The notes below the pieces were generated by a model. That model saw nothing but the letters and a program-made list of their open reading frames with translations, ran no database searches and was not told the origin of the DNA. A DNA stretch of 64,000 nucleotides from Candidatus Omnitrophota bacterium (lineage in GTDB: Bacteria; Omnitrophota; Gorgyraeia; Zapsychrales; Fredricksoniimonadaceae). This document shows positions 1-64,000 of this stretch, piece by piece. Where the stretch lies: the NCBI GenBank assembly GCA_903901225.1, contig CAIUQE010000035.1:9249-73248 (forward strand), read 5' to 3'. Position numbers and translations under genes: made by a program. Positions within the stretch are counted from its first letter, which is position 1. Each line of letters opens with the position of its first letter.

Positions 1-474
1 CTGATGATGCTCAACAATTCCGTGGCCAGCATCCAGGTGGGCGAGACCCGCTCATATGTGGAAAGCACCAACATGGAAACCACCCAGGGCGGCGCCACGA
101 TCACGTCCGCGACCCTTAACGAGGTGCACGGCGGCGTGACCCTCCAGCTCACGGGCAGCATTGTCGGTGAGGATGTGTATCTTAATGTCACGCCCGTGGT
201 GAGCACGATCGACGGTATCCGCACGATCATGCTGGGCGGCGGGAATAAGCTTGAAGCGCCGGATACCTCCATGAAAACCATGTCAACGCTCGTTCGCGTG
301 AAAGCGGGGCAGACGGTGGCCATCGGCGGGTTGATCACGCGCGACCGGACAAACCAGCAGCAGGGTGTCCCGTTCTTGTCCAAAGTTCCTGTGCTGGGAA
401 AGATGTTCTCTTACGAGGTGCGCGGTGACAAGCGCACGGAACTTGTCATTTTTATGACACCGCGCCGGGGGTAA
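1..474 (+). CDS. secretin (GspD/PilQ family), C-terminal fragment; 5' end outside window
   Basis: Conserved secretin C-domain motifs (GGLITRDRT...VPFLSKVPVLGKMF...ELVIFMTPR). The reading frame is open to the window edge. Confidence 0.7.
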   Translation: MMMLNNSVASIQVGETRSYVESTNMETTQGGATITSATLNEVHGGVTLQLTGSIVGEDVYLNVTPVVSTIDGIRTIMLGGGNKLEAPDTSMKTMSTLVRVKAGQTVAIGGLITRDRTNQQQGVPFLSKVPVLGKMFSYEVRGDKRTELVIFMTPRRG

Positions 475-477
475 ATC

Positions 478-1515
478 ATGGGTTGTTATCTTTTTCAGAA
501 CGGGAATGTATATTTTGCGGCGCAGGGCAAGGCGGGGAGCCTGCGTTGGGACGAATTCCGGTCTTCCGATATGACGCACGACAGGCACGCGCATATCCTT
601 GTCCTGGAAGGTGAAGGCGGCGCGCGTTTTGAACTGGTGCGACGGAGCCGGGAAGTTTTCGGCCGCGGGTGCATCAGGACCCTGGCACCTTACGCAGAGG
701 GCCTGAGAGCGTATTTTCGCGCGCATGACCTGGCACGTCCTGACGAGAATTTCTTCGTGGCGGATGATCTGGGCGACAGGGTACTTTTGACAGTGTTCCG
801 GGGTGGCCGCGCGGCCATGACCCGGATGATCCCGTCGCAGGACGCTGTCGTGATCATGGATGAGATCCGTCGCACCTGCAAAAGCGTCCAGGAAAAGGAA
901 CCGGGTGTGGTGTTGCGGATCTTTACAAATCGCGCGGGGCTGAAAGATACTGTGTTCTTTGAAACGCGCTTCCCGGCGTTCGACGTCCTTGGCAAGGTGA
1001 AATTCCCGCTGTTAATGTTGCCTGAAGAGGCGGCGGAAATGAAAAAACGTGGCCGGCGCGTTGAATTCATCAAAGCGTGCCTGGCGGCTTTGCTGATGGG
1101 CGGGGCCGGTGCGGGTGCTTGGGGTTGCGCGGGCCATGCCGCGGCGGCCATCGATGCCCGGCTAGGCAGCCTGTCCCGGGAGCGCGCCGCGCTTGAAAAT
1201 GATCTTCGCTCCATCGGCTGTCGGACGTACCATTCCAGCGTGAAGCATTTGCCCTCGGTAAATTTCGCCGCGGTTTTTAGTGTGTTTTTGGATAACGTCC
1301 CGCCGGAAAGCCGGCTTGTATCCGTGGTGTTCCAACGCAGCAGTGACATGACATGGGATCTCGCGGGGACCGTCATGTTCCCGGGGCAGGAAATATATCC
1401 TTTCGCGGCGCGCGGGATATTGTCAGGTGCCATGGCCGACGATATTAACTACCAGGGAAAACCGGGGCTTAGGATCAGTCTGAAGCTGCCTGAAAGACGT
1501 GAGGTGGATAAATGA
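478..1515 (+). CDS. hypothetical bitopic membrane protein, GspL/PilM-N-like assembly component (tentative)
   Basis: Starts 4 nt after the secretin stop. About 200 aa cytoplasmic part, one TM helix (FIKACLAALLMGGAGAGAW), a coiled coil and a ~110 aa periplasmic tail. Assigned by architecture and context only. Confidence 0.3.
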   Translation: MGCYLFQNGNVYFAAQGKAGSLRWDEFRSSDMTHDRHAHILVLEGEGGARFELVRRSREVFGRGCIRTLAPYAEGLRAYFRAHDLARPDENFFVADDLGDRVLLTVFRGGRAAMTRMIPSQDAVVIMDEIRRTCKSVQEKEPGVVLRIFTNRAGLKDTVFFETRFPAFDVLGKVKFPLLMLPEEAAEMKKRGRRVEFIKACLAALLMGGAGAGAWGCAGHAAAAIDARLGSLSRERAALENDLRSIGCRTYHSSVKHLPSVNFAAVFSVFLDNVPPESRLVSVVFQRSSDMTWDLAGTVMFPGQEIYPFAARGILSGAMADDINYQGKPGLRISLKLPERREVDK

Positions 1516-2003
1516 GATCTTTGGTGCTGGTAACGGGGGTGCTGGCCTTCGCGGCCGGGTTGTGGCTGGCCAGGGGGTTCCATGAACACTGTCAACAACA
1601 GTCCGTTGCGGCAAGGCAGATAGAGGCGGAGATACAGGATCTTGCGCGCAAGAAGGCGCTCCTGGAAAAACTGCCGCGGCAGGAGCCGGGCACGCTCATG
1701 CGGGCTTATGCGGGGTTTGTTAATGAGATTGGAATGATGGCCCGGTTCCATCATGTGACGTGGGGCGCCGTTGTCCGGGGCTTGAACGATGCTGACGTTC
1801 AAAAAAGCGCAATGCCTTCTGATATATCGGGCGTCAGGGAACTTGGACTGCAGGTGACATTTTCCAATTTCCCCCGGTTCGGGACCCTTTTGTCATTGCT
1901 GGACGCGGTATCCGATGTTGGGCATGTTTTTCCTGTTGTGGTGCGGAAGGTTTCTTTTGAAAAGGATTCCCTTGTGCTGGATGTGTCAGTGCTGGGGCCG
2001 TAA
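1512..2003 (+). CDS. hypothetical membrane protein, GspM/PilO-like (tentative)
   Basis: ATGA overlap with the upstream gene. N-terminal TM (LVLVTGVLAFAAGLWLA) followed by a coiled coil and a periplasmic domain. Confidence 0.3.
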   Translation: MRSLVLVTGVLAFAAGLWLARGFHEHCQQQSVAARQIEAEIQDLARKKALLEKLPRQEPGTLMRAYAGFVNEIGMMARFHHVTWGAVVRGLNDADVQKSAMPSDISGVRELGLQVTFSNFPRFGTLLSLLDAVSDVGHVFPVVVRKVSFEKDSLVLDVSVLGP

Positions 2004-2015
2004 GGAGATGAAGGC

Positions 2016-2483
2016 ATGAAGAAAATGATGGTTGTTATTTTTTATATTGGGTTGATGATGCCGCTCGCGCGGGCGGGACAGAGTCCGGTCGTGGGAGAAG
2101 ATGAAAATCTTACGCGCATGCGCACGCAGGTCGAGTCCCAGCGGCGTAAGGAGGAGGAGCTTCAACTGTTGCAAATGGATGTCGAGCGGCTGAAACTTGA
2201 GGTTGAAAAGAAAAAAGCCGTCGCCGAGCTGGGGCAGTTGTCCGGCGGCGGGCAGGGTTCCGCGTCATTGACGGGGGCCGGGCCGTCCGTTGTCCTGAAA
2301 TATATTTTTATCAGTGCCGGAGATAAAACGCGGAAAGAGGCTGTATTTGATGTGAACGGCGTCCAAAGCCGGGCGCGTGAAGGCGGCGACGTCGGAGGAA
2401 GGCTGGTGAAGGCTATTGCCGCCCAAGGGGTCACTCTTCAGGCCAAGGACGGCCAGGAGGAGCGTTTTACCCTGAAAGAATAG
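2016..2483 (+). CDS. hypothetical secreted coiled-coil protein (PilP/GspC-like, tentative)
   Basis: N-terminal signal peptide (MKKMMVVIFYIGLMMPLARA) and a charged coiled-coil segment. Same operon as the secretin. Confidence 0.3.
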   Translation: MKKMMVVIFYIGLMMPLARAGQSPVVGEDENLTRMRTQVESQRRKEEELQLLQMDVERLKLEVEKKKAVAELGQLSGGGQGSASLTGAGPSVVLKYIFISAGDKTRKEAVFDVNGVQSRAREGGDVGGRLVKAIAAQGVTLQAKDGQEERFTLKE

Positions 2484-2946
2484 TAGCGTTTTCCTGAATA
2501 CATGTTCGAGGGCTTGTTTTTTCCGAAGTCGTAGGACATACTTTAGCAGGTGGTCGGCCGTGAGCCGGTCGTGGGAGGGGAATAGTCCCGAATGGGTAAA
2601 CTTTTTCCTCATGCAAATTTGGGGGCTGTCAGAGCCCTCCCACAAAGACGAAACCACCAAACTAGTAGCACATCCCCCTTCTCTGGCGCCCCCAATTTTT
2701 TCCCTCCCGTGCCGAGAGGCTAATAATAGTGAGAAGGAAATTGCACCGAGGCAACGATGGGCTCCTACAGAGCCCCGTGCCAAGGTGATATGAAAAGAGA
2801 CGCGGCAATCCATCCGGGGGCGAGACCTTCAATGGGTTGCCGTTTTCTTGTTTCGTCAGCGCTCCCGCTCCCGCTTGGCATTATTAAGAAATATATGTTA
2901 ACTTTTACTAGAGTGGTAGAGCATCTATCCCAATAAAGGATAAAAA

Positions 2947-5900
2947 TTGAAGAATTGTACGCGAGTGTTGCGTAAATTTATTGCCACCGTATTGATCCTG
3001 GCCTTCACGCTGATGGATCTGCGCGCCTATGCCCAGGGGGTGATCCCCTTGCCGCCGCCAGGCACGCGCCTGGCCCTCAGCCCTATTGTTGCCCCACCGC
3101 TGCTCAAGGGCATCAAGGTGTTCCGTGACGATCCTTTCCGTTTTGATTTTATCCTCGATAAAGGTGACGCGCCGTCCACGGATACGCAGGTTAAAACAGA
3201 TTCAACCCGCCTGATCAAATACTTCCTCGCCGCGCTCACAGTCCCTGAAAAAGACCTCTGGGTCAACCTTTCGCCCTACGAAAAAGACCGCATTGTGCCC
3301 GAAGCCTTTGGCCAGACCGAGATGGGGCGTGATCTTCTGGCCCAGGATTACATTCTTAAACAGATAACGGCATCAGTTCTCTATCCGGATGAGAAAACTG
3401 GCAAGGAATTCTGGGCTAAGGTCTACGCCGAAGCGCAGCAACGTTACGGCACAACCGACATCCCGGTGGACACCTTCAACAAAGTCTGGATCGTCCCGGA
3501 GAAAGCCACCGTCTATGAACACCAGGACGCCGCCTTTGTGGTCGAGAGCGGATTGAAAGTCATGTTGGAAAGTGATTACGTAGCCATGTCCCGGGCGGAC
3601 ATGAAGTCCGCCCCTACAACACAGGGTGTTGCTCTCATGAGCGTAGGGGAGGACCTTGTGTCCTCCCGTAACGAGATCGCAAAAAATGTTTTACGCGAAG
3701 TCATCATCCCCATCCTCGAAAAAGAAGTCAACGAAGGCAAGAATTTCGCCACGCTCCGCCAGGTTTACAACTCCCTCATCCTGGCCACCTGGTACAAGCG
3801 CAAGATCAAAGCCAGCATCATGGGCCGGGCGTACGTCGACCAAAAGAAAACCGCCGGCGTTGACATTGTTGACAAGAACGAGAAGGAAAAGATCTGGGCC
3901 CAATACGTCGAAGCCTTCAAGAAAGGCGCGTACAACTTCATCAAGGAAGAATATGACCCGTCCACGCAAACCACGATCCCCAGGAAGTATTTTTCCGGTG
4001 GGATGGATTGCTCGATGGAGGTGTTCAAGGTAAATGTAACAGATGCGGCTATGCCGGTTGAGGCAATTACCCCAGGACGTGACGTTGTTATCGGTGTAAC
4101 AGGGGCGCTGGAAAAGCCTGCCTTTGAAGAAAATTACAATTTGAAGACATCCGATCAGGACCACGCCATGTTCTCATCGGCGTTAAACATCAAATACAGG
4201 CCTGAGGTCGAACGAATTTATGATATTTACAGCCAGTTCATAAAGGATGGCGGAGGTTATGTATTGCCGTTTTCAAAAGAAAAAGCAGTGAAAAGATTAG
4301 ATTTTCGTTCAGCGGCGAAATCGTATTTTATTGCCGGATGTTATCTTGGTGTTGCCCTTGCTGTAGGTGGTATTCAGTATAGCCTGATACCGGATTCATT
4401 TTTTTTCCAAACAATTGGCAGTTCCATAAAAGTTCTTTCATTAGCGATGTTTTTTTATAAATCTTATACTTCTTTCCTGTACGGCGGGCTTCAGCCACTA
4501 ACTCATAAAGTTATCATGACACGGGCAACAGGTAAACTTGATGCTTTTCATGCGTATGGTATTTCTCATGAGATGGCCCATGTTCTGGAAATGCCAAAAA
4601 ATATTATATATGCTAATGCGTATGGTTTCTTAATGAGCAAGAAACTTGGCTATGAACATTCCAGCTATGATGAGAACATGGCTTTAATTTATGATTTGGA
4701 TATGTTTTCGTCTAAGAATCTGAATGACCATATCTGTCGTGGGCCGGGGTATGCGGTCGCCAATATTATTTTAAAAGAATTTCCCGGCACCTTGTCGGAT
4801 CAGGAGAGGTTGCTTAGAAAATTTCTTCAAGCAGTAGAAAGAAACGAATTTATGCTGGATGAAAGCATAAAAGATGCTTTGAAAAAGACACGATCAAGCC
4901 TGGAAGAGAAAGATTACTTTATAGTTGCTCCCAAACGTGAAAAAAGTTGGATATATCGATATGGGAACGGGATCGCTCAGCTGGCGTTACGGCATTACAA
5001 CAATGACGTTGACGCCGCGTTGCGATATATTTATCGGCTTAGTCGGCAACGGGATTCAAGGTTGGCAGATAAGCCCGTTGATAATGCTATGGAAGAAAAA
5101 AATGACGGCGGGATCAAAGATTTCAATGAAAAATCATTACTTGCCCCCCACCGCCTGACGATCGCCGAAGCCAGGGAGCGCTTGATCGACAGTTTAAAGG
5201 TCATCAAGGCGCATTATCCTGCTTTTCAAAAAGCTTGTTCCGATGGGCTTGAGGTTTTCAAGAACGAAGGAGTTAAGGCATTTGAAAGCAGATCTTATCC
5301 GGTGATCAAGGCAGAGGCCGATGCCCTTCGGGTCCACGTTGACGCGGTGAAGGCATTGCCCGCGTTATTGGGCTTTTCAGAGCCGGAAATGAAAGCCAAA
5401 CTGGATCCGTTCCTGCGGCAGATCGCTGAAGAAGCAAAAGTGGATAAGGTCCTTATTTCGTTCAGGACTGGTTTTTATTATGATTTTTCTTATACGAGCG
5501 GCTTTACGGATGAAGAAATTATGAATTTCAGATTACAGAACGATGAAATTTTCGATGTGATCTCTAATTCCGGAATTCAAATGAGTCCTGAGAAAATAGC
5601 CAAGGGGATGAACGCGTTAAGATCCGCGGGTATGGTTTCAGCACTCGACGTATCAACAGACGCAAAATGGTTGATCAAGATAGAGGATTCTTACATTTCA
5701 ATCGTTATCGGGCGCTCAGCGCAAGGGGTTTCATTGAATGGAGAGCTTACGGATAATGACAGGAAGGCTTTGGCCACGAAGTTGAACGCATTTGTAAGGA
5801 ATGGCCAAGCTCCGTGGTATGGGGTGAGGAAGTTTCTTGACGACAATCAATATAAAACATTTGACGATTTTATGTATTTCTTAAGGCACAACAGCGGGAT

Positions 5901-6819
5901 TGGTCCTTTAAAGGAACACATACTCCCGATCATTTATAATAATATTCCGGAATTGCTGAAAGGATCTCCCGCGCAAGACGGAAGGATTCAGCAGCGGGAT
6001 GATCACATTATTGGAAACATGGTAGAAGTATTAAAACAAACACAACTCCTTGGTAATGTGGAAACATTTTTGCAGTTATTGGAAAAGGGGGCTGAATTTA
6101 AATCTTGGGATATTTCAGGAGAAGTTCATCAGAGAGTCGCGTCATTTAAAGGGATGGCGGAAGACAAGAAGCTCAAGCTTGATATTTCCGGTCTCACAAA
6201 TGAAGCGCTGATCGTCCCTGCGTGCGACCTGAACTGGCTGGATGTGGTGGTGGATAATCTCCTTCAGAATGCCATTAAATATACATCGGCCGGCGCGGTG
6301 AAGGTTCGTCTTTCTAAAAAGATGATGCACGCGGAAGATCCTGATTTAGAACAAGCATTTGCTGTTCTGGAAGTCGAAGATACGGGCATAGGTGTTCCTG
6401 CAGATGAAAGGGTTGCAGTATTGGAGAGAGGATACCGGGCAACGAACGCGATCGCCGCTAAGATCAAAGGCACGGGCATAGGGTTGGATGCTGTTTCTAC
6501 TATTCTGCGCTTGATGCAAGGCGATATTACGGTTGAACCCGGTGAGAATGGAATAGGTTCAAAATTCATCGTCCGCTTGCCGCTTGTTCAAGATCCAAGC
6601 CAGGATCAAGCTGAGGTACCTTTACCCGGCGGCATCGACCTTAACCCGGCGCAACTTGATCTTAAAACGCAGAATTCCGGCGGCGAGATCGCTTTCAATC
6701 TTGACCCCACGTTGCTCGCCCGCCTGCAGAATGCTTCCGGCATTTCACCCGTGATCGTCAGTGTGCGGCCGCTGGACAGCATTTCTGCATTCATGGGGAT
6801 CCAGAAGCCTGTGAAATGA
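2947..6819 (+). CDS. giant (1290 aa) secreted/membrane protein, paralogue A: conserved N-terminal ~330 aa domain, two TM helices, C-terminal GHKL/HATPase_c ATPase domain, conserved ~60 aa C-terminal tail
   Basis: TTG start with an AAAGGA SD 6 nt upstream. Signal peptide ending AYAQG. Residues ~35-365 are ~65% identical to the 17180 protein. N-box LLQNAIKYT, G1 VEDTGIGV and G2 GTGIGLD motifs are present near the C-terminus, but no recognisable H-box. The last ~60 aa (GGIDLN..DL....G..F.DP...) are shared with the paralogue. Confidence 0.75.
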   Translation: MKNCTRVLRKFIATVLILAFTLMDLRAYAQGVIPLPPPGTRLALSPIVAPPLLKGIKVFRDDPFRFDFILDKGDAPSTDTQVKTDSTRLIKYFLAALTVPEKDLWVNLSPYEKDRIVPEAFGQTEMGRDLLAQDYILKQITASVLYPDEKTGKEFWAKVYAEAQQRYGTTDIPVDTFNKVWIVPEKATVYEHQDAAFVVESGLKVMLESDYVAMSRADMKSAPTTQGVALMSVGEDLVSSRNEIAKNVLREVIIPILEKEVNEGKNFATLRQVYNSLILATWYKRKIKASIMGRAYVDQKKTAGVDIVDKNEKEKIWAQYVEAFKKGAYNFIKEEYDPSTQTTIPRKYFSGGMDCSMEVFKVNVTDAAMPVEAITPGRDVVIGVTGALEKPAFEENYNLKTSDQDHAMFSSALNIKYRPEVERIYDIYSQFIKDGGGYVLPFSKEKAVKRLDFRSAAKSYFIAGCYLGVALAVGGIQYSLIPDSFFFQTIGSSIKVLSLAMFFYKSYTSFLYGGLQPLTHKVIMTRATGKLDAFHAYGISHEMAHVLEMPKNIIYANAYGFLMSKKLGYEHSSYDENMALIYDLDMFSSKNLNDHICRGPGYAVANIILKEFPGTLSDQERLLRKFLQAVERNEFMLDESIKDALKKTRSSLEEKDYFIVAPKREKSWIYRYGNGIAQLALRHYNNDVDAALRYIYRLSRQRDSRLADKPVDNAMEEKNDGGIKDFNEKSLLAPHRLTIAEARERLIDSLKVIKAHYPAFQKACSDGLEVFKNEGVKAFESRSYPVIKAEADALRVHVDAVKALPALLGFSEPEMKAKLDPFLRQIAEEAKVDKVLISFRTGFYYDFSYTSGFTDEEIMNFRLQNDEIFDVISNSGIQMSPEKIAKGMNALRSAGMVSALDVSTDAKWLIKIEDSYISIVIGRSAQGVSLNGELTDNDRKALATKLNAFVRNGQAPWYGVRKFLDDNQYKTFDDFMYFLRHNSGIGPLKEHILPIIYNNIPELLKGSPAQDGRIQQRDDHIIGNMVEVLKQTQLLGNVETFLQLLEKGAEFKSWDISGEVHQRVASFKGMAEDKKLKLDISGLTNEALIVPACDLNWLDVVVDNLLQNAIKYTSAGAVKVRLSKKMMHAEDPDLEQAFAVLEVEDTGIGVPADERVAVLERGYRATNAIAAKIKGTGIGLDAVSTILRLMQGDITVEPGENGIGSKFIVRLPLVQDPSQDQAEVPLPGGIDLNPAQLDLKTQNSGGEIAFNLDPTLLARLQNASGISPVIVSVRPLDSISAFMGIQKPVK
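3593..3667. repeat. REPIN-like hairpin doublet, copy A, in frame inside CDS (GGGCGGAC-atgaa-GTCCGCCC ...32 nt... GGGAGGAC-cttgt-GTCCTCCC)
   Basis: Two 21-nt hairpins (8-bp GC stem, 5-nt loop) 32 nt apart. Additional CCCCTAC/GTAGGGG pairing bridges the spacer. Homologous to the copies at 17832 and 10929. Confidence 0.8.
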
Positions 6820-6837
6820 TCGAACGATAACGGGGCG

Positions 6838-7134
6838 TTATTTCAGGAACCGTCGAACCTGGTCGTGGTTGCCGGCGAGCATGGCGGTGAAGGCGAGGCC
6901 GTCTTTGCGCAGGACGAGGCGTAATTTTCCCTCAATGCCGGCTTCGTAGAATGGCCGGCGCAGTTGCTTGAAAAAGAACCGCGGCGCGATCTTTTGCGCT
7001 TCCGTGAGGTCGTTGTTCGTTGAGAAATAAGCCAGCAAGGCCCGCAGGGCTGTTTTGACGGTTTCTTTTTGCTGTGGATCAAGGCCTTTGACGTCGCGCT
7101 CGAAGGACGGGAGCCAGGCGAGGGTATACGGCAT
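6838..7134 (-). CDS. type II toxin, RelE/ParE superfamily (98 aa)
   Basis: 98 aa basic protein with a C-terminal ...MLAGNHDQV motif typical of RelE/StbE-like toxins. Overlaps the upstream antitoxin gene by 4 nt. Convergent with giant gene A, with 18 bp between stops. Confidence 0.55.
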   Translation of the reverse strand: MPYTLAWLPSFERDVKGLDPQQKETVKTALRALLAYFSTNNDLTEAQKIAPRFFFKQLRRPFYEAGIEGKLRLVLRKDGLAFTAMLAGNHDQVRRFLK

Positions 7135-7137
7135 GGG

Positions 7138-7380
7138 CTACAGCCTTTCGATATCCCTGGCCGTTACCTTCTTCGCGGTGTTCTTTTCTTTCTGGTAGAC
7201 GGACTCCAGCCTGGCATATTCCTCATCCGAAAATATTTTTTCGACCGTTTCCAGCGGCACCAGTTCAAGGCGGTTGCCTTTGATATGGATATCAAAAAGC
7301 GCCCCTTCCGCGAGGTGCATTTCATTGATGAGTTTTTTGGGGATCGTGATCTGGTTCTTACTGGTCAGTGTGATGGTCAT
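7138..7380 (-). CDS. AbrB/MazE/SpoVT-family antitoxin (start at internal Met, MTITLTSKNQITIPKK)
   Basis: Swapped-hairpin DNA-binding motif ITIPKKLINEMHL..G. A strong SD (AAGGAG) lies 6 nt upstream of the ATG at 7380 on the minus strand. Forms an operon with the toxin. Confidence 0.65.
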   Translation of the reverse strand: MTITLTSKNQITIPKKLINEMHLAEGALFDIHIKGNRLELVPLETVEKIFSDEEYARLESVYQKEKNTAKKVTARDIERL

Positions 7381-7549
7381 GGACAGCTCCTTATTGTGGT
7401 ATAAGTTTACCATATATTCTGAAATTCCGTAAAGAAGAAAGTAAGGCTATGGAATTGGACTATCGGGTTGCGAACTGGGCCGCAAAATCCGGGTTGACCG
7501 GGTCGATTGAGGCGTTTATAGTAAAGGTGACTATTAATATATTTTCGAT

Positions 7550-7921
7550 TTGTGCCATGAAATGGGGACGCAAATGCGTAGTGAACGAGTGAGTTATAAA
7601 CATAAAAGCCTCGCCGCTGGCCGGTGGAAAGAATTGACGTTCTGCGCGCAAATGGCCAATATCGGCAGTGAAGTGGAACGCGCGCTCAACTGGCAGGCGA
7701 AACAAAATCCCGGTTACAGCCTCAAGGCGGTGGAGCGGGCGCTGGAATTGCTTGACCTGACCCTGGACAGCGTTGCGGGTCTGGCGCGGCGCAGGGAAGT
7801 TGCCCGTGTCCGCGAGGCGGTTGTTGATTTCTTTATGGGTTCCAACGAGTTTTGTTCGACGGACAAATCCTGGCGCGGATATTTTCTCCCCTTTACTTTT
7901 GCCGCGCGGCGTTTAAAGTAA
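7550..7921 (+). CDS. hypothetical protein (123 aa), start uncertain
   Basis: ORF only. Helical, weak similarity to four-helix-bundle type proteins. No clear SD. Confidence 0.25.
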   Translation: MCHEMGTQMRSERVSYKHKSLAAGRWKELTFCAQMANIGSEVERALNWQAKQNPGYSLKAVERALELLDLTLDSVAGLARRREVARVREAVVDFFMGSNEFCSTDKSWRGYFLPFTFAARRLK

Positions 7922-7988
7922 TTCGCGATCGAACGTGACGTTCACATAGTTGAAGTAACCAAAAAAACACCTTATCAACGAGGTCCTC

Positions 7989-8756
7989 ATGAAGCGTTTT
8001 TTCTGCTGTATGTTGTTACTTGCCGCCGGGTTTTTTCCCGTCGTTTCGTCGGCTCAGGGCAACAGTTTGTCCGATATCCAGACCGCCATTATCCAGGAGG
8101 ATTACAAGAAAGCCGGTGACCTGGCCAAAGATCTTCTGAAGACGAAGCCTTCGGGCAATGAGCTGGCCCAGGCGCGTTATTACCTGGCGCTGAGCGACCT
8201 GCGCCAGGGCAATTATCCGCAGGCGTATGAGATGTTCCGCAAGGTCGTTGATTCCCGTCCGGCCGCGGATATTTTTGAGAAAGCGACTGTGGGCGTGATC
8301 GACGCGCTTTACATGCGGGGGGATTACGAGAGCGCGTTGAACGAAGCGACGCAGTTCATGAATAAGCACCGTAAGGCCGAGGACATGAGCCTGATCTACC
8401 TTAAAGCGGCCCGCTCGAACCTGAAACTGGCCCGCTGGAACAAGGCGAAGGAATTCCTGGAAAAGATCGTCGTGGAATATCCGAACAGTTTTGAATGCGG
8501 CGTGGCGCGACAGCTTCTGGAAGAAAAACAGTATTTCACGGTCCAGGTCGGGGCTTTTGTCGAGCAGGCCCGCGCCGAGCGGTTGGTGCAGGAGCTGATG
8601 CGTCAGAAAGAGTATGCCTATGTGGTCGAGACTAAGTCGCCCGACGGCAAGAATTATTATCGTGTGCGCGTCGGCCAGCTCGCGGCCCTGAAAGACGCCC
8701 AGGCGCTCGAGTCCAGGCTTTCCGGCTCCGGTTATCCGACGCGCATTTATCCGTGA
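7989..8756 (+). CDS. TPR-repeat / SPOR-domain periplasmic protein
   Basis: Signal peptide, TPR-like repeats (AQARYYLALSDLRQGNYPQA...), and a C-terminal SPOR domain (YFTVQVGAF...YYRVRVGQ). Confidence 0.7.
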   Translation: MKRFFCCMLLLAAGFFPVVSSAQGNSLSDIQTAIIQEDYKKAGDLAKDLLKTKPSGNELAQARYYLALSDLRQGNYPQAYEMFRKVVDSRPAADIFEKATVGVIDALYMRGDYESALNEATQFMNKHRKAEDMSLIYLKAARSNLKLARWNKAKEFLEKIVVEYPNSFECGVARQLLEEKQYFTVQVGAFVEQARAERLVQELMRQKEYAYVVETKSPDGKNYYRVRVGQLAALKDAQALESRLSGSGYPTRIYP

Positions 8757-9667
8757 ACAAACCCCCCGTTATTTTTATCGCCGGCCCGACAGGTGTCGGG
8801 AAATCCGCGGTGGCCATGGCTTTCGCGGGACTCGCGACGCCAGAGGCTGTCGAGATCGTCGCGTGTGACGCCATCCAGGTCTACCGTGAGGTGGCGATCG
8901 CCAGCGACAAGCCTTCTTCCGAAATGCGCCGGCAGGTGCGGCATCATTTGCTGGATGTTGTTTCTGTTGTTGAGGAATTCAACGCGGCGCGATATCGCGC
9001 GCTGGCGGTCGCGGCGGTCGATGATATCCTTGCCCGCGGGAAACAACCCGTGATCGTCGGCGGCAGCGGGATGTACATGATGGCCTTGCTGGACGGTCTT
9101 TTTGAAGAAGGCGGGGCCTCGGAAAGCCTGCGCGTCGCGCTGGAAGGCAGGGAGCTTTCCGGCCTTTACGCGGAATTGCAACGCGTTGACCCCCAGGCGG
9201 CCGCAAAGATCTCATCGAATGACAAAAAACGCATCGTGCGCGCGCTGGAAGTTTTTCACGCGACGGGCGTGCCCATGTCCGTTCAGCAGAAGAAACGCGA
9301 AGGCCTGTGGGGCAAGCATGACATTCGTATCATCGGCCTCGAACGCCCACGCGCTGAACTATATCGTCGGGTGGAGGCGCGGGTTGACGCGATGTTCGAC
9401 GCCGGGCTCGTTGACGAGGTGAAAGGTTTATTGCGCAGGCCGCTTTCTTTGACGGCGGCGCGCATCATCGGCGTGCCCGAGATCAAGGGTGTTCTTAACG
9501 GTGAGTATGATCTGGAACGCGCGCGGTATCTGATCAAACTGCACACGCGCCATTACGTGAAACGCCAGATGACATGGTTCCGCAAGGACAAGCGCCTGCA
9601 GTGGCTGGTGCCGGGGCCGAATGAGACCGCCCCAGAAACAGCGCAACGCATAAAGGATATGATATGA
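8753..9667 (+). CDS. miaA: tRNA dimethylallyltransferase
   Basis: P-loop IFIAGPTGVGKS, typical length (304 aa) and MiaA core motifs. GTG start overlapping the upstream stop. Confidence 0.9.
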   Translation: MNKPPVIFIAGPTGVGKSAVAMAFAGLATPEAVEIVACDAIQVYREVAIASDKPSSEMRRQVRHHLLDVVSVVEEFNAARYRALAVAAVDDILARGKQPVIVGGSGMYMMALLDGLFEEGGASESLRVALEGRELSGLYAELQRVDPQAAAKISSNDKKRIVRALEVFHATGVPMSVQQKKREGLWGKHDIRIIGLERPRAELYRRVEARVDAMFDAGLVDEVKGLLRRPLSLTAARIIGVPEIKGVLNGEYDLERARYLIKLHTRHYVKRQMTWFRKDKRLQWLVPGPNETAPETAQRIKDMI

Positions 9668-10911
9668 AAGAAAAGATACTGCTGGCGATCGTGGATATGA
9701 AGCTTCGGAATGCCTGGCCGGTTGAAGAAGTTATCCATGAGATGACGGAACTTGTGAAGGCGTGCCAGGGCGAGGTGGTGGGGCATATTATTTGCCCGGC
9801 GCATCCTCCGACGGCCGCCACGCTCATTCACAGCGGCAAGGTCCTTGAGGTCGCTGAATTGGCCCGTGTCCAGGGCGCGCAGGGGGTTGTTTTCAGCGAG
9901 GAGCTTAAGGGTGTCCAGCAGCGTAATCTTGAAGAAGCGCTTGCCGTTAAGACGATCGACCGCACCCAGCTTATCCTCGATATTTTTGCCCGCCGCGCGG
10001 TATCGCTCGAAGGGAAACTGCAGGTCGAGTTGGCCCAGCTGGCGTACCGCCTGCCGCGGCTGGCCGGCCATTATGACGACCTTTCGCGTCAGGGCGGCGG
10101 CATCGGCACGAGCGGCCCCGGCGAGACCAAGCTTGAGGTGGACCGCCGGCGCATTGCAGTGCGCATCGACAAGCTCAAGAAAGACCTTTTGGATGTGACC
10201 CAGAGCCGCATGACCAAACGCAAGAAACGGGAGTTGCAGCACATCCCGCTCATTTCGCTCGTCGGTTATACCAACGCGGGAAAGTCCACCCTTCTTAACA
10301 CGCTGACCGGCGCCCATCAGGCAACCAAAGACGGGCTGTTCACGACGCTTGATTCGCTCGCGCGCCAGCATGTCCTGCCTGATCGGCAGAAAGTTGTTTT
10401 TTCGGACACGGTCGGGTTCATGCGCGAGCTGCCGCACAACTTGATCGAGGCGTTCAAGGCTACGCTTGAGGAAGTGCAGAGCGCGGACATCCTCCTGCAC
10501 GTGGTGGATGTCAGCAATCCGCGTTACCGCCATTTGAAAGAGAGCGTCGACCAGGTGCTTGACGCGCTGGGGGCGCTGAACAAGCCGACGATCCTGGTCT
10601 TCAACAAGATCGACCGGGTCGAGGACAAGGAAGAGCTTGAAACGGCCTGCGGAAGATACGGCAATACCATCGCGGTTTCGGCGCTGGAAAAACAGAACAT
10701 CGACGGGCTCCTGCGCCTGATCGAAAAAGAACTGGGCGGGCGTGTCGTGGCGGTGGATGTGGCGATCCCCGTCAACCGCATGGATCTGGTGAACATGGTC
10801 CACAAGCAGGGCCAGGTCGAAGCCATTGAATACTCGGGGGAGAGCATCCGCGTGAAGGCCGTCGTGCCCCAGCAGCTCGCCGGGCTTCTTGAGAAAGCCG
10901 CTGCGTCCTAG
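9664..10911 (+). CDS. hflX: GTPase HflX
   Basis: HflX N-domain followed by G-domain motifs (GYTNAGKSTLLNTLTG, DTVGF, NKID). Confidence 0.9.
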   Translation: MKEKILLAIVDMKLRNAWPVEEVIHEMTELVKACQGEVVGHIICPAHPPTAATLIHSGKVLEVAELARVQGAQGVVFSEELKGVQQRNLEEALAVKTIDRTQLILDIFARRAVSLEGKLQVELAQLAYRLPRLAGHYDDLSRQGGGIGTSGPGETKLEVDRRRIAVRIDKLKKDLLDVTQSRMTKRKKRELQHIPLISLVGYTNAGKSTLLNTLTGAHQATKDGLFTTLDSLARQHVLPDRQKVVFSDTVGFMRELPHNLIEAFKATLEEVQSADILLHVVDVSNPRYRHLKESVDQVLDALGALNKPTILVFNKIDRVEDKEELETACGRYGNTIAVSALEKQNIDGLLRLIEKELGGRVVAVDVAIPVNRMDLVNMVHKQGQVEAIEYSGESIRVKAVVPQQLAGLLEKAAAS

Positions 10912-10928
10912 AACTCCGTTGAACGTAG

Positions 10929-11009
10929 GGGCCGACCTTGTGTCGGCCCGAAACATTTGCCGGATATCATAAGGATGCATTCTCCGACGGGAGGACACAA
11001 GGTCCTCCC
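10929..11009. repeat. REPIN-like hairpin doublet, copy C, intergenic (GGGCCGAC-cttgt-GTCGGCCC ...39 nt... GGGAGGAC-acaag-GTCCTCCC)
   Basis: Same 21-nt hairpin unit as inside the giant genes. The two hairpins are in mutually inverted orientation. Lies 18 nt after the hflX stop. Confidence 0.8.
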
Positions 11010-11045
11010 CCACGCACCATTTAAACATTCACAGAAAATTTTTTC

Positions 11046-11074
11046 TTGACAAAATCCAAGGTGAGTTGTATATT
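11046..11074 (+). promoter_or_regulatory. sigma70-type promoter TTGACA-17-TATATT
   Basis: Perfect -35 hexamer, 17-nt spacer and TATATT -10, ~150 nt upstream of the MORN gene. Confidence 0.6.
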
Positions 11075-11117
11075 TTAGCAGTAACCCATTGAGAGTGCCA
11101 GAATCAGTGGGTTTTTT
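11075..11117 (+). promoter_or_regulatory. CIRCE-like element (TTAGCAGTA-N9-GAGTGCCAG) overlapping a 10-bp stem-loop followed by a U-run (intrinsic-terminator-like leader)
   Basis: Each half matches the CIRCE consensus 7/9. The stem AACCCAUUGA/UCAGUGGGUU (one G-U pair) has an 11-nt loop and is followed by UUUUUU. It sits immediately after the -10. Confidence 0.4.
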
Positions 11118-11226
11118 CCGGCAAAGATTTTGGCACTCAATATCCAAGAGTGATAGAAACACTTGAACCAGAATTTTGTTGTTTGATAATTGCAACACCT
11201 GACGCGTCTGGTAGAATGAAGGGGCC

Positions 11227-12237
11227 ATGTTCAAACGCTTCCTCTTTTTTGCTATCGTTTGCGTTATCAGCGTTGCCAGCGCCTGGGCCCAGGACAAGGT
11301 CAAGGATGGTTTTTACAACGAGTACGATGCCAAAGGCGTTCTGGTCCGGGCCGTGGAATACCAGTTGGGCGTGCCTCACGGGCGTTTCCGCGCGTATTAT
11401 CCCGACGGGCGCATCAAGGCCACGGGCCATTATCTCAACGGCCAGCTTGACGGGGAGCTTGAGGAATATCGTCCGGACGGAAAACCCCTGACGCGGGCTG
11501 TTTACCGGCAGGATCGTTTGCACGGGGTGAAGGTGTCGTATTATCCCGACGGTGTGATCAAAAGCGAGGAAACGTTCATTGAGGGCGCGAAGGACGGGGT
11601 GAGCAAGGAGTATGACCGGCTCGGGCGGCTCGTCTGGGCGCGTTCTTTCCGGCATGCCCAGGAGGATGGTGTTTCAAAACAATACTATCCCAGCGCGCGG
11701 GTTTATCGTGAGTATGAGTATAAGAACAATGTTCAGCACTGGTATATCCGTGAGTACGCCGAGGACGGGAAGCTCACAGGCGTGTATCAGGCGGATAACG
11801 GGCTGCGTGAAGGGTCGGGCAAGGAATATTTTACCACGGGCGAGATAAAGCTCGACGGGTTCTTTGAGAAGGATCAGCTGAACGGCCTTGTGAAGATCTA
11901 TGACAAGAACGGCCATCTTCATATCCGGGCGAATTATACGGCGGGCCATATTGATGATGCCGCCTGGCGCGAATATTACGAGACGGGTGAATTGCGCTGG
12001 GTCGTGCCGGTGCGCCAGGACCTGAAAGAAGGCCTGGGCCGCGAGTATTTTGAGAACGGCGTTCTCAAGAGTGAGGGCAGCTTCGCCCATGACAAGCGTG
12101 AGGGCGTTTTCAAAATATTTGATACGGAGGGCATCCTTGTCGCGGAAGATAAATACAAGGCGGACTGGCTCCTGCGGCATACGGAATTCTATCCGTCGGG
12201 AAAGGTAAAGACGGACAAGTATTTTTTTGATCAATGA
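11227..12237 (+). CDS. MORN-repeat (YwqK-like) secreted protein
   Basis: Signal peptide, then ~12 tandem YxDGxxxxEGxYxNGxxxG-type MORN variant repeats. Confidence 0.65.
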   Translation: MFKRFLFFAIVCVISVASAWAQDKVKDGFYNEYDAKGVLVRAVEYQLGVPHGRFRAYYPDGRIKATGHYLNGQLDGELEEYRPDGKPLTRAVYRQDRLHGVKVSYYPDGVIKSEETFIEGAKDGVSKEYDRLGRLVWARSFRHAQEDGVSKQYYPSARVYREYEYKNNVQHWYIREYAEDGKLTGVYQADNGLREGSGKEYFTTGEIKLDGFFEKDQLNGLVKIYDKNGHLHIRANYTAGHIDDAAWREYYETGELRWVVPVRQDLKEGLGREYFENGVLKSEGSFAHDKREGVFKIFDTEGILVAEDKYKADWLLRHTEFYPSGKVKTDKYFFDQ

Positions 12238-12243
12238 CCGGTA

Positions 12244-12272
12244 TTGACAGGGATGGGTCTTTTTTTTATACT
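12244..12272 (+). promoter_or_regulatory. sigma70-type promoter TTGACA-17-TATACT (hrcA operon)
   Basis: Consensus -35, 17-nt spacer containing a T8 run, and TATACT -10, 70 nt upstream of hrcA. Confidence 0.55.
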
Positions 12273-12341
12273 GTGCGCCTGGCAATAAGACCGCTTGATT
12301 GCTAATTTGCGGGCCGGGATAAACATTCAAAGGACGCGTAT

Positions 12342-13070
12342 ATGCGCAAAAGTTCGCACGAGAGGAAAGACGTTGTTCTGGGCATGGTGGTTCGCCATTA
12401 TATCCAGACCACGGTCCCCGTCAGCTCCGCCTATATCGCCGAGGAGTATGAGAAGGACATCAGTTCGGCCACGATCCGCAATATCCTCGCCGAGCTTGAG
12501 GGTGACGGCTATCTCATGCACCCGCATACGTCGGCCGGCCGCGTCCCGACTGAACGAGGTTATAGATATTACGTGGATTTCCTGATGCAGGAGATCCAGC
12601 TTATTGAAGAAGACCGCCGCCGCGTCCACAAGGAATACGAGCGCGGCATCGAAGAGTTGGAAGCGCTGGTTGAAACAACGACCGAGGTCCTTGCGGATCT
12701 GACGCATTGCACGAGCATCGTGAGCGTGGACGGCTGGACGCACCATTATGTTTGTCGCGGCACGAATTATCTTGCCGAGGCGATCGGGATGCAGGGCCTG
12801 CAGAAGGTCGTGGCCATCCTCAAGGCCCTGGAAGAAAAAGACCGGGTGCTGGCGGTGTTGCGGCGCGACCTGGACAGGCGGATCAAGATCTATATCGGGC
12901 AGGAAACGGATTGCGATGCTTTTGACGGTTGTGCCATGGCGGTGGCGCGTTTTGCGACACGCCGAGGCCCGGCGGGACGCATCGCGGTGCTTGGGCCCGT
13001 GCGGATGGATTATCCCCGGGTCGTTTCCACCCTGGAATATGTTTCTGAATTGATGCATGAGGCCATGTGA
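12342..13070 (+). CDS. hrcA: heat-inducible transcription repressor HrcA (short, 242 aa)
   Basis: N-terminal winged helix (SSATIRNILAELEGDGYL...HTSAGRVPTERGYRYY) and C-terminal GPVRMDY motif. First gene of the hrcA-grpE-dnaK-dnaJ order. Confidence 0.85.
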   Translation: MRKSSHERKDVVLGMVVRHYIQTTVPVSSAYIAEEYEKDISSATIRNILAELEGDGYLMHPHTSAGRVPTERGYRYYVDFLMQEIQLIEEDRRRVHKEYERGIEELEALVETTTEVLADLTHCTSIVSVDGWTHHYVCRGTNYLAEAIGMQGLQKVVAILKALEEKDRVLAVLRRDLDRRIKIYIGQETDCDAFDGCAMAVARFATRRGPAGRIAVLGPVRMDYPRVVSTLEYVSELMHEAM

Positions 13071-13588
13071 AAGATATGACACCGGAGAACGAACAGGATA
13101 TGGATGATATTCCCGCTGAACCGCAGGTCGCGGACGCGGCGGAGACGTTGAGGAAGGATCTTGACGAGGCGAAAGACAGGTACATCCGCCTTTTCGCCGA
13201 GTTCGAGAACATGCGCAAGCGCCATGACCGGGAGCGCTCCCAGATCATCAAGTACGCGCATGAGGAAGTGATCATCGAGATGCTCGGGTTTTATGAGGAT
13301 TTCGAACGCGTGATCGTGGCGGCCAAGGCCAATCCGTCAAACGCGTCGGAACTCGTCAAGGGCATTGAGATGATCTACGGGCGGATGCAGCAGCTTCTGA
13401 AAAAGTACGATGTGCGCGAGATCGAGGCTGTGGGCAAAAAATTCGACCATAATTGCCATGAGGCGCTGATGGTCGAAGAATCCGCGGAACATGAGGATGG
13501 CACAGTGCTCGAGGTTTTTCAAAAAGGGTTTATGCTGGGCGACAGGGTGGTGCGCACGGCCAAGGTTAAAGTTTCCAAGAAGAACTAG
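13067..13588 (+). CDS. grpE: nucleotide exchange factor GrpE
   Basis: GrpE motifs (RLFAEFENMRKR...) and a 4-nt overlap with hrcA. Confidence 0.9.
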   Translation: MKDMTPENEQDMDDIPAEPQVADAAETLRKDLDEAKDRYIRLFAEFENMRKRHDRERSQIIKYAHEEVIIEMLGFYEDFERVIVAAKANPSNASELVKGIEMIYGRMQQLLKKYDVREIEAVGKKFDHNCHEALMVEESAEHEDGTVLEVFQKGFMLGDRVVRTAKVKVSKKN

Positions 13589-13600
13589 GAGGTAGCGAGT

Positions 13601-15523
13601 ATGAGTAGAGTTATTGGTATCGATCTGGGAACATCGAATTCAGCGGCCGCGGTCCTTGAAGGGGGCCGTCCGGTCATCATCCCCTCGGCCGAGGGCGCCG
13701 GGGTCGCGTCGGGCAAGGCTTTCCCGTCGTTCGTGGCGTTCACCAAGGACGGGCAGAGGCTCGTGGGTGAGCCCGCGCGCCGTCAGGCGGCCATGAACTC
13801 CGAAGGGACCGTCTACGCGGCCAAACGCAAGATGGGGACGGACCACAAGTTCAGCGTGTTCGGCAAGGACTTCACGCCCCAGCAGATCTCGGCGTTCATC
13901 CTGCAGAAGATCAAGGCCGACGCGGAAAAGTATCTGGGCGACACGGTCGAAGGCGCGGTCATCACGGTGCCGGCGTATTTCAACGACAACCAGCGCCAGG
14001 CCACCAAGGACGCGGGAGAGATCGCGGGCATGAAAGTCCTGCGCATCATCAATGAGCCCACGGCCGCGTGCCTCGCCTACGGCGTTGACAAGGCGGGCAA
14101 GGAACAGAAGATCATGGTGTTCGACCTCGGCGGCGGGACGCTCGACGTGACCATCCTTGAGATGGGCGAAGGCGGGACCTTTGAGGTTCTTTCCACCAGC
14201 GGCGACAACCTGCTTGGCGGGACGGACATGGATAATGTGATCATCGATCATATCGTTCAGACGTTCAAGAAAGAAACAGGCATTGACCTGATGAAGGACA
14301 AGATGGCGTTCCAGCGCTTGCGCGAGGCGGCGGAGAAAGCAAAAGTGGAACTGTCATCGACGATCCAGACCGACATCAACCTGCCGTTCATCTCGGCGGA
14401 CGCTTCAGGCCCGAAGCACTTGACCATGTCGCTTGACCGGGCGAAGCTGGAAAGCCTTGTCGGCCCCATTGTCGAACGTTGCCGCGGTCCGATCCGTCAG
14501 GCGATGAAGGACGCGGGCGCCAAGATCGGCGGCGAGGTCAAGATCGACAAGATCATCATGGTCGGCGGCCCCACGCGCATGCCCATCGTGCAGAACTTTG
14601 TCGAGAAAGAGGCCGGCCAGAAGATCGAACGCGGCATTGACCCCATGGAATGCGTGGCGCTCGGCGCCGCGGTGCAGGGCGGCATCATCAAGGGGGATGT
14701 GAAGGACGTCCTTCTTCTGGACGTGACGCCGTTGTCGCTGGGCATCGAGACCATGGGCGAGGTTTTCACCAAGATCATTGAGCGCAACACGACCATCCCG
14801 ACCAAGAAGAGCCAGGTCTTTTCGACCGCGGCCGATAATCAACCGGCGGTGACCATTCGCGTGCTGCAGGGCGAGCGCAAGATGGCCAGTGATAATACCG
14901 AGCTGGGGAAGTTCGACCTCGTGGGCATCCCGCCCGCGCCGCGCGGCGTTCCGCAGATCGAGGTGACCTTTGACATCGACGTGAACGGCATCGTGCATGT
15001 CCACGCCAAAGACAAGGCCACGGGCAAGGAACAGTCCATCCAGATCACGTCGCCGAAGAAACTTTCGGAGAACGAGATCGACCAGATGGTCAAGGACGCG
15101 GAAAAGTACGCGGCTGAGGACGAGAAGCGCAAGGAAGAGGCGGAATTGCTCAACCAGGCGAACACCCTGACCTATTCGACGGAAAAAGCGCTCAGTGATT
15201 ACGGCGATAAAGTCCCGCAGGCCGAACGCGATACCATCCTCAAGGAACTTGAGGGCCTCAAGCAGGCGGTCAAGGACAAGGCGGCTGATCGTATCAAGTC
15301 GTCCATGGAGTCGTTGACCAAGTCCAGCCACAAGCTCGCCGAGGAGATGTACAAGGCGACCCAGGCGCAGCAGGGCGGCGCCCAGGGGCAAAGTGGCGCG
15401 GGAGCGCAGGAGAACGCGGGCCCGGGGCCGGAAGGTTCCCAGGAGCAGCCCGGTCCGGACAAGAAGTCCGGCGGTAAGGAAGACGTGATCGACGCGGATT
15501 TCAAGGTCCAGGACGATAAATGA
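13601..15523 (+). CDS. dnaK: molecular chaperone DnaK (Hsp70)
   Basis: [19 protein letters not shown] and other Hsp70 signatures. 640 aa. Confidence 0.95.
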
Positions 15524-16662
15524 AAAAGGACTATTACGAGATCCTCGGCATAAAGAAAGATTCGGACGCGGCGGAGGTGAAGAAAGCGTATCGCCAATTG
15601 GCGATGCGCTTTCACCCCGACCGTGTTGAGGAGAAGGAAAAGAAGTCCGCCGAGGAGAAGTTCAAGGAGATCTCCGAGGCTTACGGGGTGCTTTCCGACC
15701 CGCAGAAACGCGCGACGTATGACCAGCACGGCCATTCCGGGATTGACCAGAACTACACGTCGGACGATATTTTCCGCGGTGCTGATTTCTCGAGCGTCTT
15801 TGGTGATGGCGGCGGTATGGAAGATATCCTCAGCCATTTCTTCGGCGGGGCGTTTGGCGGCGGTGGCGGCGGCAGCCGGCGTTCGCGCGGGGCGGCGCGG
15901 GGCCGTGATATCCAGTATGAAGTGGAATTGAGCCTTGAAGAAGCGTTCAGCGGCATGAAAAAGACCATCAAGGTGCCGCGCAACGAAGTGTGCGGTGATT
16001 GCCGGGGTTCGGGCGCCAAAGGCGGCACGGCCATGGCGGAGTGCGCGACGTGCGCCGGGCGCGGGCAGGTCATGGTCAACAGCGGTTATTTCCGCCTGGC
16101 CCAGACATGTCCGAATTGTCGCGGCGCGGGGCGCATCATCAAGGAAACCTGCCCCTCATGTCGGGGCGTGGGATATAACCGGATGACGCGCAACATCGAC
16201 GTCAGTTTTCCGGCGGGTTTGGACAATGATTCCCAGATGCGGGTGCGGGGCGAGGGCGAAGTGGGCCAGGGCGGCCCGGGCGACCTTTACCTTTATATCC
16301 GCGTGCGCGAACACGCGCGGTTCCGCCGGGTCCGCAATGACCTGGAGATGAACCTCGCGGTCAGTTTTGTGAAAGCGACGCTCGGCGGTGAGGTCAGCGT
16401 GCCGACGCTGAGCGGGCATGTGACGATGAAGTTGCCGGCGGGGACGGAATGCGGCAAGATGTTCCGGATCAAGGGCAAGGGCATGCCGGATGTGCACTCC
16501 CAGGGGTCGTTTGGCGATCTTTACGCGAAAGTGGTGATCGATGTTCCCGCGAGGCTGGACGCCGAACAGCGCCGGTTGCTTGAGGAATTTGCCAAAGCCA
16601 GCGGCGAAACCGTGGATGGCGCCGGTTCTTTTAAAGACAAAATAAAGAAAGTATTCAAATAA
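15520..16662 (+). CDS. dnaJ: molecular chaperone DnaJ
   Basis: J-domain (YYEILGI...HPDR), a G/F region and four CxxCxGxG zinc-finger repeats. Confidence 0.95.
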
Positions 16663-16663
16663 T

Positions 16664-16939
16664 ATGCCTACGTACGATTATGAATGCTCGGCCTGCGGCC
16701 ACGCGTTCGAAGCGCTGCAGACCATGAATGAGCCGAAACTGGAAAAGTGCCCCGCGTGCGGCAAGAAGAAGCTGCACCGGCTCATCGGCACCGGCAGCGG
16801 GGTCATTTTCAAAGGTTCCGGTTTTTATGAGACCGATTACAAGAAGAAGACACCTTCAGCTTCCGAATCCTCCAAACCCGCGAGCCAGCCTTCCTGCGCC
16901 GCTGCTTGTCCTCACGCGGGCAAGTGCGCCTCCCAATGA
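16664..16939 (+). CDS. FmdB-family zinc-ribbon protein
   Basis: MPTYDYECSACGHAFE...CPACG, the typical FmdB fold and length. Confidence 0.75.
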   Translation: MPTYDYECSACGHAFEALQTMNEPKLEKCPACGKKKLHRLIGTGSGVIFKGSGFYETDYKKKTPSASESSKPASQPSCAAACPHAGKCASQ

Positions 16940-17001
16940 TGGTTGGTCTGTAACCATCGATCTATTAAACAGATTCATTTTCATGGTTGTTTAGTGCGCC
17001 T

Positions 17002-17050
17002 GTGGGGACATGTGCCAAAGCTGTCCTTCAGATTTGGTATGTGTCCCCAC
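17002..17050 (+). terminator. long imperfect stem-loop (~17 bp) ~60 nt after fmdB; T7 run 15 nt downstream (possible operon terminator)
   Basis: GUGGGGACAU.../...AUGUGUCCCCAC with an inner CCAAA/UUUGG stem. The U-run is not immediately adjacent. Confidence 0.35.
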
Positions 17051-17179
17051 AACTCACAACTGGATTTTTTTGTGCCACAAACTTGCATTTTGCTACATTA
17101 TGTGCTATTTTTCTGCTTAAACCACCTATTGACAGATCGACTTTGTTCATAAACCCTTAAATTTTTGAGGATTAATGCC

Positions 17180-20100
17180 ATGAAGAAGACCTTTTATTTT
17201 CGATTTATTTCTGCCTGGATCCTTGTCAGTTTCCTGACAACCGGGGTGGTCCCGTCGGGCGCATACGCGCAGGCGTTGAACCTTCCGGCACCGGGGACCA
17301 TGGTATCCCTGACACCGGCCTATATGCCGATCCTCATGAAGGGTGTCCGGGTGCATCCCGAGAACCCTCTTTTGTTTGACTTTATCCTCGATAGCGGGAA
17401 ATCCGCCCTCAAGGCTGAAAGCCCTGAATTCAAGGCTGAATCCCAAAAACTCATCAAGTATTTCCTGGCGTCATTGACGATCAAGGAAGAAGACCTGTGG
17501 GTCAACTTGTCGCCTTACGAAAAAGACCGGATGATCACCGATGAGCTGGGCAAGACCGAACTGGGGCGTGACATGCTGGCGCAGGATTATATCCTCAAGC
17601 AGTTGACCGCTTCCCTTATATACCCCGAGAAGGATCTCGGCAAAGCATTCTGGGACAGGGTTTACTCCAAGGCGCGGGAACAATTTGGTAACACAGATAT
17701 CCCGGTCGACACCTTCAACAAAGTCTGGATCACAGCCGACAAGGCCAAGGTCCTCGAACGTAACAACGTAGCCTACGTCGTCGGCGCGCATCTGAAGGTG
17801 ATGCTGGATGTGGATTATACCGCTGCTATGCGGGCCGACACAAGGTCGGCCCCTACAACCAATAATGTTAGTGCGAAGGGCGTAGGGGAGGACCTTGTGT
17901 CCTCCCGCGATGAGATCGCCCGACAGGTCATCCGCGACGTCGTCATCCCCGAGATCGAAAAAGAAGTCAACGAAGGCCAAAACTTCGCCATGTTGCGCCA
18001 GATGTTCTATTCCATGATCCTCGCCTCCTGGTACAAGCTCGCGCTCAAGGATGCGCTGCTGAATCAGGTATATAGCAATCAAGCCAAGACCAGCGGGGTC
18101 CTGTCCGACGATCCGGCGGTCAAGGACAAGATCTATACGCAGTATCTGGAAGCCTACAAGAAGGGCGTGTTCAATTATATCAAGGAAGACATGGACGCTG
18201 TGAGTCAGCAGCCTGTGCCGCGGAAGTATTTTTCGGGTGGGCTCAATTTATTTCCCAAGGGATCTGAAACTGTTGAGTATGCGCAAGCGGCAACGCAGGA
18301 GCAGATAGCGAATATTACGTTTTCAAAATTATGGTCTATTTCCGTTCTGGTTACCCGAGAGCGGACGCCACCTTCTAAGGCAACAGAGACGGAGCCGACG
18401 ATCCTTTATGATCTGTGGGGAAGCATGGAAGTTACACCTGCAGTAGATCTCTATAAATTGGAAAGTTGGTGGATAGAAGGGGGAGAATATTGGAAGGCTT
18501 TCGTGAATCTCAAGAAAGCCCTCGATACAGATGCCAAATATACTCGTTTTGATGACATGGGCAAGGCGGAAAATTATATATCTGGAAAAAAATTTAAAGA
18601 AGCTGAAAAGATATTAAGGCAGGTCATATCAGCCAATCCGGAGTATTCATTGGCCTATGCCTATTTAGGGTTGGCCTTATGCGCGCAAGGCAATACTGAA
18701 GAGGCATACAAGAATAATATGAAAGCCGCGGAGCTGGATGCCATTAACAAGATCGAAATAAGAAAATTTCCGCAAAGGCCATTGTCGCGTGCGGCGAGAC
18801 TTGAAAGATATATGCAAATTTTCAGAAAATTTTTTCCTCAAAGAATGACGTATGAAGCTTTTGTGGATCGTGTTTGGGATGGCAGGATCAAGGAAAACCC
18901 CAGGATCAAGGTCCAAACTTATTCGGCGAATAAAGACAAAAAAAGTATTTATGTGGGGAAGTTGAATAAAATTGGCCCATACTTGGAGCTCTTTATTCAA
19001 CCTGAGGAAGGGGATGGGGTAAAAATAGATTCCTACAAAATTAAAAGGATCACTGTTTATCCCGATTTAGCTCAGGTGAAAGAGGCGTCTGACGCGGCGG
19101 AAAAGAGCTTATCTGTTGAAGAAATGATCTCATTGGGACAATTGCATGAACGCCAAGGTGATTTGGAAAGTGCGGAAAAATATTTTCGTGATGCTGTGAA
19201 AAAGAACGGCAATGATGCCAGGGCCCACGCGGTCCTTGGCGTGTTTTTGAGATCTGTGAATCGTCTGGATGAGGCCGTGCAAGAGTTGGAGATAGCTCAA
19301 AACTTGGATCATCAGTATTATCCTGAGTATTTTACCGTCGACGGAATCCAAAAGCTGATAGATGGATATGTAGTTGATGCCATTGAGGATTTTGAAGAGG
19401 CAGTGAAATCAGATGAAGAGATGGCATTGGCTTATGCGTGGTGGGGGATCGCCTTGAATGCCGCAGCAGATAAAAAAGCCAAAAGAGAGGGGGGGCAAGT
19501 CTCGGGATCTCAAAGAAGCGAGGCACTTGGTTATATAAAACACGCGTTGATATTGGATCCAGAAAACAAGGAGATCAAAAGACTTCTTGCCCTTCTTAAG
19601 CCATCCTTTTTATCAAAGGTGAGGTTCGCCAGGGATTTCACCGGGGAAACAATGAGCGCTGAACAGTTTAAAAAAGCGATTCTGACGGGGAAGATCCAGC
19701 CGGGGACCAGGATCAAGATCAAACGGGTCTTTGAAGAAGGGGTTTCCACGGGGATCACGGATAATGTCGTTTTTGGATATGTCGAGACAACGCCCCATAG
19801 CAGTACGCCTGACATTGTTTACAATCTCCCGTTATTTACAGGTGATGGAAAAATAGTGAGTCTTGATAAAATTGTTGAGGTTACTGTTTACGACGCGTCA
19901 ATGGAAACTATCACGGCGCCCGAAGGCCTGGAGAACTCAAATCAAACATTGACCATCAAGTCCGACGCGGCGGAAAAAATATCAGGGTCAATGCGTCAAA
20001 CGGATGCTGAAATTATGGCAGGCCTGGAAGAAATAATGGCTCTTCCTGATGCATCGAAAGAAGCCATGGAGCAAGTTTTGTCAGATTTTGCGCAGGGAAT

Positions 20101-21202
20101 TCCTCCCACAACGAATATATCTGATGTGCCGACAGATCAGGAATTGGAGGATTTGGTTTTCAAGGTTTCGGAATTTGCGACAAGTAACAGTGAATTTATT
20201 CAAGCGTTGCAAAGAGTAACGCCTGAGCAGATCGAGGAATTTGTCAGGATGGATTTGCGTTTTGACGAAGATAAGAAACCGGCACTCATTCAATTGATGC
20301 TGAAGATCAGGGAGCTCTCCAGTGATCACGTTCTTGCGGCTGGAAGGATGTTGGGGGAAAACCCAGAAGTATCAGCAAATTTTATTAAAACCGTTAATCA
20401 ATTGGTTTATATCTTTGAACAGGGAAAGCTTGGCGGGTTGGTCAAAGTGGACAAGGAAAGGCAAAGAAGGATACATCTGATAAAAGGCGCATTTGAATAT
20501 GTCCTGTTTTTTGCGATGGCTTTGGTTGGAGAGATGGGGGCAGAACAGCTTTCTGAAGTTCGTGGGAATTTGTCGAGGTTTTTTATGGTGGCGATAAGTA
20601 TAGCTTGGTTGATCAATAAATCGGGGATGGACATTTCAAATCCATTAGGAACAAAGTCACCTGCGTTGATCAAGCCGGTTTATTTCAATTCTATGTTGAA
20701 GGCGGATATGGTAAAGATGGCCGAGGATTTTTTGAAGGATAATAGATCGGTCAGGGCGGCCTCCGAAAATATCGCGTTATTGAAACTCAAGAAGCGGTTG
20801 ATGCTTTGGCTGAAGAACACCATGTTCATTGATAAAGATTCACGTAACACGGCCTTTAAGGGGATATCAACGTATATCCGTGTTGTTGAGGTGCAGAAGG
20901 GCTTGTACAAAGTAGAGCTTGATCCCGATGCCAAGATGGATGGCGCGCAAAAGGGCATGGACCAGGCGGAAAATGTTAAAGAACCTGAGCAGCATAGAGA
21001 TAATGCCGGAGTTACAAACGGCGGTATCGACCTCAACGCCAAAAAGATGGACCTGGACGTGGCCAGGGATGGCAAGGGTGTTGAGATGACATTTGACCCG
21101 GCCATGGTCGCGGAGTTCCGCAAGGGTAATTTTACGGGAGTTGAAGGGATCATCCTCAAGATCGTCCCGATCGAGAACCCCCAGGCGCTCCTGGGGCTGT
21201 AG
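17180..21202 (+). CDS. giant (1340 aa) secreted protein, paralogue B: conserved N-terminal domain, TPR repeats, conserved ~60 aa C-terminal tail; no ATPase domain
   Basis: GAGGA SD 8 nt upstream of the ATG at 17180. Signal peptide ending AYAQA. The N-terminal ~330 aa and C-terminal ~60 aa are homologous to the 2947 protein. The middle contains TPR-like repeats and is AT-rich. Confidence 0.75.
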   Translation: MKKTFYFRFISAWILVSFLTTGVVPSGAYAQALNLPAPGTMVSLTPAYMPILMKGVRVHPENPLLFDFILDSGKSALKAESPEFKAESQKLIKYFLASLTIKEEDLWVNLSPYEKDRMITDELGKTELGRDMLAQDYILKQLTASLIYPEKDLGKAFWDRVYSKAREQFGNTDIPVDTFNKVWITADKAKVLERNNVAYVVGAHLKVMLDVDYTAAMRADTRSAPTTNNVSAKGVGEDLVSSRDEIARQVIRDVVIPEIEKEVNEGQNFAMLRQMFYSMILASWYKLALKDALLNQVYSNQAKTSGVLSDDPAVKDKIYTQYLEAYKKGVFNYIKEDMDAVSQQPVPRKYFSGGLNLFPKGSETVEYAQAATQEQIANITFSKLWSISVLVTRERTPPSKATETEPTILYDLWGSMEVTPAVDLYKLESWWIEGGEYWKAFVNLKKALDTDAKYTRFDDMGKAENYISGKKFKEAEKILRQVISANPEYSLAYAYLGLALCAQGNTEEAYKNNMKAAELDAINKIEIRKFPQRPLSRAARLERYMQIFRKFFPQRMTYEAFVDRVWDGRIKENPRIKVQTYSANKDKKSIYVGKLNKIGPYLELFIQPEEGDGVKIDSYKIKRITVYPDLAQVKEASDAAEKSLSVEEMISLGQLHERQGDLESAEKYFRDAVKKNGNDARAHAVLGVFLRSVNRLDEAVQELEIAQNLDHQYYPEYFTVDGIQKLIDGYVVDAIEDFEEAVKSDEEMALAYAWWGIALNAAADKKAKREGGQVSGSQRSEALGYIKHALILDPENKEIKRLLALLKPSFLSKVRFARDFTGETMSAEQFKKAILTGKIQPGTRIKIKRVFEEGVSTGITDNVVFGYVETTPHSSTPDIVYNLPLFTGDGKIVSLDKIVEVTVYDASMETITAPEGLENSNQTLTIKSDAAEKISGSMRQTDAEIMAGLEEIMALPDASKEAMEQVLSDFAQGIPPTTNISDVPTDQELEDLVFKVSEFATSNSEFIQALQRVTPEQIEEFVRMDLRFDEDKKPALIQLMLKIRELSSDHVLAAGRMLGENPEVSANFIKTVNQLVYIFEQGKLGGLVKVDKERQRRIHLIKGAFEYVLFFAMALVGEMGAEQLSEVRGNLSRFFMVAISIAWLINKSGMDISNPLGTKSPALIKPVYFNSMLKADMVKMAEDFLKDNRSVRAASENIALLKLKKRLMLWLKNTMFIDKDSRNTAFKGISTYIRVVEVQKGLYKVELDPDAKMDGAQKGMDQAENVKEPEQHRDNAGVTNGGIDLNAKKMDLDVARDGKGVEMTFDPAMVAEFRKGNFTGVEGIILKIVPIENPQALLGL
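17832..17906. repeat. REPIN-like hairpin doublet, copy B, in frame inside CDS (GGGCCGAC-acaag-GTCGGCCC ...33 nt... GGGAGGAC-cttgt-GTCCTCCC)
   Basis: Same position in the protein alignment as copy A. It encodes RADTRSAPTT...VGEDLVSSR. Confidence 0.8.
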
Positions 21203-21219
21203 ACGGGAGTGAACCTGGG

Positions 21220-21921
21220 TTAACCCGCGGGTGGTCCTGAAAGGGCCTGCAACATGACAATGGTGTCTTCAATAAGCTGTTTTCTGGCCCATTGTTTTTG
21301 ATCTTCGTCCAGGGCGGTGCCCAATCCCTGCAAGATGTTCCTGGGCGTAAAAGTCTTCCTGATGAACTTGATCGTCATCTGGATCAATTCATCCGTCCCC
21401 TTGCCTGTCCGTTCACGGATCAGGTCAGAATCAGCGCGGAATCCTGACTTGAGGAAATACCAGATATCATACAGATCCCGGGCGACAGGTGTTTTACGGT
21501 CAGTCAAAGCCACCAGTTTATTCGTCAGAAGGGTGGTTTCCTCGGGGATAGTGAGGGAAACGCCCAGGAACAGGACAGGTTTGAATTTGTTAGCCGTCCA
21601 AAGCCTTTTGTTAAGCTCGATCTTGATGTTGGGATAACCCGCGCCGTAGTCAAGGACACCCAAAAGTGTAAAGTGTTTGTCTTGCCAGTCGAGGATGCGG
21701 CCCTCCCGGGCCAGGATGGAGCGTAAGCGCGCGACGTCATCATCGGAGAAAGGCTTGAGCATATCGAAATCCAGGTCAAAAGAGAAGCGGGGAAGGCCGT
21801 AGAAGAAGAGCGCGCACGTGCCGCCTTTAAAGGCGATCTTCCCGGGAAATGCTTTGGTAATGGACGTCAGCAAGCTTGTCAAATATCGGCGATGAAGCGC
21901 CTGGTCAAACTTGCGTTCCAT
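21220..21921 (-). CDS. AbiEii/AbiGii-family nucleotidyltransferase toxin (type IV TA / abortive infection)
   Basis: FKGGTCALFFYGLPRFSFDLDFDM nucleotidyltransferase motif. Convergent with giant gene B, with 17 bp between stops. Confidence 0.75.
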   Translation of the reverse strand: MERKFDQALHRRYLTSLLTSITKAFPGKIAFKGGTCALFFYGLPRFSFDLDFDMLKPFSDDDVARLRSILAREGRILDWQDKHFTLLGVLDYGAGYPNIKIELNKRLWTANKFKPVLFLGVSLTIPEETTLLTNKLVALTDRKTPVARDLYDIWYFLKSGFRADSDLIRERTGKGTDELIQMTIKFIRKTFTPRNILQGLGTALDEDQKQWARKQLIEDTIVMLQALSGPPAG

Positions 21922-22516
21922 AAAACTTACGCGCTTTCTTTTGCACGGTTAAAGGGAAAATACCACATAATTGTTTCAGATAGCTCCGGTCAAGGCGATC
22001 CGGAGTATCAATGTCAGGCATAAAACCGAAATACAATGAATCCAGGATGGCCCGTTCGGGGCAGGCGATAGAAACATTGTTTTTTGTGATGATCCCTTCC
22101 TGATGAAAAAACAATTCTTTCTTTATGGAGTAGTAGGCGTACGTGATGCTTTGGATCTTGCGCCGATAAGAGAGAAGGGCTACGGAATCAATGCTTTTGC
22201 GCTGCTGAAAATTGATCCCCGCGCTTGCCAAAGCGCTGTTAAAAGACACATACGAAGGCGTGATCACTAAATTAGCCAGCGCACGCGTGTCATAATTCTC
22301 GTCAATGGCATAATAGCCCTTGGCCAGCCTGAGGATCAGCTTCCGTTCCACCATGCGGGCGGCGCTGATCTTGGCGGTCAGCGCGCTGTCCTTCCAGAGT
22401 ACACGAAGATCCTGCGGACGGAAAACCGTTCGCCCGGAACTCATCAAAATTTTCAATCGCGTTGATGCATTCATATGCGATAGAAGTATACAACATTGTA
22501 TCCTTGGATGCAACAT
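21905..22516 (-). CDS. AbiEi-family antitoxin/transcriptional regulator (start may be the internal Met at 22474)
   Basis: N-terminal AbiEi-type winged helix (GRTVFRPQDL...RKLILRLAKGYYAI). Overlaps the toxin gene by 17 nt. Confidence 0.65.
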   Translation of the reverse strand: MLHPRIQCCILLSHMNASTRLKILMSSGRTVFRPQDLRVLWKDSALTAKISAARMVERKLILRLAKGYYAIDENYDTRALANLVITPSYVSFNSALASAGINFQQRKSIDSVALLSYRRKIQSITYAYYSIKKELFFHQEGIITKNNVSIACPERAILDSLYFGFMPDIDTPDRLDRSYLKQLCGIFPLTVQKKARKFYGTQV

Positions 22517-22591
22517 ATAGTCAAATAACTGTTATTTAATATTCAAAAGGGAACACTTTTCATTGAAAGATGTCATGCGTTAAACCTTTCC

Positions 22592-22619
22592 TTGTCAAAC
22601 ACGCTTTTTTTTGTATACT
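22592..22619 (+). promoter_or_regulatory. sigma70-like promoter TTGTCA-16-TATACT
   Basis: Lies 70 nt upstream of the DUF1015 gene. The spacer contains a T8 run. The region is also divergent to the abiEi start. Confidence 0.4.
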
Positions 22620-22689
22620 TATGTGATGTTTTGCAGTTCCATGGGAACGGTTTATCCATTAATCTCGTTAAATAAGGGGTCTTTTTCGG

Positions 22690-23952
22690 ATGTCAGTAAT
22701 AAAACCTTTCAACGGACTTGTTTACAATCCTTCTAAAATCGCGGATATGGGCAAGGTCGTATGCCCGCCCTACGATGTCATTTCTCCTGAACAGGAGATC
22801 GTCCTCAAGAAACGCAGCCCGTACAATTTTATCCATGTGATGCTGGCCAAGGTTGACGCCAAGCACGGGGAGGAGGATGCCCGCTACGCCAAGGCCGGTG
22901 ATACCTTCCGGCAATGGCTCAAGGACGGCATCCTTGTCCAGGATGATAAGCCCTGCATTTATTACACCAAGCAGGAATACAAGGTCATGGGCCAGCGTTA
23001 CAGCCGCATGGGGTTCCTGGCCGTCATGAAGATCGAGGACGAGAAGGCGAAGATCCACCCGCATGAAAAGACCCACGCCGGGGCCAAGGAAGACCGTTTC
23101 AAGCTCTGGTCTTCCCTCAAGGCTGCCTGCAGCCCGATCTTTGTTTGCTTTTCCGACCGCCAGAAGAAGGTCGAGGGCATTTTTCAGCGCAAGATCGCGG
23201 CCACGAAGCCTTTTGTCGATGTGATCGACGATGACGGCACGCGCAACCTGTGCTGGCGCCTGGATGATCCCATCCTCATCCAGGAGATCGTGGACACCTT
23301 TGACAACCAGAATTTGTTCATCGCGGACGGGCATCACCGCTATGAGGTGTCCCGCCGTTACCGTGAGACGATGCTGGCGGCGACGCCGGACGCGACCGGG
23401 GAAGAGCCCTGGAATTACGTGATGACCTATTTCACCAACATCGATTCCCGCGACCTGCAGATATTCCCGATCCACCGCATTGTCAGGAATTTTCCGAAGG
23501 ATATCAGCTTCCTTGAGGAGCTTTTCCGTATCGATACCATCAAAAAGCGCGAAGACCTTGTGGTGATGATCGCCAAGGCCGGGCGCAACGAGCATGCCTT
23601 CGGCCTTTATACCAAGAAAGGCCTCCAGCTGCTGCGCCTGAAGAACAAGAACCAGATCGACGCTTTCATCAAGGAAGGGTCGCAGGACTATCGTTCGCTG
23701 GATTCTTTGATCCTCAAGGCGTTCGTGTTCGACAAGCTGGGGATCAAGTCCGAGGACATCACCTATTGCAACAAGGACATGGATGAATGTTTCAGCACCG
23801 TCGACAATAACGAGAATGTCGCGGCGTTCATCCTCAACCCGGTGCGCATCGAGCAGCTGCGTTCCATTGCCTTGAATGGCGAAAAGATGCCGCCCAAGAC
23901 GACATATTTTTATCCCAAGGCCATTTCGGGCCTCACGATGTATAAACTCTAG
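22690..23952 (+). CDS. DUF1015-family protein
   Basis: Conserved ...FIADGHHRYE... motif and ~420 aa length. Confidence 0.7.
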   Translation: MSVIKPFNGLVYNPSKIADMGKVVCPPYDVISPEQEIVLKKRSPYNFIHVMLAKVDAKHGEEDARYAKAGDTFRQWLKDGILVQDDKPCIYYTKQEYKVMGQRYSRMGFLAVMKIEDEKAKIHPHEKTHAGAKEDRFKLWSSLKAACSPIFVCFSDRQKKVEGIFQRKIAATKPFVDVIDDDGTRNLCWRLDDPILIQEIVDTFDNQNLFIADGHHRYEVSRRYRETMLAATPDATGEEPWNYVMTYFTNIDSRDLQIFPIHRIVRNFPKDISFLEELFRIDTIKKREDLVVMIAKAGRNEHAFGLYTKKGLQLLRLKNKNQIDAFIKEGSQDYRSLDSLILKAFVFDKLGIKSEDITYCNKDMDECFSTVDNNENVAAFILNPVRIEQLRSIALNGEKMPPKTTYFYPKAISGLTMYKL

Positions 23953-23970
23953 TCCAACGGTCGAGGTGTC

Positions 23971-24834
23971 ATGAGCCTGTTCGGTAAAAGCAGAAATACA
24001 TTTGTCAGGGTCCCGAAGAAGAAGGTCATCCCTGACGGGGTCTGGATGAAATGCCCCGATTGCCAGCAGCCTTCCTATACCAAAGAGGTTGACGGGAACC
24101 TGAACGTGTGCCCCAAGTGCGGCTATCACATGACGCTGACCGCGCGCGGCAGGATCGAGCTTTTGGTTGATGCGGGGACATTCGTGGAAATGGACCCCGA
24201 CATGCTTTCGGCCGATCCGCTGGAGTTCAAGGGAGTTAAAACTTACAAGGACAAACTTGCCGGCGACCAGAAGCTGACGGGTCTCAAGGATGCCGCCATC
24301 ACGGGCCACGGGAAGATCAACGGCCACGCGGCCGCCCTCGCGGTCACGGATTCGCAGTTCATCATGGGGTCGATGGGGTCGGTGGTGGGCGAGAAGATCA
24401 CCCGCGTGATCGAATACGCGACGGCCAACGGCCTTCCCGTGATCATCGTGTCCGGGTCCGGCGGTGGCGCGCGCATGTACGAGGGGTGTATTTCGCTCAT
24501 GCAGATGGCCAAGACCTGCGCGGCGCTGTCGCGTCACGGGAAAAAAGGCTTCGTGTATATTTCGGTACTGACGAACCCGACCATGGGAGGTATCATGGCC
24601 TCGTTCGCGGGTGTTGGTGACATTATCATGGCCGAACCCAAGGCCCTCCTGGGTTTCGCCGGGCCGCGCGTCGTCGAGTCAACGGTACGTCAGAAACTTC
24701 CCAAGGGATTCCAGACATCGGAATTCATGCTGGCCCACGGCCTCCTGGACATGATCGTGCCGCGCAAGGAAATGAAGAGCTTGCTCGCGAAGCTCCTTGA
24801 ATATAACCATAAAACAACACGGAGGAACACGTAA
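23971..24834 (+). CDS. accD: acetyl-CoA carboxylase carboxyltransferase beta subunit
   Basis: N-terminal zinc ribbon CPDC...CPKCG followed by a carboxyltransferase domain. Confidence 0.9.
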   Translation: MSLFGKSRNTFVRVPKKKVIPDGVWMKCPDCQQPSYTKEVDGNLNVCPKCGYHMTLTARGRIELLVDAGTFVEMDPDMLSADPLEFKGVKTYKDKLAGDQKLTGLKDAAITGHGKINGHAAALAVTDSQFIMGSMGSVVGEKITRVIEYATANGLPVIIVSGSGGGARMYEGCISLMQMAKTCAALSRHGKKGFVYISVLTNPTMGGIMASFAGVGDIIMAEPKALLGFAGPRVVESTVRQKLPKGFQTSEFMLAHGLLDMIVPRKEMKSLLAKLLEYNHKTTRRNT

Positions 24835-26291
24835 TGGACCACCACCACGAGACAGCTCCCGGCGACCGCATTCCTTTTCTTCAGAAGGCTGTCTATGGTG
24901 TAGGTTCCTTCGTCAACCAGTTCCAGGCTGCCGCGATCGGCCAGCTGATCACCGTCCTCAATGTCGGGCTGGGCGTGAACCCCGCTTTGGTCGGATGGAT
25001 CGGCGCCATCCCCCGGTTCGTTGATGCTTTCTCAGACCCGCTCATCGGTTACACGTCCGACAACACGCGCACCCGTTACGGCCGCCGCCGCCCGTGGATC
25101 TTCTTCGGGGCCCTGGCCTCGGGGATCCTCCTGGCGTTGATGTTCCAGCTTTACAAAGGCCATAGCGAGCTTTTCTATTTCGGTTATGTCCTGGCGATCC
25201 AGCTCCTTTTTGTGATCGCGTTCGCCTGCTATTCGATCCCCTGGATCGCGTTGGGGTATGAGATGACGCCGGATTATCACGAGCGCACGCGCCTGCAGGC
25301 GTTTGCCAGCTTCTTTGCCCAGCCGGTGTGGATGATCGCGCCGTGGTTCTTTTCGGTCATGAGCAACAAGTCTTACTTCCCGGATATCGTGGCCGGTGCC
25401 CGCGTCCTGGCGATCATCGTCGGGGCTTTCATTTTGGTCGGCGGCATCCTTCCGGCGATCTTCAACAAGGAGATCTATGGCAACTTGCCCGTGCCCAAGA
25501 AAGAAAAAGGTTACGGCGGTGTCATCAAGGATCTCCTGGGCAATTGCGCGGCGTCTTTCAAGTGCCTTCCTTTTGTAAAACTTTGCGCGGTGACGTTCCT
25601 GATCTTTAACGGGTTCATGCTGGCCTCCTCCTTCACGTTCTACGTGATCTGCTTTTATGTTTATGGCGGTTCACAGCCTGACGGGGCCACGTCGGCCATG
25701 GATGTGATGTGGCACAGCGGCGGGACGCTGATCGGCCTGTTCGGCACTTTCAGTTCCGTGTGCGCGTTCGGCGCCATCTCTTTGACCGCCTGGATATCTT
25801 CAAAGATCGGTAAAAGAAAGGCGTTCCTGATCACCATGTCCCTGGCGGTCATTGGTTACGCGCTCAAATGGATCGGCTATGATCCCGCGCATCCGTACCT
25901 GCTGTTGATCGCGGCGCCGTTCTTGGCGTTCCACCTGGGTTCGCTGTTCACCATTGTTCCCTCCATGGTCGCGGATGTGTGCGACTACGATGAGTTGCAG
26001 TGCGGGACCCGCCGTGAAGGGATGTTCAGCGGCATTTACTGGTGGATCCAGAAGCTGGGCATGGCCGGGGCTTCCGTCATCGGCGGTTATCTTCTCAACT
26101 GGACCGGGTTCAACATTGCCCTGGGGGTCGGACAGGCATCGCAAACCCTGTTTTATATGCGCGTGTGCGATGTTGGCATCCCGATCGTGACCACATTGAT
26201 CGCGATTTATATTATCGCGACCTTTGAAGTTTCAGAAGACAAGGCGTATGATATTCGCAAGCAGCTGGAAGCCAAACGCGGAAAGAATTGA
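24834..26291 (+). CDS. MFS transporter, glycoside-pentoside-hexuronide (GPH) symporter family
   Basis: About 12 TM helices and the RYGRRRPW GPH-family motif. Confidence 0.7.
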   Translation: MDHHHETAPGDRIPFLQKAVYGVGSFVNQFQAAAIGQLITVLNVGLGVNPALVGWIGAIPRFVDAFSDPLIGYTSDNTRTRYGRRRPWIFFGALASGILLALMFQLYKGHSELFYFGYVLAIQLLFVIAFACYSIPWIALGYEMTPDYHERTRLQAFASFFAQPVWMIAPWFFSVMSNKSYFPDIVAGARVLAIIVGAFILVGGILPAIFNKEIYGNLPVPKKEKGYGGVIKDLLGNCAASFKCLPFVKLCAVTFLIFNGFMLASSFTFYVICFYVYGGSQPDGATSAMDVMWHSGGTLIGLFGTFSSVCAFGAISLTAWISSKIGKRKAFLITMSLAVIGYALKWIGYDPAHPYLLLIAAPFLAFHLGSLFTIVPSMVADVCDYDELQCGTRREGMFSGIYWWIQKLGMAGASVIGGYLLNWTGFNIALGVGQASQTLFYMRVCDVGIPIVTTLIAIYIIATFEVSEDKAYDIRKQLEAKRGKN

Positions 26292-26292
26292 C

Positions 26293-27264
26293 ATGGCATC
26301 GACGGATCTTCAGGAAAAGAGCATGGCGCAGCCACTGGATAACAAGAAGACAGGTTCCAAGCCGCTGATTATTTTCCCGTACATGGGGTATGAGAAAAAC
26401 AAGCAGTGCGAATGGTACTTCTGGTGGACGATCGATCGCTGCAAGAAGATCGACCCCAGGCCGCTTGTTGTGGTGCCGCGGGACACGGTCATCCGGGGGG
26501 ACGCGGCGTCATTCATCAAGGATGAAAGGTTCAAGACCCTCGAGGTCGTGCAGACCTGGTCCGTCGACTCCTGCCAGACATGGTTGTCGGGTTGGGGGCA
26601 TGTGCTGGACAATTATCCCGACGTCGACAGGATCGTGCAAATACCCGGCGATATCGATTTCGTCCTTGAAGATGTTGAATTTTATAACAATCTCAGCAAT
26701 TTTATTGAAACAACAAGTTCGGATATCGCGATCGGCGATTTCAGGACGGGTGACCAGTACAGCGCCAAAAGCCTTGTGGACACCTATGGCACGTATTCGC
26801 TCCTGGCGAACTGGTTCCCCGAGGTCTCGCGCAGCATCAGGTCCCTGCCGCTGAACCGGCCGCGGTCCGAGTTCCTTAACATCAAAACATCCGTATTGCG
26901 CGACCTGTTGATCAACCACAGGAATTTCGCCTACGAGCAGACCTTGAACTTCCTGATCAAGTGCTGGAATTATGACGAGGCCAAATGGCGGTATAATATT
27001 TCCATATCCCGCCTGGGGACCTTGTCGGACAACAAGTCTTTCAGGAATTACAGGGGCAGCATTGACCAGATCGAAAGGATCGACCGGATGTTGTCGCTGT
27101 TATGGCGCGAGATCAAGGCGCCCCAAAAGAAGGACAGTGTGAGCGACAAGCAATTTGAGGAACAATATACCGTATTCAGCAATGAATACGACAAGCTTTT
27201 CACCAAATCCAACGGCATCATGGACACGGCCAGGACGACGTTAAGGGCCCTTTTGGGCGTCTAG
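26293..27264 (+). CDS. hypothetical protein (start chosen after the MFS stop)
   Basis: ORF with an SD GGAAAG. No recognisable domain. Sits between sugar transporter genes. Confidence 0.4.
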   Translation: MASTDLQEKSMAQPLDNKKTGSKPLIIFPYMGYEKNKQCEWYFWWTIDRCKKIDPRPLVVVPRDTVIRGDAASFIKDERFKTLEVVQTWSVDSCQTWLSGWGHVLDNYPDVDRIVQIPGDIDFVLEDVEFYNNLSNFIETTSSDIAIGDFRTGDQYSAKSLVDTYGTYSLLANWFPEVSRSIRSLPLNRPRSEFLNIKTSVLRDLLINHRNFAYEQTLNFLIKCWNYDEAKWRYNISISRLGTLSDNKSFRNYRGSIDQIERIDRMLSLLWREIKAPQKKDSVSDKQFEEQYTVFSNEYDKLFTKSNGIMDTARTTLRALLGV

Positions 27265-27314
27265 CAGGATGCGTTAGAGGTTAACCCGGGCCCATTGTCA
27301 GTTCCAAAGGATCC

Positions 27315-28421
27315 ATGGCAAGCATCAGACTCGAAAATCTGAGCAAGATCTATCCGGGTGCCGCGGCGAAAGTCGTGGCGAACGTTAACCTGGAAGTCGG
27401 GGACAAGGAATTCATTGTCCTGGTGGGGCCTTCAGGTTGCGGCAAGTCCACGACCCTGCGGATGATCGCGGGCCTGGAGCCTGTTACCGAGGGGAAGATC
27501 TGGATCGGCGATCGCCTGGTCAATGATGTTCCCGCCCGAGACCGCGATATCGCCATGGTGTTCCAGAATTACGCGCTCTACCCTCACATGACCGTTTTCG
27601 AGAACATGGCCTTCGGCCTCAAGCTCCGGAATTATCCGAAGGTTGAGATCGAGAAGCGCGTGCATGAGGCGGCGGAGATCCTCAACGTCCACAAGTACCT
27701 CAACCGGCGCCCGGGCCAGCTTTCGGGCGGTGAGTGCCAGCGCGTCGCGCTCGGCCGCGCGATCGTGCGCAAGCCCAAGGTGTTCCTCTTCGACGAGCCT
27801 CTCTCCAATCTTGACGCCAGGATGCGCGTGACGATGCGCACGGAGATCCATAAATTGCGCACGCGCCTGCAGACCACGTTCATCTATGTGACCCATGATC
27901 AGACCGAGGCCATGACCATGGGCAACAGGATCGTTATCATGAAGAATGGAGCGATCCAGCAGTGCGCCGGGCCCATGACCATTTATGATAAGCCGGCCAA
28001 CAAATTCGTGGCCGGTTTCATCGGCACGCCTCCGATCAACCTGATCAAGGGCGCGATCCTGCACAAGGACAGGAAATATTATTTTGACGAGGGGAAATTC
28101 CGCGTTAAACTGATGGATGAAATGAGCGGCTTCCTCGCTCCGTACGCCGGCAAAGATGTTATTTTAGGGGTCCGCAGCGAGGACATTTACGACAAGCTGT
28201 TCGTTTCGGAAGCGTCCGCGGATAACACGGTCCGGGTGACCTGCGAGGTGGTGGAGCCTCTGGGGTCGGATGTTTACTTGTACCTTAATTCCGGGAAGAA
28301 CACTTTCATGGCGCGCGTGGGGGCCCATAACCGCCCCGAGGTCAACCGCGACGTGGAAGTTGTCTTCGACATGCGCAAGGTGCACTTCTTTGATCCAGAA
28401 ACTGAAACAACGATCATTTAA
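27315..28421 (+). CDS. sugar ABC transporter ATP-binding protein (MalK/UgpC type)
   Basis: Walker A GPSGCGKST, the LSGGQ-like signature LSGGECQR, Walker B LFDEPLSNLD, and a C-terminal MalK-type regulatory domain. Confidence 0.9.
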   Translation: MASIRLENLSKIYPGAAAKVVANVNLEVGDKEFIVLVGPSGCGKSTTLRMIAGLEPVTEGKIWIGDRLVNDVPARDRDIAMVFQNYALYPHMTVFENMAFGLKLRNYPKVEIEKRVHEAAEILNVHKYLNRRPGQLSGGECQRVALGRAIVRKPKVFLFDEPLSNLDARMRVTMRTEIHKLRTRLQTTFIYVTHDQTEAMTMGNRIVIMKNGAIQQCAGPMTIYDKPANKFVAGFIGTPPINLIKGAILHKDRKYYFDEGKFRVKLMDEMSGFLAPYAGKDVILGVRSEDIYDKLFVSEASADNTVRVTCEVVEPLGSDVYLYLNSGKNTFMARVGAHNRPEVNRDVEVVFDMRKVHFFDPETETTII

Positions 28422-29685
28422 GTATTTTATCCTGCTCGTTATCTGCCTTCTTCTGCCCCTTATCGGGTTCTTTGTTTACGCGACCCGGTTCCAGACAGGA
28501 TTCTTCGCTTTTCTGACGCTGGCCCTGCTGATCAATATCCTCCTGTTGTCGCTTTTCTTCCACCGCCTCAAGAACCGAAGGTCCCTGCTCAAGCTCCAGC
28601 GCGAGGAATTTTCCGAGAAGGCCAATGTCCTCAAGGTCGACCTGGAGAATGAGGTCGCGGCCATCGCTGCTTTTCGCCGGAAGATCGTCACCTATTCCCA
28701 GCTCAAGGTTTTTGTCGAGAAGCTGAGCCTGTGCCTGACGCAGGAGGATTCCGCGCACATGCTTTGCCGCGAGGTGGGCAGGTTCTTCGAACAGGCGGAT
28801 GCGACCGTTGTTGTTTACGTGCTTGACGCGGCTACGGGCGAACTCGCCATTGTTTCTTCGGAAGCCAACCAGCATCCGGTGAACGTCAAAAGCAAGCGCG
28901 GCGATGTGTTCGACAGGTGGATCATGCAGAACATGCAGCCGTTATACCTTGAGGACACGAAGAATGATTTTCGTTTTGACCAGGATAAGGTGGAAGAAGA
29001 GCAAACCCGCCCGGTCCGTTCAGTCCTGAGCGTGCCGCTGGCTATTCACGCCAAACTTGTCGGTATCCTGAGGCTGGATAGCCCTGAGCCGGCGAAGTTC
29101 CACAAGGAAGACCTGCGGTTCCTGAAGGCCATCGGGGATGTGGCGGCCGTGGCGATCGAGAACGCGCAGCTTTACGACAAGGTCGAAGACCTTGCCATCC
29201 GTGACAGCCTGACCGGCTTGTACTTGCGCCGTTATCTGGCCGAACGTCTTCAGGAGGAGCTGGCGCGGCATTTGCGCCGTGACAAGCCTGTGGCATTCCT
29301 CATCCTGGACCTGGACCATTTCAAACAGTATAACGACAGTTTCGGCCATGCGGCGGGTGACCTGGTCCTCCGGCATATGGCGGCGCTCATGCGGCGGCAT
29401 TTTTCGACACCCGGAAACCTGCTCTGCCGTTACGGGGGGGAGGAATTTTGCGTGGTCCTGCCGGAATGTTCCAAAGAAGAGGCCATGGCCCTTGCTAAAA
29501 GTTTTGTGGCGCTGGTTGAAAGTGAAGCCGTGACGCTGCGCCGGGAAAAGACGCCCGTGACCGTTTCCGTGGGGGTCGCGGTATTCCCTTCGGACGGGCG
29601 GACTAAAGAAGAATTGATCCAGAAAGCAGATCACGCGTTATACGAGGCCAAGCGTAAAGGCCGCAATTGTGCCTGCGCGGCGTGA
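28390..29685 (+). CDS. diguanylate cyclase with two N-terminal TM helices, a GAF domain and a GGDEF (GGEEF) domain
   Basis: GGEEF active site, RxxD-like I-site and a GAF segment. Start set at the TTG at 28390 (AAGGTG SD). The listed ATG at 28270 lies inside malK in another frame. Confidence 0.7.
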   Translation: MIQKLKQRSFKYFILLVICLLLPLIGFFVYATRFQTGFFAFLTLALLINILLLSLFFHRLKNRRSLLKLQREEFSEKANVLKVDLENEVAAIAAFRRKIVTYSQLKVFVEKLSLCLTQEDSAHMLCREVGRFFEQADATVVVYVLDAATGELAIVSSEANQHPVNVKSKRGDVFDRWIMQNMQPLYLEDTKNDFRFDQDKVEEEQTRPVRSVLSVPLAIHAKLVGILRLDSPEPAKFHKEDLRFLKAIGDVAAVAIENAQLYDKVEDLAIRDSLTGLYLRRYLAERLQEELARHLRRDKPVAFLILDLDHFKQYNDSFGHAAGDLVLRHMAALMRRHFSTPGNLLCRYGGEEFCVVLPECSKEEAMALAKSFVALVESEAVTLRREKTPVTVSVGVAVFPSDGRTKEELIQKADHALYEAKRKGRNCACAA

Positions 29686-29712
29686 GCGGACGCTGACGCG
29701 TAAAGGAGCGGG

Positions 29713-30753
29713 ATGGACCAGTACCTGATGTTGATCCTTTTGGCGCTTCATACCGTGGCGGTGGCCTGTTTCGCCTGGGCCGCCGTGATGGAATTTGAGC
29801 AGCGGGCCGACAATGATGTTGTGCGCGTCAAGACGGGGTATTTGGGCATCATTGAACAGAAAGACCACCTGGCGGATGAGAAGAAACAGCTGCAGGCCGA
29901 AGCTGACCGTATTTTTCAGATGTTTGAGCTCACGCGCGAGGTGACCGCCACGTTCGATGAGCAGGAAGCGTTCATGGCGTTCAGGGAGCATATGAGCCGT
30001 TTTCTGACGGTCGAGGATTGCCAGATGCTCGAGCATTTTCCGCAGGACTTCAACGATTTTCCCCTGTTCAAGGGGTACAAGTTTTTTCCATTGCGCATCA
30101 ATAAAATGGTGCTGGGGGAGATCGCCTACAAGGGGATGGCGGACGCGGATGAGGAAGCCTTTACCGTGCTGGTGCACCAGTTCGCGCTGGGCTTGCGGCG
30201 CATCCGGCTTTACCATGAGGTGGAGAACCTGGCGATCACCGACGGGTTGACGCAAATGCATACCCGCCGGCACCTTGGTGAGCGTTTTGAAGAGGAATTC
30301 CGCCGCGCGACACTGCGCCAGGTGCCGTTGTCGGTGCTCATGATCGATGTGGACCATTTCAAGAAAGTGAACGACCAGTACGGGCATTTGACCGGCGATA
30401 TGCTCCTGCGCGCCGTGGCCCGGATCATCTTGGAGCACATCCGCGAGATCGATATCGCCGGCCGCTACGGCGGCGAGGAATTCTGCCTCCTTTTGCTCGA
30501 CACGGATAAGCCGGGAGCCTTGGTCGTGGCCGAGCGTATCCGTGAGGCCATTCATGCCAAAGGCATCAAGGCGTATGATGCCGCGATCCGCGTGAGCGTC
30601 AGCATCGGGGTGTCGTCCCTGCCCGATGACGCGGCCAAGGTCGAGGAGTTGCTCGACAAGGCCGATTGGGCGCTTTACCGCGCCAAAAGATCAGGCCGCA
30701 ACCGCGTGGTCGGTTTCAGTGTTTATCCGCCAGAGAATATAAATCCAGGTTGA
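29713..30753 (+). CDS. membrane-anchored diguanylate cyclase (GGEEF)
   Basis: N-terminal TM helix, coiled coil and a GGDEF domain with a GGEEF motif. Confidence 0.8.
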   Translation: MDQYLMLILLALHTVAVACFAWAAVMEFEQRADNDVVRVKTGYLGIIEQKDHLADEKKQLQAEADRIFQMFELTREVTATFDEQEAFMAFREHMSRFLTVEDCQMLEHFPQDFNDFPLFKGYKFFPLRINKMVLGEIAYKGMADADEEAFTVLVHQFALGLRRIRLYHEVENLAITDGLTQMHTRRHLGERFEEEFRRATLRQVPLSVLMIDVDHFKKVNDQYGHLTGDMLLRAVARIILEHIREIDIAGRYGGEEFCLLLLDTDKPGALVVAERIREAIHAKGIKAYDAAIRVSVSIGVSSLPDDAAKVEELLDKADWALYRAKRSGRNRVVGFSVYPPENINPG

Positions 30754-30778
30754 ATTACGGCGTCTTTTTATATACAAT
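30750..30778 (+). promoter_or_regulatory. candidate sigma70 promoter TTGAAT-17-TACAAT
   Basis: AT-rich 65-bp gap upstream of the ROK kinase gene. Confidence 0.3.
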
Positions 30779-30819
30779 GAAAATTCAAATTTATAATAAT
30801 TATTACCTTTAAGCCCCAT

Positions 30820-31746
30820 ATGAAGAAATACGTGGTTGGTGTCGATGTTGGCGGGACGAACGTGAGGCTTGGGCTGGTCGATCCGCGCGGGGATGTTTGT
30901 TCCAGCCTGTCTTTTGCCACCCGGCATTTTTCCGCGACCCCGGAGAAACTCACCGGCGCGATCTGCGAGGCTGTCGGTACGCTCCTGCGCAAGGAACGGA
31001 TCGTGAAGGCCAGGATCGCGGGCGTTGGCGTGGGGCTTCCCGGCCTGGTCGATGTTGAAAAAGGCATTGTCCGGATCCTTCCTAATATCCCGGGATGGAA
31101 GGACGTCTTGTTGCAAAAAGACATGGAAAAACGCCTTGGATTGCGGGTCCAGCTTGAGAATGACGTGAACATGATCACCCTCGGCGAATGGAAATACGGC
31201 GCCGGCAGGGGGTTTACGGATGTGATCGTGATGACGCTCGGCACGGGCGTTGGCGCGGGGCTTGTCCTTTCCGGCGACATTTATCGCGGCCCCGGGTTTG
31301 CCGCGGGTGAGATCGGCCACGCGCCGTTCAATGATGAAGGGCCTGAATGCGGCTGCGGCGGTTGGGGGTGTTTTGAACGTTATGTGGGCAACAAGGAGCT
31401 CCAGCGCCTGGCGGCCGGCATATTCAAGGAGCGTGACATCGCGCTTGAAGAAGTTTACCGCAAGGCGGTGGACGGAAAAAAGAAAGCCCTGGAATTCTGG
31501 GACATGGTCGGGCAGAGGGTCGGCAACGGCCTGGTCGGCGCGGTCAATCTCCTGAATCCCGAGGCGGTTGTCATCGGCGGCGGGGTGTCCCGCAGTTTTG
31601 CTTTTATCGAGCCGGCGATCGCGCGAACGTTGCGCCGGCGCGCGATGCGCACGCAGGCCGAGATGGTCCGTATCGTCAAGGCCCAGCTGGATGATGATGC
31701 CGGTATTATTGGAGCCAAGGTATTGATCTGCCATGAAAAACATTAA
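30820..31746 (+). CDS. ROK-family sugar kinase (glucokinase-like)
   Basis: VGVDVGGTNVRLGLVD and the ROK zinc motif GH..C.CG..GC.E. Confidence 0.85.
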   Translation: MKKYVVGVDVGGTNVRLGLVDPRGDVCSSLSFATRHFSATPEKLTGAICEAVGTLLRKERIVKARIAGVGVGLPGLVDVEKGIVRILPNIPGWKDVLLQKDMEKRLGLRVQLENDVNMITLGEWKYGAGRGFTDVIVMTLGTGVGAGLVLSGDIYRGPGFAAGEIGHAPFNDEGPECGCGGWGCFERYVGNKELQRLAAGIFKERDIALEEVYRKAVDGKKKALEFWDMVGQRVGNGLVGAVNLLNPEAVVIGGGVSRSFAFIEPAIARTLRRRAMRTQAEMVRIVKAQLDDDAGIIGAKVLICHEKH

Positions 31747-33874
31747 GACCTGTTCTGTTTTTCTGTTCATGCTCCTCGTGCTGTGCGGGTGGGTGTCCGT
31801 GGTGAAGGTGTTTGCCCAGGACACAGGATCGAAGAATGCTGACCCCGTGGAACTGAACGGCGACGTGATCGAGTACAAGGCCGAAGAAGGGAAGATGGTC
31901 GCCACGGGCAATGTGCTGTTGAAGCAGAAAGACACGGTCCTTTATTGCGATAAGGTGGAGTTTTACAAGGAAAAGAAAGAGGCCCATGCCGAGGGCAATG
32001 TTATCCTTAAGTCCGGCAGGGGAGAGGTATGGGCGGACAAGGCTTTTTTTAATTTCGCGACCAAAAAAGGCGAGTTCACCAACGCGCGCTTCATGGCCGA
32101 CCCGCTTTACGGACGCGCCCGTTCCATCATCAGGGTGGGGGAAAATTATTATATCCTCAAGGATGGTTATCTGACGACGAGCGATTACGACACCCCCGGA
32201 TATCGTATCAAAGCGAGGCGCCTGGACGTTTATCCTGATGACAAGGCTGTGGCCCGTGATTCGGTCATGTACCTGGGGTCGGTCCCGATCATGTACATGC
32301 CAAAATATGTCCAGGATCTGCGTACCGACCGGCCGCATTTCAGCTTCATTCCCGGTTACAGCAAGGAGTTCGGGCCTTACGCGTTAATGACGTACCGCGC
32401 GCCGTTGACCGGGCGGATCGAAATGCTTTACCATCTTGACCTGCGGGAGCGCAAGGGCATCGCGTGGGGCATTGATGCTAAATATAACGCGGCGCCTTAC
32501 GGGACCGGCCTTGTGCGAACTTATTACACCAAGGAAACCAAGGCGGATAATCGTTGGCTCTGGGAACAGAATACGGAACCTGTTGTCAAACACCAGCAGG
32601 CGCGCGTCGAATGGCGACATATGGTGGACATCGACCCTGCTACATTTTTGATCGGACAATATTACCGGATCAGGGACCCCAATTTCATGGTCAGGTATTT
32701 TCCCAGGGAGCATCAGCAGGATGAAAGTCCCGCCACATACGTGCTGTTGACACATTCAACGTCGGCCACAACCTCTTCCTTACGTTTTGATCGCCGTGTA
32801 AACCGCGACCAGGCCATGGTAGAACGTTTGCCGGAGGCTTCCTTTTCCTTGTCCAATCAGGAGCTTGGCACCAGCGGGTTTTATTTCAAGAGCACGAACA
32901 CTGCCTCCAGCCTGGTGTACAAAGACCCGGCGCCGTCGGATAATCAAAAACGCACCCTGCGCCTTGACACGGACAATGACCTGTCGCATCCCTTCAAGGT
33001 CGCGTTTCTCGAGGTTAATCCTCATGTCGGTACCGAACAGACGTATTACTGGCGGGCTTTGGAGATGAAGGACAATAACAGTATCCGCGGGCTTTTCAAG
33101 ACCGGCGTGGACTTAAGCACCAAATTTTACAAGATCTATAACGCGCATTTTGACAAATGGGGATTTGAGCTTAACAATGTTCGCCATGTCATCACCCCGA
33201 CGGTATCTGAATGGTATCAGCACGCGCCCACCATGCCTTCTTCCAAGTTTTACCAATATGACGCCATGGATAACCGGGCCATGAGCCATCAGGTCACATT
33301 TGGCATCGAGAATAAGTTGCAGACGAAAAGGAAAGGCGTGTCGGTGGATTTCTTTCGTTCATTGTTCAGCGTGCCCTATCGGCTTAATGATGACCCTGCC
33401 GGACCAGGACTGGGTGATATGACGGTAGCCAATGAGTTTTATGCCAATCAATATGTGTCCTTGCATGAGGACATGACGTACAGCAACGATTTGCACCAGC
33501 TGCAGACGGTGAATGTGAGCATAGGTCTGAATGACCAGAATAAATGGGACCTTAATATTGGTCAGCGCAAGGCTACAGGAGGGGAAGATCTTTTTACGTC
33601 CCAATTGTCCTACAAGTTCAATCCTTTGTGGAAGACGGTCATCTACGAGCAGTTTGAATCGAGGACCGGGCAGTTGCGGCAGCAGCAGTATTCCTTTGTC
33701 CGCGACCTGCATTCCTGGGAGGTGGAATTCGCCTTTATTGACAAGAACCACTACCAGGACAGCGGCAGTGAGATATGGTTCATTTTTCGCATCAAAGCAT
33801 TCCCGTCAGTCGCTGTTAACGGCGGTTCGAGTTTCGCGACGGCAAAAGCAGGGTCACAGTCGAAGACGTTTTAG
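31733..33874 (+). CDS. lptD: LPS-assembly protein LptD (OstA family)
   Basis: Signal peptide, an N-terminal OstA-like domain (VELNGDVIEY...GNVLLKQKD..) and a large C-terminal beta-barrel. Confidence 0.75.
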   Translation: MKNIKTCSVFLFMLLVLCGWVSVVKVFAQDTGSKNADPVELNGDVIEYKAEEGKMVATGNVLLKQKDTVLYCDKVEFYKEKKEAHAEGNVILKSGRGEVWADKAFFNFATKKGEFTNARFMADPLYGRARSIIRVGENYYILKDGYLTTSDYDTPGYRIKARRLDVYPDDKAVARDSVMYLGSVPIMYMPKYVQDLRTDRPHFSFIPGYSKEFGPYALMTYRAPLTGRIEMLYHLDLRERKGIAWGIDAKYNAAPYGTGLVRTYYTKETKADNRWLWEQNTEPVVKHQQARVEWRHMVDIDPATFLIGQYYRIRDPNFMVRYFPREHQQDESPATYVLLTHSTSATTSSLRFDRRVNRDQAMVERLPEASFSLSNQELGTSGFYFKSTNTASSLVYKDPAPSDNQKRTLRLDTDNDLSHPFKVAFLEVNPHVGTEQTYYWRALEMKDNNSIRGLFKTGVDLSTKFYKIYNAHFDKWGFELNNVRHVITPTVSEWYQHAPTMPSSKFYQYDAMDNRAMSHQVTFGIENKLQTKRKGVSVDFFRSLFSVPYRLNDDPAGPGLGDMTVANEFYANQYVSLHEDMTYSNDLHQLQTVNVSIGLNDQNKWDLNIGQRKATGGEDLFTSQLSYKFNPLWKTVIYEQFESRTGQLRQQQYSFVRDLHSWEVEFAFIDKNHYQDSGSEIWFIFRIKAFPSVAVNGGSSFATAKAGSQSKTF

Positions 33875-33889
33875 TTGAGAGAGGGGTAT

Positions 33890-35224
33890 ATGGAAATCGC
33901 GATCATTGGTTCAGGTTATGTCGGGCTTGTCACGGGAGTTTGCCTTGCCCATATCGGGCACACGGTCACGTGCGTTGACAATAATCCTGAAAAGGTCCGC
34001 AAGCTCAAGGCGGGCGAGGTCCCGATCTACGAACCGGGCCTCGAGCCCCTTATGCACAAGTACAGCAAAATGAAACGCTTGAATTTCTCGTCGTCCATTG
34101 AGGCGGCGACGAAAAAAGCGACGGTCATTTTCATCGCGGTGGGGACCCCGTCAAAGAAGAACGGCGACGCTGACCTTACTTATATCGAGAATGTGGCGCG
34201 CGCGATCGCCAGGAACATGGATTCTTATAAGCTGCTCGTCGAGAAGTCAACGGTCCCCGTGCAGACGGGCAACCGCATCGAGCGCACCGTGGCGCTCAAT
34301 CTTCCGGCAAAATTCCGCCGCGGCAATAAATGCCTTGTGGAATTCGATGTCGCCTCCAATCCGGAGTTCCTGCGCGAAGGCTCGGCGGTGGAAGATTTCA
34401 TGAATCCCGACCGTATCGTCATTGGCGTCAAGTCACGGCGGGCCGAACAGCTGCTGCGCGAGGTTTACGCGCCATTGAAAGCCAGGCTGGTCGTGACGAA
34501 CGTGGCCACCGCGGAAATGATCAAGCACGCCTCCAATTCGTTCCTGGCGACAAAGATATCTTTTATTAATTCCGTCGCGCAGATCTGCGACAGGGTCGGC
34601 GCCGACGTCCTCAGTGTGGCCGAAGGCATGGGCTATGACCGGCGTATCGGTCGCGCGTTCCTCAATGCCGGTATCGGTTACGGCGGCAGCTGCTTTCCGA
34701 AGGATGTTGACGCCTTCGTGCGCCTCGCCGAGAAGAGCGGGTATGATTTCAAGCTTCTCAAGGGCGTGCGCGACGTTAATGAGCAGCAGAAAGCCTCGTT
34801 CATCCACCTGATCGAGGATAAATTGTGGATCATCAAGGACAAGACCATCGCGATATGGGGCCTGGCGTTCAAGGCTGACACGGATGACATGCGCCGCGCC
34901 GCGTCCATTGACATTATCCAGGCGCTTCAGGAGGAGGGTGCCCGCGTCCAGGCGTTCGACCCCAAGGCCATGGATAACGCGCGCCATGAATTGAAAGGCG
35001 TCAAATTCTGCGCGGACGCGTACGCGGCCGCGAAAGGCGCGGATTGCCTGCTTGTCCTTACTGAATGGGAAGAGTTCAAGCGCCTGGACCTCAAGCGCGT
35101 CCGGGGGTTGTTGCGCCAGGCGGTGGTGTTTGACGGGCGGAATTTCTTCGATGACAAGCTGTTCGTTGATCTGGGGTTTGAATATCACGGGATCGGCCGT
35201 GGCAGGGGGGCGCATGCCAGCTGA
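33890..35224 (+). CDS. ugd: UDP-glucose 6-dehydrogenase
   Basis: [14 protein letters not shown] Rossmann fold, GGSCFPKD catalytic Cys, and the UDPGDH C-terminal domain. Confidence 0.9.
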
Positions 35225-36158
35225 ACAGTCCGTTCTTATGTCCGGGGGCGCGGGTTTCCTCCCAAGCCATATGTGCGACATGCTCTTGGCGCGCGGCTAC
35301 AAGGTGATCTGCGCGGATAATTTTATCACCGGCAGGAAGGCCAACATTGCCCACCTCCTGAAGCACAAGAAGTTTACGCTCATCAGGCAGGATGTGACGG
35401 AACCTTTCAGGATCTGTGGCCGTATTAATTATGTGATGCACTGCGCGTCGCCCGCAAGCCCGGTCGATTACCTGAACCATCCTCTTGAGACGCTCATGGT
35501 CGGGGCGCAGGGCACCCAGAACATGCTGGATATCGCCAGGGCCAAGAAAGCCGTGTTCCTGCTGACATCGACATCCGAAGTTTACGGCGACCCGCTTGAA
35601 CATCCCCAGAAAGAAACGTATTGGGGCAATGTCAATCCCAACGGCCCCCGCAGTGTTTACGATGAGGCCAAGCGCTACGCCGAGGCGATCACCTTTGCCT
35701 ATCGCCGGACCTTCGGGGTGGATACGCGCGTTGTCCGTATTTTTAACACGTATGGCCCGCGCATGAACATCCACGACGGGCGCGTAGTCCCCAATTTCAT
35801 CGACCAGGCCCTCAAGGGCCTCCCGCTGACCGTGTACGGTGACGGGGAACAGACGCGCTCATTTTGTTACGTTTCCGACGAAGCCGATGGCATCCTGAAG
35901 CTGCTTTTCTCAAAGGAACCGGGGCCGGTGAATATCGGCAATCCCCGTGAATTCACGATGAAGGAATTCGCGGCGATCGTCCTGGAGTTGACCGGCAGTA
36001 AAAGCCGTATCATCCATAAACCTTTGCCCCAGGACGATCCACGCCAGCGCAAGCCCGATATCACCCTGGCGCGCCGCCGTCTCGGCTGGGAGCCGAAGGT
36101 GGCGCTCCGTGACGGGTTGAAAATGACGATCGACTGGTTTCGGGCCAATCCCGAGTAG
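35214..36158 (+). CDS. UDP-glucuronate decarboxylase (UXS/ArnA-decarboxylase-like SDR)
   Basis: GGAGFL, YDEAKR, and UXS hallmarks ([20 protein letters not shown]). An 11-nt overlap with ugd and a GGGGGG SD. Confidence 0.8.
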
Positions 36159-36164
36159 GGGCGC

Positions 36165-36776
36165 ATGCTGACACAAGAGGATCTCATTCAATTTGAGAAC
36201 GAGATCGCCGGGGCTTTTGCCAAGGGCCTGATCAAGGCGCCGGTCCACCTGCGCGCCGGCCGAGAGGCCGAGCTCATCCGTCTTTTCCAGAAATACAATA
36301 TCGGCCCTGATGACCATATCCTGGGGCATTGGGATTCACACGAATTATGCCTGCTCAAAGGCGTGCCGCCGGATGTGCTGAAACAGGCGATCCTCGACGG
36401 GCGCAGCATCGCGTTGTGTTTTCCCGAATACCGGATTTACTGTTCCGGCATTGTGGGCAGCCTCATGGGCGTGGCCACGGGCCTGGCGTGGGCGATCAAG
36501 GCCCGGGGGGAGCGCGGCAGGGTCTTTCTTTTTTGCGGGGATATGTCTTCCGAGACGGGCATTTTTCATGAGGCGGTAAAGTACGCGGTGAATTTTGACC
36601 TTCCGGCCGTTTTCGTTGTTTCCGATAACGGGCTGAGCGTCATGACCGATACCCGCGCGGCGTGGGGATCGCGGGAACCCTGGTTTCTGGGCACGCGCTT
36701 CGTCGCGAAGATCGAGTATTTCCGTTACAAGAACGGCTGGCCGCATTCCGGGTTGGGGAAGCTGGTGAAGTTCTGA
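36165..36776 (+). CDS. thiamine-diphosphate-dependent enzyme, alpha/N-terminal (PP-domain) subunit, truncated transketolase/E1-like
   Basis: TPP-binding GDMSSETG...NFDLPAVFVVSDNG motif. Only 203 aa. Confidence 0.6.
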   Translation: MLTQEDLIQFENEIAGAFAKGLIKAPVHLRAGREAELIRLFQKYNIGPDDHILGHWDSHELCLLKGVPPDVLKQAILDGRSIALCFPEYRIYCSGIVGSLMGVATGLAWAIKARGERGRVFLFCGDMSSETGIFHEAVKYAVNFDLPAVFVVSDNGLSVMTDTRAAWGSREPWFLGTRFVAKIEYFRYKNGWPHSGLGKLVKF

Positions 36777-36918
36777 CATTAGTAGCCAGGGTTTTTGACG
36801 TATCTTGATACGAGTTCAGAAACCAAGCTTTCCTTAATGCTTTTTTGAAAAAGCTGTTTCTGCTGTTTGAGTAGCAAGATATGTTAAAAACCCGATGGGG
36901 AATATCTAAAAGATAACA

Positions 36919-37458
36919 ATGGCTAAATATTTTGACGAGCTTAAACGTACCATGGAATGGCTGGCGCAGCACCCGCAGGTGGTATTTGTGGGGCAGACCG
37001 CGGCGGTCCCTGGCACGTTCATGTACCAGACGCTGCGGGATATCCCGCCGGGGAAGGCCCTGGAGTTCCCGGTGGCCGAGAGCTTCCAGATGCAGTTCAC
37101 CCTGGGGTTGGCGATCGGGGGGTACATCCCGGTCAGCATTTATCCGCGGCAGAATTTCCTGCTGCTGGCCGCCGGCGACATGGCGAACATGGTCGACAAG
37201 TTCAGTGACCTGACCTGCGGCCGGGTGAACCCGCGCCTTATCATCCGCGTGGCCACGGGGCCGGATAAGCCGGTCCATCCCGGGCACCAGCATGTGGGCA
37301 ACTATGCCGGCGCGTTGCGCGCGATGTTCTCCCGTATCGAGGTTGTTGAACTGGATGAGCCGCAGGATATTTTTCCCGCGTATGAAAAGGCGTTGACGCG
37401 GCCGGACGCGAAGCCCGTGATCCTTATCGAGCACGGAAATCATTACCAGGACAAGTGA
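36919..37458 (+). CDS. thiamine-diphosphate-dependent enzyme, beta/C-terminal (PYR-domain) subunit
   Basis: Pyrimidine-binding domain similar to the transketolase C-part / E1-beta. 179 aa. Partner of the upstream gene. Confidence 0.55.
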   Translation: MAKYFDELKRTMEWLAQHPQVVFVGQTAAVPGTFMYQTLRDIPPGKALEFPVAESFQMQFTLGLAIGGYIPVSIYPRQNFLLLAAGDMANMVDKFSDLTCGRVNPRLIIRVATGPDKPVHPGHQHVGNYAGALRAMFSRIEVVELDEPQDIFPAYEKALTRPDAKPVILIEHGNHYQDK

Positions 37459-37459
37459 C

Positions 37460-38407
37460 ATGCCAAAAAATACGATGAAGGTGCTGGTCACCGGCGGAGC
37501 CGGATATCTCGGATCCGTGCTTGTGCCATTGCTGCTTGAGAAAGGGCACGCGGTCACCGTACTGGACAATTTCATGTACGGCCAGACGCCGCTTTTGGAG
37601 TTGTGCCATCACGAACAACTGACGATCGTGCGGGGTGACGCGCGGGACAAGGCGACGGTCGAGCGGCTGATGCGCGATGCCGACGCCGTATTTCCCCTGG
37701 CGTGCCTGACGGGCGCGCCGTTGTGCGCGAAGGACCCCGCGGGGGCGCGCGCGGTCATCCTGGACGCGGTTGTGATGGCGCTGGCGCTGGCCTCAAAGGA
37801 GCAGCGGGTCATTTTTCCGACGACCAACAGCGGTTACGGCATCGGGGAACAGGGGAAATTCTGCACGGAGAGCACACCCCTGCGGCCCATATCCCTTTAC
37901 GGCAGGCTCAAGGTGGACGCGGAGAAAGCGGTGCTCGACAGCGGCCACGGCATCACCCTGCGCCTGGCCACGGCTTTCGGCGCGAGCCCGCGCATGCGCC
38001 TGGACCTTCTTGTGAACGATTTTACGTATCGCGCCGTTAATGACCGTTTCATTATCCTTTTTGAGGCGCATTTCAAGAGGAATTTCATCCACACGCGCGA
38101 CGTGGCCAGGGCGTTCCTTCACGCGCTCGACAATTTTGCCGCGATGCGCAATGAACCTTACAATGTCGGATTATCCGACGCGAACCTGAGCAAGCTTGAG
38201 CTGTGCCAGGAAATAAAAAAACAGGTGCCGGATTTTTATTTCGTCGAGGCGGCCGTGGGTGAAGACCCAGACAAGCGCGATTATATCGTTTCGAACGCGA
38301 AGATCGAACGCGCGGGGTTCAGGCCCGCGGTGTCCTTGTCCGACGGGATCAAAGAGCTTGTCAAGGCATACCAGGTCATCCGGCGCAACCAGTTCGCGAA
38401 TATCTGA
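37460..38407 (+). CDS. NAD-dependent epimerase/dehydratase-family SDR
   Basis: VLVTGGAGYLGS Rossmann fold and a YGRLK catalytic dyad. Confidence 0.75.
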   Translation: MPKNTMKVLVTGGAGYLGSVLVPLLLEKGHAVTVLDNFMYGQTPLLELCHHEQLTIVRGDARDKATVERLMRDADAVFPLACLTGAPLCAKDPAGARAVILDAVVMALALASKEQRVIFPTTNSGYGIGEQGKFCTESTPLRPISLYGRLKVDAEKAVLDSGHGITLRLATAFGASPRMRLDLLVNDFTYRAVNDRFIILFEAHFKRNFIHTRDVARAFLHALDNFAAMRNEPYNVGLSDANLSKLELCQEIKKQVPDFYFVEAAVGEDPDKRDYIVSNAKIERAGFRPAVSLSDGIKELVKAYQVIRRNQFANI

Positions 38408-39645
38408 TGCTGACGGCCTTCATCAAGCCTAACGCGAAGATGGACCAGTACGGCAAGGTTGCCGGCCTTTCCGCGATCGAGCTGCCGGTGTGGCTTATGC
38501 TGTTCGCCCAGAGCGTGCCCGGGAGTGTCGTCGTGGACATGGAGGCCGAAGGGCTTGATCACGCCGGGCTGGTCGCGCGCCTGGGTTCTCTCAAGGCGGG
38601 CCGCGCGGTGGTCCTGGCCACAGGCTCGCATCCTTCGGCGCATGTCCAGCAGGCCGAAGCCGCGCAGGCCGTCCGTCGGGTGGTGGGCGAGGCTTTGGGC
38701 ATCACGACGGAGATCCATGACCGCCTGCCCTTTGACCCTTTAAAGGCCGGGCAGCTGGACCTTGCGCGTGTTCCGATGGTAAAGTACCGCGCGCATAACT
38801 GGCATGGGTGGGGGCGCGATGACCTGGCGTATGGCGCGACGTTCGCGAGCATTTCATGCCCTTTCCATTGTGATTTTTGTTGCGTGAAGGATTTTTACGG
38901 GTCAGGTTACCGTCAGAGGGATCCCGGTGCTGTTGTTGAGGATGTGCGCGCGCTTGTTGAGAATGGCGTGACGAACATCAAGATGATGGACGAGCTTTTT
39001 GCCATCGACAATCCCGGTGTCCATGCTGTTTGTGACGGCTTGGCGGCCAGCGGGCTGGCGGACAGGCTTAATATCTGGGCTTACGCCCGCATTGACACCG
39101 TGACACCGGTCCTTTTAAAGAAAATGCGCGCCGCCGGCATCCGTTGGCTCGCGTACGGGATCGAGTCAGGGAACGAGGCGATACGCGCTGGCGCGGCCAA
39201 GGGGGCATTCACGAACGCGCGCGTCCGTGACGTCGTGGCCATGACCAAAGCAGCCGGCATCCATGTTGTCGGGAATTTCATGTTCGGCTTCTGGGAGGAT
39301 GACAGCGTCACCATGCGCCAGACGCTGGATCTCGCGAAAGAACTGGCCTGCGAATACGCGAATTTTTATTGCGTGACGGCGTACCCGGGCAGCCGGTTCT
39401 ACGATGAGATGAAAGCCCGCGGGGTCGATCTTCCCGCGGCGGGCGCGGAATACGCGCAGATGAGCCCGCGTTTCAAGCCGGTGCCTTCGGCAAAGCTTTC
39501 GGGGCGGGACATCCTGGCGTTCAGGGACGCGGCATTCATGGAATATTTCACCGACGCGCAATATCTGGCCATGATGGCGCGTTCATTCGGGGACGGCACC
39601 GTGGCCGGTATTCGCGCCATGACAAAGATCAAGATCAGAGGATAA
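38407..39645 (+). CDS. B12-binding radical SAM protein (class B, probable C-methyltransferase)
   Basis: N-terminal cobalamin-binding-like domain followed by a CPFHCDFC (CxxxCxxC) radical SAM core. Confidence 0.75.
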   Translation: MLTAFIKPNAKMDQYGKVAGLSAIELPVWLMLFAQSVPGSVVVDMEAEGLDHAGLVARLGSLKAGRAVVLATGSHPSAHVQQAEAAQAVRRVVGEALGITTEIHDRLPFDPLKAGQLDLARVPMVKYRAHNWHGWGRDDLAYGATFASISCPFHCDFCCVKDFYGSGYRQRDPGAVVEDVRALVENGVTNIKMMDELFAIDNPGVHAVCDGLAASGLADRLNIWAYARIDTVTPVLLKKMRAAGIRWLAYGIESGNEAIRAGAAKGAFTNARVRDVVAMTKAAGIHVVGNFMFGFWEDDSVTMRQTLDLAKELACEYANFYCVTAYPGSRFYDEMKARGVDLPAAGAEYAQMSPRFKPVPSAKLSGRDILAFRDAAFMEYFTDAQYLAMMARSFGDGTVAGIRAMTKIKIRG

Positions 39646-39661
39646 CAGGAGTGAACGTGTC

Positions 39662-40660
39662 ATGATCATCAGCCGCACGCCTTTTCGCATTTCTTTCTTT
39701 GGCGGTGGGACGGACTATCCCCAGTGGTTCAAGGACCATCCGGGGGCTGTCCTGTCCACCACCATCGACAAGTATTGTTATATTACCGCGCGTTACCTGC
39801 CGCCTTTCTTTGAGCATCGTTCGCGCATCATTTATTCCAAAATGGAACATGTCCATAATATCGACGAGATCGATCATCCCTCAGTGCGCGAGACGCTGAG
39901 GTTTCTGGATATTTCCCGCGGCCTTGAGATCCACCATGACGGCGACCTTCCCGCGCGCACGGGCCTTGGCTCCAGTTCGGCATTCACTGTCGGGCTTTTG
40001 AACGCGCTTTACGCCCTCAAGGGTGTGATGCCCACGAAGACCCGCCTCGCGGAAGAAGCCATCCATATTGAGCAGGACATGATCAAGGAGAGCGTGGGCT
40101 GCCAGGACCAGGTCGCGGCCGCTGAGGGCGGATTGAACCACATCGAGTTCGGAGGCCCCGGGCATCTGAACGTGAACAAGGTCACGATCTCGCGGGAGAA
40201 CCTTATCACCTTGCAGAACCATATGATGCTTTTCTTTACCGGGATATCCCGTATTTCGTCGGCGATCGCCGTGCACCAGGTCCAGAACATCCCGCGGCTC
40301 AGCCGTGAGCTGGGGACCATGCACGCGCATGTCGCTGAAGCGCTGGCACGCCTGAACGCGGCGGATTTTAAGGGGTTCGGCAAGCTCCTGCACGAAAGCT
40401 GGTTGTGCAAGCGCTCCCTTTCGGACAGGATCACGACTCCTCAGGTCGATGATGTGTACGCCAAAGCATTGCGGGCGGGCGCTCTGGGCGGCAAACTGCT
40501 GGGCGCGGGCGGGGGCGGGTTCGTGCTCATTTACGCGGAGCCCGACAGGAAGCCGGCGGTCCGCAAGGCGCTGGAAGGGTTGCTTGAGGTCCCGTTCAGG
40601 TTCGAGACGCTGGGCAGCCAGATCATTTTCTACCAACCTTATGACGGGGTCGTGGCATGA
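39662..40660 (+). CDS. GHMP-family sugar kinase (HddA-like heptose-7-phosphate kinase)
   Basis: RISFFGGGTDYP N-terminus and the GHMP motif PARTGLGSSSA. Confidence 0.7.
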   Translation: MIISRTPFRISFFGGGTDYPQWFKDHPGAVLSTTIDKYCYITARYLPPFFEHRSRIIYSKMEHVHNIDEIDHPSVRETLRFLDISRGLEIHHDGDLPARTGLGSSSAFTVGLLNALYALKGVMPTKTRLAEEAIHIEQDMIKESVGCQDQVAAAEGGLNHIEFGGPGHLNVNKVTISRENLITLQNHMMLFFTGISRISSAIAVHQVQNIPRLSRELGTMHAHVAEALARLNAADFKGFGKLLHESWLCKRSLSDRITTPQVDDVYAKALRAGALGGKLLGAGGGGFVLIYAEPDRKPAVRKALEGLLEVPFRFETLGSQIIFYQPYDGVVA

Positions 40661-41370
40661 GCGCTGATGTCGGGAAAACGGATTTCCTTATCCTTTGCGG
40701 CGGGCTCGGCACGCGGCTGCGCTCCGTTACGGGCGGTGTGCCCAAGGTCATGGCCGAGGTCCAGGGTGAGCCGTTCCTGGATTTTTTATTGCGTTATCTC
40801 ATCAAACAGGGTGCCACACGCGTGATCCTTTGCGCGGGTTACAAGGCGGAATCGATCGCGGCGCATTACAAGGCCAAATTCAGCCAGTTGGACCTCCAGT
40901 TGTCGGTGGAACGGGAACCTTTGGGCACGGGCGGCGCCCTGAAGAATGCCGCGCCCCTGTTGAAATATGATCATGTTTTCGGCCTTAACGGCGATTGTTT
41001 CACTCCCGTGGATTATGCCGCTTTTCTTGGCGCCCATCTGGATAAAAAGGCGCTGGCCACCCTGGTCGGTGTCCGTGTCGAGGGCAACAAGGATTTCGGC
41101 ACTATCGTGAGCAATGACAAAGGAGATATCCTCGCGTTCAAAGAAAAGTTTGAGACCCGGGACGTGCAGTATATCAGCGCGGGCATTTATTGTTTCAACC
41201 GGGGGCTGTTTGAACGCATGCCGCCGGGGAAATTTTCCATCGAGTATGACTTTTTCCCGGGGATGATCGCCAACCGGTTCTATTGCCACAAGGTTGAGGC
41301 GCCTTTCATTGACATAGGGACGCCGGAGCGTTTTGCCTGGGCCCAGGAAAATCTCATGGGGATGCTATGA
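40657..41370 (+). CDS. sugar-1-phosphate nucleotidyltransferase (HddC-like)
   Basis: ILCGGLGTRLRSVTGGVPKV nucleotidyltransferase signature. Overlaps the kinase stop. Confidence 0.75.
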   Translation: MSADVGKTDFLILCGGLGTRLRSVTGGVPKVMAEVQGEPFLDFLLRYLIKQGATRVILCAGYKAESIAAHYKAKFSQLDLQLSVEREPLGTGGALKNAAPLLKYDHVFGLNGDCFTPVDYAAFLGAHLDKKALATLVGVRVEGNKDFGTIVSNDKGDILAFKEKFETRDVQYISAGIYCFNRGLFERMPPGKFSIEYDFFPGMIANRFYCHKVEAPFIDIGTPERFAWAQENLMGML

Positions 41371-42533
41371 TCCCGCGCGGCGAGGAGCAGAAGAAAGCGG
41401 ATTACAGGGTGCCTTTCGGGACGGTTTCCATAACGCCCAAAGCGCGCCGGCTCATCGATGCGGCGCTGGAAAGCGGCTGGGTGACCAAGGGAAAATATGT
41501 TAAAGAGTTCGAAGAGAAGTTCGCCGCCCTTTTTGGCGTGAAGCACGCGGTCGCGGTCTCCAGCGGCACGGACGCGGACGCGTTGGCGTGCGCGGCGCTT
41601 TATGATCTGGGCGCGCGGCGGGGGGATGAGGTCATCGTCCCCGCGTTGTCATTCGTGGCCACCGGCAACGCGGTTTTTCAGGCGGGACTGACGCCGGTCT
41701 TTGTGGATGTACGGAGGGACACTCTCAATATTGACGTGACGAAGATCGAGGCGAAGATCACCGCCCGCACGCGCGCGATCATGCCCGTGCACCTGATGGG
41801 CAAGCCCGCGGACATGGACGCGGTCAATGCTATTGCCCGCAAGCACGGGTTGAAGGTCATCGAGGACGCGGCCGAGGCGCACGGGGCCGAGTACCGCGGC
41901 CGGAAAGCGGGGGCTATGGGTGACATGTCCTGTTTCAGCCTTTATGCCGCCCATATCATCACGACGATCGAGGGGGGGATGGTCCTGACGGATGACGCGG
42001 CCATCGCTGAGGCCTTGATGTCGCTGCGCAATCACGGGATGACGGGAAAATTTACGTTTGAGCGGATCGGTTTTTCAGCTAAAATGAACGAACTTGAAGC
42101 CGCGGTGGGGCTTGGCAACATGGAGATATTCGCGGACATCCTCTCCCGCCGCCGCAGGAATATGCTTTATCTCATCGAAAAGTTCAAGCGGTTCGACAAG
42201 GTATTCATCACGCTGCGGGAAGAACCTTTTGAGAAGCTTGGCCCGCACGCTTTTTCCATTATCGTGAAAGAGGGGGCGCCTTTTACCAGGGATGAATTCG
42301 TGGCTGGCCTGGAGGCGAACGGCGTGGATTCGAGGAACCTTTTTTATTCCATGCCGACGCAGTGCCCGGGTTACGCGTTCCTGGGTCACAGGCGCGGTGA
42401 TTTTCCCGAGGCTGAATATTGCAGTGACCACGGGACCCATATCGGGATCCATCAGGATATAGGGATCGAACAGCTCGACCATGTGGTCGGTGTCGTGGAA
42501 AAGTTCCTCAAGAGTAAAGGGGTGAATTATTAA
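41367..42533 (+). CDS. DegT/DnrJ/EryC1-family PLP/PMP enzyme, His-for-Lys variant (ColD/E1-like sugar 3-dehydratase candidate)
   Basis: DegT fold. The Schiff-base Lys position reads FSLYAAHIITTIEGG (Ala/His), unlike the paralogue at 55550 (FYPTKGLGAWGDGG). Confidence 0.6.
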   Translation: MIPRGEEQKKADYRVPFGTVSITPKARRLIDAALESGWVTKGKYVKEFEEKFAALFGVKHAVAVSSGTDADALACAALYDLGARRGDEVIVPALSFVATGNAVFQAGLTPVFVDVRRDTLNIDVTKIEAKITARTRAIMPVHLMGKPADMDAVNAIARKHGLKVIEDAAEAHGAEYRGRKAGAMGDMSCFSLYAAHIITTIEGGMVLTDDAAIAEALMSLRNHGMTGKFTFERIGFSAKMNELEAAVGLGNMEIFADILSRRRRNMLYLIEKFKRFDKVFITLREEPFEKLGPHAFSIIVKEGAPFTRDEFVAGLEANGVDSRNLFYSMPTQCPGYAFLGHRRGDFPEAEYCSDHGTHIGIHQDIGIEQLDHVVGVVEKFLKSKGVNY

Positions 42534-42546
42534 AGAATATCTCCGG

Positions 42547-44325
42547 ATGATCCATTTGGCGCGCAGGAACCTGCATTATCTGGCGGGAGGCATCCTGTGC
42601 ATGATGGCGTCGACCCTTTTTGAAGGCGTGCAGTTCGGCGCGATCGTGCCGCTGGCGGACCGCATCTTCACCAACAAGCTCATCGTCCTGCCGACGGGCA
42701 TGCCGCCTTATGTGGCAGAGTGGGCGGCCAGGCTTAATGCGATCGACCGTAACCAGATCTTTTACGGCATCATTTTCATGATCCCGTTCTTTTTTCTTCT
42801 CAAGGGCATATTTTCTTACGCCCAGGGGTACTTCATGAACGAGGTCGGTCAGAAATCCGTATCCGACGTGAGGGCTGACCTTTTTCGCAAATACCAGGAA
42901 CTGTCCCTTGATTTTTACAGCCAGAAGCGCCAGGGAGAGCTCATGTCGCGCATCACCAATGACGCGGGGTTCATCGGTAACGCCATTTCCTACGGCATGA
43001 CGGACATGGTGTACCAGTCGTTTTTGGCGATCATGTTCGCCGTGATCGCCTTCGCGATCAGCTGGCAGATGGTCCTGATCGTCCTGCTTGTTTTCCCCAT
43101 CAACGGCTTTCTTATTTACGCGATCGGCAAGACCATCAAGAAGCAGTCCATTTATTCCCAGGAATCCATGGCGGACCTCAATTCGATCCTCGCGGAGACG
43201 AATCAGGGCGTTGCCATCGTCAAGGCGTTCTCCCGCGAGAACCACGAGATCGATCGTTTTGACGTGATCAACAAGCGCTATTACAAGGCGATCATCAAGG
43301 GGATCAGGCGCAACCTTCTCCTGGCCCCGGTGAGCGAATTGCTGGCATCGATCGCGGTTGTCATCGTGTTCTGGATCGGCGGCCGTTCTGTCCTCGAAGG
43401 CAAGATGTCCTTTGGCGTGTTCGCGCTTTTTCTGACATCGCTCATCAGCATCCTGCGGCCGATCAAGAAACTGACCGGCGTGTACGGCATCAACCAGCAG
43501 GCGCTGGCGTCCACCAAAAGGCTTTATGATATCCTTGACTGGAAGCCGCTCATTGTGGACGCGCCATCCGCGGTGGCATGCCTTCCGCCTGAAAAATACA
43601 TCCGTTTTCACGACGTGTCCTTTAAATACGAGAAAGCCGAAGAGCGCTGGATCATCAAGAATTTCTCCCACGATTTCGAGATCGGCAAGACCACGGCCCT
43701 GGTGGGCCCCACCGGCTGCGGGAAGACCACGATCATGAACATGATCCTGCGTTTTTATGACCCGGACAAGGGAGTTATTCTTTTTGACGATCAGGACATC
43801 AAGCAGGTGACGGTCAATTCATTGCGCAAGAACGTGGGGCTCGTGACGCAGGACATGATCCTGTTCAACGAGACCATTCGCGAGAACCTGCGTTACGGCA
43901 AGCTGGACGCGACGGACCAGGAGATCAATGACGCGGCGCGCCGCGCGCTGGCCTGGGAGTTCATCGAGCGGATGCCCAACGGCCTGGAGACGGTCATCGG
44001 TGACCGCGGGTTCAAGCTTTCCGGCGGGCAGAAACAGCGGCTGTGCATCGCCCGTGCCATCCTGAAGAATCCAAAGATACTGCTTCTGGACGAGGCGACC
44101 TCCGCGCTTGATTCGGAATCGGAATATTTTGTCCAGCAGGCGCTGGACAACCTGATGAAGGACCGCACGGTCGTCGTGATCGCCCACAGGCTTTCGACCA
44201 TACGCCATGCCTCGTGCATCCTGGTGATGGATCAGGGCCGCATCATCGAGAAAGGCATACACGACGATCTGATGACGTCTTCCGAGCTTTACGCGCGGCT
44301 GGCGAGTTATCATTTCAACCAGTGA
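42547..44325 (+). CDS. ABC transporter permease/ATPase fusion, MsbA-like lipid/glycolipid exporter
   Basis: Six-TM domain followed by an NBD (GPTGCGKTT, LSGGQKQR, LLLDEATSALD). Confidence 0.8.
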   Translation: MIHLARRNLHYLAGGILCMMASTLFEGVQFGAIVPLADRIFTNKLIVLPTGMPPYVAEWAARLNAIDRNQIFYGIIFMIPFFFLLKGIFSYAQGYFMNEVGQKSVSDVRADLFRKYQELSLDFYSQKRQGELMSRITNDAGFIGNAISYGMTDMVYQSFLAIMFAVIAFAISWQMVLIVLLVFPINGFLIYAIGKTIKKQSIYSQESMADLNSILAETNQGVAIVKAFSRENHEIDRFDVINKRYYKAIIKGIRRNLLLAPVSELLASIAVVIVFWIGGRSVLEGKMSFGVFALFLTSLISILRPIKKLTGVYGINQQALASTKRLYDILDWKPLIVDAPSAVACLPPEKYIRFHDVSFKYEKAEERWIIKNFSHDFEIGKTTALVGPTGCGKTTIMNMILRFYDPDKGVILFDDQDIKQVTVNSLRKNVGLVTQDMILFNETIRENLRYGKLDATDQEINDAARRALAWEFIERMPNGLETVIGDRGFKLSGGQKQRLCIARAILKNPKILLLDEATSALDSESEYFVQQALDNLMKDRTVVVIAHRLSTIRHASCILVMDQGRIIEKGIHDDLMTSSELYARLASYHFNQ

Positions 44326-44333
44326 CGGCCGCG

Positions 44334-45293
44334 ATGAAAAAGATCCTGGCCGTCAGAAACGACCGTTTCGGCGAGTTCCTGCTGAATATCCCGGCATTGC
44401 GGGCGATCAAGGAAACTTATCCCACGGCCGAATTGCATGTGATGGTCGCGCCCGCGGTCGTGGAATTGGCCCGGGCGGTTCCGTTCATTGACAAGATCCT
44501 CGAGCGGCCCTTCGGGCGCCGCGCTTGGGGTGAAGATATCGCGCTGGTCTGGCAGTTGCGGCGCGAACACTATGACGCCGCGATCGTCCTCAACCCGACG
44601 CGGGAAGCGCATCATATTGTTTTTTGGGCCGGTATCCCGTGCCGTATCGGTTACGCGCGCAAGCATCCCTTTTTGCTCAATCGCACCCTGCCCGATAAAA
44701 AACACCTGGGCCTGCGCCACGAGGTGGAGTATAACCTTGAACTCGTTGCCTTGATCGGCGCGGCGACGCAGGATCGTTCTTTGGAGCTGGCGATCCCGGC
44801 TGAGGTCCAAGCCGCGGTTGCCGCCAAATTCGGGATAACGCCCGGCAGTATTGCCGTCCATCCCTGGACGAGCGATCCCGTCAAGCAGTGGCCGCTGGAA
44901 AGGTTCACAGAGTTGGTACGGCGTCTGGCTGAAAAGGAAACCGGCAAGGTCATCATTATCGGTCGACCCGAGCCCTGGCAGATTAGTATTCCCTCCCCCC
45001 GGTGGGGAGGGGTAGGGGAGGGGGGTCGTAACATCCTCGACCTAAGCGGCCGCACAACCCTCCTCGAAACCGCCGCCATCCTGAAGCAATGCCGTTGCCT
45101 CGTGTCGTGCGACAGCGGCCCGGTCCATTTGGCCGCGGCCGTGGGCGCGCGCACCGTGGCGCTTTTTCGCAACGACATACCCGGGAAAAACCCCGAGCGC
45201 TGGGGGCCATGGGGCACGGGCGCGGGGCATGTTGTTGTTCAGGCTGCCGGCGTGGACCGGATCACGGTCGAGGATGTGGCGGGTAAGATTTGA
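44334..45293 (+). CDS. glycosyltransferase family 9 (heptosyltransferase-like)
   Basis: GT9 C-terminal motif LVSCDSGPVHLAAAVGARTVALF. Start taken at MKKILAVRND. Confidence 0.7.
   Translation: MKKILAVRNDRFGEFLLNIPALRAIKETYPTAELHVMVAPAVVELARAVPFIDKILERPFGRRAWGEDIALVWQLRREHYDAAIVLNPTREAHHIVFWAGIPCRIGYARKHPFLLNRTLPDKKHLGLRHEVEYNLELVALIGAATQDRSLELAIPAEVQAAVAAKFGITPGSIAVHPWTSDPVKQWPLERFTELVRRLAEKETGKVIIIGRPEPWQISIPSPRWGGVGEGGRNILDLSGRTTLLETAAILKQCRCLVSCDSGPVHLAAAVGARTVALFRNDIPGKNPERWGPWGTGAGHVVVQAAGVDRITVEDVAGKI
45004..45025 (+). repeat. G-quadruplex motif GGGGAGGGGTAGGGGAGGGGGG preceded by complementary CCCTCCCCCC (inside the GT9 CDS)
   Basis: Four G-tracts of at least 4 nt with 1-2 nt loops. 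Encodes a Gly-rich insertion (PRWGGVGEGGR). Confidence 0.5.
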
Positions 45294-45345
45294 CGGGCCG
45301 CGGGTTACGACTTGGATGTCGGATAAATGCATGTTTGGAGGGGGC

Positions 45346-46200
45346 ATGGAAGATTTGAAACAGTGCGCTGTATGCCAAAGTAAGAGCCTTGCTGTTTTTG
45401 ATAAAACTGGCCATATTAAAATTTGCAAAGAATGCGGGTATAAATTTACAAGTCCGCGGATTGCGACGACGAAAGAAATTTCCGATATGGATCAGAAATA
45501 TGAGCGGGAATTTATAAAGGGTTTTGATCCTGCCCGGGCAGAGCATTTATATTTAAGGCGCGTGGGATTGGTCCGGAAATACCTTTCTCGCGGGGCGATC
45601 CTTGACGTCGGCGCTGGCCCGGGGACTTTTTTATATTTCCTGAAGGCGGCAGGCAACTACCAGTTGCATGGGACCGAAGTTTCACAAGCGTGTGTTGCCT
45701 GCGCAAAGAATGGTCTGGGTGTTTTGTTGGACCAGGGCATATTGGAAGCGATCAGGTATCCTGACGCGTCTTTCGACGGGGTGGTTTTGCTCCATGTGTT
45801 TGAGCATTTGCCGGACCCGGTAGTTACGTTGCGGGAAATTGCGCGGATCCTGAAACCCGGCGGGTTTGTTTTCATTGCTGTTCCGAATGATTCGCTTTTA
45901 GGGCGCAAGGGGTATTTAAGATACGCGCTTCAGAAGTTTGTCGGGATGAGGAAGAAACTGATGTATCCTGATTATGTGAAGGAAGGCAATTGGCACCTTT
46001 CGCATTTCACGCCATCTGTTTTACGCAAGACTTTGGAAGTGGCCGGGTTCTCCGTTAAAGAGGCGACGGTGGATGATGCCTGGGGGGATATTGTCAAGCC
46101 CTGGCATAAGCGGGGCCGACTTACGTTGGCATTGTTGATGAACAAGATATTCGGTTGTATTCTTTATGATGCTCAATTCTTTGTCGGACAGAAAATTTAA
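45346..46200 (+). CDS. class I SAM-dependent methyltransferase with N-terminal zinc ribbon
   Basis: CxxC...CxxC ribbon, then motif I LDVGAGPG and VLLHVFEHL. Start chosen at the Met with a GGAGGG SD. Confidence 0.65.
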   Translation: MEDLKQCAVCQSKSLAVFDKTGHIKICKECGYKFTSPRIATTKEISDMDQKYEREFIKGFDPARAEHLYLRRVGLVRKYLSRGAILDVGAGPGTFLYFLKAAGNYQLHGTEVSQACVACAKNGLGVLLDQGILEAIRYPDASFDGVVLLHVFEHLPDPVVTLREIARILKPGGFVFIAVPNDSLLGRKGYLRYALQKFVGMRKKLMYPDYVKEGNWHLSHFTPSVLRKTLEVAGFSVKEATVDDAWGDIVKPWHKRGRLTLALLMNKIFGCILYDAQFFVGQKI

Positions 46201-46270
46201 AGGCTCCGGCATGAAAAGACTCGACGTGAGTTGTTCAAGGGACAAAGTCAAGGGTTCCGTGCAGGGAGCG

Positions 46271-47050
46271 ATGCCAAAAATATCCGTTGTTATCATTACA
46301 AAGAATGAAGAACCGCGTATCAGGAAAGCGTTGGCGTCTGTGCGTTCATTCGCCGATGAAATTGTTGTTGTCGACGATATGTCCACGGACTGTACGCGTG
46401 AGATCGCGGCGCGGGAGTTCCAGGCTAAAGTTTTTCAGCGGCCGCTGGAAAAGGATTTTGCCGCCCAGCGTAATTTCGGCGCCCAACAGGCGTCATCCGC
46501 GTGGATTTTTCCCATGGATGCCGACGAGTTCATTTCCGATGCGGTGGGCGCCAGGATCAGGGAGGCGATCGGGGCCGCGGGTGACACGGCGGCCTTTGAG
46601 TTGCGGCGCCTGAATTATTTTGTCGGAAGTCCTATTCGCCACGCCGGCGCGTATGGTTATTACGTCAGGCTTTACCGGAAAGACTGCGTCGCTTACCATG
46701 GCCCCGTGCATGAACAACTTGAGGTCAGGGGAGTTGTTAGCCGTATCGACGGAGATATCTGTCATTATCCTTTTGAAACATTGGCACCATTCTTTGATAA
46801 GGCTGTCCGTTACGCCGAACAGGAGGCCGAGCTTTATTGCCAGGCGCGGCCCCATGTCAGCGCGAAAGAGATCCGTTACCATTTGACGTGGAGGCCTTTG
46901 AAAACATTCTGGAAGATCTATGTCAGAAAAAAAGGGTACAGGGACGGTTTGCCCGGGCTTGTCTGGTGTGTCGGCAATGTCATCGGCCCGCTGATCAAAT
47001 GGATGAAGATCTGGGAGAAGGCGGAGCGGTCCGGGTTGCTGGCGCCTTGA
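46271..47050 (+). CDS. glycosyltransferase family 2
   Basis: ISVVIITKNEE...VVVDDMSTD GT-A motifs. Paralogue of the 56647 gene. Confidence 0.7.
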   Translation: MPKISVVIITKNEEPRIRKALASVRSFADEIVVVDDMSTDCTREIAAREFQAKVFQRPLEKDFAAQRNFGAQQASSAWIFPMDADEFISDAVGARIREAIGAAGDTAAFELRRLNYFVGSPIRHAGAYGYYVRLYRKDCVAYHGPVHEQLEVRGVVSRIDGDICHYPFETLAPFFDKAVRYAEQEAELYCQARPHVSAKEIRYHLTWRPLKTFWKIYVRKKGYRDGLPGLVWCVGNVIGPLIKWMKIWEKAERSGLLAP

Positions 47051-47059
47051 AAGGAAACA

Positions 47060-47773
47060 ATGGAAGATAATGCACGCGCGTATCACATCAATGAGCCGGT
47101 CTTTGTCCGGACAAAAAAGAAGTTCAATTTCGGTAAACTTGCGTATGAAAGATACGTGAAGGCGGTATTCATCAATGAACGGATCATTGAGTTGCCGTTC
47201 GTTATTCAGGGGCTCGCTTCACTCAAGCGGGGAGCAGCTGTCCTCGATGTGGGGTGTATGGAAAGCCTGTTGCCGATGCAACTCGCCGGGCTGGGTTATC
47301 ATGTGACAGGCCTGGATTTCAGGAAATACCCTTTCTTTTTCCCTGGCCTTGATCTTGTCCAGGCGGATGCGACAAAAATGCCGTTGGTCGACCGGTCATT
47401 TGACGCGGTGACGTGCGTTTCAATGATCGAACATGTGGGGCTTGGTCATTATCAGGACCCTTGCCATCATCCTGATGCCGATGCGGACGTTGTCCGTGAA
47501 TTTGAGCGTGTGTTGAAGCCGGGGGGGCTCCTGTTATTGTCAGTGCCTTTTGGTGTCCTGACAACAGGGGTGGTTCAGCGGACGTATGACGCGGCGCGCC
47601 TCAAGAAAGCGCTTGGCGCTTTCCTTGTTGAGGAAAAAAGATATTATATCCAGCGCCGTGACCAACAGCATCTGAATGATTTTTGGCAGGAATGCGACGA
47701 GCCGGAAGCTTCCGGAGTACAGGCTGTTGATAAAACGGCGTGCGTGTGCCTGATAAAAGCCAGGAAGCCGTGA
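47060..47773 (+). CDS. class I SAM-dependent methyltransferase (DUF268-like)
   Basis: AAVLDVGCMES motif I and downstream methyltransferase motifs. Confidence 0.6.
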   Translation: MEDNARAYHINEPVFVRTKKKFNFGKLAYERYVKAVFINERIIELPFVIQGLASLKRGAAVLDVGCMESLLPMQLAGLGYHVTGLDFRKYPFFFPGLDLVQADATKMPLVDRSFDAVTCVSMIEHVGLGHYQDPCHHPDADADVVREFERVLKPGGLLLLSVPFGVLTTGVVQRTYDAARLKKALGAFLVEEKRYYIQRRDQQHLNDFWQECDEPEASGVQAVDKTACVCLIKARKP

Positions 47774-47777
47774 TCTT

Positions 47778-48935
47778 ATGCGTATTGGTTTTGATGCGAG
47801 AATATTGACATTGCCAAGATGCGGAGGGGTGACTGTTTTTTTGCGACTCCTGGAACATCTTCCGTTGTTAGATGATCAGTTGGAGCTTGTACTTTTTTTC
47901 CCTCGGCCTTTTTTGCCGGAGTATCAGAGATACTTGAAACATGACCGGATCGTTTGTGTCCAGGTTGCGGAGCGCGTCAGCGATATAAGCCGTTGGCCCA
48001 ACAGACAATTGTCGCCCCTTCTTCGGGAGCAAAGGATTGATATTTTTCATCAACCGTTCAATGCGGATGGCCCGTTCTTTTGCGCTCCTTGTCCTGTTGT
48101 TGTAACGATCCATGACCTGATCCCGTGGGTGATACCAGGTATTTTTCGCAAGGCCGTTAAGGCGCTACGTTATAAAGTCAGGAATATACTTTGGGCACAT
48201 GCCGCGGCAAGAGTACACACGGTCTCTGAAACCAGCAAATTCGATATTATGCGGCTTTGCCGGGTGCCTGCGACGAAAGTCCTGGTAACGCACCTGGGGG
48301 CTGATGACATCTATAGTTGCGCAATTGCTCCAGGAGAAGAGCAGGAGATCCTTCAGCGGTACAGTCTTGTGGGAAAAAGATATGTGGTTAACATGGGGGG
48401 GCTCAATCAATTGAGGCGAAACCCTGATTTCATTATTGAAGGGTTTGCAAGGTACCTGGACCGGACGGGCGACGATAGTTTTTTGGTTATTACAGGGCAA
48501 GTTCTTAAACAAGATGGTTTTTTTGATCGGGTGAAGGCTAAGATGGTGAAAGAGGGCATAAATGATCGTGTCATACTCACAGGATTCCTTTCCAACAAGG
48601 AGTTGAAAGTTGTCCTGTCGCATGGACTGGTATCAGTTGTTACATCGCTCTATGAGGGGTTTTGCTTGCCTTTGACCGAATCTTTTTCATGTGGAATTCC
48701 AACAATTGCCAATCACGCCGGCTCTATTCCTGAGATCGCAGGCGATGCGGCTATATTGGTGGATCCTCGGAAACCTGATGAGTTGGCAGGACATTTGCAG
48801 TTGTTGATGCAGGATGAGAATAGGCGCGCGGTATTGTCACGTCAAGGAAGAGAGCGGGTTAAACAGTTTCGTTGGGATGAAATGGCCCGGGGAGTCCTGG
48901 CCATGTATCATTCTGTCGGAAGATCGAGAGCCTGA
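47778..48935 (+). CDS. glycosyltransferase family 1/4 (GT-B)
   Basis: GT4 C-terminal domain with the E..E motif (SLYEGFCLPLTESFSCGIP). Confidence 0.8.
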   Translation: MRIGFDARILTLPRCGGVTVFLRLLEHLPLLDDQLELVLFFPRPFLPEYQRYLKHDRIVCVQVAERVSDISRWPNRQLSPLLREQRIDIFHQPFNADGPFFCAPCPVVVTIHDLIPWVIPGIFRKAVKALRYKVRNILWAHAAARVHTVSETSKFDIMRLCRVPATKVLVTHLGADDIYSCAIAPGEEQEILQRYSLVGKRYVVNMGGLNQLRRNPDFIIEGFARYLDRTGDDSFLVITGQVLKQDGFFDRVKAKMVKEGINDRVILTGFLSNKELKVVLSHGLVSVVTSLYEGFCLPLTESFSCGIPTIANHAGSIPEIAGDAAILVDPRKPDELAGHLQLLMQDENRRAVLSRQGRERVKQFRWDEMARGVLAMYHSVGRSRA

Positions 48936-48937
48936 GC

Positions 48938-49792
48938 ATGCTGTTCCGTAAAAAGACACCCGTCATTGAGTATCCGGATTCGGTGCAGATCGAAACGACC
49001 AACCGCTGCAACGGGCGGTGTGTTTTTTGTCCGCATCCACGGATGAAGCGCCCCTTGATGGATATGTCCGACGAGGTGTTCGCGAAACTGATCCGCGACG
49101 TTAAAGAACTCAAGGTGAAGTCCATCCAGCCTTTTGTCAACGGCGAGCCTTTCATGGACCGTAATATTTTTGAGCGGCTCCTGCTCATCAACCGTGAATT
49201 GCCCGGGGTGAAGATCGTCATTTATACCAATGGCGCCTTGCTTACCGCCGACAAGTTGCAGAAACTTGCGGCGGTCAAAGACATTGATGTGATGAACTTT
49301 AGCCTTAACGGGATCGATGCCGCGGATTATCATGAGCGGGTGGGACTTAATTTTGAAAAGACCGTCGCTAATATCAAGGAATTCTTGCGCTTGAACAGGG
49401 AATTGAATTTCGTGCGCGAGGTCTGCGTCGCTTCGGTTGAGCCGGGCAATGGCAGCAAGGCGCAGGACAAGGCTTATAATGACGCCTTTACCCGTTTTTG
49501 CCACGCGAATTTTCCGGGCGTCCAGGTGAAGATCGGGTACAAGTATAACTGGCTTTCCCGGGTTTTCAGCCTCCGGCGGTTCCGCAATATTTTCTGCCCC
49601 CGCTTGAAGGCCATGATCGTCCTGGCCAATGGGCTGGTGGCGCTGTGTTGCATGGACATGGAGGGCGAATTCATTCTTGGCAACGCGCAGGAGCGTTCAC
49701 TGCTGGATATTTACAACGGGATCCTGGCGCGTGAATACCGGCATCACCGCAAGGCACATATGGTGCCATGCCGCACGTGCAACATGATCTAG
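48938..49792 (+). CDS. radical SAM enzyme with SPASM/twitch C-terminal domain
   Basis: CNGRCVFC CxxxCxxC cluster and C-terminal Cys motifs (LCCMD...CRTC). Paralogue of the 52573 gene. Confidence 0.75.
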   Translation: MLFRKKTPVIEYPDSVQIETTNRCNGRCVFCPHPRMKRPLMDMSDEVFAKLIRDVKELKVKSIQPFVNGEPFMDRNIFERLLLINRELPGVKIVIYTNGALLTADKLQKLAAVKDIDVMNFSLNGIDAADYHERVGLNFEKTVANIKEFLRLNRELNFVREVCVASVEPGNGSKAQDKAYNDAFTRFCHANFPGVQVKIGYKYNWLSRVFSLRRFRNIFCPRLKAMIVLANGLVALCCMDMEGEFILGNAQERSLLDIYNGILAREYRHHRKAHMVPCRTCNMI

Positions 49793-49806
49793 GTGAAAGG
49801 GAACAG

Positions 49807-50550
49807 ATGTTCAAGACAGGTGTTTTCCGGGAATTGTGCGCGATCAGCGCGGGCATTGAAGGTTTTCTGACAGATCGTGAAGGCTGGTTGCTCTATCAAT
49901 TGGCCCGCAGGGCTTCCGGTGGATGTATCGTTGAGATCGGTTCATGGCAGGGTAAATCCACGGTTTGGATCGGGTTGGGCGCGAAGGCCAGCGCGTCTCA
50001 CGGCGAACCCTCCAGGGTTTATGCCATTGATCCTCATACCGGTTCCGAAGAACATCAGAAACCGGGTGAGAAGATCTGGACGTTGGAACGGTTCAAGGCC
50101 AATATCAGTCGTAACGGGCTTGACAGGATCGTTACGCCCATCGTGGAGCGCGCGCATAATGCCCGCCGTGCTTTTGAACAGCCTGTCAGCCTGCTTTTCA
50201 TTGACGGAGCGCATGATTACGATTCGGTCAAACAGGACTATGAGCTTTGGGCGCCGCTGGTGGTGGAGGGCGGGTATATCGTGTTCCATGATACCCAGCA
50301 GGCCGGCGTGAAGAAATTTGTTGATGAGATTATCCCCACAGGGCCCTTCGCGAAGGTTTATTTCCAGGATACCATCTGTTATGGGAAAAAAGTGGTGCGG
50401 CATTCTTCCGTTGATGCTTTTCGCGGCCGCGCCATGATCCGGCTGAAAAACGAGTTCCTGGATGTCTGCGACGGGGCGGTTTCGAAGGAACATAAAAAAT
50501 GGGTCAAACAGCGGGTCAAGTTCGTGCGCGCGCTATTGACGATCCTGTGA
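49807..50550 (+). CDS. class I SAM-dependent O-methyltransferase (TylF/MycF/CmcI-like)
   Basis: GCIVEIGSWQGKST and LLFIDGAHDYDSV motifs. Confidence 0.7.
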   Translation: MFKTGVFRELCAISAGIEGFLTDREGWLLYQLARRASGGCIVEIGSWQGKSTVWIGLGAKASASHGEPSRVYAIDPHTGSEEHQKPGEKIWTLERFKANISRNGLDRIVTPIVERAHNARRAFEQPVSLLFIDGAHDYDSVKQDYELWAPLVVEGGYIVFHDTQQAGVKKFVDEIIPTGPFAKVYFQDTICYGKKVVRHSSVDAFRGRAMIRLKNEFLDVCDGAVSKEHKKWVKQRVKFVRALLTIL

Positions 50551-50562
50551 CAATGAGGAGCC

Positions 50563-51720
50563 TTGATGAGAATTGCCTTTGATGCGGTGAGCCTGACCCG
50601 GGAGCGTTCGGGCGTGGCGAATTATCTCACGCGCCTTGTGCGCCGGCTGGTTGAGATCGACCCGGACCTTCAGGTTGTCTTGCTGGCGCCTGACAAGATC
50701 TGTGTGGAGTACGACCTTTTTATCCGTCATCCGCGGATCAGGCGGGTGGTGGTGGACCTGCCGCGTGCCGGGCGGAAAAAGTGGGCGTCAACGCACCTGC
50801 CCCGCCTTCTGAAGGAGCATGGCATTGACCTTTTTCACCAGCCCGGCGGCATGGACGTGGCGCTCTTTCGTTCGCCCTGCCCGATGGTCCTTACCGTTCA
50901 CGATATGGCGCCCTGGGTGTTGAGTACTTTCAAGGATTGGCGCCGGGCGCTGCGTTATAAATTGCGCAGCCTTGTTTGGGCGCACCAGGCGGCCAGGATC
51001 CTCACGGGAGTCGAGGTGAGCCGCAAGGACATTGTCCGGTTATGCCGCGTCCCGGCGGACAAGGTCGCCGTCACGCCGTACGGGGCGGAGCCTGTGTATG
51101 AAGGCGAGATCAAGGCCGGTGAGGCGGATGACATCCTGCGCAAGTACCGTTTGCTCGGGAAAAGGTATGTCGTTAATTTTTCCGGATTGAATTATAAACG
51201 GCGTAACATTGACCTTGTGCTCGACGGCTTCGCGCGTTTCCACCGTGAGGTTCCCGATGACGTGACGCTTGTTTTTACCGGGCCTGTGGCCAACGCGCAA
51301 GGCGCGTACGACCGGGCCCAGCGCAAGATGGGCATCCTCGGCATCCGCGAGCGCGTGGCCACGACCGGGTTCATGAACGAGAAGGCTCTGCAGGTGGTCA
51401 TTGAGAATGCCGAGGCGGCGATCGTGACCTCCCTGCATGAGGGATTCCCCCAGTCGATGGTCGAGGCGTTCGCTTCCGGCACGGCGGTCATTGCCACGGA
51501 CCGGGGCGGCGTGCCCGAGGTGGCGGGCGAGGCCGCGATCATCATTGACCCATACGACCCCGCGGCCCTGGCCGACGCGCTCAAACGCTTGCTCGGCAAT
51601 TCCGTCGACCGTGAACTTTATGTTGAACGGGGTTACGGCTGCATCCGTGCCTTGACCTGGCAGCGGACCGCCCGTGAGACGCTCAATGCCTACCGTTCCG
51701 TCCTGAAGGTCAGCGCATGA
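50563..51720 (+). CDS. glycosyltransferase family 1/4 (GT-B)
   Basis: GT4 C-terminal domain (SLHEGFPQSMVEAFASG). Confidence 0.8.
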   Translation: MMRIAFDAVSLTRERSGVANYLTRLVRRLVEIDPDLQVVLLAPDKICVEYDLFIRHPRIRRVVVDLPRAGRKKWASTHLPRLLKEHGIDLFHQPGGMDVALFRSPCPMVLTVHDMAPWVLSTFKDWRRALRYKLRSLVWAHQAARILTGVEVSRKDIVRLCRVPADKVAVTPYGAEPVYEGEIKAGEADDILRKYRLLGKRYVVNFSGLNYKRRNIDLVLDGFARFHREVPDDVTLVFTGPVANAQGAYDRAQRKMGILGIRERVATTGFMNEKALQVVIENAEAAIVTSLHEGFPQSMVEAFASGTAVIATDRGGVPEVAGEAAIIIDPYDPAALADALKRLLGNSVDRELYVERGYGCIRALTWQRTARETLNAYRSVLKVSA

Positions 51721-52592
51721 AGATCGCCCTCGTCTATGACCGCGACAGCCGCGTGGGGGTCGGGGAAAGATGCCGGCGCGTGCTGGAGCATCAGCCCGGG
51801 CTTCAGGTCTCTCAGTTCGACCTGAAAGAGATACGGCAGGTCACGGGGGGGTTTGACCTTTATCTGCGCCTGGACGACGGGGATTACGCGGCGCCGTTCC
51901 CTGCCGGCCTGCATCCTTACGCGTGGTGGGTGGCCGATACGCATTTGAAACATCCCTTGCGCTGCATCATCCGCAATGCCCCCGACTGTGACGCGCTTTT
52001 TTGTTTCCAGAAAGAAGGCGCCTGGGAGGTTTCCCGTGCCACAGGGAGGCTGGCGCGCTGGCTTCCGCCGGCGTGTGATCCAGTAAATCCGTCGTCTGCT
52101 TTTGTTCCTCATTCTCAGCGGCGCTGGGATATCGCTTTTGTCGGGACGACGGGAAAATATACCCTGCGCAAGGTGGTGCTGGAACTCATTAAAAGCGGCT
52201 ATCCCAACGCCTTCATCGGGACAGCCCATCACAGCGAACTTTTTTCGATCTATTCCCAGGCCAGGATCGTCGTCAACTACGCGATCAACAATGACCTCAA
52301 CATGCGCATTTTTGAAGCCATGGCGGCCGGGGCTTTGGTCCTCAACAACAGGATCAAGGACAACGGTTTTGAAGATATCTTTTCACCCGGCCAAGACTGT
52401 GTTGTCTTTGACGACCCGACGACCGGGGAGCTGAAGCGGCTGATCGACCATTATCTGTCCCATCGCGAAGACGGGGAACGGATCGCCCGGGCCGGGTTCA
52501 CCCTGGCAGAGCGGCACACGTACCGGGAAAGGCTCCGGGAGATAGGGCGGATCGTTCTCAACAGGGGGGCGCGTGAAGCTGATTTCTTTTAA
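51717..52592 (+). CDS. CgeB-family glycosyltransferase-like protein
   Basis: C-terminal NMRIFEAMAAGALVL motif typical of the CgeB/DUF3880 family. Confidence 0.5.
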   Translation: MKIALVYDRDSRVGVGERCRRVLEHQPGLQVSQFDLKEIRQVTGGFDLYLRLDDGDYAAPFPAGLHPYAWWVADTHLKHPLRCIIRNAPDCDALFCFQKEGAWEVSRATGRLARWLPPACDPVNPSSAFVPHSQRRWDIAFVGTTGKYTLRKVVLELIKSGYPNAFIGTAHHSELFSIYSQARIVVNYAINNDLNMRIFEAMAAGALVLNNRIKDNGFEDIFSPGQDCVVFDDPTTGELKRLIDHYLSHREDGERIARAGFTLAERHTYRERLREIGRIVLNRGAREADFF

Positions 52593-53631
52593 CAAAAGAA
52601 TGTACCAGCTGTTCAAGGTGTTTTACAAATTGACCGGGCAGTGCCGGAAGATGGACGATCATTTTCTCGTCGAGAGGTTTGTGGATTCTCTCCAGCGGCT
52701 GCATTTCACGCAGCAAGGGGCTTCGGCGGCGGAACGGCGGGATTTCTTCAGGAAGCATCTTGTGGAGATCGAGGTGGAAACGCATGGGTATTGCAACCGC
52801 ACATGTTCTTTTTGCCCCAACGCGCATTTCAGCCGTGCCGACAAGTCTCAGATCATGCCGGAGGATGTTTTTGACCGGATCATTGCGCAATTGAAGTCCA
52901 TTGATTATGCTCATACGTTGAAACTGCATCGTTATAATGAACCGCTGGCGCTCGATATCATTTTCGACCGCATCCGCCGCGCGCGCCGGGAATTGCCGCG
53001 GGCGCGGATAGGGTTCCATTCCAACGGCGACTATGTCACCGCGGAAAAACTGAAGGAACTGGAGTCCGCGGGCCTTGATTTTGTGATCATCGGCATGTAC
53101 CTTGACGCAGCGGGGAGCCGTGAAGCGCTGCTGGCCGAAGCCAAAGACCGATGTCGGGAATTTCTCCGGCGGAGGGATCTTGAGGCGCATGAGGTCCCCG
53201 CGGATGGGGCGCTGGTGCGTTACCGTGTCCGTATGGAGAAGCTCCAGGTTGCCATGTTCGTGCCGGATGTCGCCAGCCAGTGGAACGACCGCGGCGGCAC
53301 GTTGAAAAGTTATGCCAGGCACGCCCGCGTGTCGCCCTGCGAAAGTCCCTTTGGCAGGCTTTTGGTCGACTGGACCGGAGATGTCCTGCCGTGCTGTAAT
53401 TTGAGAGGGGATGTCGCGGCGCACAAGCCTTATATCCTCGGCAACGCGGCCACAACCGCGCTCGAAGACATTTATTTTTCCGGTGTTGCCAATGGATTGC
53501 GGCGGAAGCTTGCCGGTTTTGACATCAAGGAAGGGGCCTGCCGGACCTGCCACTACGCGTCGTTCCCGCAGGATGATGGGTACAAGGCGCTGGTTGAAAA
53601 GAAGATCCGTAAACTTGATATTGATCAATGA
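52573..53631 (+). CDS. radical SAM enzyme with SPASM domain (second copy)
   Basis: CNRTCSFC cluster and C-terminal Cys motifs (LPCCN...CRTCH). Confidence 0.75.
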   Translation: MKLISFNKRMYQLFKVFYKLTGQCRKMDDHFLVERFVDSLQRLHFTQQGASAAERRDFFRKHLVEIEVETHGYCNRTCSFCPNAHFSRADKSQIMPEDVFDRIIAQLKSIDYAHTLKLHRYNEPLALDIIFDRIRRARRELPRARIGFHSNGDYVTAEKLKELESAGLDFVIIGMYLDAAGSREALLAEAKDRCREFLRRRDLEAHEVPADGALVRYRVRMEKLQVAMFVPDVASQWNDRGGTLKSYARHARVSPCESPFGRLLVDWTGDVLPCCNLRGDVAAHKPYILGNAATTALEDIYFSGVANGLRRKLAGFDIKEGACRTCHYASFPQDDGYKALVEKKIRKLDIDQ

Positions 53632-53644
53632 AGGAGAGGCCGGA

Positions 53645-54301
53645 ATGAGCGAAGATTTCAGGATGTGGAAAAAGAAGAACCTGCCGGGATTAAGGGCGCT
53701 GGTCAGGTCGGTCCGTTATATTTTCAAAAGGCCCCGCTGGTTTTTTCAGCGGGAGATCATGAAGAACAGCATTTTTATTTCCGAGTTTGAGATCGCCGAG
53801 GCGTCGCTTTTTCCGCGCCGGGTCATTGACCGGGTCATTGATATGTTCCGTCCGTCGTCCGTCCTGGACCTGGGATGCGGGGTGGGCCGGGCGCTGGAAT
53901 ATTTTCATGATCGCGGGATAGATGTCCAGGGCGTGGAGGGGTCTGAACTGGCCATATCCAAAGCGAAGTATCCCGACAAGATCCTTCAGTATAATCTTGA
54001 GAAAGAACTCAACCTCAAGAAGCGGTTTGACCTCATCTGGTCATTTGAATTTGTCGAGCACATCCATCCCAAATATGTAGATAACCTGCTAAAAACTTTT
54101 TCAAACCATTCCGATAAGGTTGTTGTTTCCGCCGCGCCTCCGGGGCAGGGGGGCGACGGTCATTTTAATGAACAGCTTCCGGTTTACTGGATAGAAAAGT
54201 TCAAACAATACGGTTATGCATTCGACCAGCCAAGGTCTGAAGAGCTGCGCAAGCTGGAAGACAGTTACAGCCAAAACCTTATTGTTTTCGAAAGAAAATG
54301 A
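53645..54301 (+). CDS. class I SAM-dependent methyltransferase
   Basis: Perfect AAGGAGAGG SD and motif I VLDLGCGVGRA. Confidence 0.65.
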   Translation: MSEDFRMWKKKNLPGLRALVRSVRYIFKRPRWFFQREIMKNSIFISEFEIAEASLFPRRVIDRVIDMFRPSSVLDLGCGVGRALEYFHDRGIDVQGVEGSELAISKAKYPDKILQYNLEKELNLKKRFDLIWSFEFVEHIHPKYVDNLLKTFSNHSDKVVVSAAPPGQGGDGHFNEQLPVYWIEKFKQYGYAFDQPRSEELRKLEDSYSQNLIVFERK

Positions 54302-54494
54302 TCTCTGTGGGAATTAGAGGCGGGAGAGGATCGTCGGGTATGAAAATTTCCACGCATTGTGTGGCCATTGGAATGGGATCAAAGTTCAACTTCATGTCGC
54401 CTGTATGGTTTTATCGTTCAAAATACGAGCGCTGGGCCATCCTGCGCGTGTGCGGCATTTATTTCTGGTTCGTCGTCAAGGAGTTCAAAATATT

Positions 54495-55553
54495 TTGAAA
54501 AAAGTCCTGATCGTCAACCCTTTCGGCATCGGGGACGTGCTGTTCACGACGCCTTTGATCGCGGCCCTCAAGCGCCGGGAGCCCGGCATATCCATCAGTT
54601 TCGTCGGGAACGCCCGCACCGCGCCCTTCCTCAGGAATGACCCCCGCCTTGACCGGGTTTTTTCCTATGAACGTGATGAATTCGTCGCGGTCTATAAAAG
54701 ATCGCCGTGGCAGTTCCTCCTGAAATGGAAAGCGTTCACGGCAGAACTGTATGCCGGGCATTTTGATACCGCGTTCGACCTTTCCATGGGGTCCCCCGTC
54801 GGAGCGGCGCTGATGCTGGCCGGGATCCCGGCGCGCGTCGGATATGACTACAAGGGCCGCGGGCGGTGGTTGACCCGCAAGGTCCCGCTCAAAGGCTATG
54901 AAGGCCGGCACGTGGCCGCGCATTATCTGGACCTTCTTGAGCCCCATCCCGGTAACGAAGACCGCATGGCCTTGTTCGTTCCCGAAGCTGACAAGGCCTG
55001 GGCCGGAGAGTTCATGGCACGTCACGGGTTGGGGGATAACGCCTTCATCGTCATGTTCCCGGGTGGCGGGGCAAGCTGGGGGCAGGGGGCCGGCATGAAA
55101 CGCTGGCCGCCGGAAGGCTACGCGCGATTGGCAGAGAAAATAATTGAAAGATCAAAGTGCCCCATTATACTGATGGGGGACCAAAGCGAGCTGGAGCTTT
55201 GCCGTCATGTCGCCGGGTCAGCTTCAAGTCCGCTGGTAGCGGTGGCGGATCCGACGAGCCTGACGCGGGCCGCGGCGCTGATGCGCCGGGCAAGGTGCGC
55301 TGTTGTCAACGATGGCGGCCCGTTGCACGTGGGGGTGGCCTGCGGCGCGCGGACAGTTTCGATCTTTGGCCCTGTCGACCCCGTGGTTTACGGGCCTTAC
55401 CCGCCGGGGAAAGATCACCGGGTGGTGACCAAAGGGCTGCCCTGCCAGCCGTGTTACAGGAATTTTCGCGTGTCAGGGTGCGATCATCAGAGTTGTTTGA
55501 GAACATTAACCATGGATGAGGTCTACAGGGCCTTGGAGGAGTTCGTCTCATGA
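54495..55553 (+). CDS. glycosyltransferase family 9 (heptosyltransferase-like), second copy; TTG start inferred
   Basis: N-terminal KKVLIVNPFGIGDVLFTTP and C-terminal NDGGPLHVGVACGARTVSIFG GT9 motifs. Confidence 0.65.
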   Translation: MKKVLIVNPFGIGDVLFTTPLIAALKRREPGISISFVGNARTAPFLRNDPRLDRVFSYERDEFVAVYKRSPWQFLLKWKAFTAELYAGHFDTAFDLSMGSPVGAALMLAGIPARVGYDYKGRGRWLTRKVPLKGYEGRHVAAHYLDLLEPHPGNEDRMALFVPEADKAWAGEFMARHGLGDNAFIVMFPGGGASWGQGAGMKRWPPEGYARLAEKIIERSKCPIILMGDQSELELCRHVAGSASSPLVAVADPTSLTRAAALMRRARCAVVNDGGPLHVGVACGARTVSIFGPVDPVVYGPYPPGKDHRVVTKGLPCQPCYRNFRVSGCDHQSCLRTLTMDEVYRALEEFVS

Positions 55554-56647
55554 GCGTGCCGTTCATTGATTTTACCGAACAGAATAAAATGATCCGCAAG
55601 GCGGTCGACGCGGGGCTTGAACAGGTGATCGCGAAAGCGTCATTCATCATGGGGCCGGAAGTGAAGAAATTCGAGGATGAGTTCGCGGCTTTTTGCGGCG
55701 TGAAATACGCGGTGGGCGTGAATTCCGGGACGGACGCGCTGTACCTTGCTTTGGCGGCCATGGGTGTCGGGGAAGGTGACGAGGTGATCCTGCCGACGTT
55801 CACGTTCATCGCCACGGCCCTGTGCGCGTCTTATACGGGCGCCCGGGTCAAGTTCGTGGACATCGATGAGCATTCCTACAATATGGACCCCGCGAAGCTG
55901 GAGCAGGTGATCACGCCGCGGACCAAGGTCATCATTCCCGTGCACCTTTACGGGCAGATGGCGAACATGGACGAGATCCTGGCGGTCGCCCGCCGGCGCG
56001 GCGTGGCGGTGCTCGAGGACGCCTGCCAGGCGCACGGCACGCGTTACAAGGGCCAGCGCAGCGGGTCCATGGGCAACGGCGGTTGTTTCAGCTTTTATCC
56101 GACCAAGGGCCTGGGCGCCTGGGGCGACGGCGGCATGGTCGTGACCAATGACGCGAAACTGGCCGAGATGGTGCGGATGCTCAGGGATTACGGGCGCACG
56201 GACCGTTATGCCCACAAGTTCAAGGGGCACAACTCGCGGCTGGACACGGTGCAGGCCGTTGTGCTTTCGGAGAAGTTGAAACACCTGGACGCGTGGAACA
56301 GCTTGCGCCAGACGGTGGCCGGATATTACGCCAGGCACCTTGCCGGATCGGGGATCATTGTGCCGCAGACACTGCCTGACCGGGAGCATGTCCATCAGAC
56401 CTATGCCGTCCGCCTGAAGGACCGCGCCCGCGTGCTGGACCGGCTGAAGGAGAAAGGCGTCACCGCGCTGATCCATTACCCCATACCGATCCATCTGCAG
56501 GAAGCATACGCCGACGCCGGATTCAAGGCGGGGGATTTTCCTGTTTCCGAGAAAGTCGCTGACGAGATCCTGTCGCTGCCCATGTTCCCGCACATGACGG
56601 AGGCCCAGGTCATTGAGGTTGCTGCCGCGCTCAAGGGAGCCCTGTAA
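55550..56647 (+). CDS. DegT/DnrJ/EryC1-family aminotransferase (canonical Lys)
   Basis: PLP lysine in FYPTKGLGAWGDGG and full DegT fold. Confidence 0.85.
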   Translation: MSVPFIDFTEQNKMIRKAVDAGLEQVIAKASFIMGPEVKKFEDEFAAFCGVKYAVGVNSGTDALYLALAAMGVGEGDEVILPTFTFIATALCASYTGARVKFVDIDEHSYNMDPAKLEQVITPRTKVIIPVHLYGQMANMDEILAVARRRGVAVLEDACQAHGTRYKGQRSGSMGNGGCFSFYPTKGLGAWGDGGMVVTNDAKLAEMVRMLRDYGRTDRYAHKFKGHNSRLDTVQAVVLSEKLKHLDAWNSLRQTVAGYYARHLAGSGIIVPQTLPDREHVHQTYAVRLKDRARVLDRLKEKGVTALIHYPIPIHLQEAYADAGFKAGDFPVSEKVADEILSLPMFPHMTEAQVIEVAAALKGAL

Positions 56648-57420
56648 TGTTCCCAGTACCGGTGGCGGTCGTCATCATCGCGAAGAATGAAGAAGACAAT
56701 ATGGAGGCCTGCATCCACAGCGTCAAGGGGTGGGCCGCCGAGATCATCGTGGTCAATGACAATTCCACGGACCGCACGGTGGCCATTGCCGAGGCCTGCG
56801 GCGCCGTTGTCCATCATCGCACGATGGACAATGAGGGCATCCACCGCAACTGGGCCGCGGCCCGGGCGACGAGCGCGTGGGTCCTCTATCTTGACGCGGA
56901 CGAACGCGTGACGCCGGAGCTTCGCCGGGAGATCGATGCGGTGCTGCCCGGCACAGCGCACGTGGCCTTTGCCATACCGTTCAAGACCTATATCGGCAAT
57001 TACTGGGTGGACCATTCCGGATGGTACCCGGGGTCGAAGACCAGGCTGGTCCTGAAAAGCAAATTCCGTTATGAGGAGGCACCAGTCCATCCGCGCGTGT
57101 TCCACGAGGGGACCTGCGGGCATTTGACCGGGGATATCGTGCATTACGGTTATCCTGACCTGGCGCATTTTCTCGCCAGCCTTAATCGCCAGACGACGCT
57201 GGAAGCGCAGAAGTGGGTCGATACCGGACGGCGCATGTCCATGCTCGCGGGATTTTGGCGCATGGTCGACCGGTTCTTCCGTTCCTATATCGGCAAGGGC
57301 GGCTGGAAGGGCGGGTTCATGGGTTTTGTGATCGCTTATTTCGCCTCGCTGTACCAGGTCATGAGCTACATCAAATATTACGAGATCATCAAAGGCATCA
57401 AAGAGCCCGTGAAAAAATGA
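56647..57420 (+). CDS. glycosyltransferase family 2
   Basis: VAVVIIAKNEE...IIVVNDNSTD GT-A motifs. Confidence 0.75.
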   Translation: MFPVPVAVVIIAKNEEDNMEACIHSVKGWAAEIIVVNDNSTDRTVAIAEACGAVVHHRTMDNEGIHRNWAAARATSAWVLYLDADERVTPELRREIDAVLPGTAHVAFAIPFKTYIGNYWVDHSGWYPGSKTRLVLKSKFRYEEAPVHPRVFHEGTCGHLTGDIVHYGYPDLAHFLASLNRQTTLEAQKWVDTGRRMSMLAGFWRMVDRFFRSYIGKGGWKGGFMGFVIAYFASLYQVMSYIKYYEIIKGIKEPVKK

Positions 57421-58016
57421 AAGTTGTTTTTGTTGATAGAGATGGCGTGATCAATGAATTTCCCGGCAACGGCCTTTATGTCACCAACGTCAAGGATTTT
57501 CATTTCATCCCGCGTTCCATGGAAGCGCTGAAATTGTTGACCGACGCCGGGTACCATATTTTCGTGATATCGAACCAGGCGGGTGTCGGCAAAGGGGTAT
57601 TCACCCACGACAAGCTCCGGCGCATCACGCAGCGCCTGCACGATGGCGCGGCCCGGGCCGGAGCGCGTATCACCGGGGTCCATTACTGCACCTGCAAGTC
57701 GACGGACGGGTGCAATTGCCGCAAGCCGCGCGTCGGCAATATCCTCAAGGCGCTTGCCTCCGTCGGGGGGAGTGACGCGGACGCGCGCGACGCGTATTTT
57801 GTGGGGGATACCGAGATCGACATCAAGGCCGGGAAGAATGCCGGATGCAAGACGGTCTTTGTCCTGTGCGGGCGTGAAGACCGGGCGTACATGAAGCGCT
57901 GGGATATCAGGCCCGACCATATAGCAAAGGACCTTTATGAAGCCGCAAAACTCATCATCGCCCGGGATACTGATCATCCACGCGACCGCGGGCGCCGGGC
58001 ATCGCAAGGCCGCTGA
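57417..58016 (+). CDS. gmhB: D-glycero-D-manno-heptose 1,7-bisphosphate phosphatase-like HAD-IIIA phosphatase
   Basis: VFVDRDGVIN motif I, ISNQ, and the Zn motif H..C.C.DGCNCRKP. The 3' end overlaps the next gene by ~80 nt. Confidence 0.65.
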   Translation: MKVVFVDRDGVINEFPGNGLYVTNVKDFHFIPRSMEALKLLTDAGYHIFVISNQAGVGKGVFTHDKLRRITQRLHDGAARAGARITGVHYCTCKSTDGCNCRKPRVGNILKALASVGGSDADARDAYFVGDTEIDIKAGKNAGCKTVFVLCGREDRAYMKRWDIRPDHIAKDLYEAAKLIIARDTDHPRDRGRRASQGR

Positions 58017-59046
58017 AGCCATCCATCACGGGCTGGAGGACCGTTATCCGGGAGCGTCGACGGTCGTTGACGCGCTGGACCTTACCACGCCGTTCTTTCG
58101 CCATGCCTATACCCAGGGTTACGAATTCATGGTCGGGAAGATCCCGGTGTTCTGGGGAATGTTCTTTTGGCTCACCGACCAGGCCTGGTTCCTGCCGGTC
58201 TTCCGCGCCATCCGTCGCGTCTATAACGGGCTTAACGCCACGCGCCTCGTGGCTTTCCTGAAGAAAGAAAAGTTCGACTGCGTCGTGGCGACGCATTTCT
58301 TTGCCGCGGAGGTGTGCGGCCATCTGCGCCGCACGGGGCAGCTCGGCGGAAAGCTGGTCGTTGTTGTGACGGATTTCGACGTGCATAAAATATGGCTTGT
58401 CCCGGGCGTCGATGAATACTGCGTGGCGAGCGAGTACACCAAAAGGCGCCTGGTGTCGCTTGGAGTGGATGAGAGTAAAATATTCATTACCGGCATCCCG
58501 CTGGATGAGAAATTCACCCGGCCGCGCGACAAGGCCGGGATGCGCCGCAAGCTCGGCCTTGACTCGGAGGCGTTCACGGTCCTTATCTCAACAAGTTCAT
58601 TCGGTTTCGGGCCTATCGAGGAATTGGCCGGATACCTGGCCACGTTGCAGCTCATTATCATTTGCGGGAACAACAAGGAACTCCAGGCGCGGATCGCGGC
58701 GCGGTCCAATCCGCGGCACAAGCCTTTCGGGTTCGTCAATAACATGGAAGAGATGATGGCTGCCGCCGACGTCATGGTCACGAAGCCCGGCGGCCTTTCG
58801 GTCACGGAAGCGCTGGCCAATAACCTTCCCCTTGTTTTCTTCAGCGCGATCCCGGGTCAGGAAGCCGGGAATATCCATGTCCTGGCGATCAATGGCATCG
58901 GCCTGAGCGGCATGCCGTTGCGCGACCTTTGTTCCGAGGTCCTCGGCCTGGCCGCGTCCCCGGCGGCCCTGGCGCAGGCGCGGGAGAGGACCCGCATCCT
59001 GGCCAGGCCTGATTCCGTCCGGGATATCATTGCCCGTCTGGTATGA
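57937..59046 (+). CDS. GT28-family glycosyltransferase (MGDG-synthase/UgtP/MurG-like)
   Basis: N-terminal ILIIHATAGAGHRKAAEAI and a C-terminal GT28 domain. Confidence 0.7.
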   Translation: MKPQNSSSPGILIIHATAGAGHRKAAEAIHHGLEDRYPGASTVVDALDLTTPFFRHAYTQGYEFMVGKIPVFWGMFFWLTDQAWFLPVFRAIRRVYNGLNATRLVAFLKKEKFDCVVATHFFAAEVCGHLRRTGQLGGKLVVVVTDFDVHKIWLVPGVDEYCVASEYTKRRLVSLGVDESKIFITGIPLDEKFTRPRDKAGMRRKLGLDSEAFTVLISTSSFGFGPIEELAGYLATLQLIIICGNNKELQARIAARSNPRHKPFGFVNNMEEMMAAADVMVTKPGGLSVTEALANNLPLVFFSAIPGQEAGNIHVLAINGIGLSGMPLRDLCSEVLGLAASPAALAQARERTRILARPDSVRDIIARLV

Positions 59047-60704
59047 CACGGCCTTTGATCGCCCAGGTCGTGGTCGGGGTCCCCGTGGAAGGCCCTTTCG
59101 ATTATCTCATTCCTGATGAACTTTCCGCCAAAGTCGCGGCAGGGCAGCGCGTCCTTGTCCGTTTCGCCGGCCGCAAGCGCGTGGGTGTCATAGTGCGGCT
59201 TCTGGCGAACACGGAACATACGGGGAAATTGAGCGTCCTGATGAATGTCCTGGACGCGGCCCCTGTGTTTTCACCGGAGTTCATCCGGCTGGCCGATGTT
59301 TTCGCGCGGCGGTTCGCCTGCACCACGGGTGAGGCGTTTGAACTTTTCCTGCCTGCGTACCTGAGAGAAGCGAAGATCGCCGCGGTAACACCGCATGGCC
59401 CGCGCGCGCCTCAAGGCCCTTTCTCCGTCGACATGATATTTGATCGCGGGCAAACGAAGCGCTGGGATATCCTGTTACCGCGCATTACCGCAACCTTGCG
59501 CGAAGGGTACGGGGTCCTTGTCCTCGTCCCCGATTCCGCCAGGCTTGCGGATGTCCTTGCGAAGCTGGGCCCTCTGGCCAAAGCCGAAGAGCGCGTGTTC
59601 CTGGCGCAGGACACTCCCAAAAAGGAATATGACCGCTGGCTCAAGGCCCGCAACGGCCAGGCCCGGCTGGTCGTGGGTTTTGTGTCGGCGGTATTTGCCC
59701 CCGTGCAGCGCCTGGGGCTTGTTGTCGTGATCGACGAGGAGAGCGCGGCTTACAAGAACGACCAGTCGCCTTTTTATCACGCGCGAGACGTCGCGTTCGC
59801 GCGCGCGGCCATCGAAGGATGCGCGCTTGTCTGCGTTTCCAGCGCCCCGTCGGCTGAAATGTGGCACAAGGCCGGCGCGGGGGAGGCGTCCCTGACCCGC
59901 CTTGATGAGGCGCTGGCGCCCGTCAAGCTTTTGGACCTGACGAATTTCAAGATGAAAAAAGGGACATATGTTTCCCCGGGATTGCGGCAGCTGATCGAAA
60001 CGACGCTGAAGAACGGGCACAAGGCCCTCTGTTATATCCAGGCCGCGCGCGGCGTCGCGGGGGTTGTTGCCGAGATAAAAAAGATATTTTCCTCGGCCCG
60101 GGTCGAAGGGTATGACAAGGCGTCGGCCGCGCTTGGCACCGATGCCGATATCCTCGTCGTGACACAAGCGGTGTTCCGGCATCGCGCCTCCTTCAAGGCC
60201 GCTCTCACGGTGGTGCTCGATATTGACTGGGAATTTCACAAACATCATTATCAGGCGGCCCAGGGCGCGTTCGCCCTGGTTCAGTATTTACGCCAGATGA
60301 CCCAGGAGCAGGTGGTCCTGCAGACCCGTAACGCGGCCGATCCTTTGTTGCAGGCCCTCGCGGCGCCGGACCCGGCGGCGTTCTATGATCGCGAGCTGGC
60401 CCAGCGGCGTGCCATGGAACTGCCGCCGTTCGCGACGCATGTCACGATCATCCTGCGCTCAGCCGACTTTGAGCTGGCTTGCGGGGAAGCCAAAAGGTTG
60501 TATGATATCCTTGATCCTTTACGCTCCGGGGATGTGATGGTCCTTGAGCCGCAGGAAGACCGCGCGGCGATCGTGCGCGGTAAGTTTCGTTTTTGCGTGA
60601 CGCTGCAGGGGCCCGACAGGGACGTGGTTGTCGGGATCGTCAAGGGCGCGTTGAAGGCCTTCAGGCCGAGGAAAGGCACGGTGGTTACCGTGAACGTGGA
60701 TTAA
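59043..60704 (+). CDS. PriA-like protein lacking helicase catalytic motifs (degenerate primosomal protein N')
   Basis: N-terminal 3'BD (VPVEGPFDYLIPD) and C-terminal domain (VVLQT...RRAMELPPFATHV) align to PriA. Walker A is absent, DEEH reads DEES, there is no Cys4 zinc finger and no motif VI arginines. Confidence 0.65.
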   Translation: MTRPLIAQVVVGVPVEGPFDYLIPDELSAKVAAGQRVLVRFAGRKRVGVIVRLLANTEHTGKLSVLMNVLDAAPVFSPEFIRLADVFARRFACTTGEAFELFLPAYLREAKIAAVTPHGPRAPQGPFSVDMIFDRGQTKRWDILLPRITATLREGYGVLVLVPDSARLADVLAKLGPLAKAEERVFLAQDTPKKEYDRWLKARNGQARLVVGFVSAVFAPVQRLGLVVVIDEESAAYKNDQSPFYHARDVAFARAAIEGCALVCVSSAPSAEMWHKAGAGEASLTRLDEALAPVKLLDLTNFKMKKGTYVSPGLRQLIETTLKNGHKALCYIQAARGVAGVVAEIKKIFSSARVEGYDKASAALGTDADILVVTQAVFRHRASFKAALTVVLDIDWEFHKHHYQAAQGAFALVQYLRQMTQEQVVLQTRNAADPLLQALAAPDPAAFYDRELAQRRAMELPPFATHVTIILRSADFELACGEAKRLYDILDPLRSGDVMVLEPQEDRAAIVRGKFRFCVTLQGPDRDVVVGIVKGALKAFRPRKGTVVTVNVD

Positions 60705-60706
60705 TC

Positions 60707-61636
60707 ATGCGGATCGTTTTTTTCGGCTGCGATGATTTCGCGGCGATCAACTTGTTGCATCTGATCGACCGTGGGCATCATATCGTCGGGCTCGTCACAC
60801 AGCCGGACAAGCCCAAGGGCCGCGGTTTGCGCGTCACGTATTCTCCCACCAAGCATATTGCCATGCTCAACGGGATCGCGCTGTTCCAGCCGGACTCCTT
60901 GAAGAATCCCGTTCTGGTGAGCCGTTTGGCCTGGTTCCACGCGGATATTTTCGTCGTTATCGCTTACGGGAAGATCCTTCCCGCGGAAGTCCTGGCTTTG
61001 CCGAAGCATTTTTGCGTCAACCTGCACGCGTCATTATTGCCCCGGCACAGGGGCGCGGCTCCGATCAACTGGGCTATCATCCACGGTGATACTGAAACGG
61101 GCGTGACGCTCATGAAGATGGATGAGGGCATGGACACGGGGGATATCATCGCCCAGGCCGCGTGCCCCATTGCCGACGATATGACGTCGGCTGAACTGCG
61201 CGCCAGGCTGGCCGATATGGGCGCGCGGCTTTTATCGGATTCACTGGAGCAGATAAAGTCCGGCGGCCACACGATCAAGCCACAGGATGCGGCGGGGGTC
61301 ACGCGCGCGCCCAAGATGCACAAGGACCTCGGGCATATCCGCTGGGACCGCACGGCGAAAGAGATCCATGACCTTGTCCGCGGGGTCCAGCCATGGCCCG
61401 GCGCTTTTACGTTCTGGGGCGCGACGCGGCTGAAGGTCCTGGAAGCCGAGGCGGCCGTGGCACAGGGAAAAGGCCGGCCGGGGGAGATCGTCGAGCTGCA
61501 CAAGGACGGTTTTTACGTCCAGGCCGCTGACAGCGCGGTGATCGTTAAGCGCGTGGTCCCGGCTGGTTCCCACGCCATGGACGCGCGGGCGTTCCTCGCC
61601 GGGCACAAGCTCAAGGTCGGGGATGTTTTAGGGTAG
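60707..61636 (+). CDS. fmt: methionyl-tRNA formyltransferase
   Basis: Formyltransferase motifs N..SLLP..RG..P and HGDTETG. 309 aa. Confidence 0.9.
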   Translation: MRIVFFGCDDFAAINLLHLIDRGHHIVGLVTQPDKPKGRGLRVTYSPTKHIAMLNGIALFQPDSLKNPVLVSRLAWFHADIFVVIAYGKILPAEVLALPKHFCVNLHASLLPRHRGAAPINWAIIHGDTETGVTLMKMDEGMDTGDIIAQAACPIADDMTSAELRARLADMGARLLSDSLEQIKSGGHTIKPQDAAGVTRAPKMHKDLGHIRWDRTAKEIHDLVRGVQPWPGAFTFWGATRLKVLEAEAAVAQGKGRPGEIVELHKDGFYVQAADSAVIVKRVVPAGSHAMDARAFLAGHKLKVGDVLG

Positions 61637-61662
61637 GTTTATTCGCTGGTAATGGAGGTGGC

Positions 61663-62820
61663 ATGGTTTCTGTAATATTGGTTATCGTCGGTTCTACGGT
61701 TGTCACATTGCTGGCTGTTATGGGTATTGCCTACAGTCTCAGCCGGGTCTCGGATCCTTCTTTAAAAGCGCTGCTGACAGGTTTTGGCGGCCGGCCGGCA
61801 TGGTTCAACAATGGCGCGATGGATGTCGATGGCCGCGCCGTGCGCGTGGTGTATACGCCGCGCGGCAGGAATATGCCCTCACGCCTGACGGTCGCCTTAA
61901 AGGGGGATTTCTTCGCGCACGCGATCTTTCGTTCGGAGACACAGGCAGACCGTATTTCCAAAGAAATAGGATTGAACCGGGAGATCCAGCTGTATGACCC
62001 GGCTTTCGACAGCGCGGTTTACGTCGAGTGCGAGGATGAGCCTTTTGTCCGGCAGTTGCTGGGGGCGCGTGAGGCCAAAGAACGCGTCGGCCGCATCCTC
62101 AGGGCCTTTACATCTTTAGAGATCGATGGCAAAGAATGCCGGATCATTAAATCCCCTTGTGATGATAATGCCGGATTGGGGCAGGATATATTGATGGAGG
62201 CCGTGCGTGCCCTGGTTGCCTTGACCGCTGATATTTCGTTGCCTGCGCCGGGACAGGCGTCAGCAACGCCTCTGACCGATGAAAGCCGGCGAACAACGGG
62301 ATTCTTTGTTGCTTTTGCCGGAGTTGTCCTGGTTACCGGTATTTTCCTGTGGATATGGGGTCTGGTCGCGTTCCCACCGGTATTGCCGGGAAAGGCGTTC
62401 ATGTCATCGCTCGTGATCAGCGGGACCCTGGGGTTTCCTTTCTTGTTGTATATTTATACTCAGCTCAAGGGGCTGTCCACGGCGTCGCGGTATTTTTTGT
62501 TGACGGCTATTTTAGGCGGCGCGGGTATCCTGTTTTTGTGCTGGGGCGGGTTGATGGTCCTCAACGGCAGTCAGGATGTTTCGCCTCTCGCCGTGCACCA
62601 CGTGGGGGTGACGGAAAAAAATATCACGCATTCCAAAAATTCGACAACGTATCATGTCACGGTTCTGTCCTGGGAACGCGGCTTCGCGACGTATTCGTTC
62701 AGCGTGCCGCAGTCCATGTATGCCAGGATCGAGCCCGGTGATACCTGCGCGATCGGGACCCGGGGAGGGTTGTTCGCCCTGGAATGGGTGGCGTCGAAAG
62801 AATGCCAGCCGTCGCGCTAA
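61663..62820 (+). CDS. hypothetical polytopic membrane protein
   Basis: N-terminal TM helix, ~180 aa soluble region, then 4-5 C-terminal TM helices. Confidence 0.5.
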   Translation: MVSVILVIVGSTVVTLLAVMGIAYSLSRVSDPSLKALLTGFGGRPAWFNNGAMDVDGRAVRVVYTPRGRNMPSRLTVALKGDFFAHAIFRSETQADRISKEIGLNREIQLYDPAFDSAVYVECEDEPFVRQLLGAREAKERVGRILRAFTSLEIDGKECRIIKSPCDDNAGLGQDILMEAVRALVALTADISLPAPGQASATPLTDESRRTTGFFVAFAGVVLVTGIFLWIWGLVAFPPVLPGKAFMSSLVISGTLGFPFLLYIYTQLKGLSTASRYFLLTAILGGAGILFLCWGGLMVLNGSQDVSPLAVHHVGVTEKNITHSKNSTTYHVTVLSWERGFATYSFSVPQSMYARIEPGDTCAIGTRGGLFALEWVASKECQPSR

Positions 62821-62844
62821 GGCCTGGAGAGAAAGAGAATTGTC

Positions 62845-64000
62845 ATGATCGACCTGGTCGCCGTCATATTTATTTTCGCGCTCCGGCTGTGGATATGGAA
62901 ATTCTTCCCGTCCCTCGAGTCCGGCATCAAGGACGACCTGTCGAACATGATCATCGCCAGCTGTATTTTCACCCTGGCGGCTTTCTTTTTTTCAAGGAAG
63001 ATGTTCCGGCGGGAGACGTGCTTTAAAAGCGGACTCGAAGCGCCGCTGACGTTATTTATTGCCGCCGCGGCCCTGTCCCTGGGTTGGACCGTCGACCAGG
63101 GGGCGAGCGTCAGGGCGCTGGTGATGCTCCTGGCGTATGTGGTCTATTTCTATATTCTCCTTGATGTTTTTGCCGACACAGGGCGGCGCAGGTTCTTTCT
63201 CTGGGCGTTCCTCGCCGGAGGTTTACTGGTGGGGGCCCTGGGGGTCAATGACATTATCATCCTTAACCAGACACCGGCCGCGACGATCGAGGCCGCGCGC
63301 CTGACGAACAGGAGCCTGTATTACATCCTGACGCACAAGCGGGCGTGTTCGCTGTTCGGCTGGCCGAATGTCCTGGTCGCGTTCCTGATGCTGGTCCTGC
63401 CGCTGGCGGCCGCTTTTTTCATGTCGGTGAAAAATATTGCCGGGAAAGTCCTCGTCGCGCTGGTCGGGTGCGTGTGCGTGGCAGCCTTCTTTTTCACGTT
63501 CTCCTTCCTTGGCTGGAGCATCTTTCTGGCCGCGTCGGCATTCATGTTCATTGTCCTGGCGCGGACCGGGGTGATTGCGATCAGGCCGGCCGTGTTGCGT
63601 TTCGGGGGCGTTGCCGTTGTTCTGGCCGCGCTTTTGTTCGCGGGTGTTATCCATAAAAAGAATTTTGGTGAATCCATGACGCCGCGCAAGGAATACTGGC
63701 GCGTGGTCTGCGCCGTGATCGGGGAGCATCCGTTGGCGGGCACCGGGTTCGGGACATACCGTTACGCTTCGTCGAAATTTGTGACCTCGCTGGAGGCGTT
63801 GACCGCTTTCCCGCATAACAGCTACGCCCAGATATGGGCTGAAACGGGGCTTGCGGGGCTTGCGGGCATGCTCTGGCTCATTGTCCTGCTCGTACTTCGC
63901 GCATGGGAAAAGTTGCGGCGCCTGCGCGATGAGAAGGAGGCGTGGTTCCTGGCCGCCGCCATCTGGGGGCTGGGGGCGTTCCTTGTGGAGAATATCAACA
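62845..64000 (+). CDS. O-antigen ligase (Wzy_C/WaaL)-family membrane protein; 3' end outside window
   Basis: Multi-TM protein with the ...FPHNSYAQIWAETGLAGL... ligase signature. No stop before the window edge, so it is absent from the ORF track. Confidence 0.65.
   Translation, partial: MIDLVAVIFIFALRLWIWKFFPSLESGIKDDLSNMIIASCIFTLAAFFFSRKMFRRETCFKSGLEAPLTLFIAAAALSLGWTVDQGASVRALVMLLAYVVYFYILLDVFADTGRRRFFLWAFLAGGLLVGALGVNDIIILNQTPAATIEAARLTNRSLYYILTHKRACSLFGWPNVLVAFLMLVLPLAAAFFMSVKNIAGKVLVALVGCVCVAAFFFTFSFLGWSIFLAASAFMFIVLARTGVIAIRPAVLRFGGVAVVLAALLFAGVIHKKNFGESMTPRKEYWRVVCAVIGEHPLAGTGFGTYRYASSKFVTSLEALTAFPHNSYAQIWAETGLAGLAGMLWLIVLLVLRAWEKLRRLRDEKEAWFLAAAIWGLGAFLVENIN

Follow-up and report, generated by a model that had tools for sequence, protein, structure and literature searches.

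Six short palindromes, arranged as three doublets, lie within a 64,000-nucleotide stretch of Candidatus Omnitrophota DNA (hereafter the window), and two of the doublets are embedded in reading frames. The question raised by this locus is what these palindromes are and how they come to be translated. The reading that we favor, with a probability of roughly 0.8, is that they are GTAG-tagged REP dimers, one of them extragenic in HH arrangement and the other two, in TT arrangement, tolerated in coding sequence.

Tagged hairpins and their dimers

The unit has the form GGGNNGAC-N5-GTCNNCCC, i.e., 21 nt with an 8-bp stem and a 5-nt loop. Its six occurrences are found where the initial annotation had placed them, at 3593-3613 and 3647-3667 (doublet A), 17832-17852 and 17886-17906 (doublet B), and 10929-10949 and 10989-11009 (doublet C). 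A motif search of the window allowing up to two mismatches gave five matches, against 0.01 expected from shuffles. No degenerate copies beyond the six units were found in the 64 kb, and no Rfam family was matched anywhere in the window. The loop is CTTGT/ACAAG in five of the six units and, as first described, deviates in A1 (ATGAA). The variation at stem positions 4-5 is equally as described (CG, AG, CC, AG, CC, AG), the two arms being perfectly complementary inside each unit. Every stem is adjoined on its 5′ side by an unpaired tetranucleotide that was absent from the initial annotation, GTAG in five units and GTGG in C2. Folded as single-stranded DNA, all six units form perfect 8-bp hairpins (-8.6 to -10.6 kcal/mol, z-scores -3.3 to -5.0); for A1 the value is -10.5 kcal/mol, with the tag unpaired. 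The two tags of a doublet face each other in A and B but point away from each other in C. By the convention of Di Nocera et al. (2013), A and B are TT heterodimers with 25 nt between tags, and C is an HH heterodimer with 39 nt between stems (the corresponding gaps between stems in A and B are 33 and 33 nt). Mutual inversion of the units, previously noted for B and C, is in fact common to all three doublets. The features are as follows.

2947-6819, plus strand: host gene A, 1290 aa, with a signal-peptide-like N-terminus, an N-domain of about 350 aa, and a C-terminal HATPase_c
3580-3604, plus strand: imperfect palindrome no. 7, GTAG-tagged, gtag-CCATGTCC-cgggc-GGACATGA, overlapping A1
3593-3617, minus strand: REP unit A1, GTAG (CTAC at 3614-3617) plus GGGCGGAC-ttcat-GTCCGCCC; CG-type stem, non-canonical loop; read on the gene strand it gives RADMKSAPT
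3618-3642, plus strand: spacer of dimer A, 25 nt between the inward tags, sharing 52% identity with its counterpart in dimer B
3643-3667, plus strand: REP unit A2, GTAG (3643-3646) plus GGGAGGAC-cttgt-GTCCTCCC; AG-type stem; encodes VGEDLVSS
9664-10911, plus strand: hflX (GTPase), which precedes dimer C
10925-10949, plus strand: REP unit C1, GTAG (10925-10928) plus GGGCCGAC-cttgt-GTCGGCCC; extragenic
10989-11013, minus strand: REP unit C2, GTGG (CCAC at 11010-11013) plus GGGAGGAC-cttgt-GTCCTCCC; extragenic
17165-21202, plus strand: host gene B, 1345 aa, with an N-domain as in A followed by TPR repeats
17832-17856, minus strand: REP unit B1, GTAG (CTAC at 17853-17856) plus GGGCCGAC-cttgt-GTCGGCCC; CC-type stem; encodes RADTRSAPT
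17882-17906, plus strand: REP unit B2, GTAG (17882-17885) plus GGGAGGAC-cttgt-GTCCTCCC; AG-type stem; encodes VGEDLVSS

Copy C starts 18 nt past the hflX stop (10911), in agreement with the initial annotation, or 14 nt past it when the tag of C1 is included, and dimer C stands between hflX and a predicted near-consensus promoter (11046-11074). An intact version of the palindrome at 3580-3604, GTAGCCATGTCC..GGACATGGC, is present in loci L016 (as a tandem duplicate) and L207.

The doublets had been likened to REPINs. As in REPINs (Bertels & Rainey 2011, PMC3116915), two inverted REPs flank a short spacer, and the folding of the doublets is strong (z-scores -5.6 to -6.7), with one long hairpin each as the minimum free energy structure. 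The single long hairpin suggested by these folds is ruled out by covariation: over five sequences the inter-unit helix is 88.8% paired, shows no compensatory change, and has the NN positions mismatched in four of five, so that two separate hairpins are favored. Unlike REPINs (PMC3116915), the doublets combine differing stems, the three spacers have unrelated sequences, and C deviates in length and orientation. The term is thus too strict for these elements, and their sequences give no sign of a doublet replicating as a unit.

Spread of the family and its link to RAYT genes

The same motif was found 128 times in 119 loci from many phyla. The NN positions are complementary in 115 of the 128 matches (chance 1/16), with seven pair types in other genomes (CA, CG, AG, CC, AC, TG, and CT), and a 5′ GTAG is present in 95 (chance 1/256), although the tag was outside the search pattern. 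HH and TT dimers also occur elsewhere (L121, L170, L208, and L073). The count of intragenic versus intergenic copies that had been proposed as a check was run on these 119 loci and shows a mostly extragenic family: an ORF of at least 600 nt spans 17% of the matches versus 74% of positions drawn at random from these loci. Taken alone, the window is atypical for REPs, with two of its three dimers intragenic and only copy C extragenic.

RAYTs, the REP-associated transposases (TnpA_REP), are tyrosine transposases of the IS200/IS605-like type. Window-type units, some of them identical to A2/B2/C2, bracket RAYT-like ORFs or their homologues in five unrelated contigs from other phyla (L003, L091, L073, L204, and L205). 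The best NCBIfam match of the four RAYT-like ORFs is REP_Tyr_transpos, with E values of 1e-15 to 1e-21 but scores below the equivalog cut-off, and Pfam Y1_Tnp is above cut-off in three of the four. RAYTs were found neither among the ORFs of the window (64 kb) nor in Omnitrophota-type loci totalling 795 kb, and the transposase link in this lineage is therefore indirect; the null result carries no negative weight, because RAYTs are usually single-copy.

Judged by their sequence, all six hairpins belong to the GTAG-tagged REPs, in a pan-bacterial, mostly extragenic family. The core of the initial annotation, REP-type doublets of which two are embedded in frame, is upheld by the association of a GT(A/G)G tag with a palindrome, by the complementary stem variants, and by RAYT bracketing elsewhere. 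A RAYT would have been present in the source genome and may have placed the units through single-strand cleavage and strand transfer.

Coding copies and the domain that hosts them

The two host genes were presented as giant paralogues. With products of 1290 and 1345 aa they are large, not giant, and paralogy holds for the N-terminal ~350 aa (53% identity) and a C-terminal tail of ~70 aa but not elsewhere. The ~350-aa N-domain of gene A, specific to Omnitrophota, has no match in Pfam. Dimers A and B do lie in frame at homologous positions, encoding RADMKSAPTTQGVALMSVGEDLVSSR and RADTRSAPTTNNVSAKGVGEDLVSSR, respectively, and the closest orthologue (P0001, 79% identical) has the peptide RADIKSAPTT..VGADLVSAR. 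Dimer A corresponds to residues ~216-241 of the gene A product, where the AlphaFold model has a coil (221-239, pLDDT 52-56), and the dimer position is the most variable stretch of the N-domain alignment. The host loop is hypervariable and probably a disordered surface coil. In such a coil of an Omnitrophota-specific domain the intragenic dimers would be tolerated: the units stay open in the frame that is read (VG.DLVS. and R.D..S.PT), and the loop would gain ~25 residues.

Alignment of the orthologues, suggested initially as a means of recognizing an insertion, shows that the peptide is missing from most homologues. Among 93 homologous loops the hairpin is absent in 76, and the 17 others bear perfect hairpins of at least six unrelated palindrome families, in TT and HH arrangements and with varied spacing. 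In 80 unbiased loci there are 33 GTAG-tagged hairpins (1-5 in shuffles), of which 20 fall in the N-domain, i.e., in 12.8% of the DNA, and their density in its coil regions is about tenfold that of the remaining sequence, counts that are not phylogenetically independent, as some copies are of common ancestry. Hairpins in the N-domain cluster at residues 73-81, 216-234, and 309-315, all of them coil in the AlphaFold model. A search for relics allowing up to five substitutions revealed no extra ones above chance. The loops are also mosaics common to several clades (L141, for example, joins L016-like and L129-like modules), and their sequences point to exchange between paralogues. The three coil regions probably act as sinks, taking up REP-type palindromes from several unrelated families that are gained, lost, and probably exchanged among the many paralogues.

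The tags and stems of the coding copies are better conserved than their surroundings. Between A and B, the units are identical at 45/50 positions versus 602/987 in the rest of the domain (P=1.6e-5), and third-codon positions at 13/16 (81%) versus 144/329 (44%; P=0.004). The longest identical run of the domain, 28 nt at 3641-3668, holds A2. Because tags and stems outlast the surrounding codons between these paralogues, the constraint is on DNA and not on the peptide. In five homologous dimers the local hairpins are 100% paired, two stem pairs having changed on both sides, and loops and spacers drift while stem pairing is kept. These observations leave a vanishingly small probability to an ordinary conserved protein segment that resembles the sequence at 10929 by chance, the case in which the initial annotation would have been wrong. 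Nothing in favor of such a motif was found, and it is ruled out by the homologues, most of which lack the peptide, by the conservation of nucleotides, synonymous sites included, and by the identical 25-nt element, which occurs in phyla that are unrelated, lies for the most part outside genes, and adjoins RAYT genes.

Tag and stem are kept and the spacer has diverged between paralogues that are 53% identical; a purely neutral passenger is therefore insufficient. Their conservation in A and B would need recent homogenization or selection on the hairpin. The hairpins might accordingly be functional nucleic-acid structures selected within the host genes, and not merely passengers. They could serve as an mRNA stabilizer, a processing site, or a translational pause between the halves of the exported domain, or else as a DNA site for a host factor or RAYT. 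The excess conservation of tag and stems (also at third-codon positions), the compensatory changes, and the strong folding of the doublets argue for such a role. Among 14 recognizable units in the family loops, 11 are perfect and three have a single G:T each, which in all three would be G:U on the sense strand, a bias that is not significant (3/3, p = 0.125). We nevertheless find a function unlikely: most homologous loops are hairpin-free and the others have unrelated palindromes in either orientation, the unit is also extragenic, both in the window (copy C) and in many phyla, and in L207, a locus found by peptide similarity, one unit is decayed and the other lacks its tag. Of the two options in the initial annotation, the tolerated mobile palindrome thus fits the loops better than a structure belonging to the gene family, and the intragenic copies of these REP dimers would have no function of their own in the host genes.

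The tolerated palindrome was thought to have colonized the gene before it duplicated, a single REP dimer then being inherited vertically by both paralogues. Dimers A and B occupy the same position in the same frame, with equal unit offsets (13 and 67 nt in a 46-codon loop) and an equal gap of 33 nt; their spacers have diverged, as would those of old copies; and the stem type of unit 1 tracks lineage, being CG in gene A, L124, and L016, and CC in gene B and L120. Such a history is nonetheless doubtful, because the genes with a doublet do not form a single clade. When 210 N-domains were placed in a tree with the loops masked, TT-bearing genes fell in two distant clades whose common ancestor is that of the whole family. 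The dimer is missing in P0002, P0003, P0046, and P0004, whose cores are 83-86% identical to that of A, and in the nearest relatives of B, so that a single insertion requires very many independent losses. The mosaics that cross clades also speak against it. A more speculative scenario, to which we give little credence, is that REPs supply the raw material, perhaps even the mechanism, by which three surface loops became hypervariable in a massively expanded family of exported Omnitrophota proteins. Cassettes would then be gained, swapped, or lost by RAYT- or hairpin-mediated recombination, with tag and stem selected for exchangeability; REPs would in that case have been domesticated for protein diversification.

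Comparison with known systems

GTAG-tagged REPs were surveyed by Di Nocera, De Gregorio & Rocco (2013, BMC Genomics 14:522, PMC3733652), whose account includes 24 families. The elements described there have stems of 5-13 bp (mostly 6-9), loops of 2-20 nt, and an unpaired terminal GTAG that can become GTRG. They include sub-families with alternative complementary stem residues, and HH and TT dimers, among them heterodimers, with a spacing of 20-100 bp and variable TT spacers; extragenic copies occur <20 bp past the upstream ORF. REPs of this type are generally present in tens to thousands of copies per host genome and are predominantly extragenic. The window units match this description in stem, loop, GT[AG]G tag, stem variants, and HH/TT dimers. 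The intragenic copies of that survey are mostly dimers encoding 20-30 aa, for which siting in flexible loops was proposed, and a single region shared by five paralogous ASPIC/UnbV proteins of Opitutus terrae (PVC group) has been hit by three REP families. GTAG-REP dimers in coding sequence, even with several families sharing one paralogue site, are thus already published, and intragenic REPs can no longer be taken as exceptional, since about 70 are listed in O. terrae alone (PMC3733652). Our literature search on the motif, its peptides, or REPs in Omnitrophota found no relevant paper. GTAG-tagged REPs and in-frame intragenic dimers are now extended to Candidatus Omnitrophota.

A further parallel is provided by the Rickettsia palindromic elements (RPE), which Ogata and colleagues reportedly described in 2000 as lying in frame within protein-coding genes. 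In both systems palindromic repeats are in frame in many genes, translated, and tolerated where the fold permits. In the classification of PMC3733652, RPE-4 and RPE-6 belong to a CGTC-tagged superfamily that lacks a transposase of its own; RPE-1 is a much longer element. The Omnitrophota elements, in contrast, are GTAG-tagged and belong to a family that is RAYT-associated in other genomes.

In RAYT/REP "REPtrons," a rayt gene (an IS200/IS605-like Y1 transposase with RAYT motifs) is flanked by two inverted REPs, and GTAG and a perfect stem are given as the determinants of recognition and cleavage by TnpA_REP (Nunvar et al. 2010, PMC2817692; Corneloup et al. 2021, PMC8266576), and these are the features kept in the intragenic copies. 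The RAYT-like ORFs found here come from phyla other than that of the window and score below the NCBIfam equivalog cut-off, and their activity is putative. A single 25-nt REP unit is almost unchanged across very distant phyla, together with RAYT-like genes.

Relative to the cases described in PMC3733652, the host phylum and the host protein family are new here, and the window unit (loop CTTGT, stem GGGNNGAC) is assigned to the superfamily by its features. For annotation, VGxDLVSx, RxDTRSxPT, and similar peptides of metagenomic proteins are best taken for translated REPs and not for conserved motifs. The colonized sites are also of another kind than those cases, namely three coil regions within a single, very large family of paralogues, with palindromes of at least six families. 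The domain offers a natural example of protein structure filtering mobile palindromes, which in its 350 aa survive only in three coil regions and in open frames. Finally, compared with the same cases, the conservation of tag and stem across 53%-identical paralogues is measured here, and their intactness between old paralogues is relevant to the choice between selection and continual homogenization as the process that maintains REPs.

Anatomy and pairing of the units

The six 21-nt units reported in the initial annotation, GGGNNGAC-N5-GTCNNCCC, start at 3593, 3647, 10929, 10989, 17832, and 17886. Stem positions 4-5 (NN) vary with compensation, as had been claimed (CG, AG, CC, AG, CC, and AG, each perfectly complementary inside its unit), and the observation as a whole is confirmed. 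The loop is CTTGT/ACAAG in five units and ATGAA in A1, and a search for the motif with up to two mismatches gave 5 matches, against 0.01 expected from dinucleotide-preserving shuffles. An unpaired tetranucleotide, previously unremarked, directly adjoins the stem in all six units (GTAG in five, GTGG in C2). Single-stranded DNA folding gives an 8-bp hairpin with a free tag for each (-8.6 to -10.6 kcal/mol).

Palindromes in the window
3593-3667: doublet A (units A1, A2), within host gene A
17832-17906: doublet B (B1, B2), within the paralogous host gene B
10929-11009: doublet C (C1, C2), intergenic, beside hflX
3580-3604: seventh GTAG-tagged palindrome, imperfect, overlapping A1

In the naming of Di Nocera et al. 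(2013; PMC3733652), the GTAG tag is the "tail," outer tags make an HH dimer and inner tags a TT dimer; this makes doublets A and B TT heterodimers (CG or CC in unit 1, AG in unit 2) whose tags are 25 nt apart. Doublet C is an HH heterodimer starting 14 nt past the hflX stop, upstream of a near-consensus promoter (11046-11074), a placement that matches the usual REP site between co-directional genes.

Folded as RNA, each doublet (91-97 nt) is predicted to form a single long hairpin, since its inverted loops and tags are mutually complementary; the energies are -42 to -50 kcal/mol, with z -3.9 to -6.7. Five homologous TT dimers (window A and B and the metagenomic loci L124, L016, and L120) nevertheless vary in a way that supports two local hairpins over one long hairpin. 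In the local hairpins 100% of cells are paired and two pairs are altered on both sides (slid controls, 44-60%), whereas the inter-unit helix is 88.8% paired, has no compensatory change, and is mismatched at NN in four of the five sequences; the single long hairpin of a strict REPIN was rejected on these figures. The earlier reading of REP doublets is supported, and of its "REPIN-like" label the REP dimer stands and the strict REPIN does not, since pairing and covariation sit in the local hairpins.

The promoter near doublet C (TTGACA-17-TATATT, 11/12 to the sigma-70 consensus) lies in a segment, 11046-11117, where a hairpin (ACCCATTGA-(11-nt loop)-TCAGTGGGT) and then a T run follow about 15 nt past it. 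Ahead of the MORN-repeat gene (11227-12237), this arrangement could give a very short transcript, leader or attenuator. The hairpin has no Rfam match, and its 11-nt loop exceeds the range of the terminator scan.

Identity between host genes A and B
Units plus tags: 45/50 identical; third-codon positions, 13/16
Rest of domain: 602/987 identical; third-codon positions, 144/329

Between the two paralogs the units and their third-codon positions are more conserved than the rest of the domain (Fisher P = 1.6e-5 for all positions, 0.004 for third-codon positions), and for this reason the constraint is one at the level of DNA or RNA rather than of the peptide. The spacer has 13/25 identical positions, and the longest identical run of the whole domain (28 nt) is GTAG plus unit 2. 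Loops diverge (ATGAA, ACGAG, TTTAT, ATAAA) and stems remain paired: among 14 recognizable window-type units (GTAG plus the 21-nt hairpin), 11 are perfect and three have one G:T each. One dimer is decaying (L207), with unit 1 gone and GCAG for GTAG in unit 2; with five substitutions allowed, a search of every loop yielded no further relics beyond the chance level. The conserved features of the intragenic units, tag and perfect stem, are those that matter for binding and cleavage by TnpA_REP (PMC8266576), and their conservation fits either ongoing REP-level homogenization or selection on the hairpin. All three imperfect stems (L016 7192-7212; L121 ~3387-3407; L207 loop unit 2) have one pair that would be G:U in the sense mRNA, never A:C, a weak and nonsignificant hint of RNA-level pairing (3/3, p = 0.125).

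Distribution of the unit and RAYT-like genes

A scan with the bare pattern, using one genome per species, found at least 119 loci; the matches listed include Chloroflexota, Planctomycetota, Atribacterota, Firmicutes, Verrucomicrobiota, Acidobacteriota, Bacteroidota, and Omnitrophota. Among these listed matches NN is complementary in 115/128 (chance 1/16), with at least seven pair types, and a 5′ GTAG, absent from the search pattern, precedes 95/128 (chance 1/256). An ORF of at least 600 nt spans only 17% of them, as against 74% of positions drawn at random from those loci, and the unit family is therefore mainly extragenic. Another Omnitrophota-type contig has an intergenic window-type HH dimer (L170 2314-2377).

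Starting from E. coli RayT, a local iterative search of these loci and the 64-kb window identified four Y1-transposase-like ORFs, all in the listed loci and none in the window. Their best NCBIfam match is "REP-associated tyrosine transposase" (E 1e-15 to 1e-21, under the equivalog cut-off), and Pfam Y1_Tnp exceeds its cut-off in three of the four. Two copies of GTAG-GGGAGGACcttgtGTCCTCCC, inverted relative to each other and matching A2, B2, and C2 exactly, lie on either side of the L003 gene. Window-type units also flank its homologs in L204 and L205 (several homologs are named RayT by JGI) and the RAYT-like ORFs of L091 and L073; around a more distant homolog, in L206, the flanking units belong to another GTAG family. 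The 25-nt unit (GTAG plus GGGNNGAC-CTTGT-GTCNNCCC) hardly varies across Chloroflexota, Firmicutes, Atribacterota, and Omnitrophota (listed loci L001-L119). Such a unit bracketing RAYT-like genes suggests horizontal RAYT/REP spread or unusually slow co-evolution.

Some RAYT-like stop-to-stop ORFs run into or abut the flanking REP (L091 232-864; L205 3001-3528), which supplies the final codons or sits immediately past the stop codon.

The host loop and the history of its dimers

The intragenic doublet occupies the most variable, length-variable stretch of a 122-member protein alignment, between the conserved "...LKVMLE.DY.A" and "...IVREI.IP"; the corresponding part of an AlphaFold model is a coil, 221-239, of pLDDT 52-56 (model mean pLDDT, 79.8). 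A set of 80 metagenomic loci with genes for family members (716 kb) was retrieved, and 93 homologous loops (27-79 aa) were located. No perfect hairpin of at least 7 bp occurs in 76 of them, and the other 17 have perfect hairpins of at least six unrelated sequence families.

Palindrome families in the loops
Window type: A, B, L124, L016, L120 (TT); L121, L208 (HH)
GGGCGGCC/GGGCGACC: L125
28-nt palindrome GTAGAGACGCAAAATTTTGCGTCTCTAC: L129, L141
GGGCACCC, same ACAAG loop: L171
GGGCGCAA/GGGTTCGA: L188
ATTCCCGC: L147, L183

These 80 loci, not picked for the motif, contain 33 GTAG-tagged perfect hairpins (shuffles, 1-5). The N-domain is 12.8% of the DNA yet holds 20 of the 33, counts that are not phylogenetically independent, with clusters at residues 73-81 (five), 216-234 (nine), and 309-315 (six). 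The model shows each of the three as coil and has its lowest confidence in two of them. Loop 2 alone requires at least six separate events: the loop is a permissive site, colonized many times.

The initial annotation had proposed, as one of two alternatives, that a mobile palindrome entered the gene before its duplication. Identical offsets and the 33-nt gap argue for homologous loop segments. However, in a neighbor-joining tree of 210 N-domains (variable regions masked), TT-bearing genes fall in two distant clades (gene A, P0001, and L124; gene B and P0099/L120) whose common ancestor is that of the whole family. Neither relatives of A with a core identity of 83-86% nor the nearest relatives of B have the dimer, so that a single early insertion would require very many losses. 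Loops are also mosaics common to several clades, L141 joining L016-like and L129-like modules. The single early insertion is not supported, and exchange of loop segments between paralogs, or re-acquisition, is at least as likely.

The window-type intragenic units (window A and B, L016, L120, L121, L124, L208) are all translated in the same frames, as VG.D(L/F)(V/M)S. tag first and R.D..S.PT in the inverse orientation. One of the six frames is closed by the TAG within the tag; of the other open frames none was seen in these genes. Two further palindromic elements occur in frame. The perfect palindrome GTAGAGACGCAAAATTTTGCGTCTCTAC and its stem variants start with GTAG, end with CTAC, encode VETQNFASL, and look like a distinct tagged-palindrome family. 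The module GTAGCCATGTCC-(8-9 nt)-GGACATGGC encodes VAMSQQKDMA at the extreme loop start; its GTAG is made by Val-Ala codons after a conserved Asp-Tyr. In L016 the module occurs twice in tandem, and in gene A it overlaps A1 because an 18-nt in-frame deletion has truncated it.

In-frame elements
28-nt palindrome, loops 1 and 2: L124 1505-1532; L129 3206-3233; L141 6706-6733; L136 4050-4077; L145 797-824
VAMSQQKDMA module: L016 7213-7297 (minus strand); window 3580-3604; L207 loop start

Comparison with known GTAG-tagged REPs

The GTAG-tagged REP superfamily was defined by Di Nocera, De Gregorio and Rocco (2013, PMC3733652), who recognized 24 families spread over several phyla, the PVC group among them. 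Their account covers sub-families with complementary stems, G-T pairs, homo- and heterodimers of HH and TT type with spacers of 20-100 bp, association with RAYT, and copies inside genes; the window dimers match it feature by feature. More than half of their intragenic copies are dimers encoding 20-30 aa, for which they propose neutrality in flexible loops. Opitutus terrae has about 70 intragenic copies (their supplementary table), among them GTAG-17, -18, and -19 elements in five paralogous ASPIC/UnbV proteins (aa ~552-651), where the peptides start with VG or VAG. Neither this motif nor REPs in Omnitrophota turned up in a literature search. In conclusion, the class of intragenic GTAG-REP dimers is already known; what is new is the phylum (Omnitrophota) and the host protein family, one particular unit, with RAYT-like genes, common to very distant phyla, the confinement of insertions to three regions modeled as coil, and the conservation of tag and stem measured between old paralogs.

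Follow-up and report, generated by a model that had tools for sequence, protein, structure and literature searches.

The window analysed here, which is the whole stretch of 64,000 nucleotides, contains two genes whose protein products resemble each other at both ends and not in between, and this raises the question of how such proteins have arisen and what role their shared ends may serve. The original prediction regarded them as two giant secreted paralogues with unrelated cores, and suggested cassette exchange by recombination or a shared export or anchoring signal. The limits and parts of these genes, referred to as genes A and B (ORF A and ORF B), are as follows.

2947..6819, + strand: gene A, 1290 aa, family member with composite cargo; TTG start, AAGGA upstream
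2947..3033, + strand: signal-peptide-like N-terminus of gene A, in translation (basic n-region, h-region FIATVLILAFTLM, AYA/Q)
3037..4002, + strand: N-terminal module (N-module) of gene A, residues 31-352, PRKYFSGG at its end; 53% identity to B; GC3 0.68
4003..4053, + strand: linker after the N-module, closing on the punctuation motif D-A-A-M (residues 366-369)
4054..5079, + strand: cargo cassette 1 of gene A, residues 370-711; GC3 0.39; absent from the relative P0274
4309-4455: two weakly hydrophobic segments of cassette 1
4567-4581: HEMAH motif of cassette 1
5080..5127, + strand: internal junction of gene A, D-N-A-M then GGIKDFN, like the tail start GGIDLN
5143..6591, + strand: cargo cassette 2 of gene A, residues 733-1215; GC3 0.48; related to P0274
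6226-6588: HATPase_c within cassette 2 (Pfam PF02518, E = 4.7e-19, residues 1094-1214)
6616..6816, + strand: C-terminal tail of gene A, residues 1224-1290; GC3 0.63
6628-6645: GGIDLN of the gene A tail
17180..21202, + strand: gene B, 1340 aa, family member with TPR-bearing cargo; ATG start, GAGGA upstream
17180-17269, + strand: signal-peptide-like start of gene B (basic n-region, hydrophobic h-region, AYA/Q)
17273..18241, + strand: N-module of gene B, residues 32-354, PRKYFSGG at its end; GC3 0.70
18242..21010, + strand: cargo of gene B, residues 355-1277; GC3 0.47; no homologue in A
About 18566-18739 and 19073-19330: TPR repeats in the gene B cargo (Pfam TPR matches)
21011..21199, + strand: C-terminal tail of gene B, residues 1278-1340; GC3 0.68
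21020-21037: GGIDLN of the gene B tail

For gene B, the ATG at 17180 is preferred as the start over the TTG at 17165, where the mechanically defined ORF opens. The cargo of gene B is a TPR scaffold, and the repeats predicted for it were recovered by Pfam. In gene A, the cargo opens with a weakly membrane-associated segment that contains an HExxH motif and continues with a GHKL ATPase module. The two transmembrane helices initially proposed for A are present as segments (residues 455-474 and 485-503), but they are weak, with a mean hydropathy of 1.38-1.45 that falls under the cut-off of 1.6 used for calling TM-like segments. The proposal of a HATPase_c domain lacking an H-box was borne out, as no HisKA or H-box family was reported by Pfam for gene A at E up to 0.1, and the NCBIfam alignments of this region begin past the H-box with scores far under the family cut-offs; a degenerate DHp is possible.

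Two conserved ends and the family that they define

In pairwise comparison, the N-modules of A and B showed 53% identity and 75% positives over 351 aa (E = 8e-119), and the tails, which are 65-75 aa long, were 33% identical over 76 aa (E = 8e-8). The similarity of both ends, including the C-terminal segment of about 60 aa that had been predicted, thus survives proper alignment, although the N-modules are less similar than the roughly 65% identity first claimed. PRKYFSGG closes the N-module in both proteins (residues 347-352 in A and 349-354 in B), and because the identity of the N-modules is only 53%, A and B are considered to be old paralogues. No significant similarity was found between the core of A and that of B, as had been anticipated. 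Neither the N-module nor the tail had a match in Pfam (E up to 0.1) or NCBIfam (E up to 0.01), in agreement with the earlier statement that these ends were not recognised as a named family, and no credible match to a solved structure was obtained by sequence for either end or by fold for the N-module (PDB). The AlphaFold2 model of the gene A N-module has a pLDDT of 76.8 and a pTM of 0.72.

The window contains two copies of this family only. More than 1380 homologues of the N-module were detected, of which nearly all that have a named source come from Omnitrophota, and a local HMM of the N-module gives E values of about 1e-150 for family members. Within the species-representative genomes of this phylum the module is present at 592 places or more, with several copies per genome that are often in tandem. 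The tail profile matched 5238 cluster representatives, lying at or near the C-terminus in all matches listed; it was found at the end of 62 of the 72 complete ORFs that possess an N-module, mostly 0-9 aa short of the stop codon. The layout of the tail consists of GGIDLN, then FDP, then a hydrophobic end containing prolines. A D-x-[AS]-M motif is located within 60 aa of the N-module in 58% of the members, against a background of 9%. Members range here from 438 to about 4000 aa, and the minimal one (P0002, 438 aa) is made up of an N-module, 11 aa and a tail. The tail is also present on proteins that lack both the N-module and a signal peptide, which indicates that a role strictly after Sec export is not universal for it. 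Judged from these comparisons, A and B belong to different subtypes of one very large and as yet unnamed paralogous family that is restricted to Omnitrophota. The description of them as two giant paralogues was thus correct as to paralogy, but it missed the main point, namely that the family spans the phylum and has thousands of members, and giant is an overstatement for proteins of 1290-1340 aa.

The N-modules of both genes also carry, at an equivalent variable loop, GTAG-type REP elements, which are listed here together with an intergenic copy (no strand is assigned to these elements).

3592..3668: in-frame GTAG-type REP doublet (REPIN-like) in the variable loop of the gene A N-module, encoding RADMKSAPTT...VGEDLVSSR
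17830..17908: in-frame GTAG-type REP doublet in the equivalent loop of the gene B N-module
10925..11013: intergenic REP doublet between hflX and a MORN-repeat gene

These elements consist of a GTAG head, an 8-bp stem and a 5-nt loop, and they occur as inverted dimers encoding about 25 aa in frame; like GTAG REPs and REPINs, they have the GTAG head with a short palindrome, and two inverted units make up one hairpin. The doublet in gene A forms a single long hairpin (-47.8 kcal/mol, z = -5.9), and that in gene B is of comparable stability (-48 kcal/mol, z = -7.1), its first stem showing a compensatory G/C swap relative to the doublet of gene A. The two stem variants of the intergenic doublet are identical to those of the intragenic copies. 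REP elements are found at the same N-module loop in at least 10 genomes, with a stem sequence that is specific to each genome, and no RAYT (Y1 transposase) family was seen in the gene tables covering the window. Intragenic REP dimers encoding 20-30 aa have been described previously (Di Nocera et al., 2013; PMC3733652), and the elements reported here share with them the GTAG head, the inverted dimers and the in-frame intragenic copies; they differ in recurring at one particular loop of a single protein family in at least 10 genomes.

Turnover of the cargo between the ends

The cores of the family members vary from 11 to more than 3000 aa in length and carry enzyme or repeat domains. The Pfam domains identified in 55 cores include HATPase_c, SAM methyltransferases, HEAT, radical SAM, TPR, dehydrogenases and PPDK_N. 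Among the 112 full-length members there are 355 pairs whose N-modules are at least 70% identical, and the cores could be aligned (over at least half of the core length) in only five of these pairs. The proteins P0169 and P0170 have N-modules that are 98% and tails that are 80% identical, and in P0164 and P0166 the corresponding values are 94% and 92%; in both pairs, these near-identical ends surround unrelated cores that differ in length. The identity of the N-modules is correlated with that of the tails (r = 0.715), a value that was reached in none of 999 Mantel permutations.

Base composition changes at the same boundaries. Within the window, GC3 is 0.68-0.70 for the N-module, 0.44-0.47 for the core and 0.63-0.68 for the tail, as compared with 0.70-0.83 for neighbouring genes, and the step is sharp at both core junctions. 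Across 51 genes, the N-module and tail are within 0.02 of neighbouring genes and the cores are 0.11 lower (p = 4e-9), a difference that could in part reflect fast evolution under AT-biased mutation and not foreign origin. At one locus (L085), it is the ends and not the core that differ in GC3 from the genes of the host.

Gene A provides a further example. Its cassette 2 has a sole database relative, P0274 (48% identity). The N-modules of these two proteins are 61% identical, and cassette 2 together with the tail is 48% identical. Residues 353-704 of A have no counterpart in P0274, and the edges of this insertion are clean. From this alignment, ORF A is best described as the P0274 architecture with a 350-aa insertion immediately C-terminal of the N-module. 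Taken as comparisons of sequence, these results make cassette turnover of the cores well supported. The cassette exchange put forward in the original prediction is in this respect strongly supported, but recombination between A and B themselves, which are old paralogues of different subtypes, is not indicated.

Proposed role of the ends and rival explanations

A signal-peptide-like h-region is present in 108 of the 112 members, and A-x-A/Q is enriched ahead of the N-module; these predicted signal peptides were called by simple hydropathy and motif counts and not by a trained predictor. Such N-termini are the one basis for describing A and B as secreted. Some cores (about 8 of 60) open with a signal-peptide, lipobox or twin-arginine-like segment of their own. 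It had been suggested to check whether the tail co-occurs with dedicated sorting machinery; none was found near the family genes, either within the window or across 81 related loci, and these loci also showed no other conserved neighbouring machinery and no conserved downstream gene. A shared export or anchoring signal in the ends is plausible.

The explanation that we favour, with a probability of about 0.6, is that the conserved ends form a resident frame around cargo that is replaced wholesale, and that they serve as common modules for handling it in the envelope or outside the cell. A member is built of a predicted Sec-type signal peptide, a conserved N-terminal domain (about 320 aa) closed by PRKYFSGG, a short linker, cargo of 11 to more than 3000 aa and a C-terminal domain of about 65 aa; D-x-A-M frequently stands at the end of the linker and frequently occurs again after the cargo. 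As the comparisons between members show, the ends diverge together and keep the codon composition of the host genome, and the cargo is swapped wholesale or enlarged by insertions at the junctions, via recombination or the acquisition of AT-richer DNA. The handling in question may be export, anchoring or assembly of diverse cargo, and it could bear on the host-dependent or predatory way of life that has been proposed for Omnitrophota (bioRxiv 10.1101/2023.11.21.568195). A large part of the cargo is of a cytoplasmic kind and depends on ATP, SAM or NAD(P), as is the case for radical SAM, PPDK_N, glucose-6-phosphate isomerase and Glu/Leu/Phe/Val dehydrogenase. Such cargo is hard to reconcile with a periplasmic or extracellular location, except where it is transferred into another cell.

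This problem would be eased if the N-module were a delivery domain and the cargo, in the manner of polymorphic effectors or toxins, were injected into or acted upon a host or prey cell, where cytoplasm-type enzymes make sense. The signal peptide, the fast-replaced cargo of foreign composition, the many copies per genome and the lifestyle proposed for the phylum are all in keeping with such a role, and a secretin gene lies upstream of gene A and likewise of member P0158. However, the window aside, a secretin was nearby in only one of 84 related loci searched, the Pfam hits listed for 55 cores include no toxin families, no conserved downstream candidate for an immunity partner was found in the 81 loci, and the variable part of known polymorphic toxins is their extreme C-terminus, which in this family is conserved; we consider an effector role unlikely. 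Equally doubtful is a docking scaffold, in which the tail would bind the N-module of the same or another molecule and lead to self-closure, multi-enzyme chains or surface arrays. By analogy with the docking domains of modular synthases and cohesin-dockerin pairs, it might correspond, in non-covalent form, to the giant multi-enzyme polypeptides of other Omnitrophota, with which the cargo repertoire overlaps, and members do occur in tandem arrays. In the AlphaFold2 model of P0002, the first 30 residues of the tail are predicted to form strands (pLDDT 62-86) despite the disordered linker that precedes them, but its last 40 residues have a pLDDT below 40. The joint divergence of N-module and tail subtypes also accords with docking, although it is expected anyway for two co-inherited parts of one gene, and tails within one genome can be as different as those of A and B.

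The HATPase_c domain of gene A and the two weakly hydrophobic segments C-terminal of its N-module suggest yet another possibility, viz. a periplasmic sensor with a ligand-binding N-module and variable cytoplasmic signalling cores, of which A would be the sensor-kinase-like case; some cargo also has a receiver-type annotation, with P0200 being named 'CheY-like' by one source. However, a membrane-spanning topology is excluded for most members by the lack of any TM-like segment in 85 of 112 cores, no HisKA family was found in gene A, and B and P0002 have no output domain, all of which make a sensor highly improbable. Lastly, A and B could be ordinary duplicates whose middles have diverged past recognition, or chimeras created during assembly by joining at a repeated module. 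Their age as paralogues is in line with the former, and a large number of the homologues in databases are fragmentary and lie on short contigs, an indication that assemblies tend to break at these genes. Nevertheless, this explanation, the least credible of those considered, is already contradicted by the near-identical ends around unrelated cores of different length, the sharp GC3 steps at both junctions and the clean-edged insertion in A relative to P0274; moreover, since the exact products of A and B are each recorded in at least 15 contigs, these genes are not assembly chimeras.

Beyond the favoured explanation of a resident frame with handling modules, a bolder and quite tentative extension is that the N-module and tail are the two halves of a phylum-specific, general-purpose carrier, such that whatever protein lies between them would undergo export, followed by display, assembly or delivery to a host cell. 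The D-x-A-M motifs and the double-glycine junctions (PRKYFSGG / cargo / GGIDLN) would then be boundaries for processing or recombination, and serial insertion of cassettes at them might account for the growth of the giant Omnitrophota proteins. A snapshot of such growth could be provided by gene A, which contains two cassettes and the internal remnant 'D-N-A-M ... GGIKDFN'.

Significance and comparison with known systems

Omnitrophota are widespread, mostly uncultured and ultra-small bacteria, which are suspected of dependence or predation on other cells and which encode the longest predicted proteins in any genome. This family provides a tractable entry to how their proteins are built, exported and diversified, as it comprises thousands of ordinary-sized proteins that combine two uncharacterised conserved end domains with freely exchanged cargo, and includes both a nearly cargo-free member of 438 aa and the two-cassette gene A. 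Both ends merit family models of their own in domain databases. If the ends are handles for export, anchoring or assembly, they would account for a large part of the phylum's 'hypothetical' proteome, the route of giant-gene growth would become testable, and heterologous cargo might gain a natural carrier.

Cargo proteins of the Type IX secretion system (T9SS), a system of Bacteroidota, have an N-terminal Sec signal, diverse cargo and a conserved C-terminal domain of about 60-100 aa, occur as many paralogues per genome, and have no conserved 320-aa N-terminal domain. The Omnitrophota family resembles them in the Sec signal, the diverse cargo and the C-terminal domain common to many paralogues per genome, but differs in its additional conserved N-terminal domain of about 320 aa. 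Assignment to T9SS cargo was rejected, as no Por_Secre_tail or T9SS model matched A or B (Pfam E up to 0.1, NCBIfam E up to 0.01), and no T9SS genes are present in the gene tables covering the window. In polymorphic toxins of the Rhs, CdiA and MafB types, a variable C-terminal tip is followed by an immunity gene. The likeness here is in the conserved trafficking regions, the recombined variable part of deviating composition and the many copies per genome; in contrast, the Omnitrophota proteins vary internally and their cargo consists of enzymes or repeat scaffolds, and with the conserved C-terminus and the Pfam and downstream-gene results given above, a polymorphic toxin system was set aside.

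Sortase-type signals combine a short motif, a TM helix and a basic cluster at the extreme C-terminus. The tails end in ...LLGL or ...QKPVK, with a hydrophobic end containing prolines and no basic cluster, and no Pfam or NCBIfam sorting-signal model (PEP-CTERM, GlyGly-CTERM, LPXTG) matched A or B. Autotransporters possess a C-terminal beta-barrel domain, and RTX proteins have GGxGxD nonapeptide repeats and no N-terminal signal peptide; A and B were not assigned to autotransporters or RTX type I substrates, as they have no Autotransporter or HemolysinCabind match and do have a signal-peptide-like segment. Gene A alone is similar to two-component sensor histidine kinases in its C-terminal HATPase_c, which aligns with the catalytic domain of many kinases; it differs from them in lacking HisKA and the H-box, and HATPase_c is one cargo among many.

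A further comparison is with the giant proteins of Omnitrophota itself ('Archaeovorins' and others), which are the subject of two reports (bioRxiv 10.1101/2023.11.21.568195; bioRxiv 10.64898/2026.06.07.730766). The present pair of ends is not described in the passages of these reports that were searched, and the giants exceed 10,000 aa, a size well above that of the family members. The domain list given for the giants in the first report overlaps with the cargo described here in HEAT, HATPase_c, radical SAM, TPR and PPDK_N. In addition to the phylum and this cargo repertoire, the giants share with the family predicted signal peptides, N-terminal regions without a named domain, and an internal concatenation of modules such as that observed in gene A.

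Conserved ends and the family to which genes A and B belong

The protein products of two open reading frames in the window, referred to here as genes A and B, were compared by BLASTP.

ORF A: 2947-6819, + strand, TTG start seven bases 3' of AAGGA, 1290 aa
ORF B: 17180-21202, + strand, ATG at 17180 after GAGGA as the best start, 1340 aa

The mechanical ORF of gene B begins at TTG 17165. The two proteins exhibited an N-terminal match of 351 aa (53% identity, 75% positives, E = 8e-119) and a C-terminal match of 76 aa (33% identity, E = 8e-8), and no significant similarity was detected between the variable regions (the cores, or cargo) that lie between these ends. The original prediction that two related proteins share both ends around unrelated cores is thus borne out; the identity of about 65% that it gave for the N-terminal domain was too high, and the term "giant" overstates the size of these proteins. 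The conserved N-terminal domain (the N-module) is about 320 aa long and ends in PRKYFSGG, and the C-terminal domain (the tail) is about 65 aa long and has GGIDLN near its start. No further copies of either module were found in the 64-kb window by tblastn, and scanning it for tRNAs and Rfam families gave no hits. Since the exact products of A and B are each recorded in at least 15 contigs, these genes are not assembly chimeras.

Pfam searches of both proteins identified a HATPase_c domain in A (residues 1094-1214) and TPR repeats in B and nothing else, and NCBIfam gave no match over family cut-offs; hence, neither of the shared ends corresponds to a family in these databases. The HATPase_c domain and the TPR repeats had both been recognized from the sequence, and the two TM helices also ascribed to A are weak (hydropathy 1.38-1.45). 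The N-module profile matched no PDB sequence, the tail profile gave marginal chance matches only, and no description of the family or its motifs was found in the literature that was searched.

A search with the N-module of A returned more than 1380 proteins, none of which has a Pfam domain over the module, and the source names of these homologues, where given, were almost all Omnitrophota or Omnitrophica genomes. In a scan of one genome per species, the N-module was encoded at at least 592 places, and A and B, when their paralogues are counted, are therefore two members of a very large family. The best 80 of these places were all in Omnitrophota assemblies (some labelled "uncultured Planctomycetales"), and several genomes contributed four or five loci each. 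Tandem arrays of family genes were present at many loci, with up to four genes in series in locus L049. A word-indexed search with the tail alone detected 9 proteins only and an exhaustive profile search was needed; run on 1.84 billion cluster representatives with no word index, a tail profile of 78 positions matched 5238 proteins with an E value of 0.001 or lower, 1742 of which had 1e-10 or lower. Among the matches listed, which include proteins of up to 3948 aa, the tail was always at, or no more than about 40 residues from, the C-terminus, and nearly all of the longer proteins begin with the N-module.

In the loci that were fetched, the tail closes 62 of the 72 complete N-module ORFs, mostly 0-9 residues before the stop codon. 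In complete genes, the core between the two domains is 11 to 1654 aa long, and genes running off the locus have cores of more than 3000 aa. The minimal member, P0002 (438 aa), consists of the N-module, 11 residues and the tail, and its gene adjoins that for a 1110-aa member. Split members, in which an N-module-only ORF is followed by a tail-only ORF that overlaps it or lies a few hundred bases away, were also observed and could represent frameshifts, pseudogenes or sequencing errors. In addition, the tail is found on proteins which lack both the N-module and a signal peptide.

Split member: L002 7964-10939
Split member: L027 7961-10934
Split member: L029 11438-14213
Tail without N-module or signal peptide: L001 580-1635, 351-aa HIT/GDPGP1-like enzyme, just upstream of the minimal member P0002
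Tail without N-module or signal peptide: P0189, 3948-aa cyclic-nucleotide-binding protein
Tail without N-module or signal peptide: P0185, 1128 aa, start resembling glucose-6-phosphate isomerase

Replacement and concatenation of cargo between the conserved ends

Among 112 family members there are 355 pairs whose N-modules are at least 70% identical, and in only five of these pairs does the best core alignment span half or more of the shorter core. The N-modules and tails of P0169 and P0170 are 98 and 80% identical, respectively, and those of P0164 and P0166 are 94 and 92% identical; in both pairs the cores are unrelated and differ in length. Similarly, B shares an N-module (82%) and tail (78%) with P0158 (898 aa), and A shares them (77 and 69%) with a 736-aa member from locus L003, with no similarity between the ends in either case. 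The identities of the N-module and the tail are correlated (r = 0.715, a value reached by 0 of 999 Mantel permutations), and this indicates that the two ends travel together, whereas the core does not. In 58% of the members, the motif D-x-[AS]-M follows the N-module within 60 residues, compared with 9% expected from its mid-core frequency, and in 32% it precedes GGIDL within 25 residues, compared with 3.6% expected. PRKYFSGG, D-x-A-M and GGIDLN mark the junctions at which cargo is replaced or joined in series, and the putative signal peptide, the N-module and the tail form a resident frame around this cargo.

Gene B is placed after the hrcA-grpE-dnaK-dnaJ operon. A comparable slot with a different core was sought in its relatives, and our set of loci contained no dnaJ-linked locus; P0158, P0134, P0172 and P0131, all relatives of B, are located elsewhere. 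A slot downstream of trpF is common to four genomes, and the family genes found there have unrelated cores; since their N-modules are only 49-61% identical, replacement in place is not proven by this slot.

The concatenation of cargo is seen in gene A. Among 5.8 billion proteins, the core of A has two relatives only, viz. a fragment of A itself and P0274, a 956-aa family member from another genome. A and P0274 are 61% identical over the N-module (A residues 1-352) and 48% identical over residues 705-1285, and residues 353-704 have no counterpart in P0274. At its downstream edge, the extra segment has D-N-A-M and then GGIKDFN, which by its sequence looks like a remnant of a tail start. The gap in the alignment with P0274, together with this edge, indicates that the cargo of A consists of two cassettes in series. 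As no HisKA family was found in A, it is not a canonical histidine kinase.

Extra cassette of A absent from P0274: window 4054-5127, about 350 aa, ending in D-N-A-M then GGIKDFN
Cassette 1 of A: residues 370-711, two weakly hydrophobic segments and an HEMAH (HExxH) motif at 4567-4581
Cassette 2 of A: residues 733-1215, ending in HATPase_c

The cores also differ from the ends in base composition. In the window, GC3 is 0.68-0.70 for the N-modules, 0.63-0.68 for the tails, 0.44-0.47 for the cores and 0.70-0.83 for neighbouring genes, and these differences are significant (Fisher p 1e-14 to 2e-3). For 51 genes with enough flanking sequence, the GC3 of the N-module and tail was no more than 0.02 from that of neighbouring genes and that of the core was 0.11 lower (p = 4e-9), in low-GC and high-GC genomes alike. 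Within individual genes, the N-module had the higher GC3, by over 0.1, in 31 of 63 cases, and in none was it lower than the core by this margin. Recently acquired or fast-evolving accessory DNA is usually AT-richer than its host. An elevation of GC in the ends by GC-biased conversion was considered and rejected: the ends match their neighbours and the cores are the outliers, with locus L085 showing the reverse pattern, where the ends are GC-richer than the host genes.

Pfam searches of 55 cores identified HATPase_c (5), SAM methyltransferases (5), HEAT (4), radical SAM (3) and TPR (2) domains; among those seen in one core each were Glu/Leu/Phe/Val dehydrogenase, PPDK_N, alanine dehydrogenase and histidine phosphatase, and one member carries the annotation glucose-6-phosphate isomerase. 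About 8 of 60 cores have what looks like a signal peptide, lipobox (e.g., LVSAGC or LSSC) or twin-arginine motif (RRQFL) of their own 25-50 residues after the N-module (L013, L015, L017, L020, L022, L030, L034 and L054). These starts suggest that whole genes for exported proteins were captured and fused behind the N-module.

REP hairpins and gene neighbourhoods

The N-modules of both A and B contain an in-frame doublet of GTAG-headed palindromes (REPIN-like) with an 8-bp stem and a 5-nt loop, and a third doublet, made up of the same two stem variants, is intergenic.

REP doublet in A: window 3592-3668, in frame in the N-module
REP doublet in B: window 17830-17908, in frame in the N-module
Third REP doublet: window 10925-11013, between hflX and the next gene
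Further N-module doublets: L003, L005, L006, L029, L031, L048, L049, L063, L072, L079

Each doublet in the window folds as one long hairpin (-42 to -48 kcal/mol, z -3.9 to -7.1). Those of A and B sit in a low-confidence loop of the N-module (residues 215-242); the second unit is identical in A and B over 28 bases, with flanking DNA that is clearly less conserved, and the first stem shows a compensatory G/C swap. Of the 46 REP units in the window and 1.13 Mb of related loci taken together, 23 are within N-modules, and N-modules account for 8.4% of this DNA (p = 2e-13). Most of these are at the equivalent of residues 215-242, in at least 10 genomes, with a genome-specific stem that also occurs between genes of the same genome, and in differing reading frames; hence, it is the hairpin that is conserved and not the peptide. 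We know of no earlier description of REP recurrence at one loop of one protein family. GTAG REP dimers that lie inside genes and encode 20-30 aa were reported earlier (PMC3733652). The doublets may merely exploit a tolerant loop, or they may contribute to recombination.

The genes surrounding A and B are of several kinds.

Secretin gene end and three ORFs (345, 163 and 155 aa): window 4-2483, directly upstream of gene A
Toxin-antitoxin pair after A: 6838-7413, - strand, MazE-like antitoxin and 98-aa partner
Toxin-antitoxin pair after B: 21220-22516, - strand, AbiEii toxin and likely AbiEi partner
LptD: window 31733-33874, upstream of the glycan cluster
Long same-strand surface cluster: window ~42500-59000, glycosyltransferases, methyltransferases, radical SAM/SPASM enzymes, aminotransferases, two heptosyltransferase-like genes, MsbA-like ABC exporter

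The secretin is 519 aa in a longer contig, and the three ORFs that follow it have no Pfam or NCBIfam match. A toxin-antitoxin pair is thus found on the opposite strand downstream of both A and B, and in L001 a gene for a BrnT-type toxin is found a short way upstream of the minimal member, indicating that family genes tend to adjoin accessory genes. The rest of the window includes LptD, the large glycan and LPS biosynthesis cluster, PriA and Fmt; LptD and the glycan cluster indicate that the organism is a diderm with an elaborate surface glycan.

Predicted export and comparison with known systems

A hydrophobic segment is present just N-terminal of the N-module in 108 of 112 full-length members, and A-x-A followed by Q is enriched before the conserved LPxPG of the module, which is the pattern of a putative Sec signal peptide cut by signal peptidase I. 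In the tail, GGxD, DP, G, I and G are invariant, and the last ~20 residues are hydrophobic with prolines; in a whole-protein model of P0002, tail residues 1-30 form strands (pLDDT 62-86) and the remainder is below 40. A family protein would be exported by Sec, and the N-module and tail would then serve as shared handles for export past the inner membrane, anchoring or assembly, by which very different cargo would be treated alike. For all export models there is the caveat that the tail occurs on proteins without the N-module or a signal peptide, such as the HIT-like enzyme of L001 and P0189. Dedicated sorting machinery accompanying the tail, a possibility raised with the original prediction, was not found beside family genes: a census of neighbouring genes at 81 related loci revealed none, the best cluster comprising 8 loci whose shared genes are housekeeping. 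Besides the window, a secretin gene is near a family gene at only one of 84 related loci (L082, where P0158 follows it). From this census and the rarity of the secretin, the examined loci point to no dedicated machinery beside the family genes.

Other roles for the two ends can also be envisaged. The tail could bind the N-module of the same or another molecule in head-to-tail docking, a possibility with which the joint divergence of the two ends and the strands predicted with confidence at the tail start are consistent without proving it. Delivery of the cargo as an effector acting in a host or prey cell, likewise a possibility, would explain the presence of enzymes of cytoplasmic type, but the conserved C-terminus and the absence of immunity genes differ from known polymorphic toxins. 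A sensor with exchangeable outputs is unlikely, because a TM-like segment is absent from 85 of 112 cores and most members thus cannot span the membrane.

None of the defining features examined for T9SS C-terminal domains, sortase-type signals, autotransporters, RTX proteins or polymorphic toxins was found in this family. Genes A and B belong to a family of predicted exported proteins in which two domains without a name form conserved ends around exchangeable cargo. Its closest analogies are with type IX secretion cargo, polymorphic toxins and the giant Omnitrophota proteins, for which the published list of domains overlaps with the domains carried by the cores described here (bioRxiv 10.1101/2023.11.21.568195).

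Follow-up and report, generated by a model that had tools for sequence, protein, structure and literature searches.

A synonymous GC drop coincides with the variable cores of two modular Omnitrophota genes

Results

Genes A and B share their ends and differ in their cores

The window (the whole 64-kb stretch of DNA analysed) contains two long genes, A and B, which have the same layout and unrelated cores. Both carry a REP-like element in the N domain, and a third copy lies between genes. The features were located as follows.

2947..6819, plus strand: gene A, an ORF of 1290 aa with a TTG start, made up of a signal-peptide-like start, N domain, mosaic core and C tail
3037..4002, plus strand: N domain of gene A (aa 31-352), ending in RKYFSGG; 53% identity to gene B
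3592..3672, plus strand: REP-like double palindrome in gene A, translated in frame, in an N-domain loop of low conservation; fold -49.5 kcal/mol, z -5.2
4003..6624, plus strand: AT-rich variable core of gene A (aa 353-1226), recognized by composition, with a change point at nt 4030 and without similarity to gene B
4129..5061, plus strand: sub-cassette A1 (aa 395-705); 40% identity to the last part of the P0123 core
5080..5124, plus strand: A1/A2 junction, DNAMEEKNDGGIKDF (letters read directly)
5125..6588, plus strand: sub-cassette A2; 51% identity over 514 aa to the whole P0122 core
6226-6588, plus strand: HATPase_c domain in A2 (aa 1094-1214); Pfam E = 4.7e-19
6625..6816, plus strand: C tail of gene A (GGIDLN...); 30-33% identity to the gene B tail
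10988-11013, minus strand: third REP-like copy, intergenic
17165..21202, plus strand: gene B, 1345 aa if started at the TTG at 17165; the gene call has 1340 aa and starts at the ATG at 17180
17270..18241, plus strand: N domain of gene B, with 18241-18246 marking the end of nucleotide similarity to related loci
17829..17909, plus strand: REP-like double palindrome in gene B, in the equivalent N-domain loop, with 27-nt arms; fold -48.2 kcal/mol, z -4.9
18242..21016, plus strand: AT-rich variable core of gene B, with change points at 18227 and 21017
about 18566-19414, plus strand: TPR repeats in the core of gene B (Pfam TPR families)
21017..21199, plus strand: C tail of gene B (GGIDLN...), similar to the gene A tail

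The Pfam scan of both genes returned only HATPase_c (A) and TPR families (B), and neither the N domains nor the tails had a Pfam or NCBIfam match. NCBIfam matches on gene A were limited to the ATPase end, with scores far under the cut-offs. We rejected gene A as a two-component sensor histidine kinase: HATPase_c is present, but the same Pfam scan found no HisKA family (DHp) in the gene at E ≤ 0.1. Sub-cassette A1 holds hydrophobic segments and a HEMAH motif. The A1/A2 junction resembles the tail-start signature DxAM...GGIDL and may be a vestigial tail start; the tail HMM gave no score there.

The exact 1290-aa (A) and 1340-aa (B) products were present on 15/15 contigs read for each gene, and the index placed them in 26-27 blocks of the sequence collection. 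The initial annotation had suggested rapidly diversifying cassettes; with this stability, no rapid diversification on short time scales was seen. A phase-variable or hypermutable locus was also rejected, with no homopolymer excess and with these identical products. In one assembly gene A is split into two called genes.

Downstream of A lie a 98-aa ORF and a MazE-like ORF, and downstream of B lie AbiEii and AbiEi, all on the minus strand; accessory toxin-antitoxin and AbiE modules adjoin both genes. No same-strand immunity gene was found directly downstream of A or B. The only secretion gene noticed in the window was a secretin at 4-474. A search for silent core cassettes elsewhere in the genome had been proposed; tblastn with the cores, N domains and tails of A and B found no further copy in the 64 kb, and neither a tRNA gene nor a flanking repeat was found in the window. 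A 26-mer of the REP-like element of gene A is identical to the gene B copy. The longest exact stretch common to A and B is 28 nt and is this element; the two genes showed no sign of recent gene conversion.

Synonymous composition switches at the homology borders

The GC drop noted within both ORFs was real. GC3 fell from 0.68-0.71 to 0.44-0.47 and returned to 0.69-0.79 in the last ~60 codons (N domain, core and tail: 0.68, 0.44 and 0.69 for gene A; 0.71, 0.47 and 0.79 for gene B), compared with a mean of 0.70 (sd 0.07, minimum 0.48) for the 51 other genes of the window. Total GC was 0.425 at 4030-6200 and 0.441 at 18240-21000, vs 0.554 for the whole window, and the only 2-kb windows with GC below 0.48 were the two cores. 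At four-fold degenerate sites GC decreased from 0.74-0.77 to 0.48-0.53 in the cores of A and B (0.48 in core A). The amino-acid make-up was steady, with FYMINK at 0.29-0.30 and GARP at 0.22-0.24 on both sides of the switch. The GC drop in A and B is purely synonymous. The conserved ends, initially put at ~60% GC, measured 53-56% and are genome-like in GC3. The AT-rich span of gene A does start near 4030 as proposed; its end had been placed too early, at 6200, and AT-rich synonymous composition reaches about 6585-6624.

Change-point analysis of GC3 placed the switch in A at codon 361 (nt 4030, support 4021-4213) and those in B at codon 354 (nt 18227, support 18170-18260) and codon 1284 (nt 21017), with log-likelihood ratios of 37-39 vs ≤9.2 in permutations. 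Scored for a single change point, A reached 28.8 and B 26.4, and 40 of 41 other genes stayed at or below 8.6; the remaining gene, at 18.3, probably has a mis-called start. Within core A, GC3 was 0.39 in A1 and 0.47-0.48 in A2, and the HATPase_c stretch had 0.47. The dinucleotide signature distance was 81 and 107 for the cores vs 45 ± 15 for background windows, and was raised in the N domains too. Long A/T runs had been noted in the cores. Runs of at least 7 were no commoner than in codon shuffles (P = 0.13 and 0.48), and the two runs cited as examples needed correction to 4399-4406 (T8) and 4450-4456 (T7).

Protein similarity between A and B is lost at aa 355/362 and reappears in the last 64-76 aa. 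Nucleotide similarity to 80 related loci stops at 4002-4017 in A (at 4069 for one locus) and at 18241-18246 in B. The change points at nt 4030 in A and at 18227 and 21017 in B match these homology ends, in agreement with the coincidence that had been claimed. At the nucleotide level, neither core had a match anywhere in the sequences searched.

The two genes belong to a large Omnitrophota family

Judged from their sequences, A and B belong to an unannotated, previously undescribed Omnitrophota protein family. The N domain had at least 1402 homologues, of which the named ones were almost all from Omnitrophota. At least 592 family stretches occur in species-representative genomes, several per MAG, and tandem family genes are frequent. 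The family layout is a signal-peptide-like start, an N domain of ~320 aa ending in KYFSGG, a core, and a tail of ~60 aa starting with GGIDL; both A and B showed all three hallmarks (3/3: signal-peptide-like start, WVNLSPYE...KYFSGG N domain, GGIDL tail). The tail was present in 63 of 68 complete family ORFs, and its HMM matched at the C-terminal end in 77/77 ORFs having a match, almost only alongside the N domain. Its structure model had a pLDDT below 50. Core length ranged from 0 to more than 1600 aa, in one or several cassettes. The coreless P0005, which consists of N domain and tail, matched no NCBIfam family at all. In 53 cores (Pfam E ≤ 1e-5), the 25 most frequent of 48 families included HATPase_c, methyltransferases, HEAT, TPR, radical SAM, dehydrogenases and phosphatases, and there was no toxin domain among these 25.

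We compared composition with the host for 49 family genes that had enough flanking sequence. GC3 minus host background was -0.008 for the N domain and -0.02 for the tail, neither significant, and -0.117 for the core, which was lower than the host in 44/49 genes (p = 1e-11). The core offset of about -0.12 was independent of host GC3 (rho -0.04), and the slopes against host GC3 were 0.57 for cores and 0.58 for the N domain. Cores were AT-richer than the host even in low-GC hosts, over a host GC3 range of 0.33 to 0.77. The drop of 0.24 in this window is about twice the family mean. In the meta-profile of 62 genes from many MAGs and studies, GC3 changed gradually through the 40-80 codons that follow KYFSGG and stepped up precisely at GGIDL, with the rise completed within 20 codons.

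N-domain and core relationships are discordant

By its similarities, core A is a mosaic of two pieces that are found separately in P0123 and P0122. The relative of A1 in P0123 sits directly before the P0123 tail, and P0122 consists of an N domain, an A2-type core and a tail. The N domain of A was 84, 77, 74 and 73% identical to those of P0001, P0002, P0004 and P0006, whose cores are unrelated to that of A, and only 66% and 54% identical to those of P0122 and P0123, both of which share pieces of its core. The P0001 core is P-loop-like, vs HATPase_c in A, and the near N-domain relatives differ widely in core length. In the nearest relatives a family gene lies directly downstream of dnaJ, as gene B does, and the cores are unrelated.

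Among 68 relatives, just 15 of 2278 pairs had core pieces in common; these pairs had mostly distant N domains, and some pieces were in changed order. The sole relatives of the cores were other family members. When 5.8e9 proteins and 1.84e9 cluster representatives were searched, core B was without relatives outside its TPR stretches. We did not find any cassette in nearly identical form in two contexts, and we caught no event of recombination. N domains from different genomes were 66-79% identical in DNA, which is low for homologous recombination. The proposal of replaceable cassettes on a conserved scaffold was upheld: core replacement follows because N-domain and core relatedness disagree.

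Discussion

We consider it probable, taking the explanation as a whole, that A and B arose long ago as paralogues within a large modular Omnitrophota family, and that the GC drop is the border between modules of differing evolutionary persistence. The N domain and tail would persist for long and match ordinary host genes in synonymous composition. The cores would turn over fast, with cassettes replaced, fused and reshuffled within the family, and would bear the AT-shifted synonymous composition typical of accessory DNA. Exchange may occur by recombination in or beside the conserved modules, with tandem paralogues as one possible pair of partners. A short residence time and AT-biased mutation could together give the AT offset, along with selection or biased gene conversion that is weaker on segments without a homologous partner. 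From their sequence features, the N domain and tail may act in exporting, anchoring or sorting a variable cargo.

The cores might instead have evolved fast in place, unexchanged and weakly constrained, with GC3 lowered by AT-biased mutation together with weaker codon selection or weaker biased gene conversion. The offset independent of host GC3 and the slope equal to that of the N domain are in line with this, as are the orphan status of core B outside its TPR repeats, the lack of a nucleotide-level match to either core, and the stability of both products in the population. However, the nearest N-domain relatives carry other core domain families and lengths, which divergence alone cannot give. 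Core A is a mosaic, and common pieces are reordered between genes; the HATPase_c domain, which is well conserved, matches the remainder of its core in AT-richness, and GC3 rises within 20 codons at the tail start. We therefore judge evolution in place unlikely as the only process. Taken on their own, an offset that stays constant and slopes that are equal for core and N domain fit it equally well.

It appears very improbable that the cores came in recently by horizontal transfer from an AT-rich donor of another lineage and have yet to adjust in composition. The sharp and purely synonymous switch, the outlying dinucleotide signature of the cores and the accessory toxin-antitoxin and AbiE modules beside both genes would suit such an import. 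A fixed donor pool, however, predicts neither that cores track host GC3 nor that they are AT-richer even in low-GC hosts. Core homologues are confined to the same family, tRNA genes and flanking repeats were lacking in the window, and the dinucleotide distance of the N domains is raised as well. AT-richness, which had been taken as a sign of horizontally acquired or rapidly diversifying cassettes, is not evidence of import from an AT-rich foreign donor because the offset is constant family-wide and independent of host GC3. Treating the cores as a horizontally acquired island was rejected likewise: their composition is atypical, but they come without a tRNA gene, a flanking repeat or a homologue outside the family.

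Functional codon choice, in which rare AT-ending codons are kept in the cores to slow translation, e.g. for folding or export of a long cargo, would account for an effect that is synonymous, family-wide and locked to the boundaries. We give it little credence: low-GC hosts, in which AT-ending codons are the common ones, show the same offset, A1 and A2 differ in GC3, and we know of no precedent for a rare-codon regime across 300-1600 codons. An assembly chimera, in which the conserved modules of a multi-copy family misled assemblers and drew reads of a low-GC relative into a high-GC contig, is scarcely credible given unbroken ORFs of 1290 and 1345 codons across both junctions, exact products on all contigs read and in 26-27 blocks, and the same profile in 62 genes from many MAGs and studies.

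Several known systems resemble this family in part. Polymorphic toxins (CdiA-CT of CDI, MafB and related proteins) are multi-copy, and in them homology breaks off abruptly after a conserved N-terminal module, cassettes are replaced and the variable region is AT-shifted; such systems were reportedly treated by Zhang, Aravind and co-workers in 2012. A and B likewise have a conserved N-terminal region followed by abrupt homology loss. However, polymorphic toxins have a variable, toxin-bearing C-terminus, whereas the C-terminus is conserved here. The suggested likeness to a polymorphic toxin locus held for the layout only: there was no toxin domain among the 25 most frequent core families, no same-strand immunity gene directly downstream and no silent cassette in the window. 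In Rhs elements of E. coli, as in this family, variable parts are swapped between copies and GC switches sharply within the gene at the conserved/variable border. In contrast, the YD repeats and RHS core domain are absent from A and B (Pfam scan), and the atypical part in E. coli Rhs is the conserved core, whereas here the variable part deviates and the conserved parts are host-like. The variable part is also internal here and followed by a conserved tail, and neither an immunity-type gene downstream nor an orphan tip was found.

Type IX secretion cargo has a signal peptide, functional domains of great diversity and, at its very C-terminal end, a short conserved domain. The predicted layout of this family, with its signal-peptide-like start, diverse domains and short C-terminal module, is similar. 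However, type IX cargo is recognized by sorting-domain models (e.g. the Por secretion tail, NCBIfam/TIGRFAM), which do not match the A and B tails; it has no conserved N domain of ~320 aa, which this family combines with a tail of just ~60 aa, and it belongs to Bacteroidota rather than Omnitrophota. The PE/PPE proteins of mycobacteria are lineage-specific, multi-copy and export-linked, with a conserved N-terminal domain and a highly variable remainder (PMC13578627). They have no sequence relation to this family, their variable parts are GC-rich repeats, and they have no conserved C tail. Within a species, whatever its genome GC, conserved and long-lived coding DNA has a higher GC content than coding DNA that is mobile or variable (Bohlin et al., 2017; PMC5303225). 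Here, the contrast lies within single ORFs, with borders resolved to tens of codons.

A more far-reaching idea is that in the host-dependent Omnitrophota the N domain and GGIDL tail act as a scaffold for cargo throughout the phylum; this scaffold would export or display interchangeable, normally cytoplasmic domains as effectors on host or prey cells, with cassettes exchanged at GGxD/DxAM module borders and AT-richness as the footprint of exchange. We offer this as a speculation and consider it unlikely. The domains proposed as cargo are GHKL ATPases, methyltransferases, radical SAM enzymes, dehydrogenases, phosphatases and HEAT/ANK/TPR repeats.

In these genes, one ORF with the same transcription and translation carries differing synonymous compositions, reproducibly across hosts with GC3 from 0.33 to 0.77. 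The causes of the core/accessory GC gap, whether mutation bias, selection, biased gene conversion or residence time, may thus be tested within single genes. Omnitrophota are uncultured and mostly ultra-small, with inferred host-dependent or predatory lifestyles (PMC10066038). The family, now unannotated, is an obvious candidate for their cell-interaction repertoire, because it is multi-copy and phylum-specific and combines a signal-peptide-like start and conserved ends with an exchangeable middle that often holds enzyme or protein-binding domains.

Base composition switches within genes A and B

Two long genes of the window, A and B, have conserved ends and unrelated AT-rich middles (cores).

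Genes with an internal GC switch
Gene A: 2947-6819, + strand, ORF of 1290 aa
Gene B: 17165-21202, + strand, 1345 aa from TTG; called as 1340 aa from ATG at 17180

The GC content was 0.425 at 4030-6200 and 0.441 at 18240-21000, compared with 0.554 window-wide, and the two cores were the only parts of the 64-kb window in which 2-kb windows fell below 0.48. GC at third codon positions (GC3) in A and B, respectively, was 0.68 and 0.71 in the N-terminal parts, 0.44 and 0.47 in the cores, and 0.69 and 0.79 over the final ~60 codons. Four-fold degenerate sites dropped from 0.74-0.77 to 0.48-0.53 GC in the cores, where the AT-coded (FYMINK) and the GC-coded (GARP) amino acids kept their shares. The GC drop in A and B is an effect at synonymous sites. 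The other 51 window genes had a GC3 of 0.70 ± 0.07, and a single one, a glycosyltransferase in a polysaccharide cluster, went down to 0.48. These values bear out the drop described in the initial annotation, which had put the conserved ends at ~60% GC; they measured 53-56%.

Maximum likelihood on GC3 placed the change points at nt 4030 in gene A (support 4021-4213) and at 18227 (support 18170-18260) and 21017 in gene B, with log-likelihood ratios of 37-39, compared with at most 9.2 in permutations. Protein identity between A and B was 53% across the N-terminal ~355 aa and 33% across the C-terminal ~70 aa, the stretch in the middle showed no similarity, and nucleotide similarity to 80 related loci stopped at 4002-4017 in A and 18241-18246 in B. 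The composition thus changes where homology is lost, as had been claimed. The span first proposed for core A (4030-6200) began correctly but ended too early, since the HATPase_c domain still has a GC3 of 0.47 and the AT-rich synonymous regime reaches about 6600. No properly called window gene showed a comparable internal GC3 switch. All 15 contigs examined for each gene carried its exact product, which rules out assembly chimeras as the source of the ORFs.

Long A/T runs are present in core A as reported, at corrected positions (T8 at 4399-4406, T7 at 4450-4456). However, A/T runs in the cores were no commoner than in codon shuffles, and homopolymers are no special feature. In dinucleotide signature the cores were outliers, but the N-terminal domains were raised too, so this test had no discriminating power. 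The only other AT-shifted stretch in the window was a methyltransferase and glycosyltransferase cluster (45229-48935) with GC3 lowered to 0.48-0.62 and a normal dinucleotide signature. The ORF at 57213-58016 had a strong internal GC3 change point (log-likelihood ratio 18.3, from 0.36 to 0.75 at codon 83), likely because it was called with too early a start, which overlaps the preceding gene (56647-57420).

A modular protein family with two conserved ends

The N-terminal ~350 aa had at least 1402 homologues, the named ones nearly all from Omnitrophota MAGs and several from single MAGs, and a scan of species-representative genomes gave at least 592 stretches encoding homologues of the N domain. 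Members begin with a signal-peptide-like start (basic n-region, hydrophobic stretch, ...AYAQ), followed by the N domain of ~320 aa with invariant WVNLSPYE, GRDLLAQDY and FNKVW motifs and the end RKYFSGG, then the variable core, and finally a tail of ~60 aa starting GGIDL. The tail was found in 63 of 68 complete ORFs from loci fetched from other genomes, always at the C-terminal end and almost never without an N domain. One homologue, P0005, consists of N domain and tail with no core. At two fetched loci (L003 and L028) the N domain and tail were split between two ORFs, possibly through pseudogene formation or a sequencing error.

Pfam searches on 53 cores (E ≤ 1e-5; the 25 most frequent of 48 families) returned HATPase_c (5), SAM methyltransferases (5), HEAT repeats (4), TPR (2) and radical SAM (2), with single cases of Glu/Leu/Phe/Val dehydrogenase, alanine dehydrogenase, PPDK_N, histidine phosphatase and PP2C. 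Further members carried ankyrin or HAD parts, or HD-like parts recognised by reading the sequence. Neither Pfam nor NCBIfam held a model for the N domain or tail, PADLOC returned nothing on A and B except a weak match to the ATPase, and our literature search found no paper mentioning the motifs or the family. The family appears to be undescribed.

A D-x-A-[ML] motif was enriched in cores across the family (97 observed vs 36 expected), clustering in the 50 aa that follow KYFSGG and, in 12 genes, in the 30 aa that precede GGIDL. The family tail itself contains it as DPAM. In gene A it occurs at aa 366, 405 and 712. It may serve as linker, processing site or micro-homology motif.

The GC3 offset across the family

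We compared 49 family genes, each with at least 3 kb of flanking ORFs as host background.

GC3 minus host background in 49 family genes
N domain: -0.008, not significant
Tail: -0.02, not significant
Core: -0.117, lower in 44/49, p = 1e-11

The difference between core and N domain was independent of host GC3 (rho -0.04), with core and N-domain values of 0.35 vs 0.45 in low-GC hosts, 0.42 vs 0.52 in intermediate hosts and 0.49 vs 0.60 in high-GC hosts. Slopes against host GC3 were equal (0.57 for cores, 0.58 for N domains). In a meta-profile of 62 genes, GC3 fell over 40-80 codons after KYFSGG, held about 0.10-0.12 low and recovered at GGIDL in a step no longer than 20 codons. The GC drop characterises the family as a whole, and the drop of 0.24 GC3 in the window stands at the strong end of its distribution.

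Core turnover and the mosaic core of gene A

Among 5.8e9 proteins, core A had three relatives, all of them family members. P0121, the same locus in another sample, was 100% identical to A over 576 aa. P0122 combines an N domain and tail with a core 51% identical to the second half of core A (sub-cassette A2, with HATPase_c), and in P0123 the N domain is followed by unrelated sequence, then by a segment with 40% identity to the first half (A1), and finally by a tail. Because its halves are matched separately in P0123 and P0122, core A is a mosaic of A1 and A2, whose GC3 values were 0.39 and 0.47-0.48. The junction, DNAMEEKNDGGIKDF, resembles the DxAM...GGIDL signature of the tail start, which suggests a fusion of two family genes; the tail HMM gave no score on it. 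The assembly of sample ERZ1426617 splits the gene A locus into two gene calls, one a 412-aa partial gene and the other P0121, beginning at the Met of DNAM|EEKND. Located at about 4872-5089, inside A1, the break may reflect a frameshift, a real variant or an error.

N-domain identity to gene A and relation of the core
P0001: 84%, core unrelated to A
P0002: 77%, core unrelated to A
P0004: 74%, core unrelated to A
P0006: 73%, core unrelated to A
P0005: 73%, no core
P0122: 66%, shares A2
P0123: 54%, shares A1

By these identities, N-domain and core relationships disagree across the members compared with A. Only 15 of 2278 pairs among 68 ORFs had a core segment in common; most of these pairs had N domains far from nearest neighbours, and some common pieces stood in changed order. 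Outside its TPR repeats, core B had no relative, even when 1.84e9 cluster representatives were searched exhaustively with HMMER. Silent cassettes were absent from the 64-kb window, and no recombination event was caught directly among the loci compared.

There was no sign of recent gene conversion between A and B (DNA identity 71.5% over 593 nt), and the longest stretch that they share exactly (28 nt) belongs to a REP-like element. This ~80-nt double palindrome lies in frame in a poorly conserved N-domain loop at 3592-3672 (A) and 17829-17909 (B), with folding energies of -49.5 and -48.2 kcal/mol (z about -5). A and B carry its 26-mer GTAGGGGAGGACCTTGTGTCCTCCCG in identical form, and a copy with one mismatch lies between genes, downstream of hflX (10930-11070, minus strand). 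Other members have different repeat-like peptides at the equivalent loop (KDEALPRLN, IARSEATKQS).

Genomic neighbourhood

The 80 species-representative loci had the N domain alone in common with the window and no synteny. A metagenome search anchored on dnaJ found the syntenic position in distant relatives only (DnaJ at most 78% identical). In the closest of these by DnaJ (75-78% identical) a family gene lies directly downstream of dnaJ, as gene B does, a placement conserved among this genome's closest relatives.

Family genes downstream of dnaJ in fetched loci
L083: 2447-7093
L086: 12695-14695
L087: 3896-5896
L092: 1342-1881
L096: 12614-15337
L120: 11524-12333
L142: 3681-6290

Their N domains were only 47-57% identical to that of B, their cores were unrelated to B's, and total protein length ranged from 667 to 1549 aa. 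Tandem family genes on the same strand were frequent (L001, L014, L044, L048, L057, L059, L064, L073, L074 and L081). No flanking repeats or tRNA genes were found. Directly upstream of A on the same strand are the end of a 519-aa secretin gene (4-474) and three ORFs without a Pfam match (478-2483). A MazE-like gene follows A (7138-7413, - strand), AbiEii/AbiEi genes follow B (21220-21921 and 21905-22516, both - strand), and a BrnT-like toxin precedes P0005 (L001, 1968-2264). These adjoining toxin-antitoxin and defence modules suggest that the family occupies variable genome neighbourhoods.

Origin of the composition switch and relation to known systems

The data are consistent with a modular family whose N domain and tail would persist and whose cargo would turn over, with base composition marking this difference in persistence. 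Within species, GC is higher in conserved than in accessory coding DNA at any genome GC (PMC5303225), and here the same rule is seen inside single ORFs. Three causes of the AT shift are possible: short residence time, AT-biased mutation with weaker selection, and a lack of biased gene conversion on segments without a homologous partner. Pure in-place divergence of the cores accounts neither for their mosaicism nor for unrelated domain families on near-identical N domains. Import from a fixed AT-rich donor is contradicted by the offset in low-GC hosts and by the absence of any core homologue outside the family. Of the initial reading, cassettes on a conserved scaffold are supported by the mosaic core A and the discordance of N domain and core; horizontal acquisition and a toxin locus are not.

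The classical GC switch within an ORF at a conserved/variable border is that of Rhs elements (PMC7259588). A and B share this switch but have no YD repeats, their conserved parts are compositionally normal, and their variable part is internal. With polymorphic toxin systems they share a single defining feature, a conserved N-terminal module followed by abrupt loss of homology; no toxin domain was among the 25 most frequent of the 48 Pfam families of 53 cores, and a same-strand immunity gene downstream of A or B and orphan cassettes in the 64-kb window were looked for and were absent. In layout the family resembles type IX secretion cargo, which combines a signal peptide and diverse domains with a short conserved domain at the C-terminus, but the tail matched no such C-terminal model in NCBIfam. 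Gene A has HATPase_c without HisKA and is therefore not a canonical histidine kinase.

The compositional principle was already known; what appears to be new is the family, with its pair of conserved ends around an exchangeable middle. It allows the causes of GC differences between core and accessory DNA to be tested cleanly inside single genes, and is plausibly an unannotated interaction repertoire of a poorly understood phylum.
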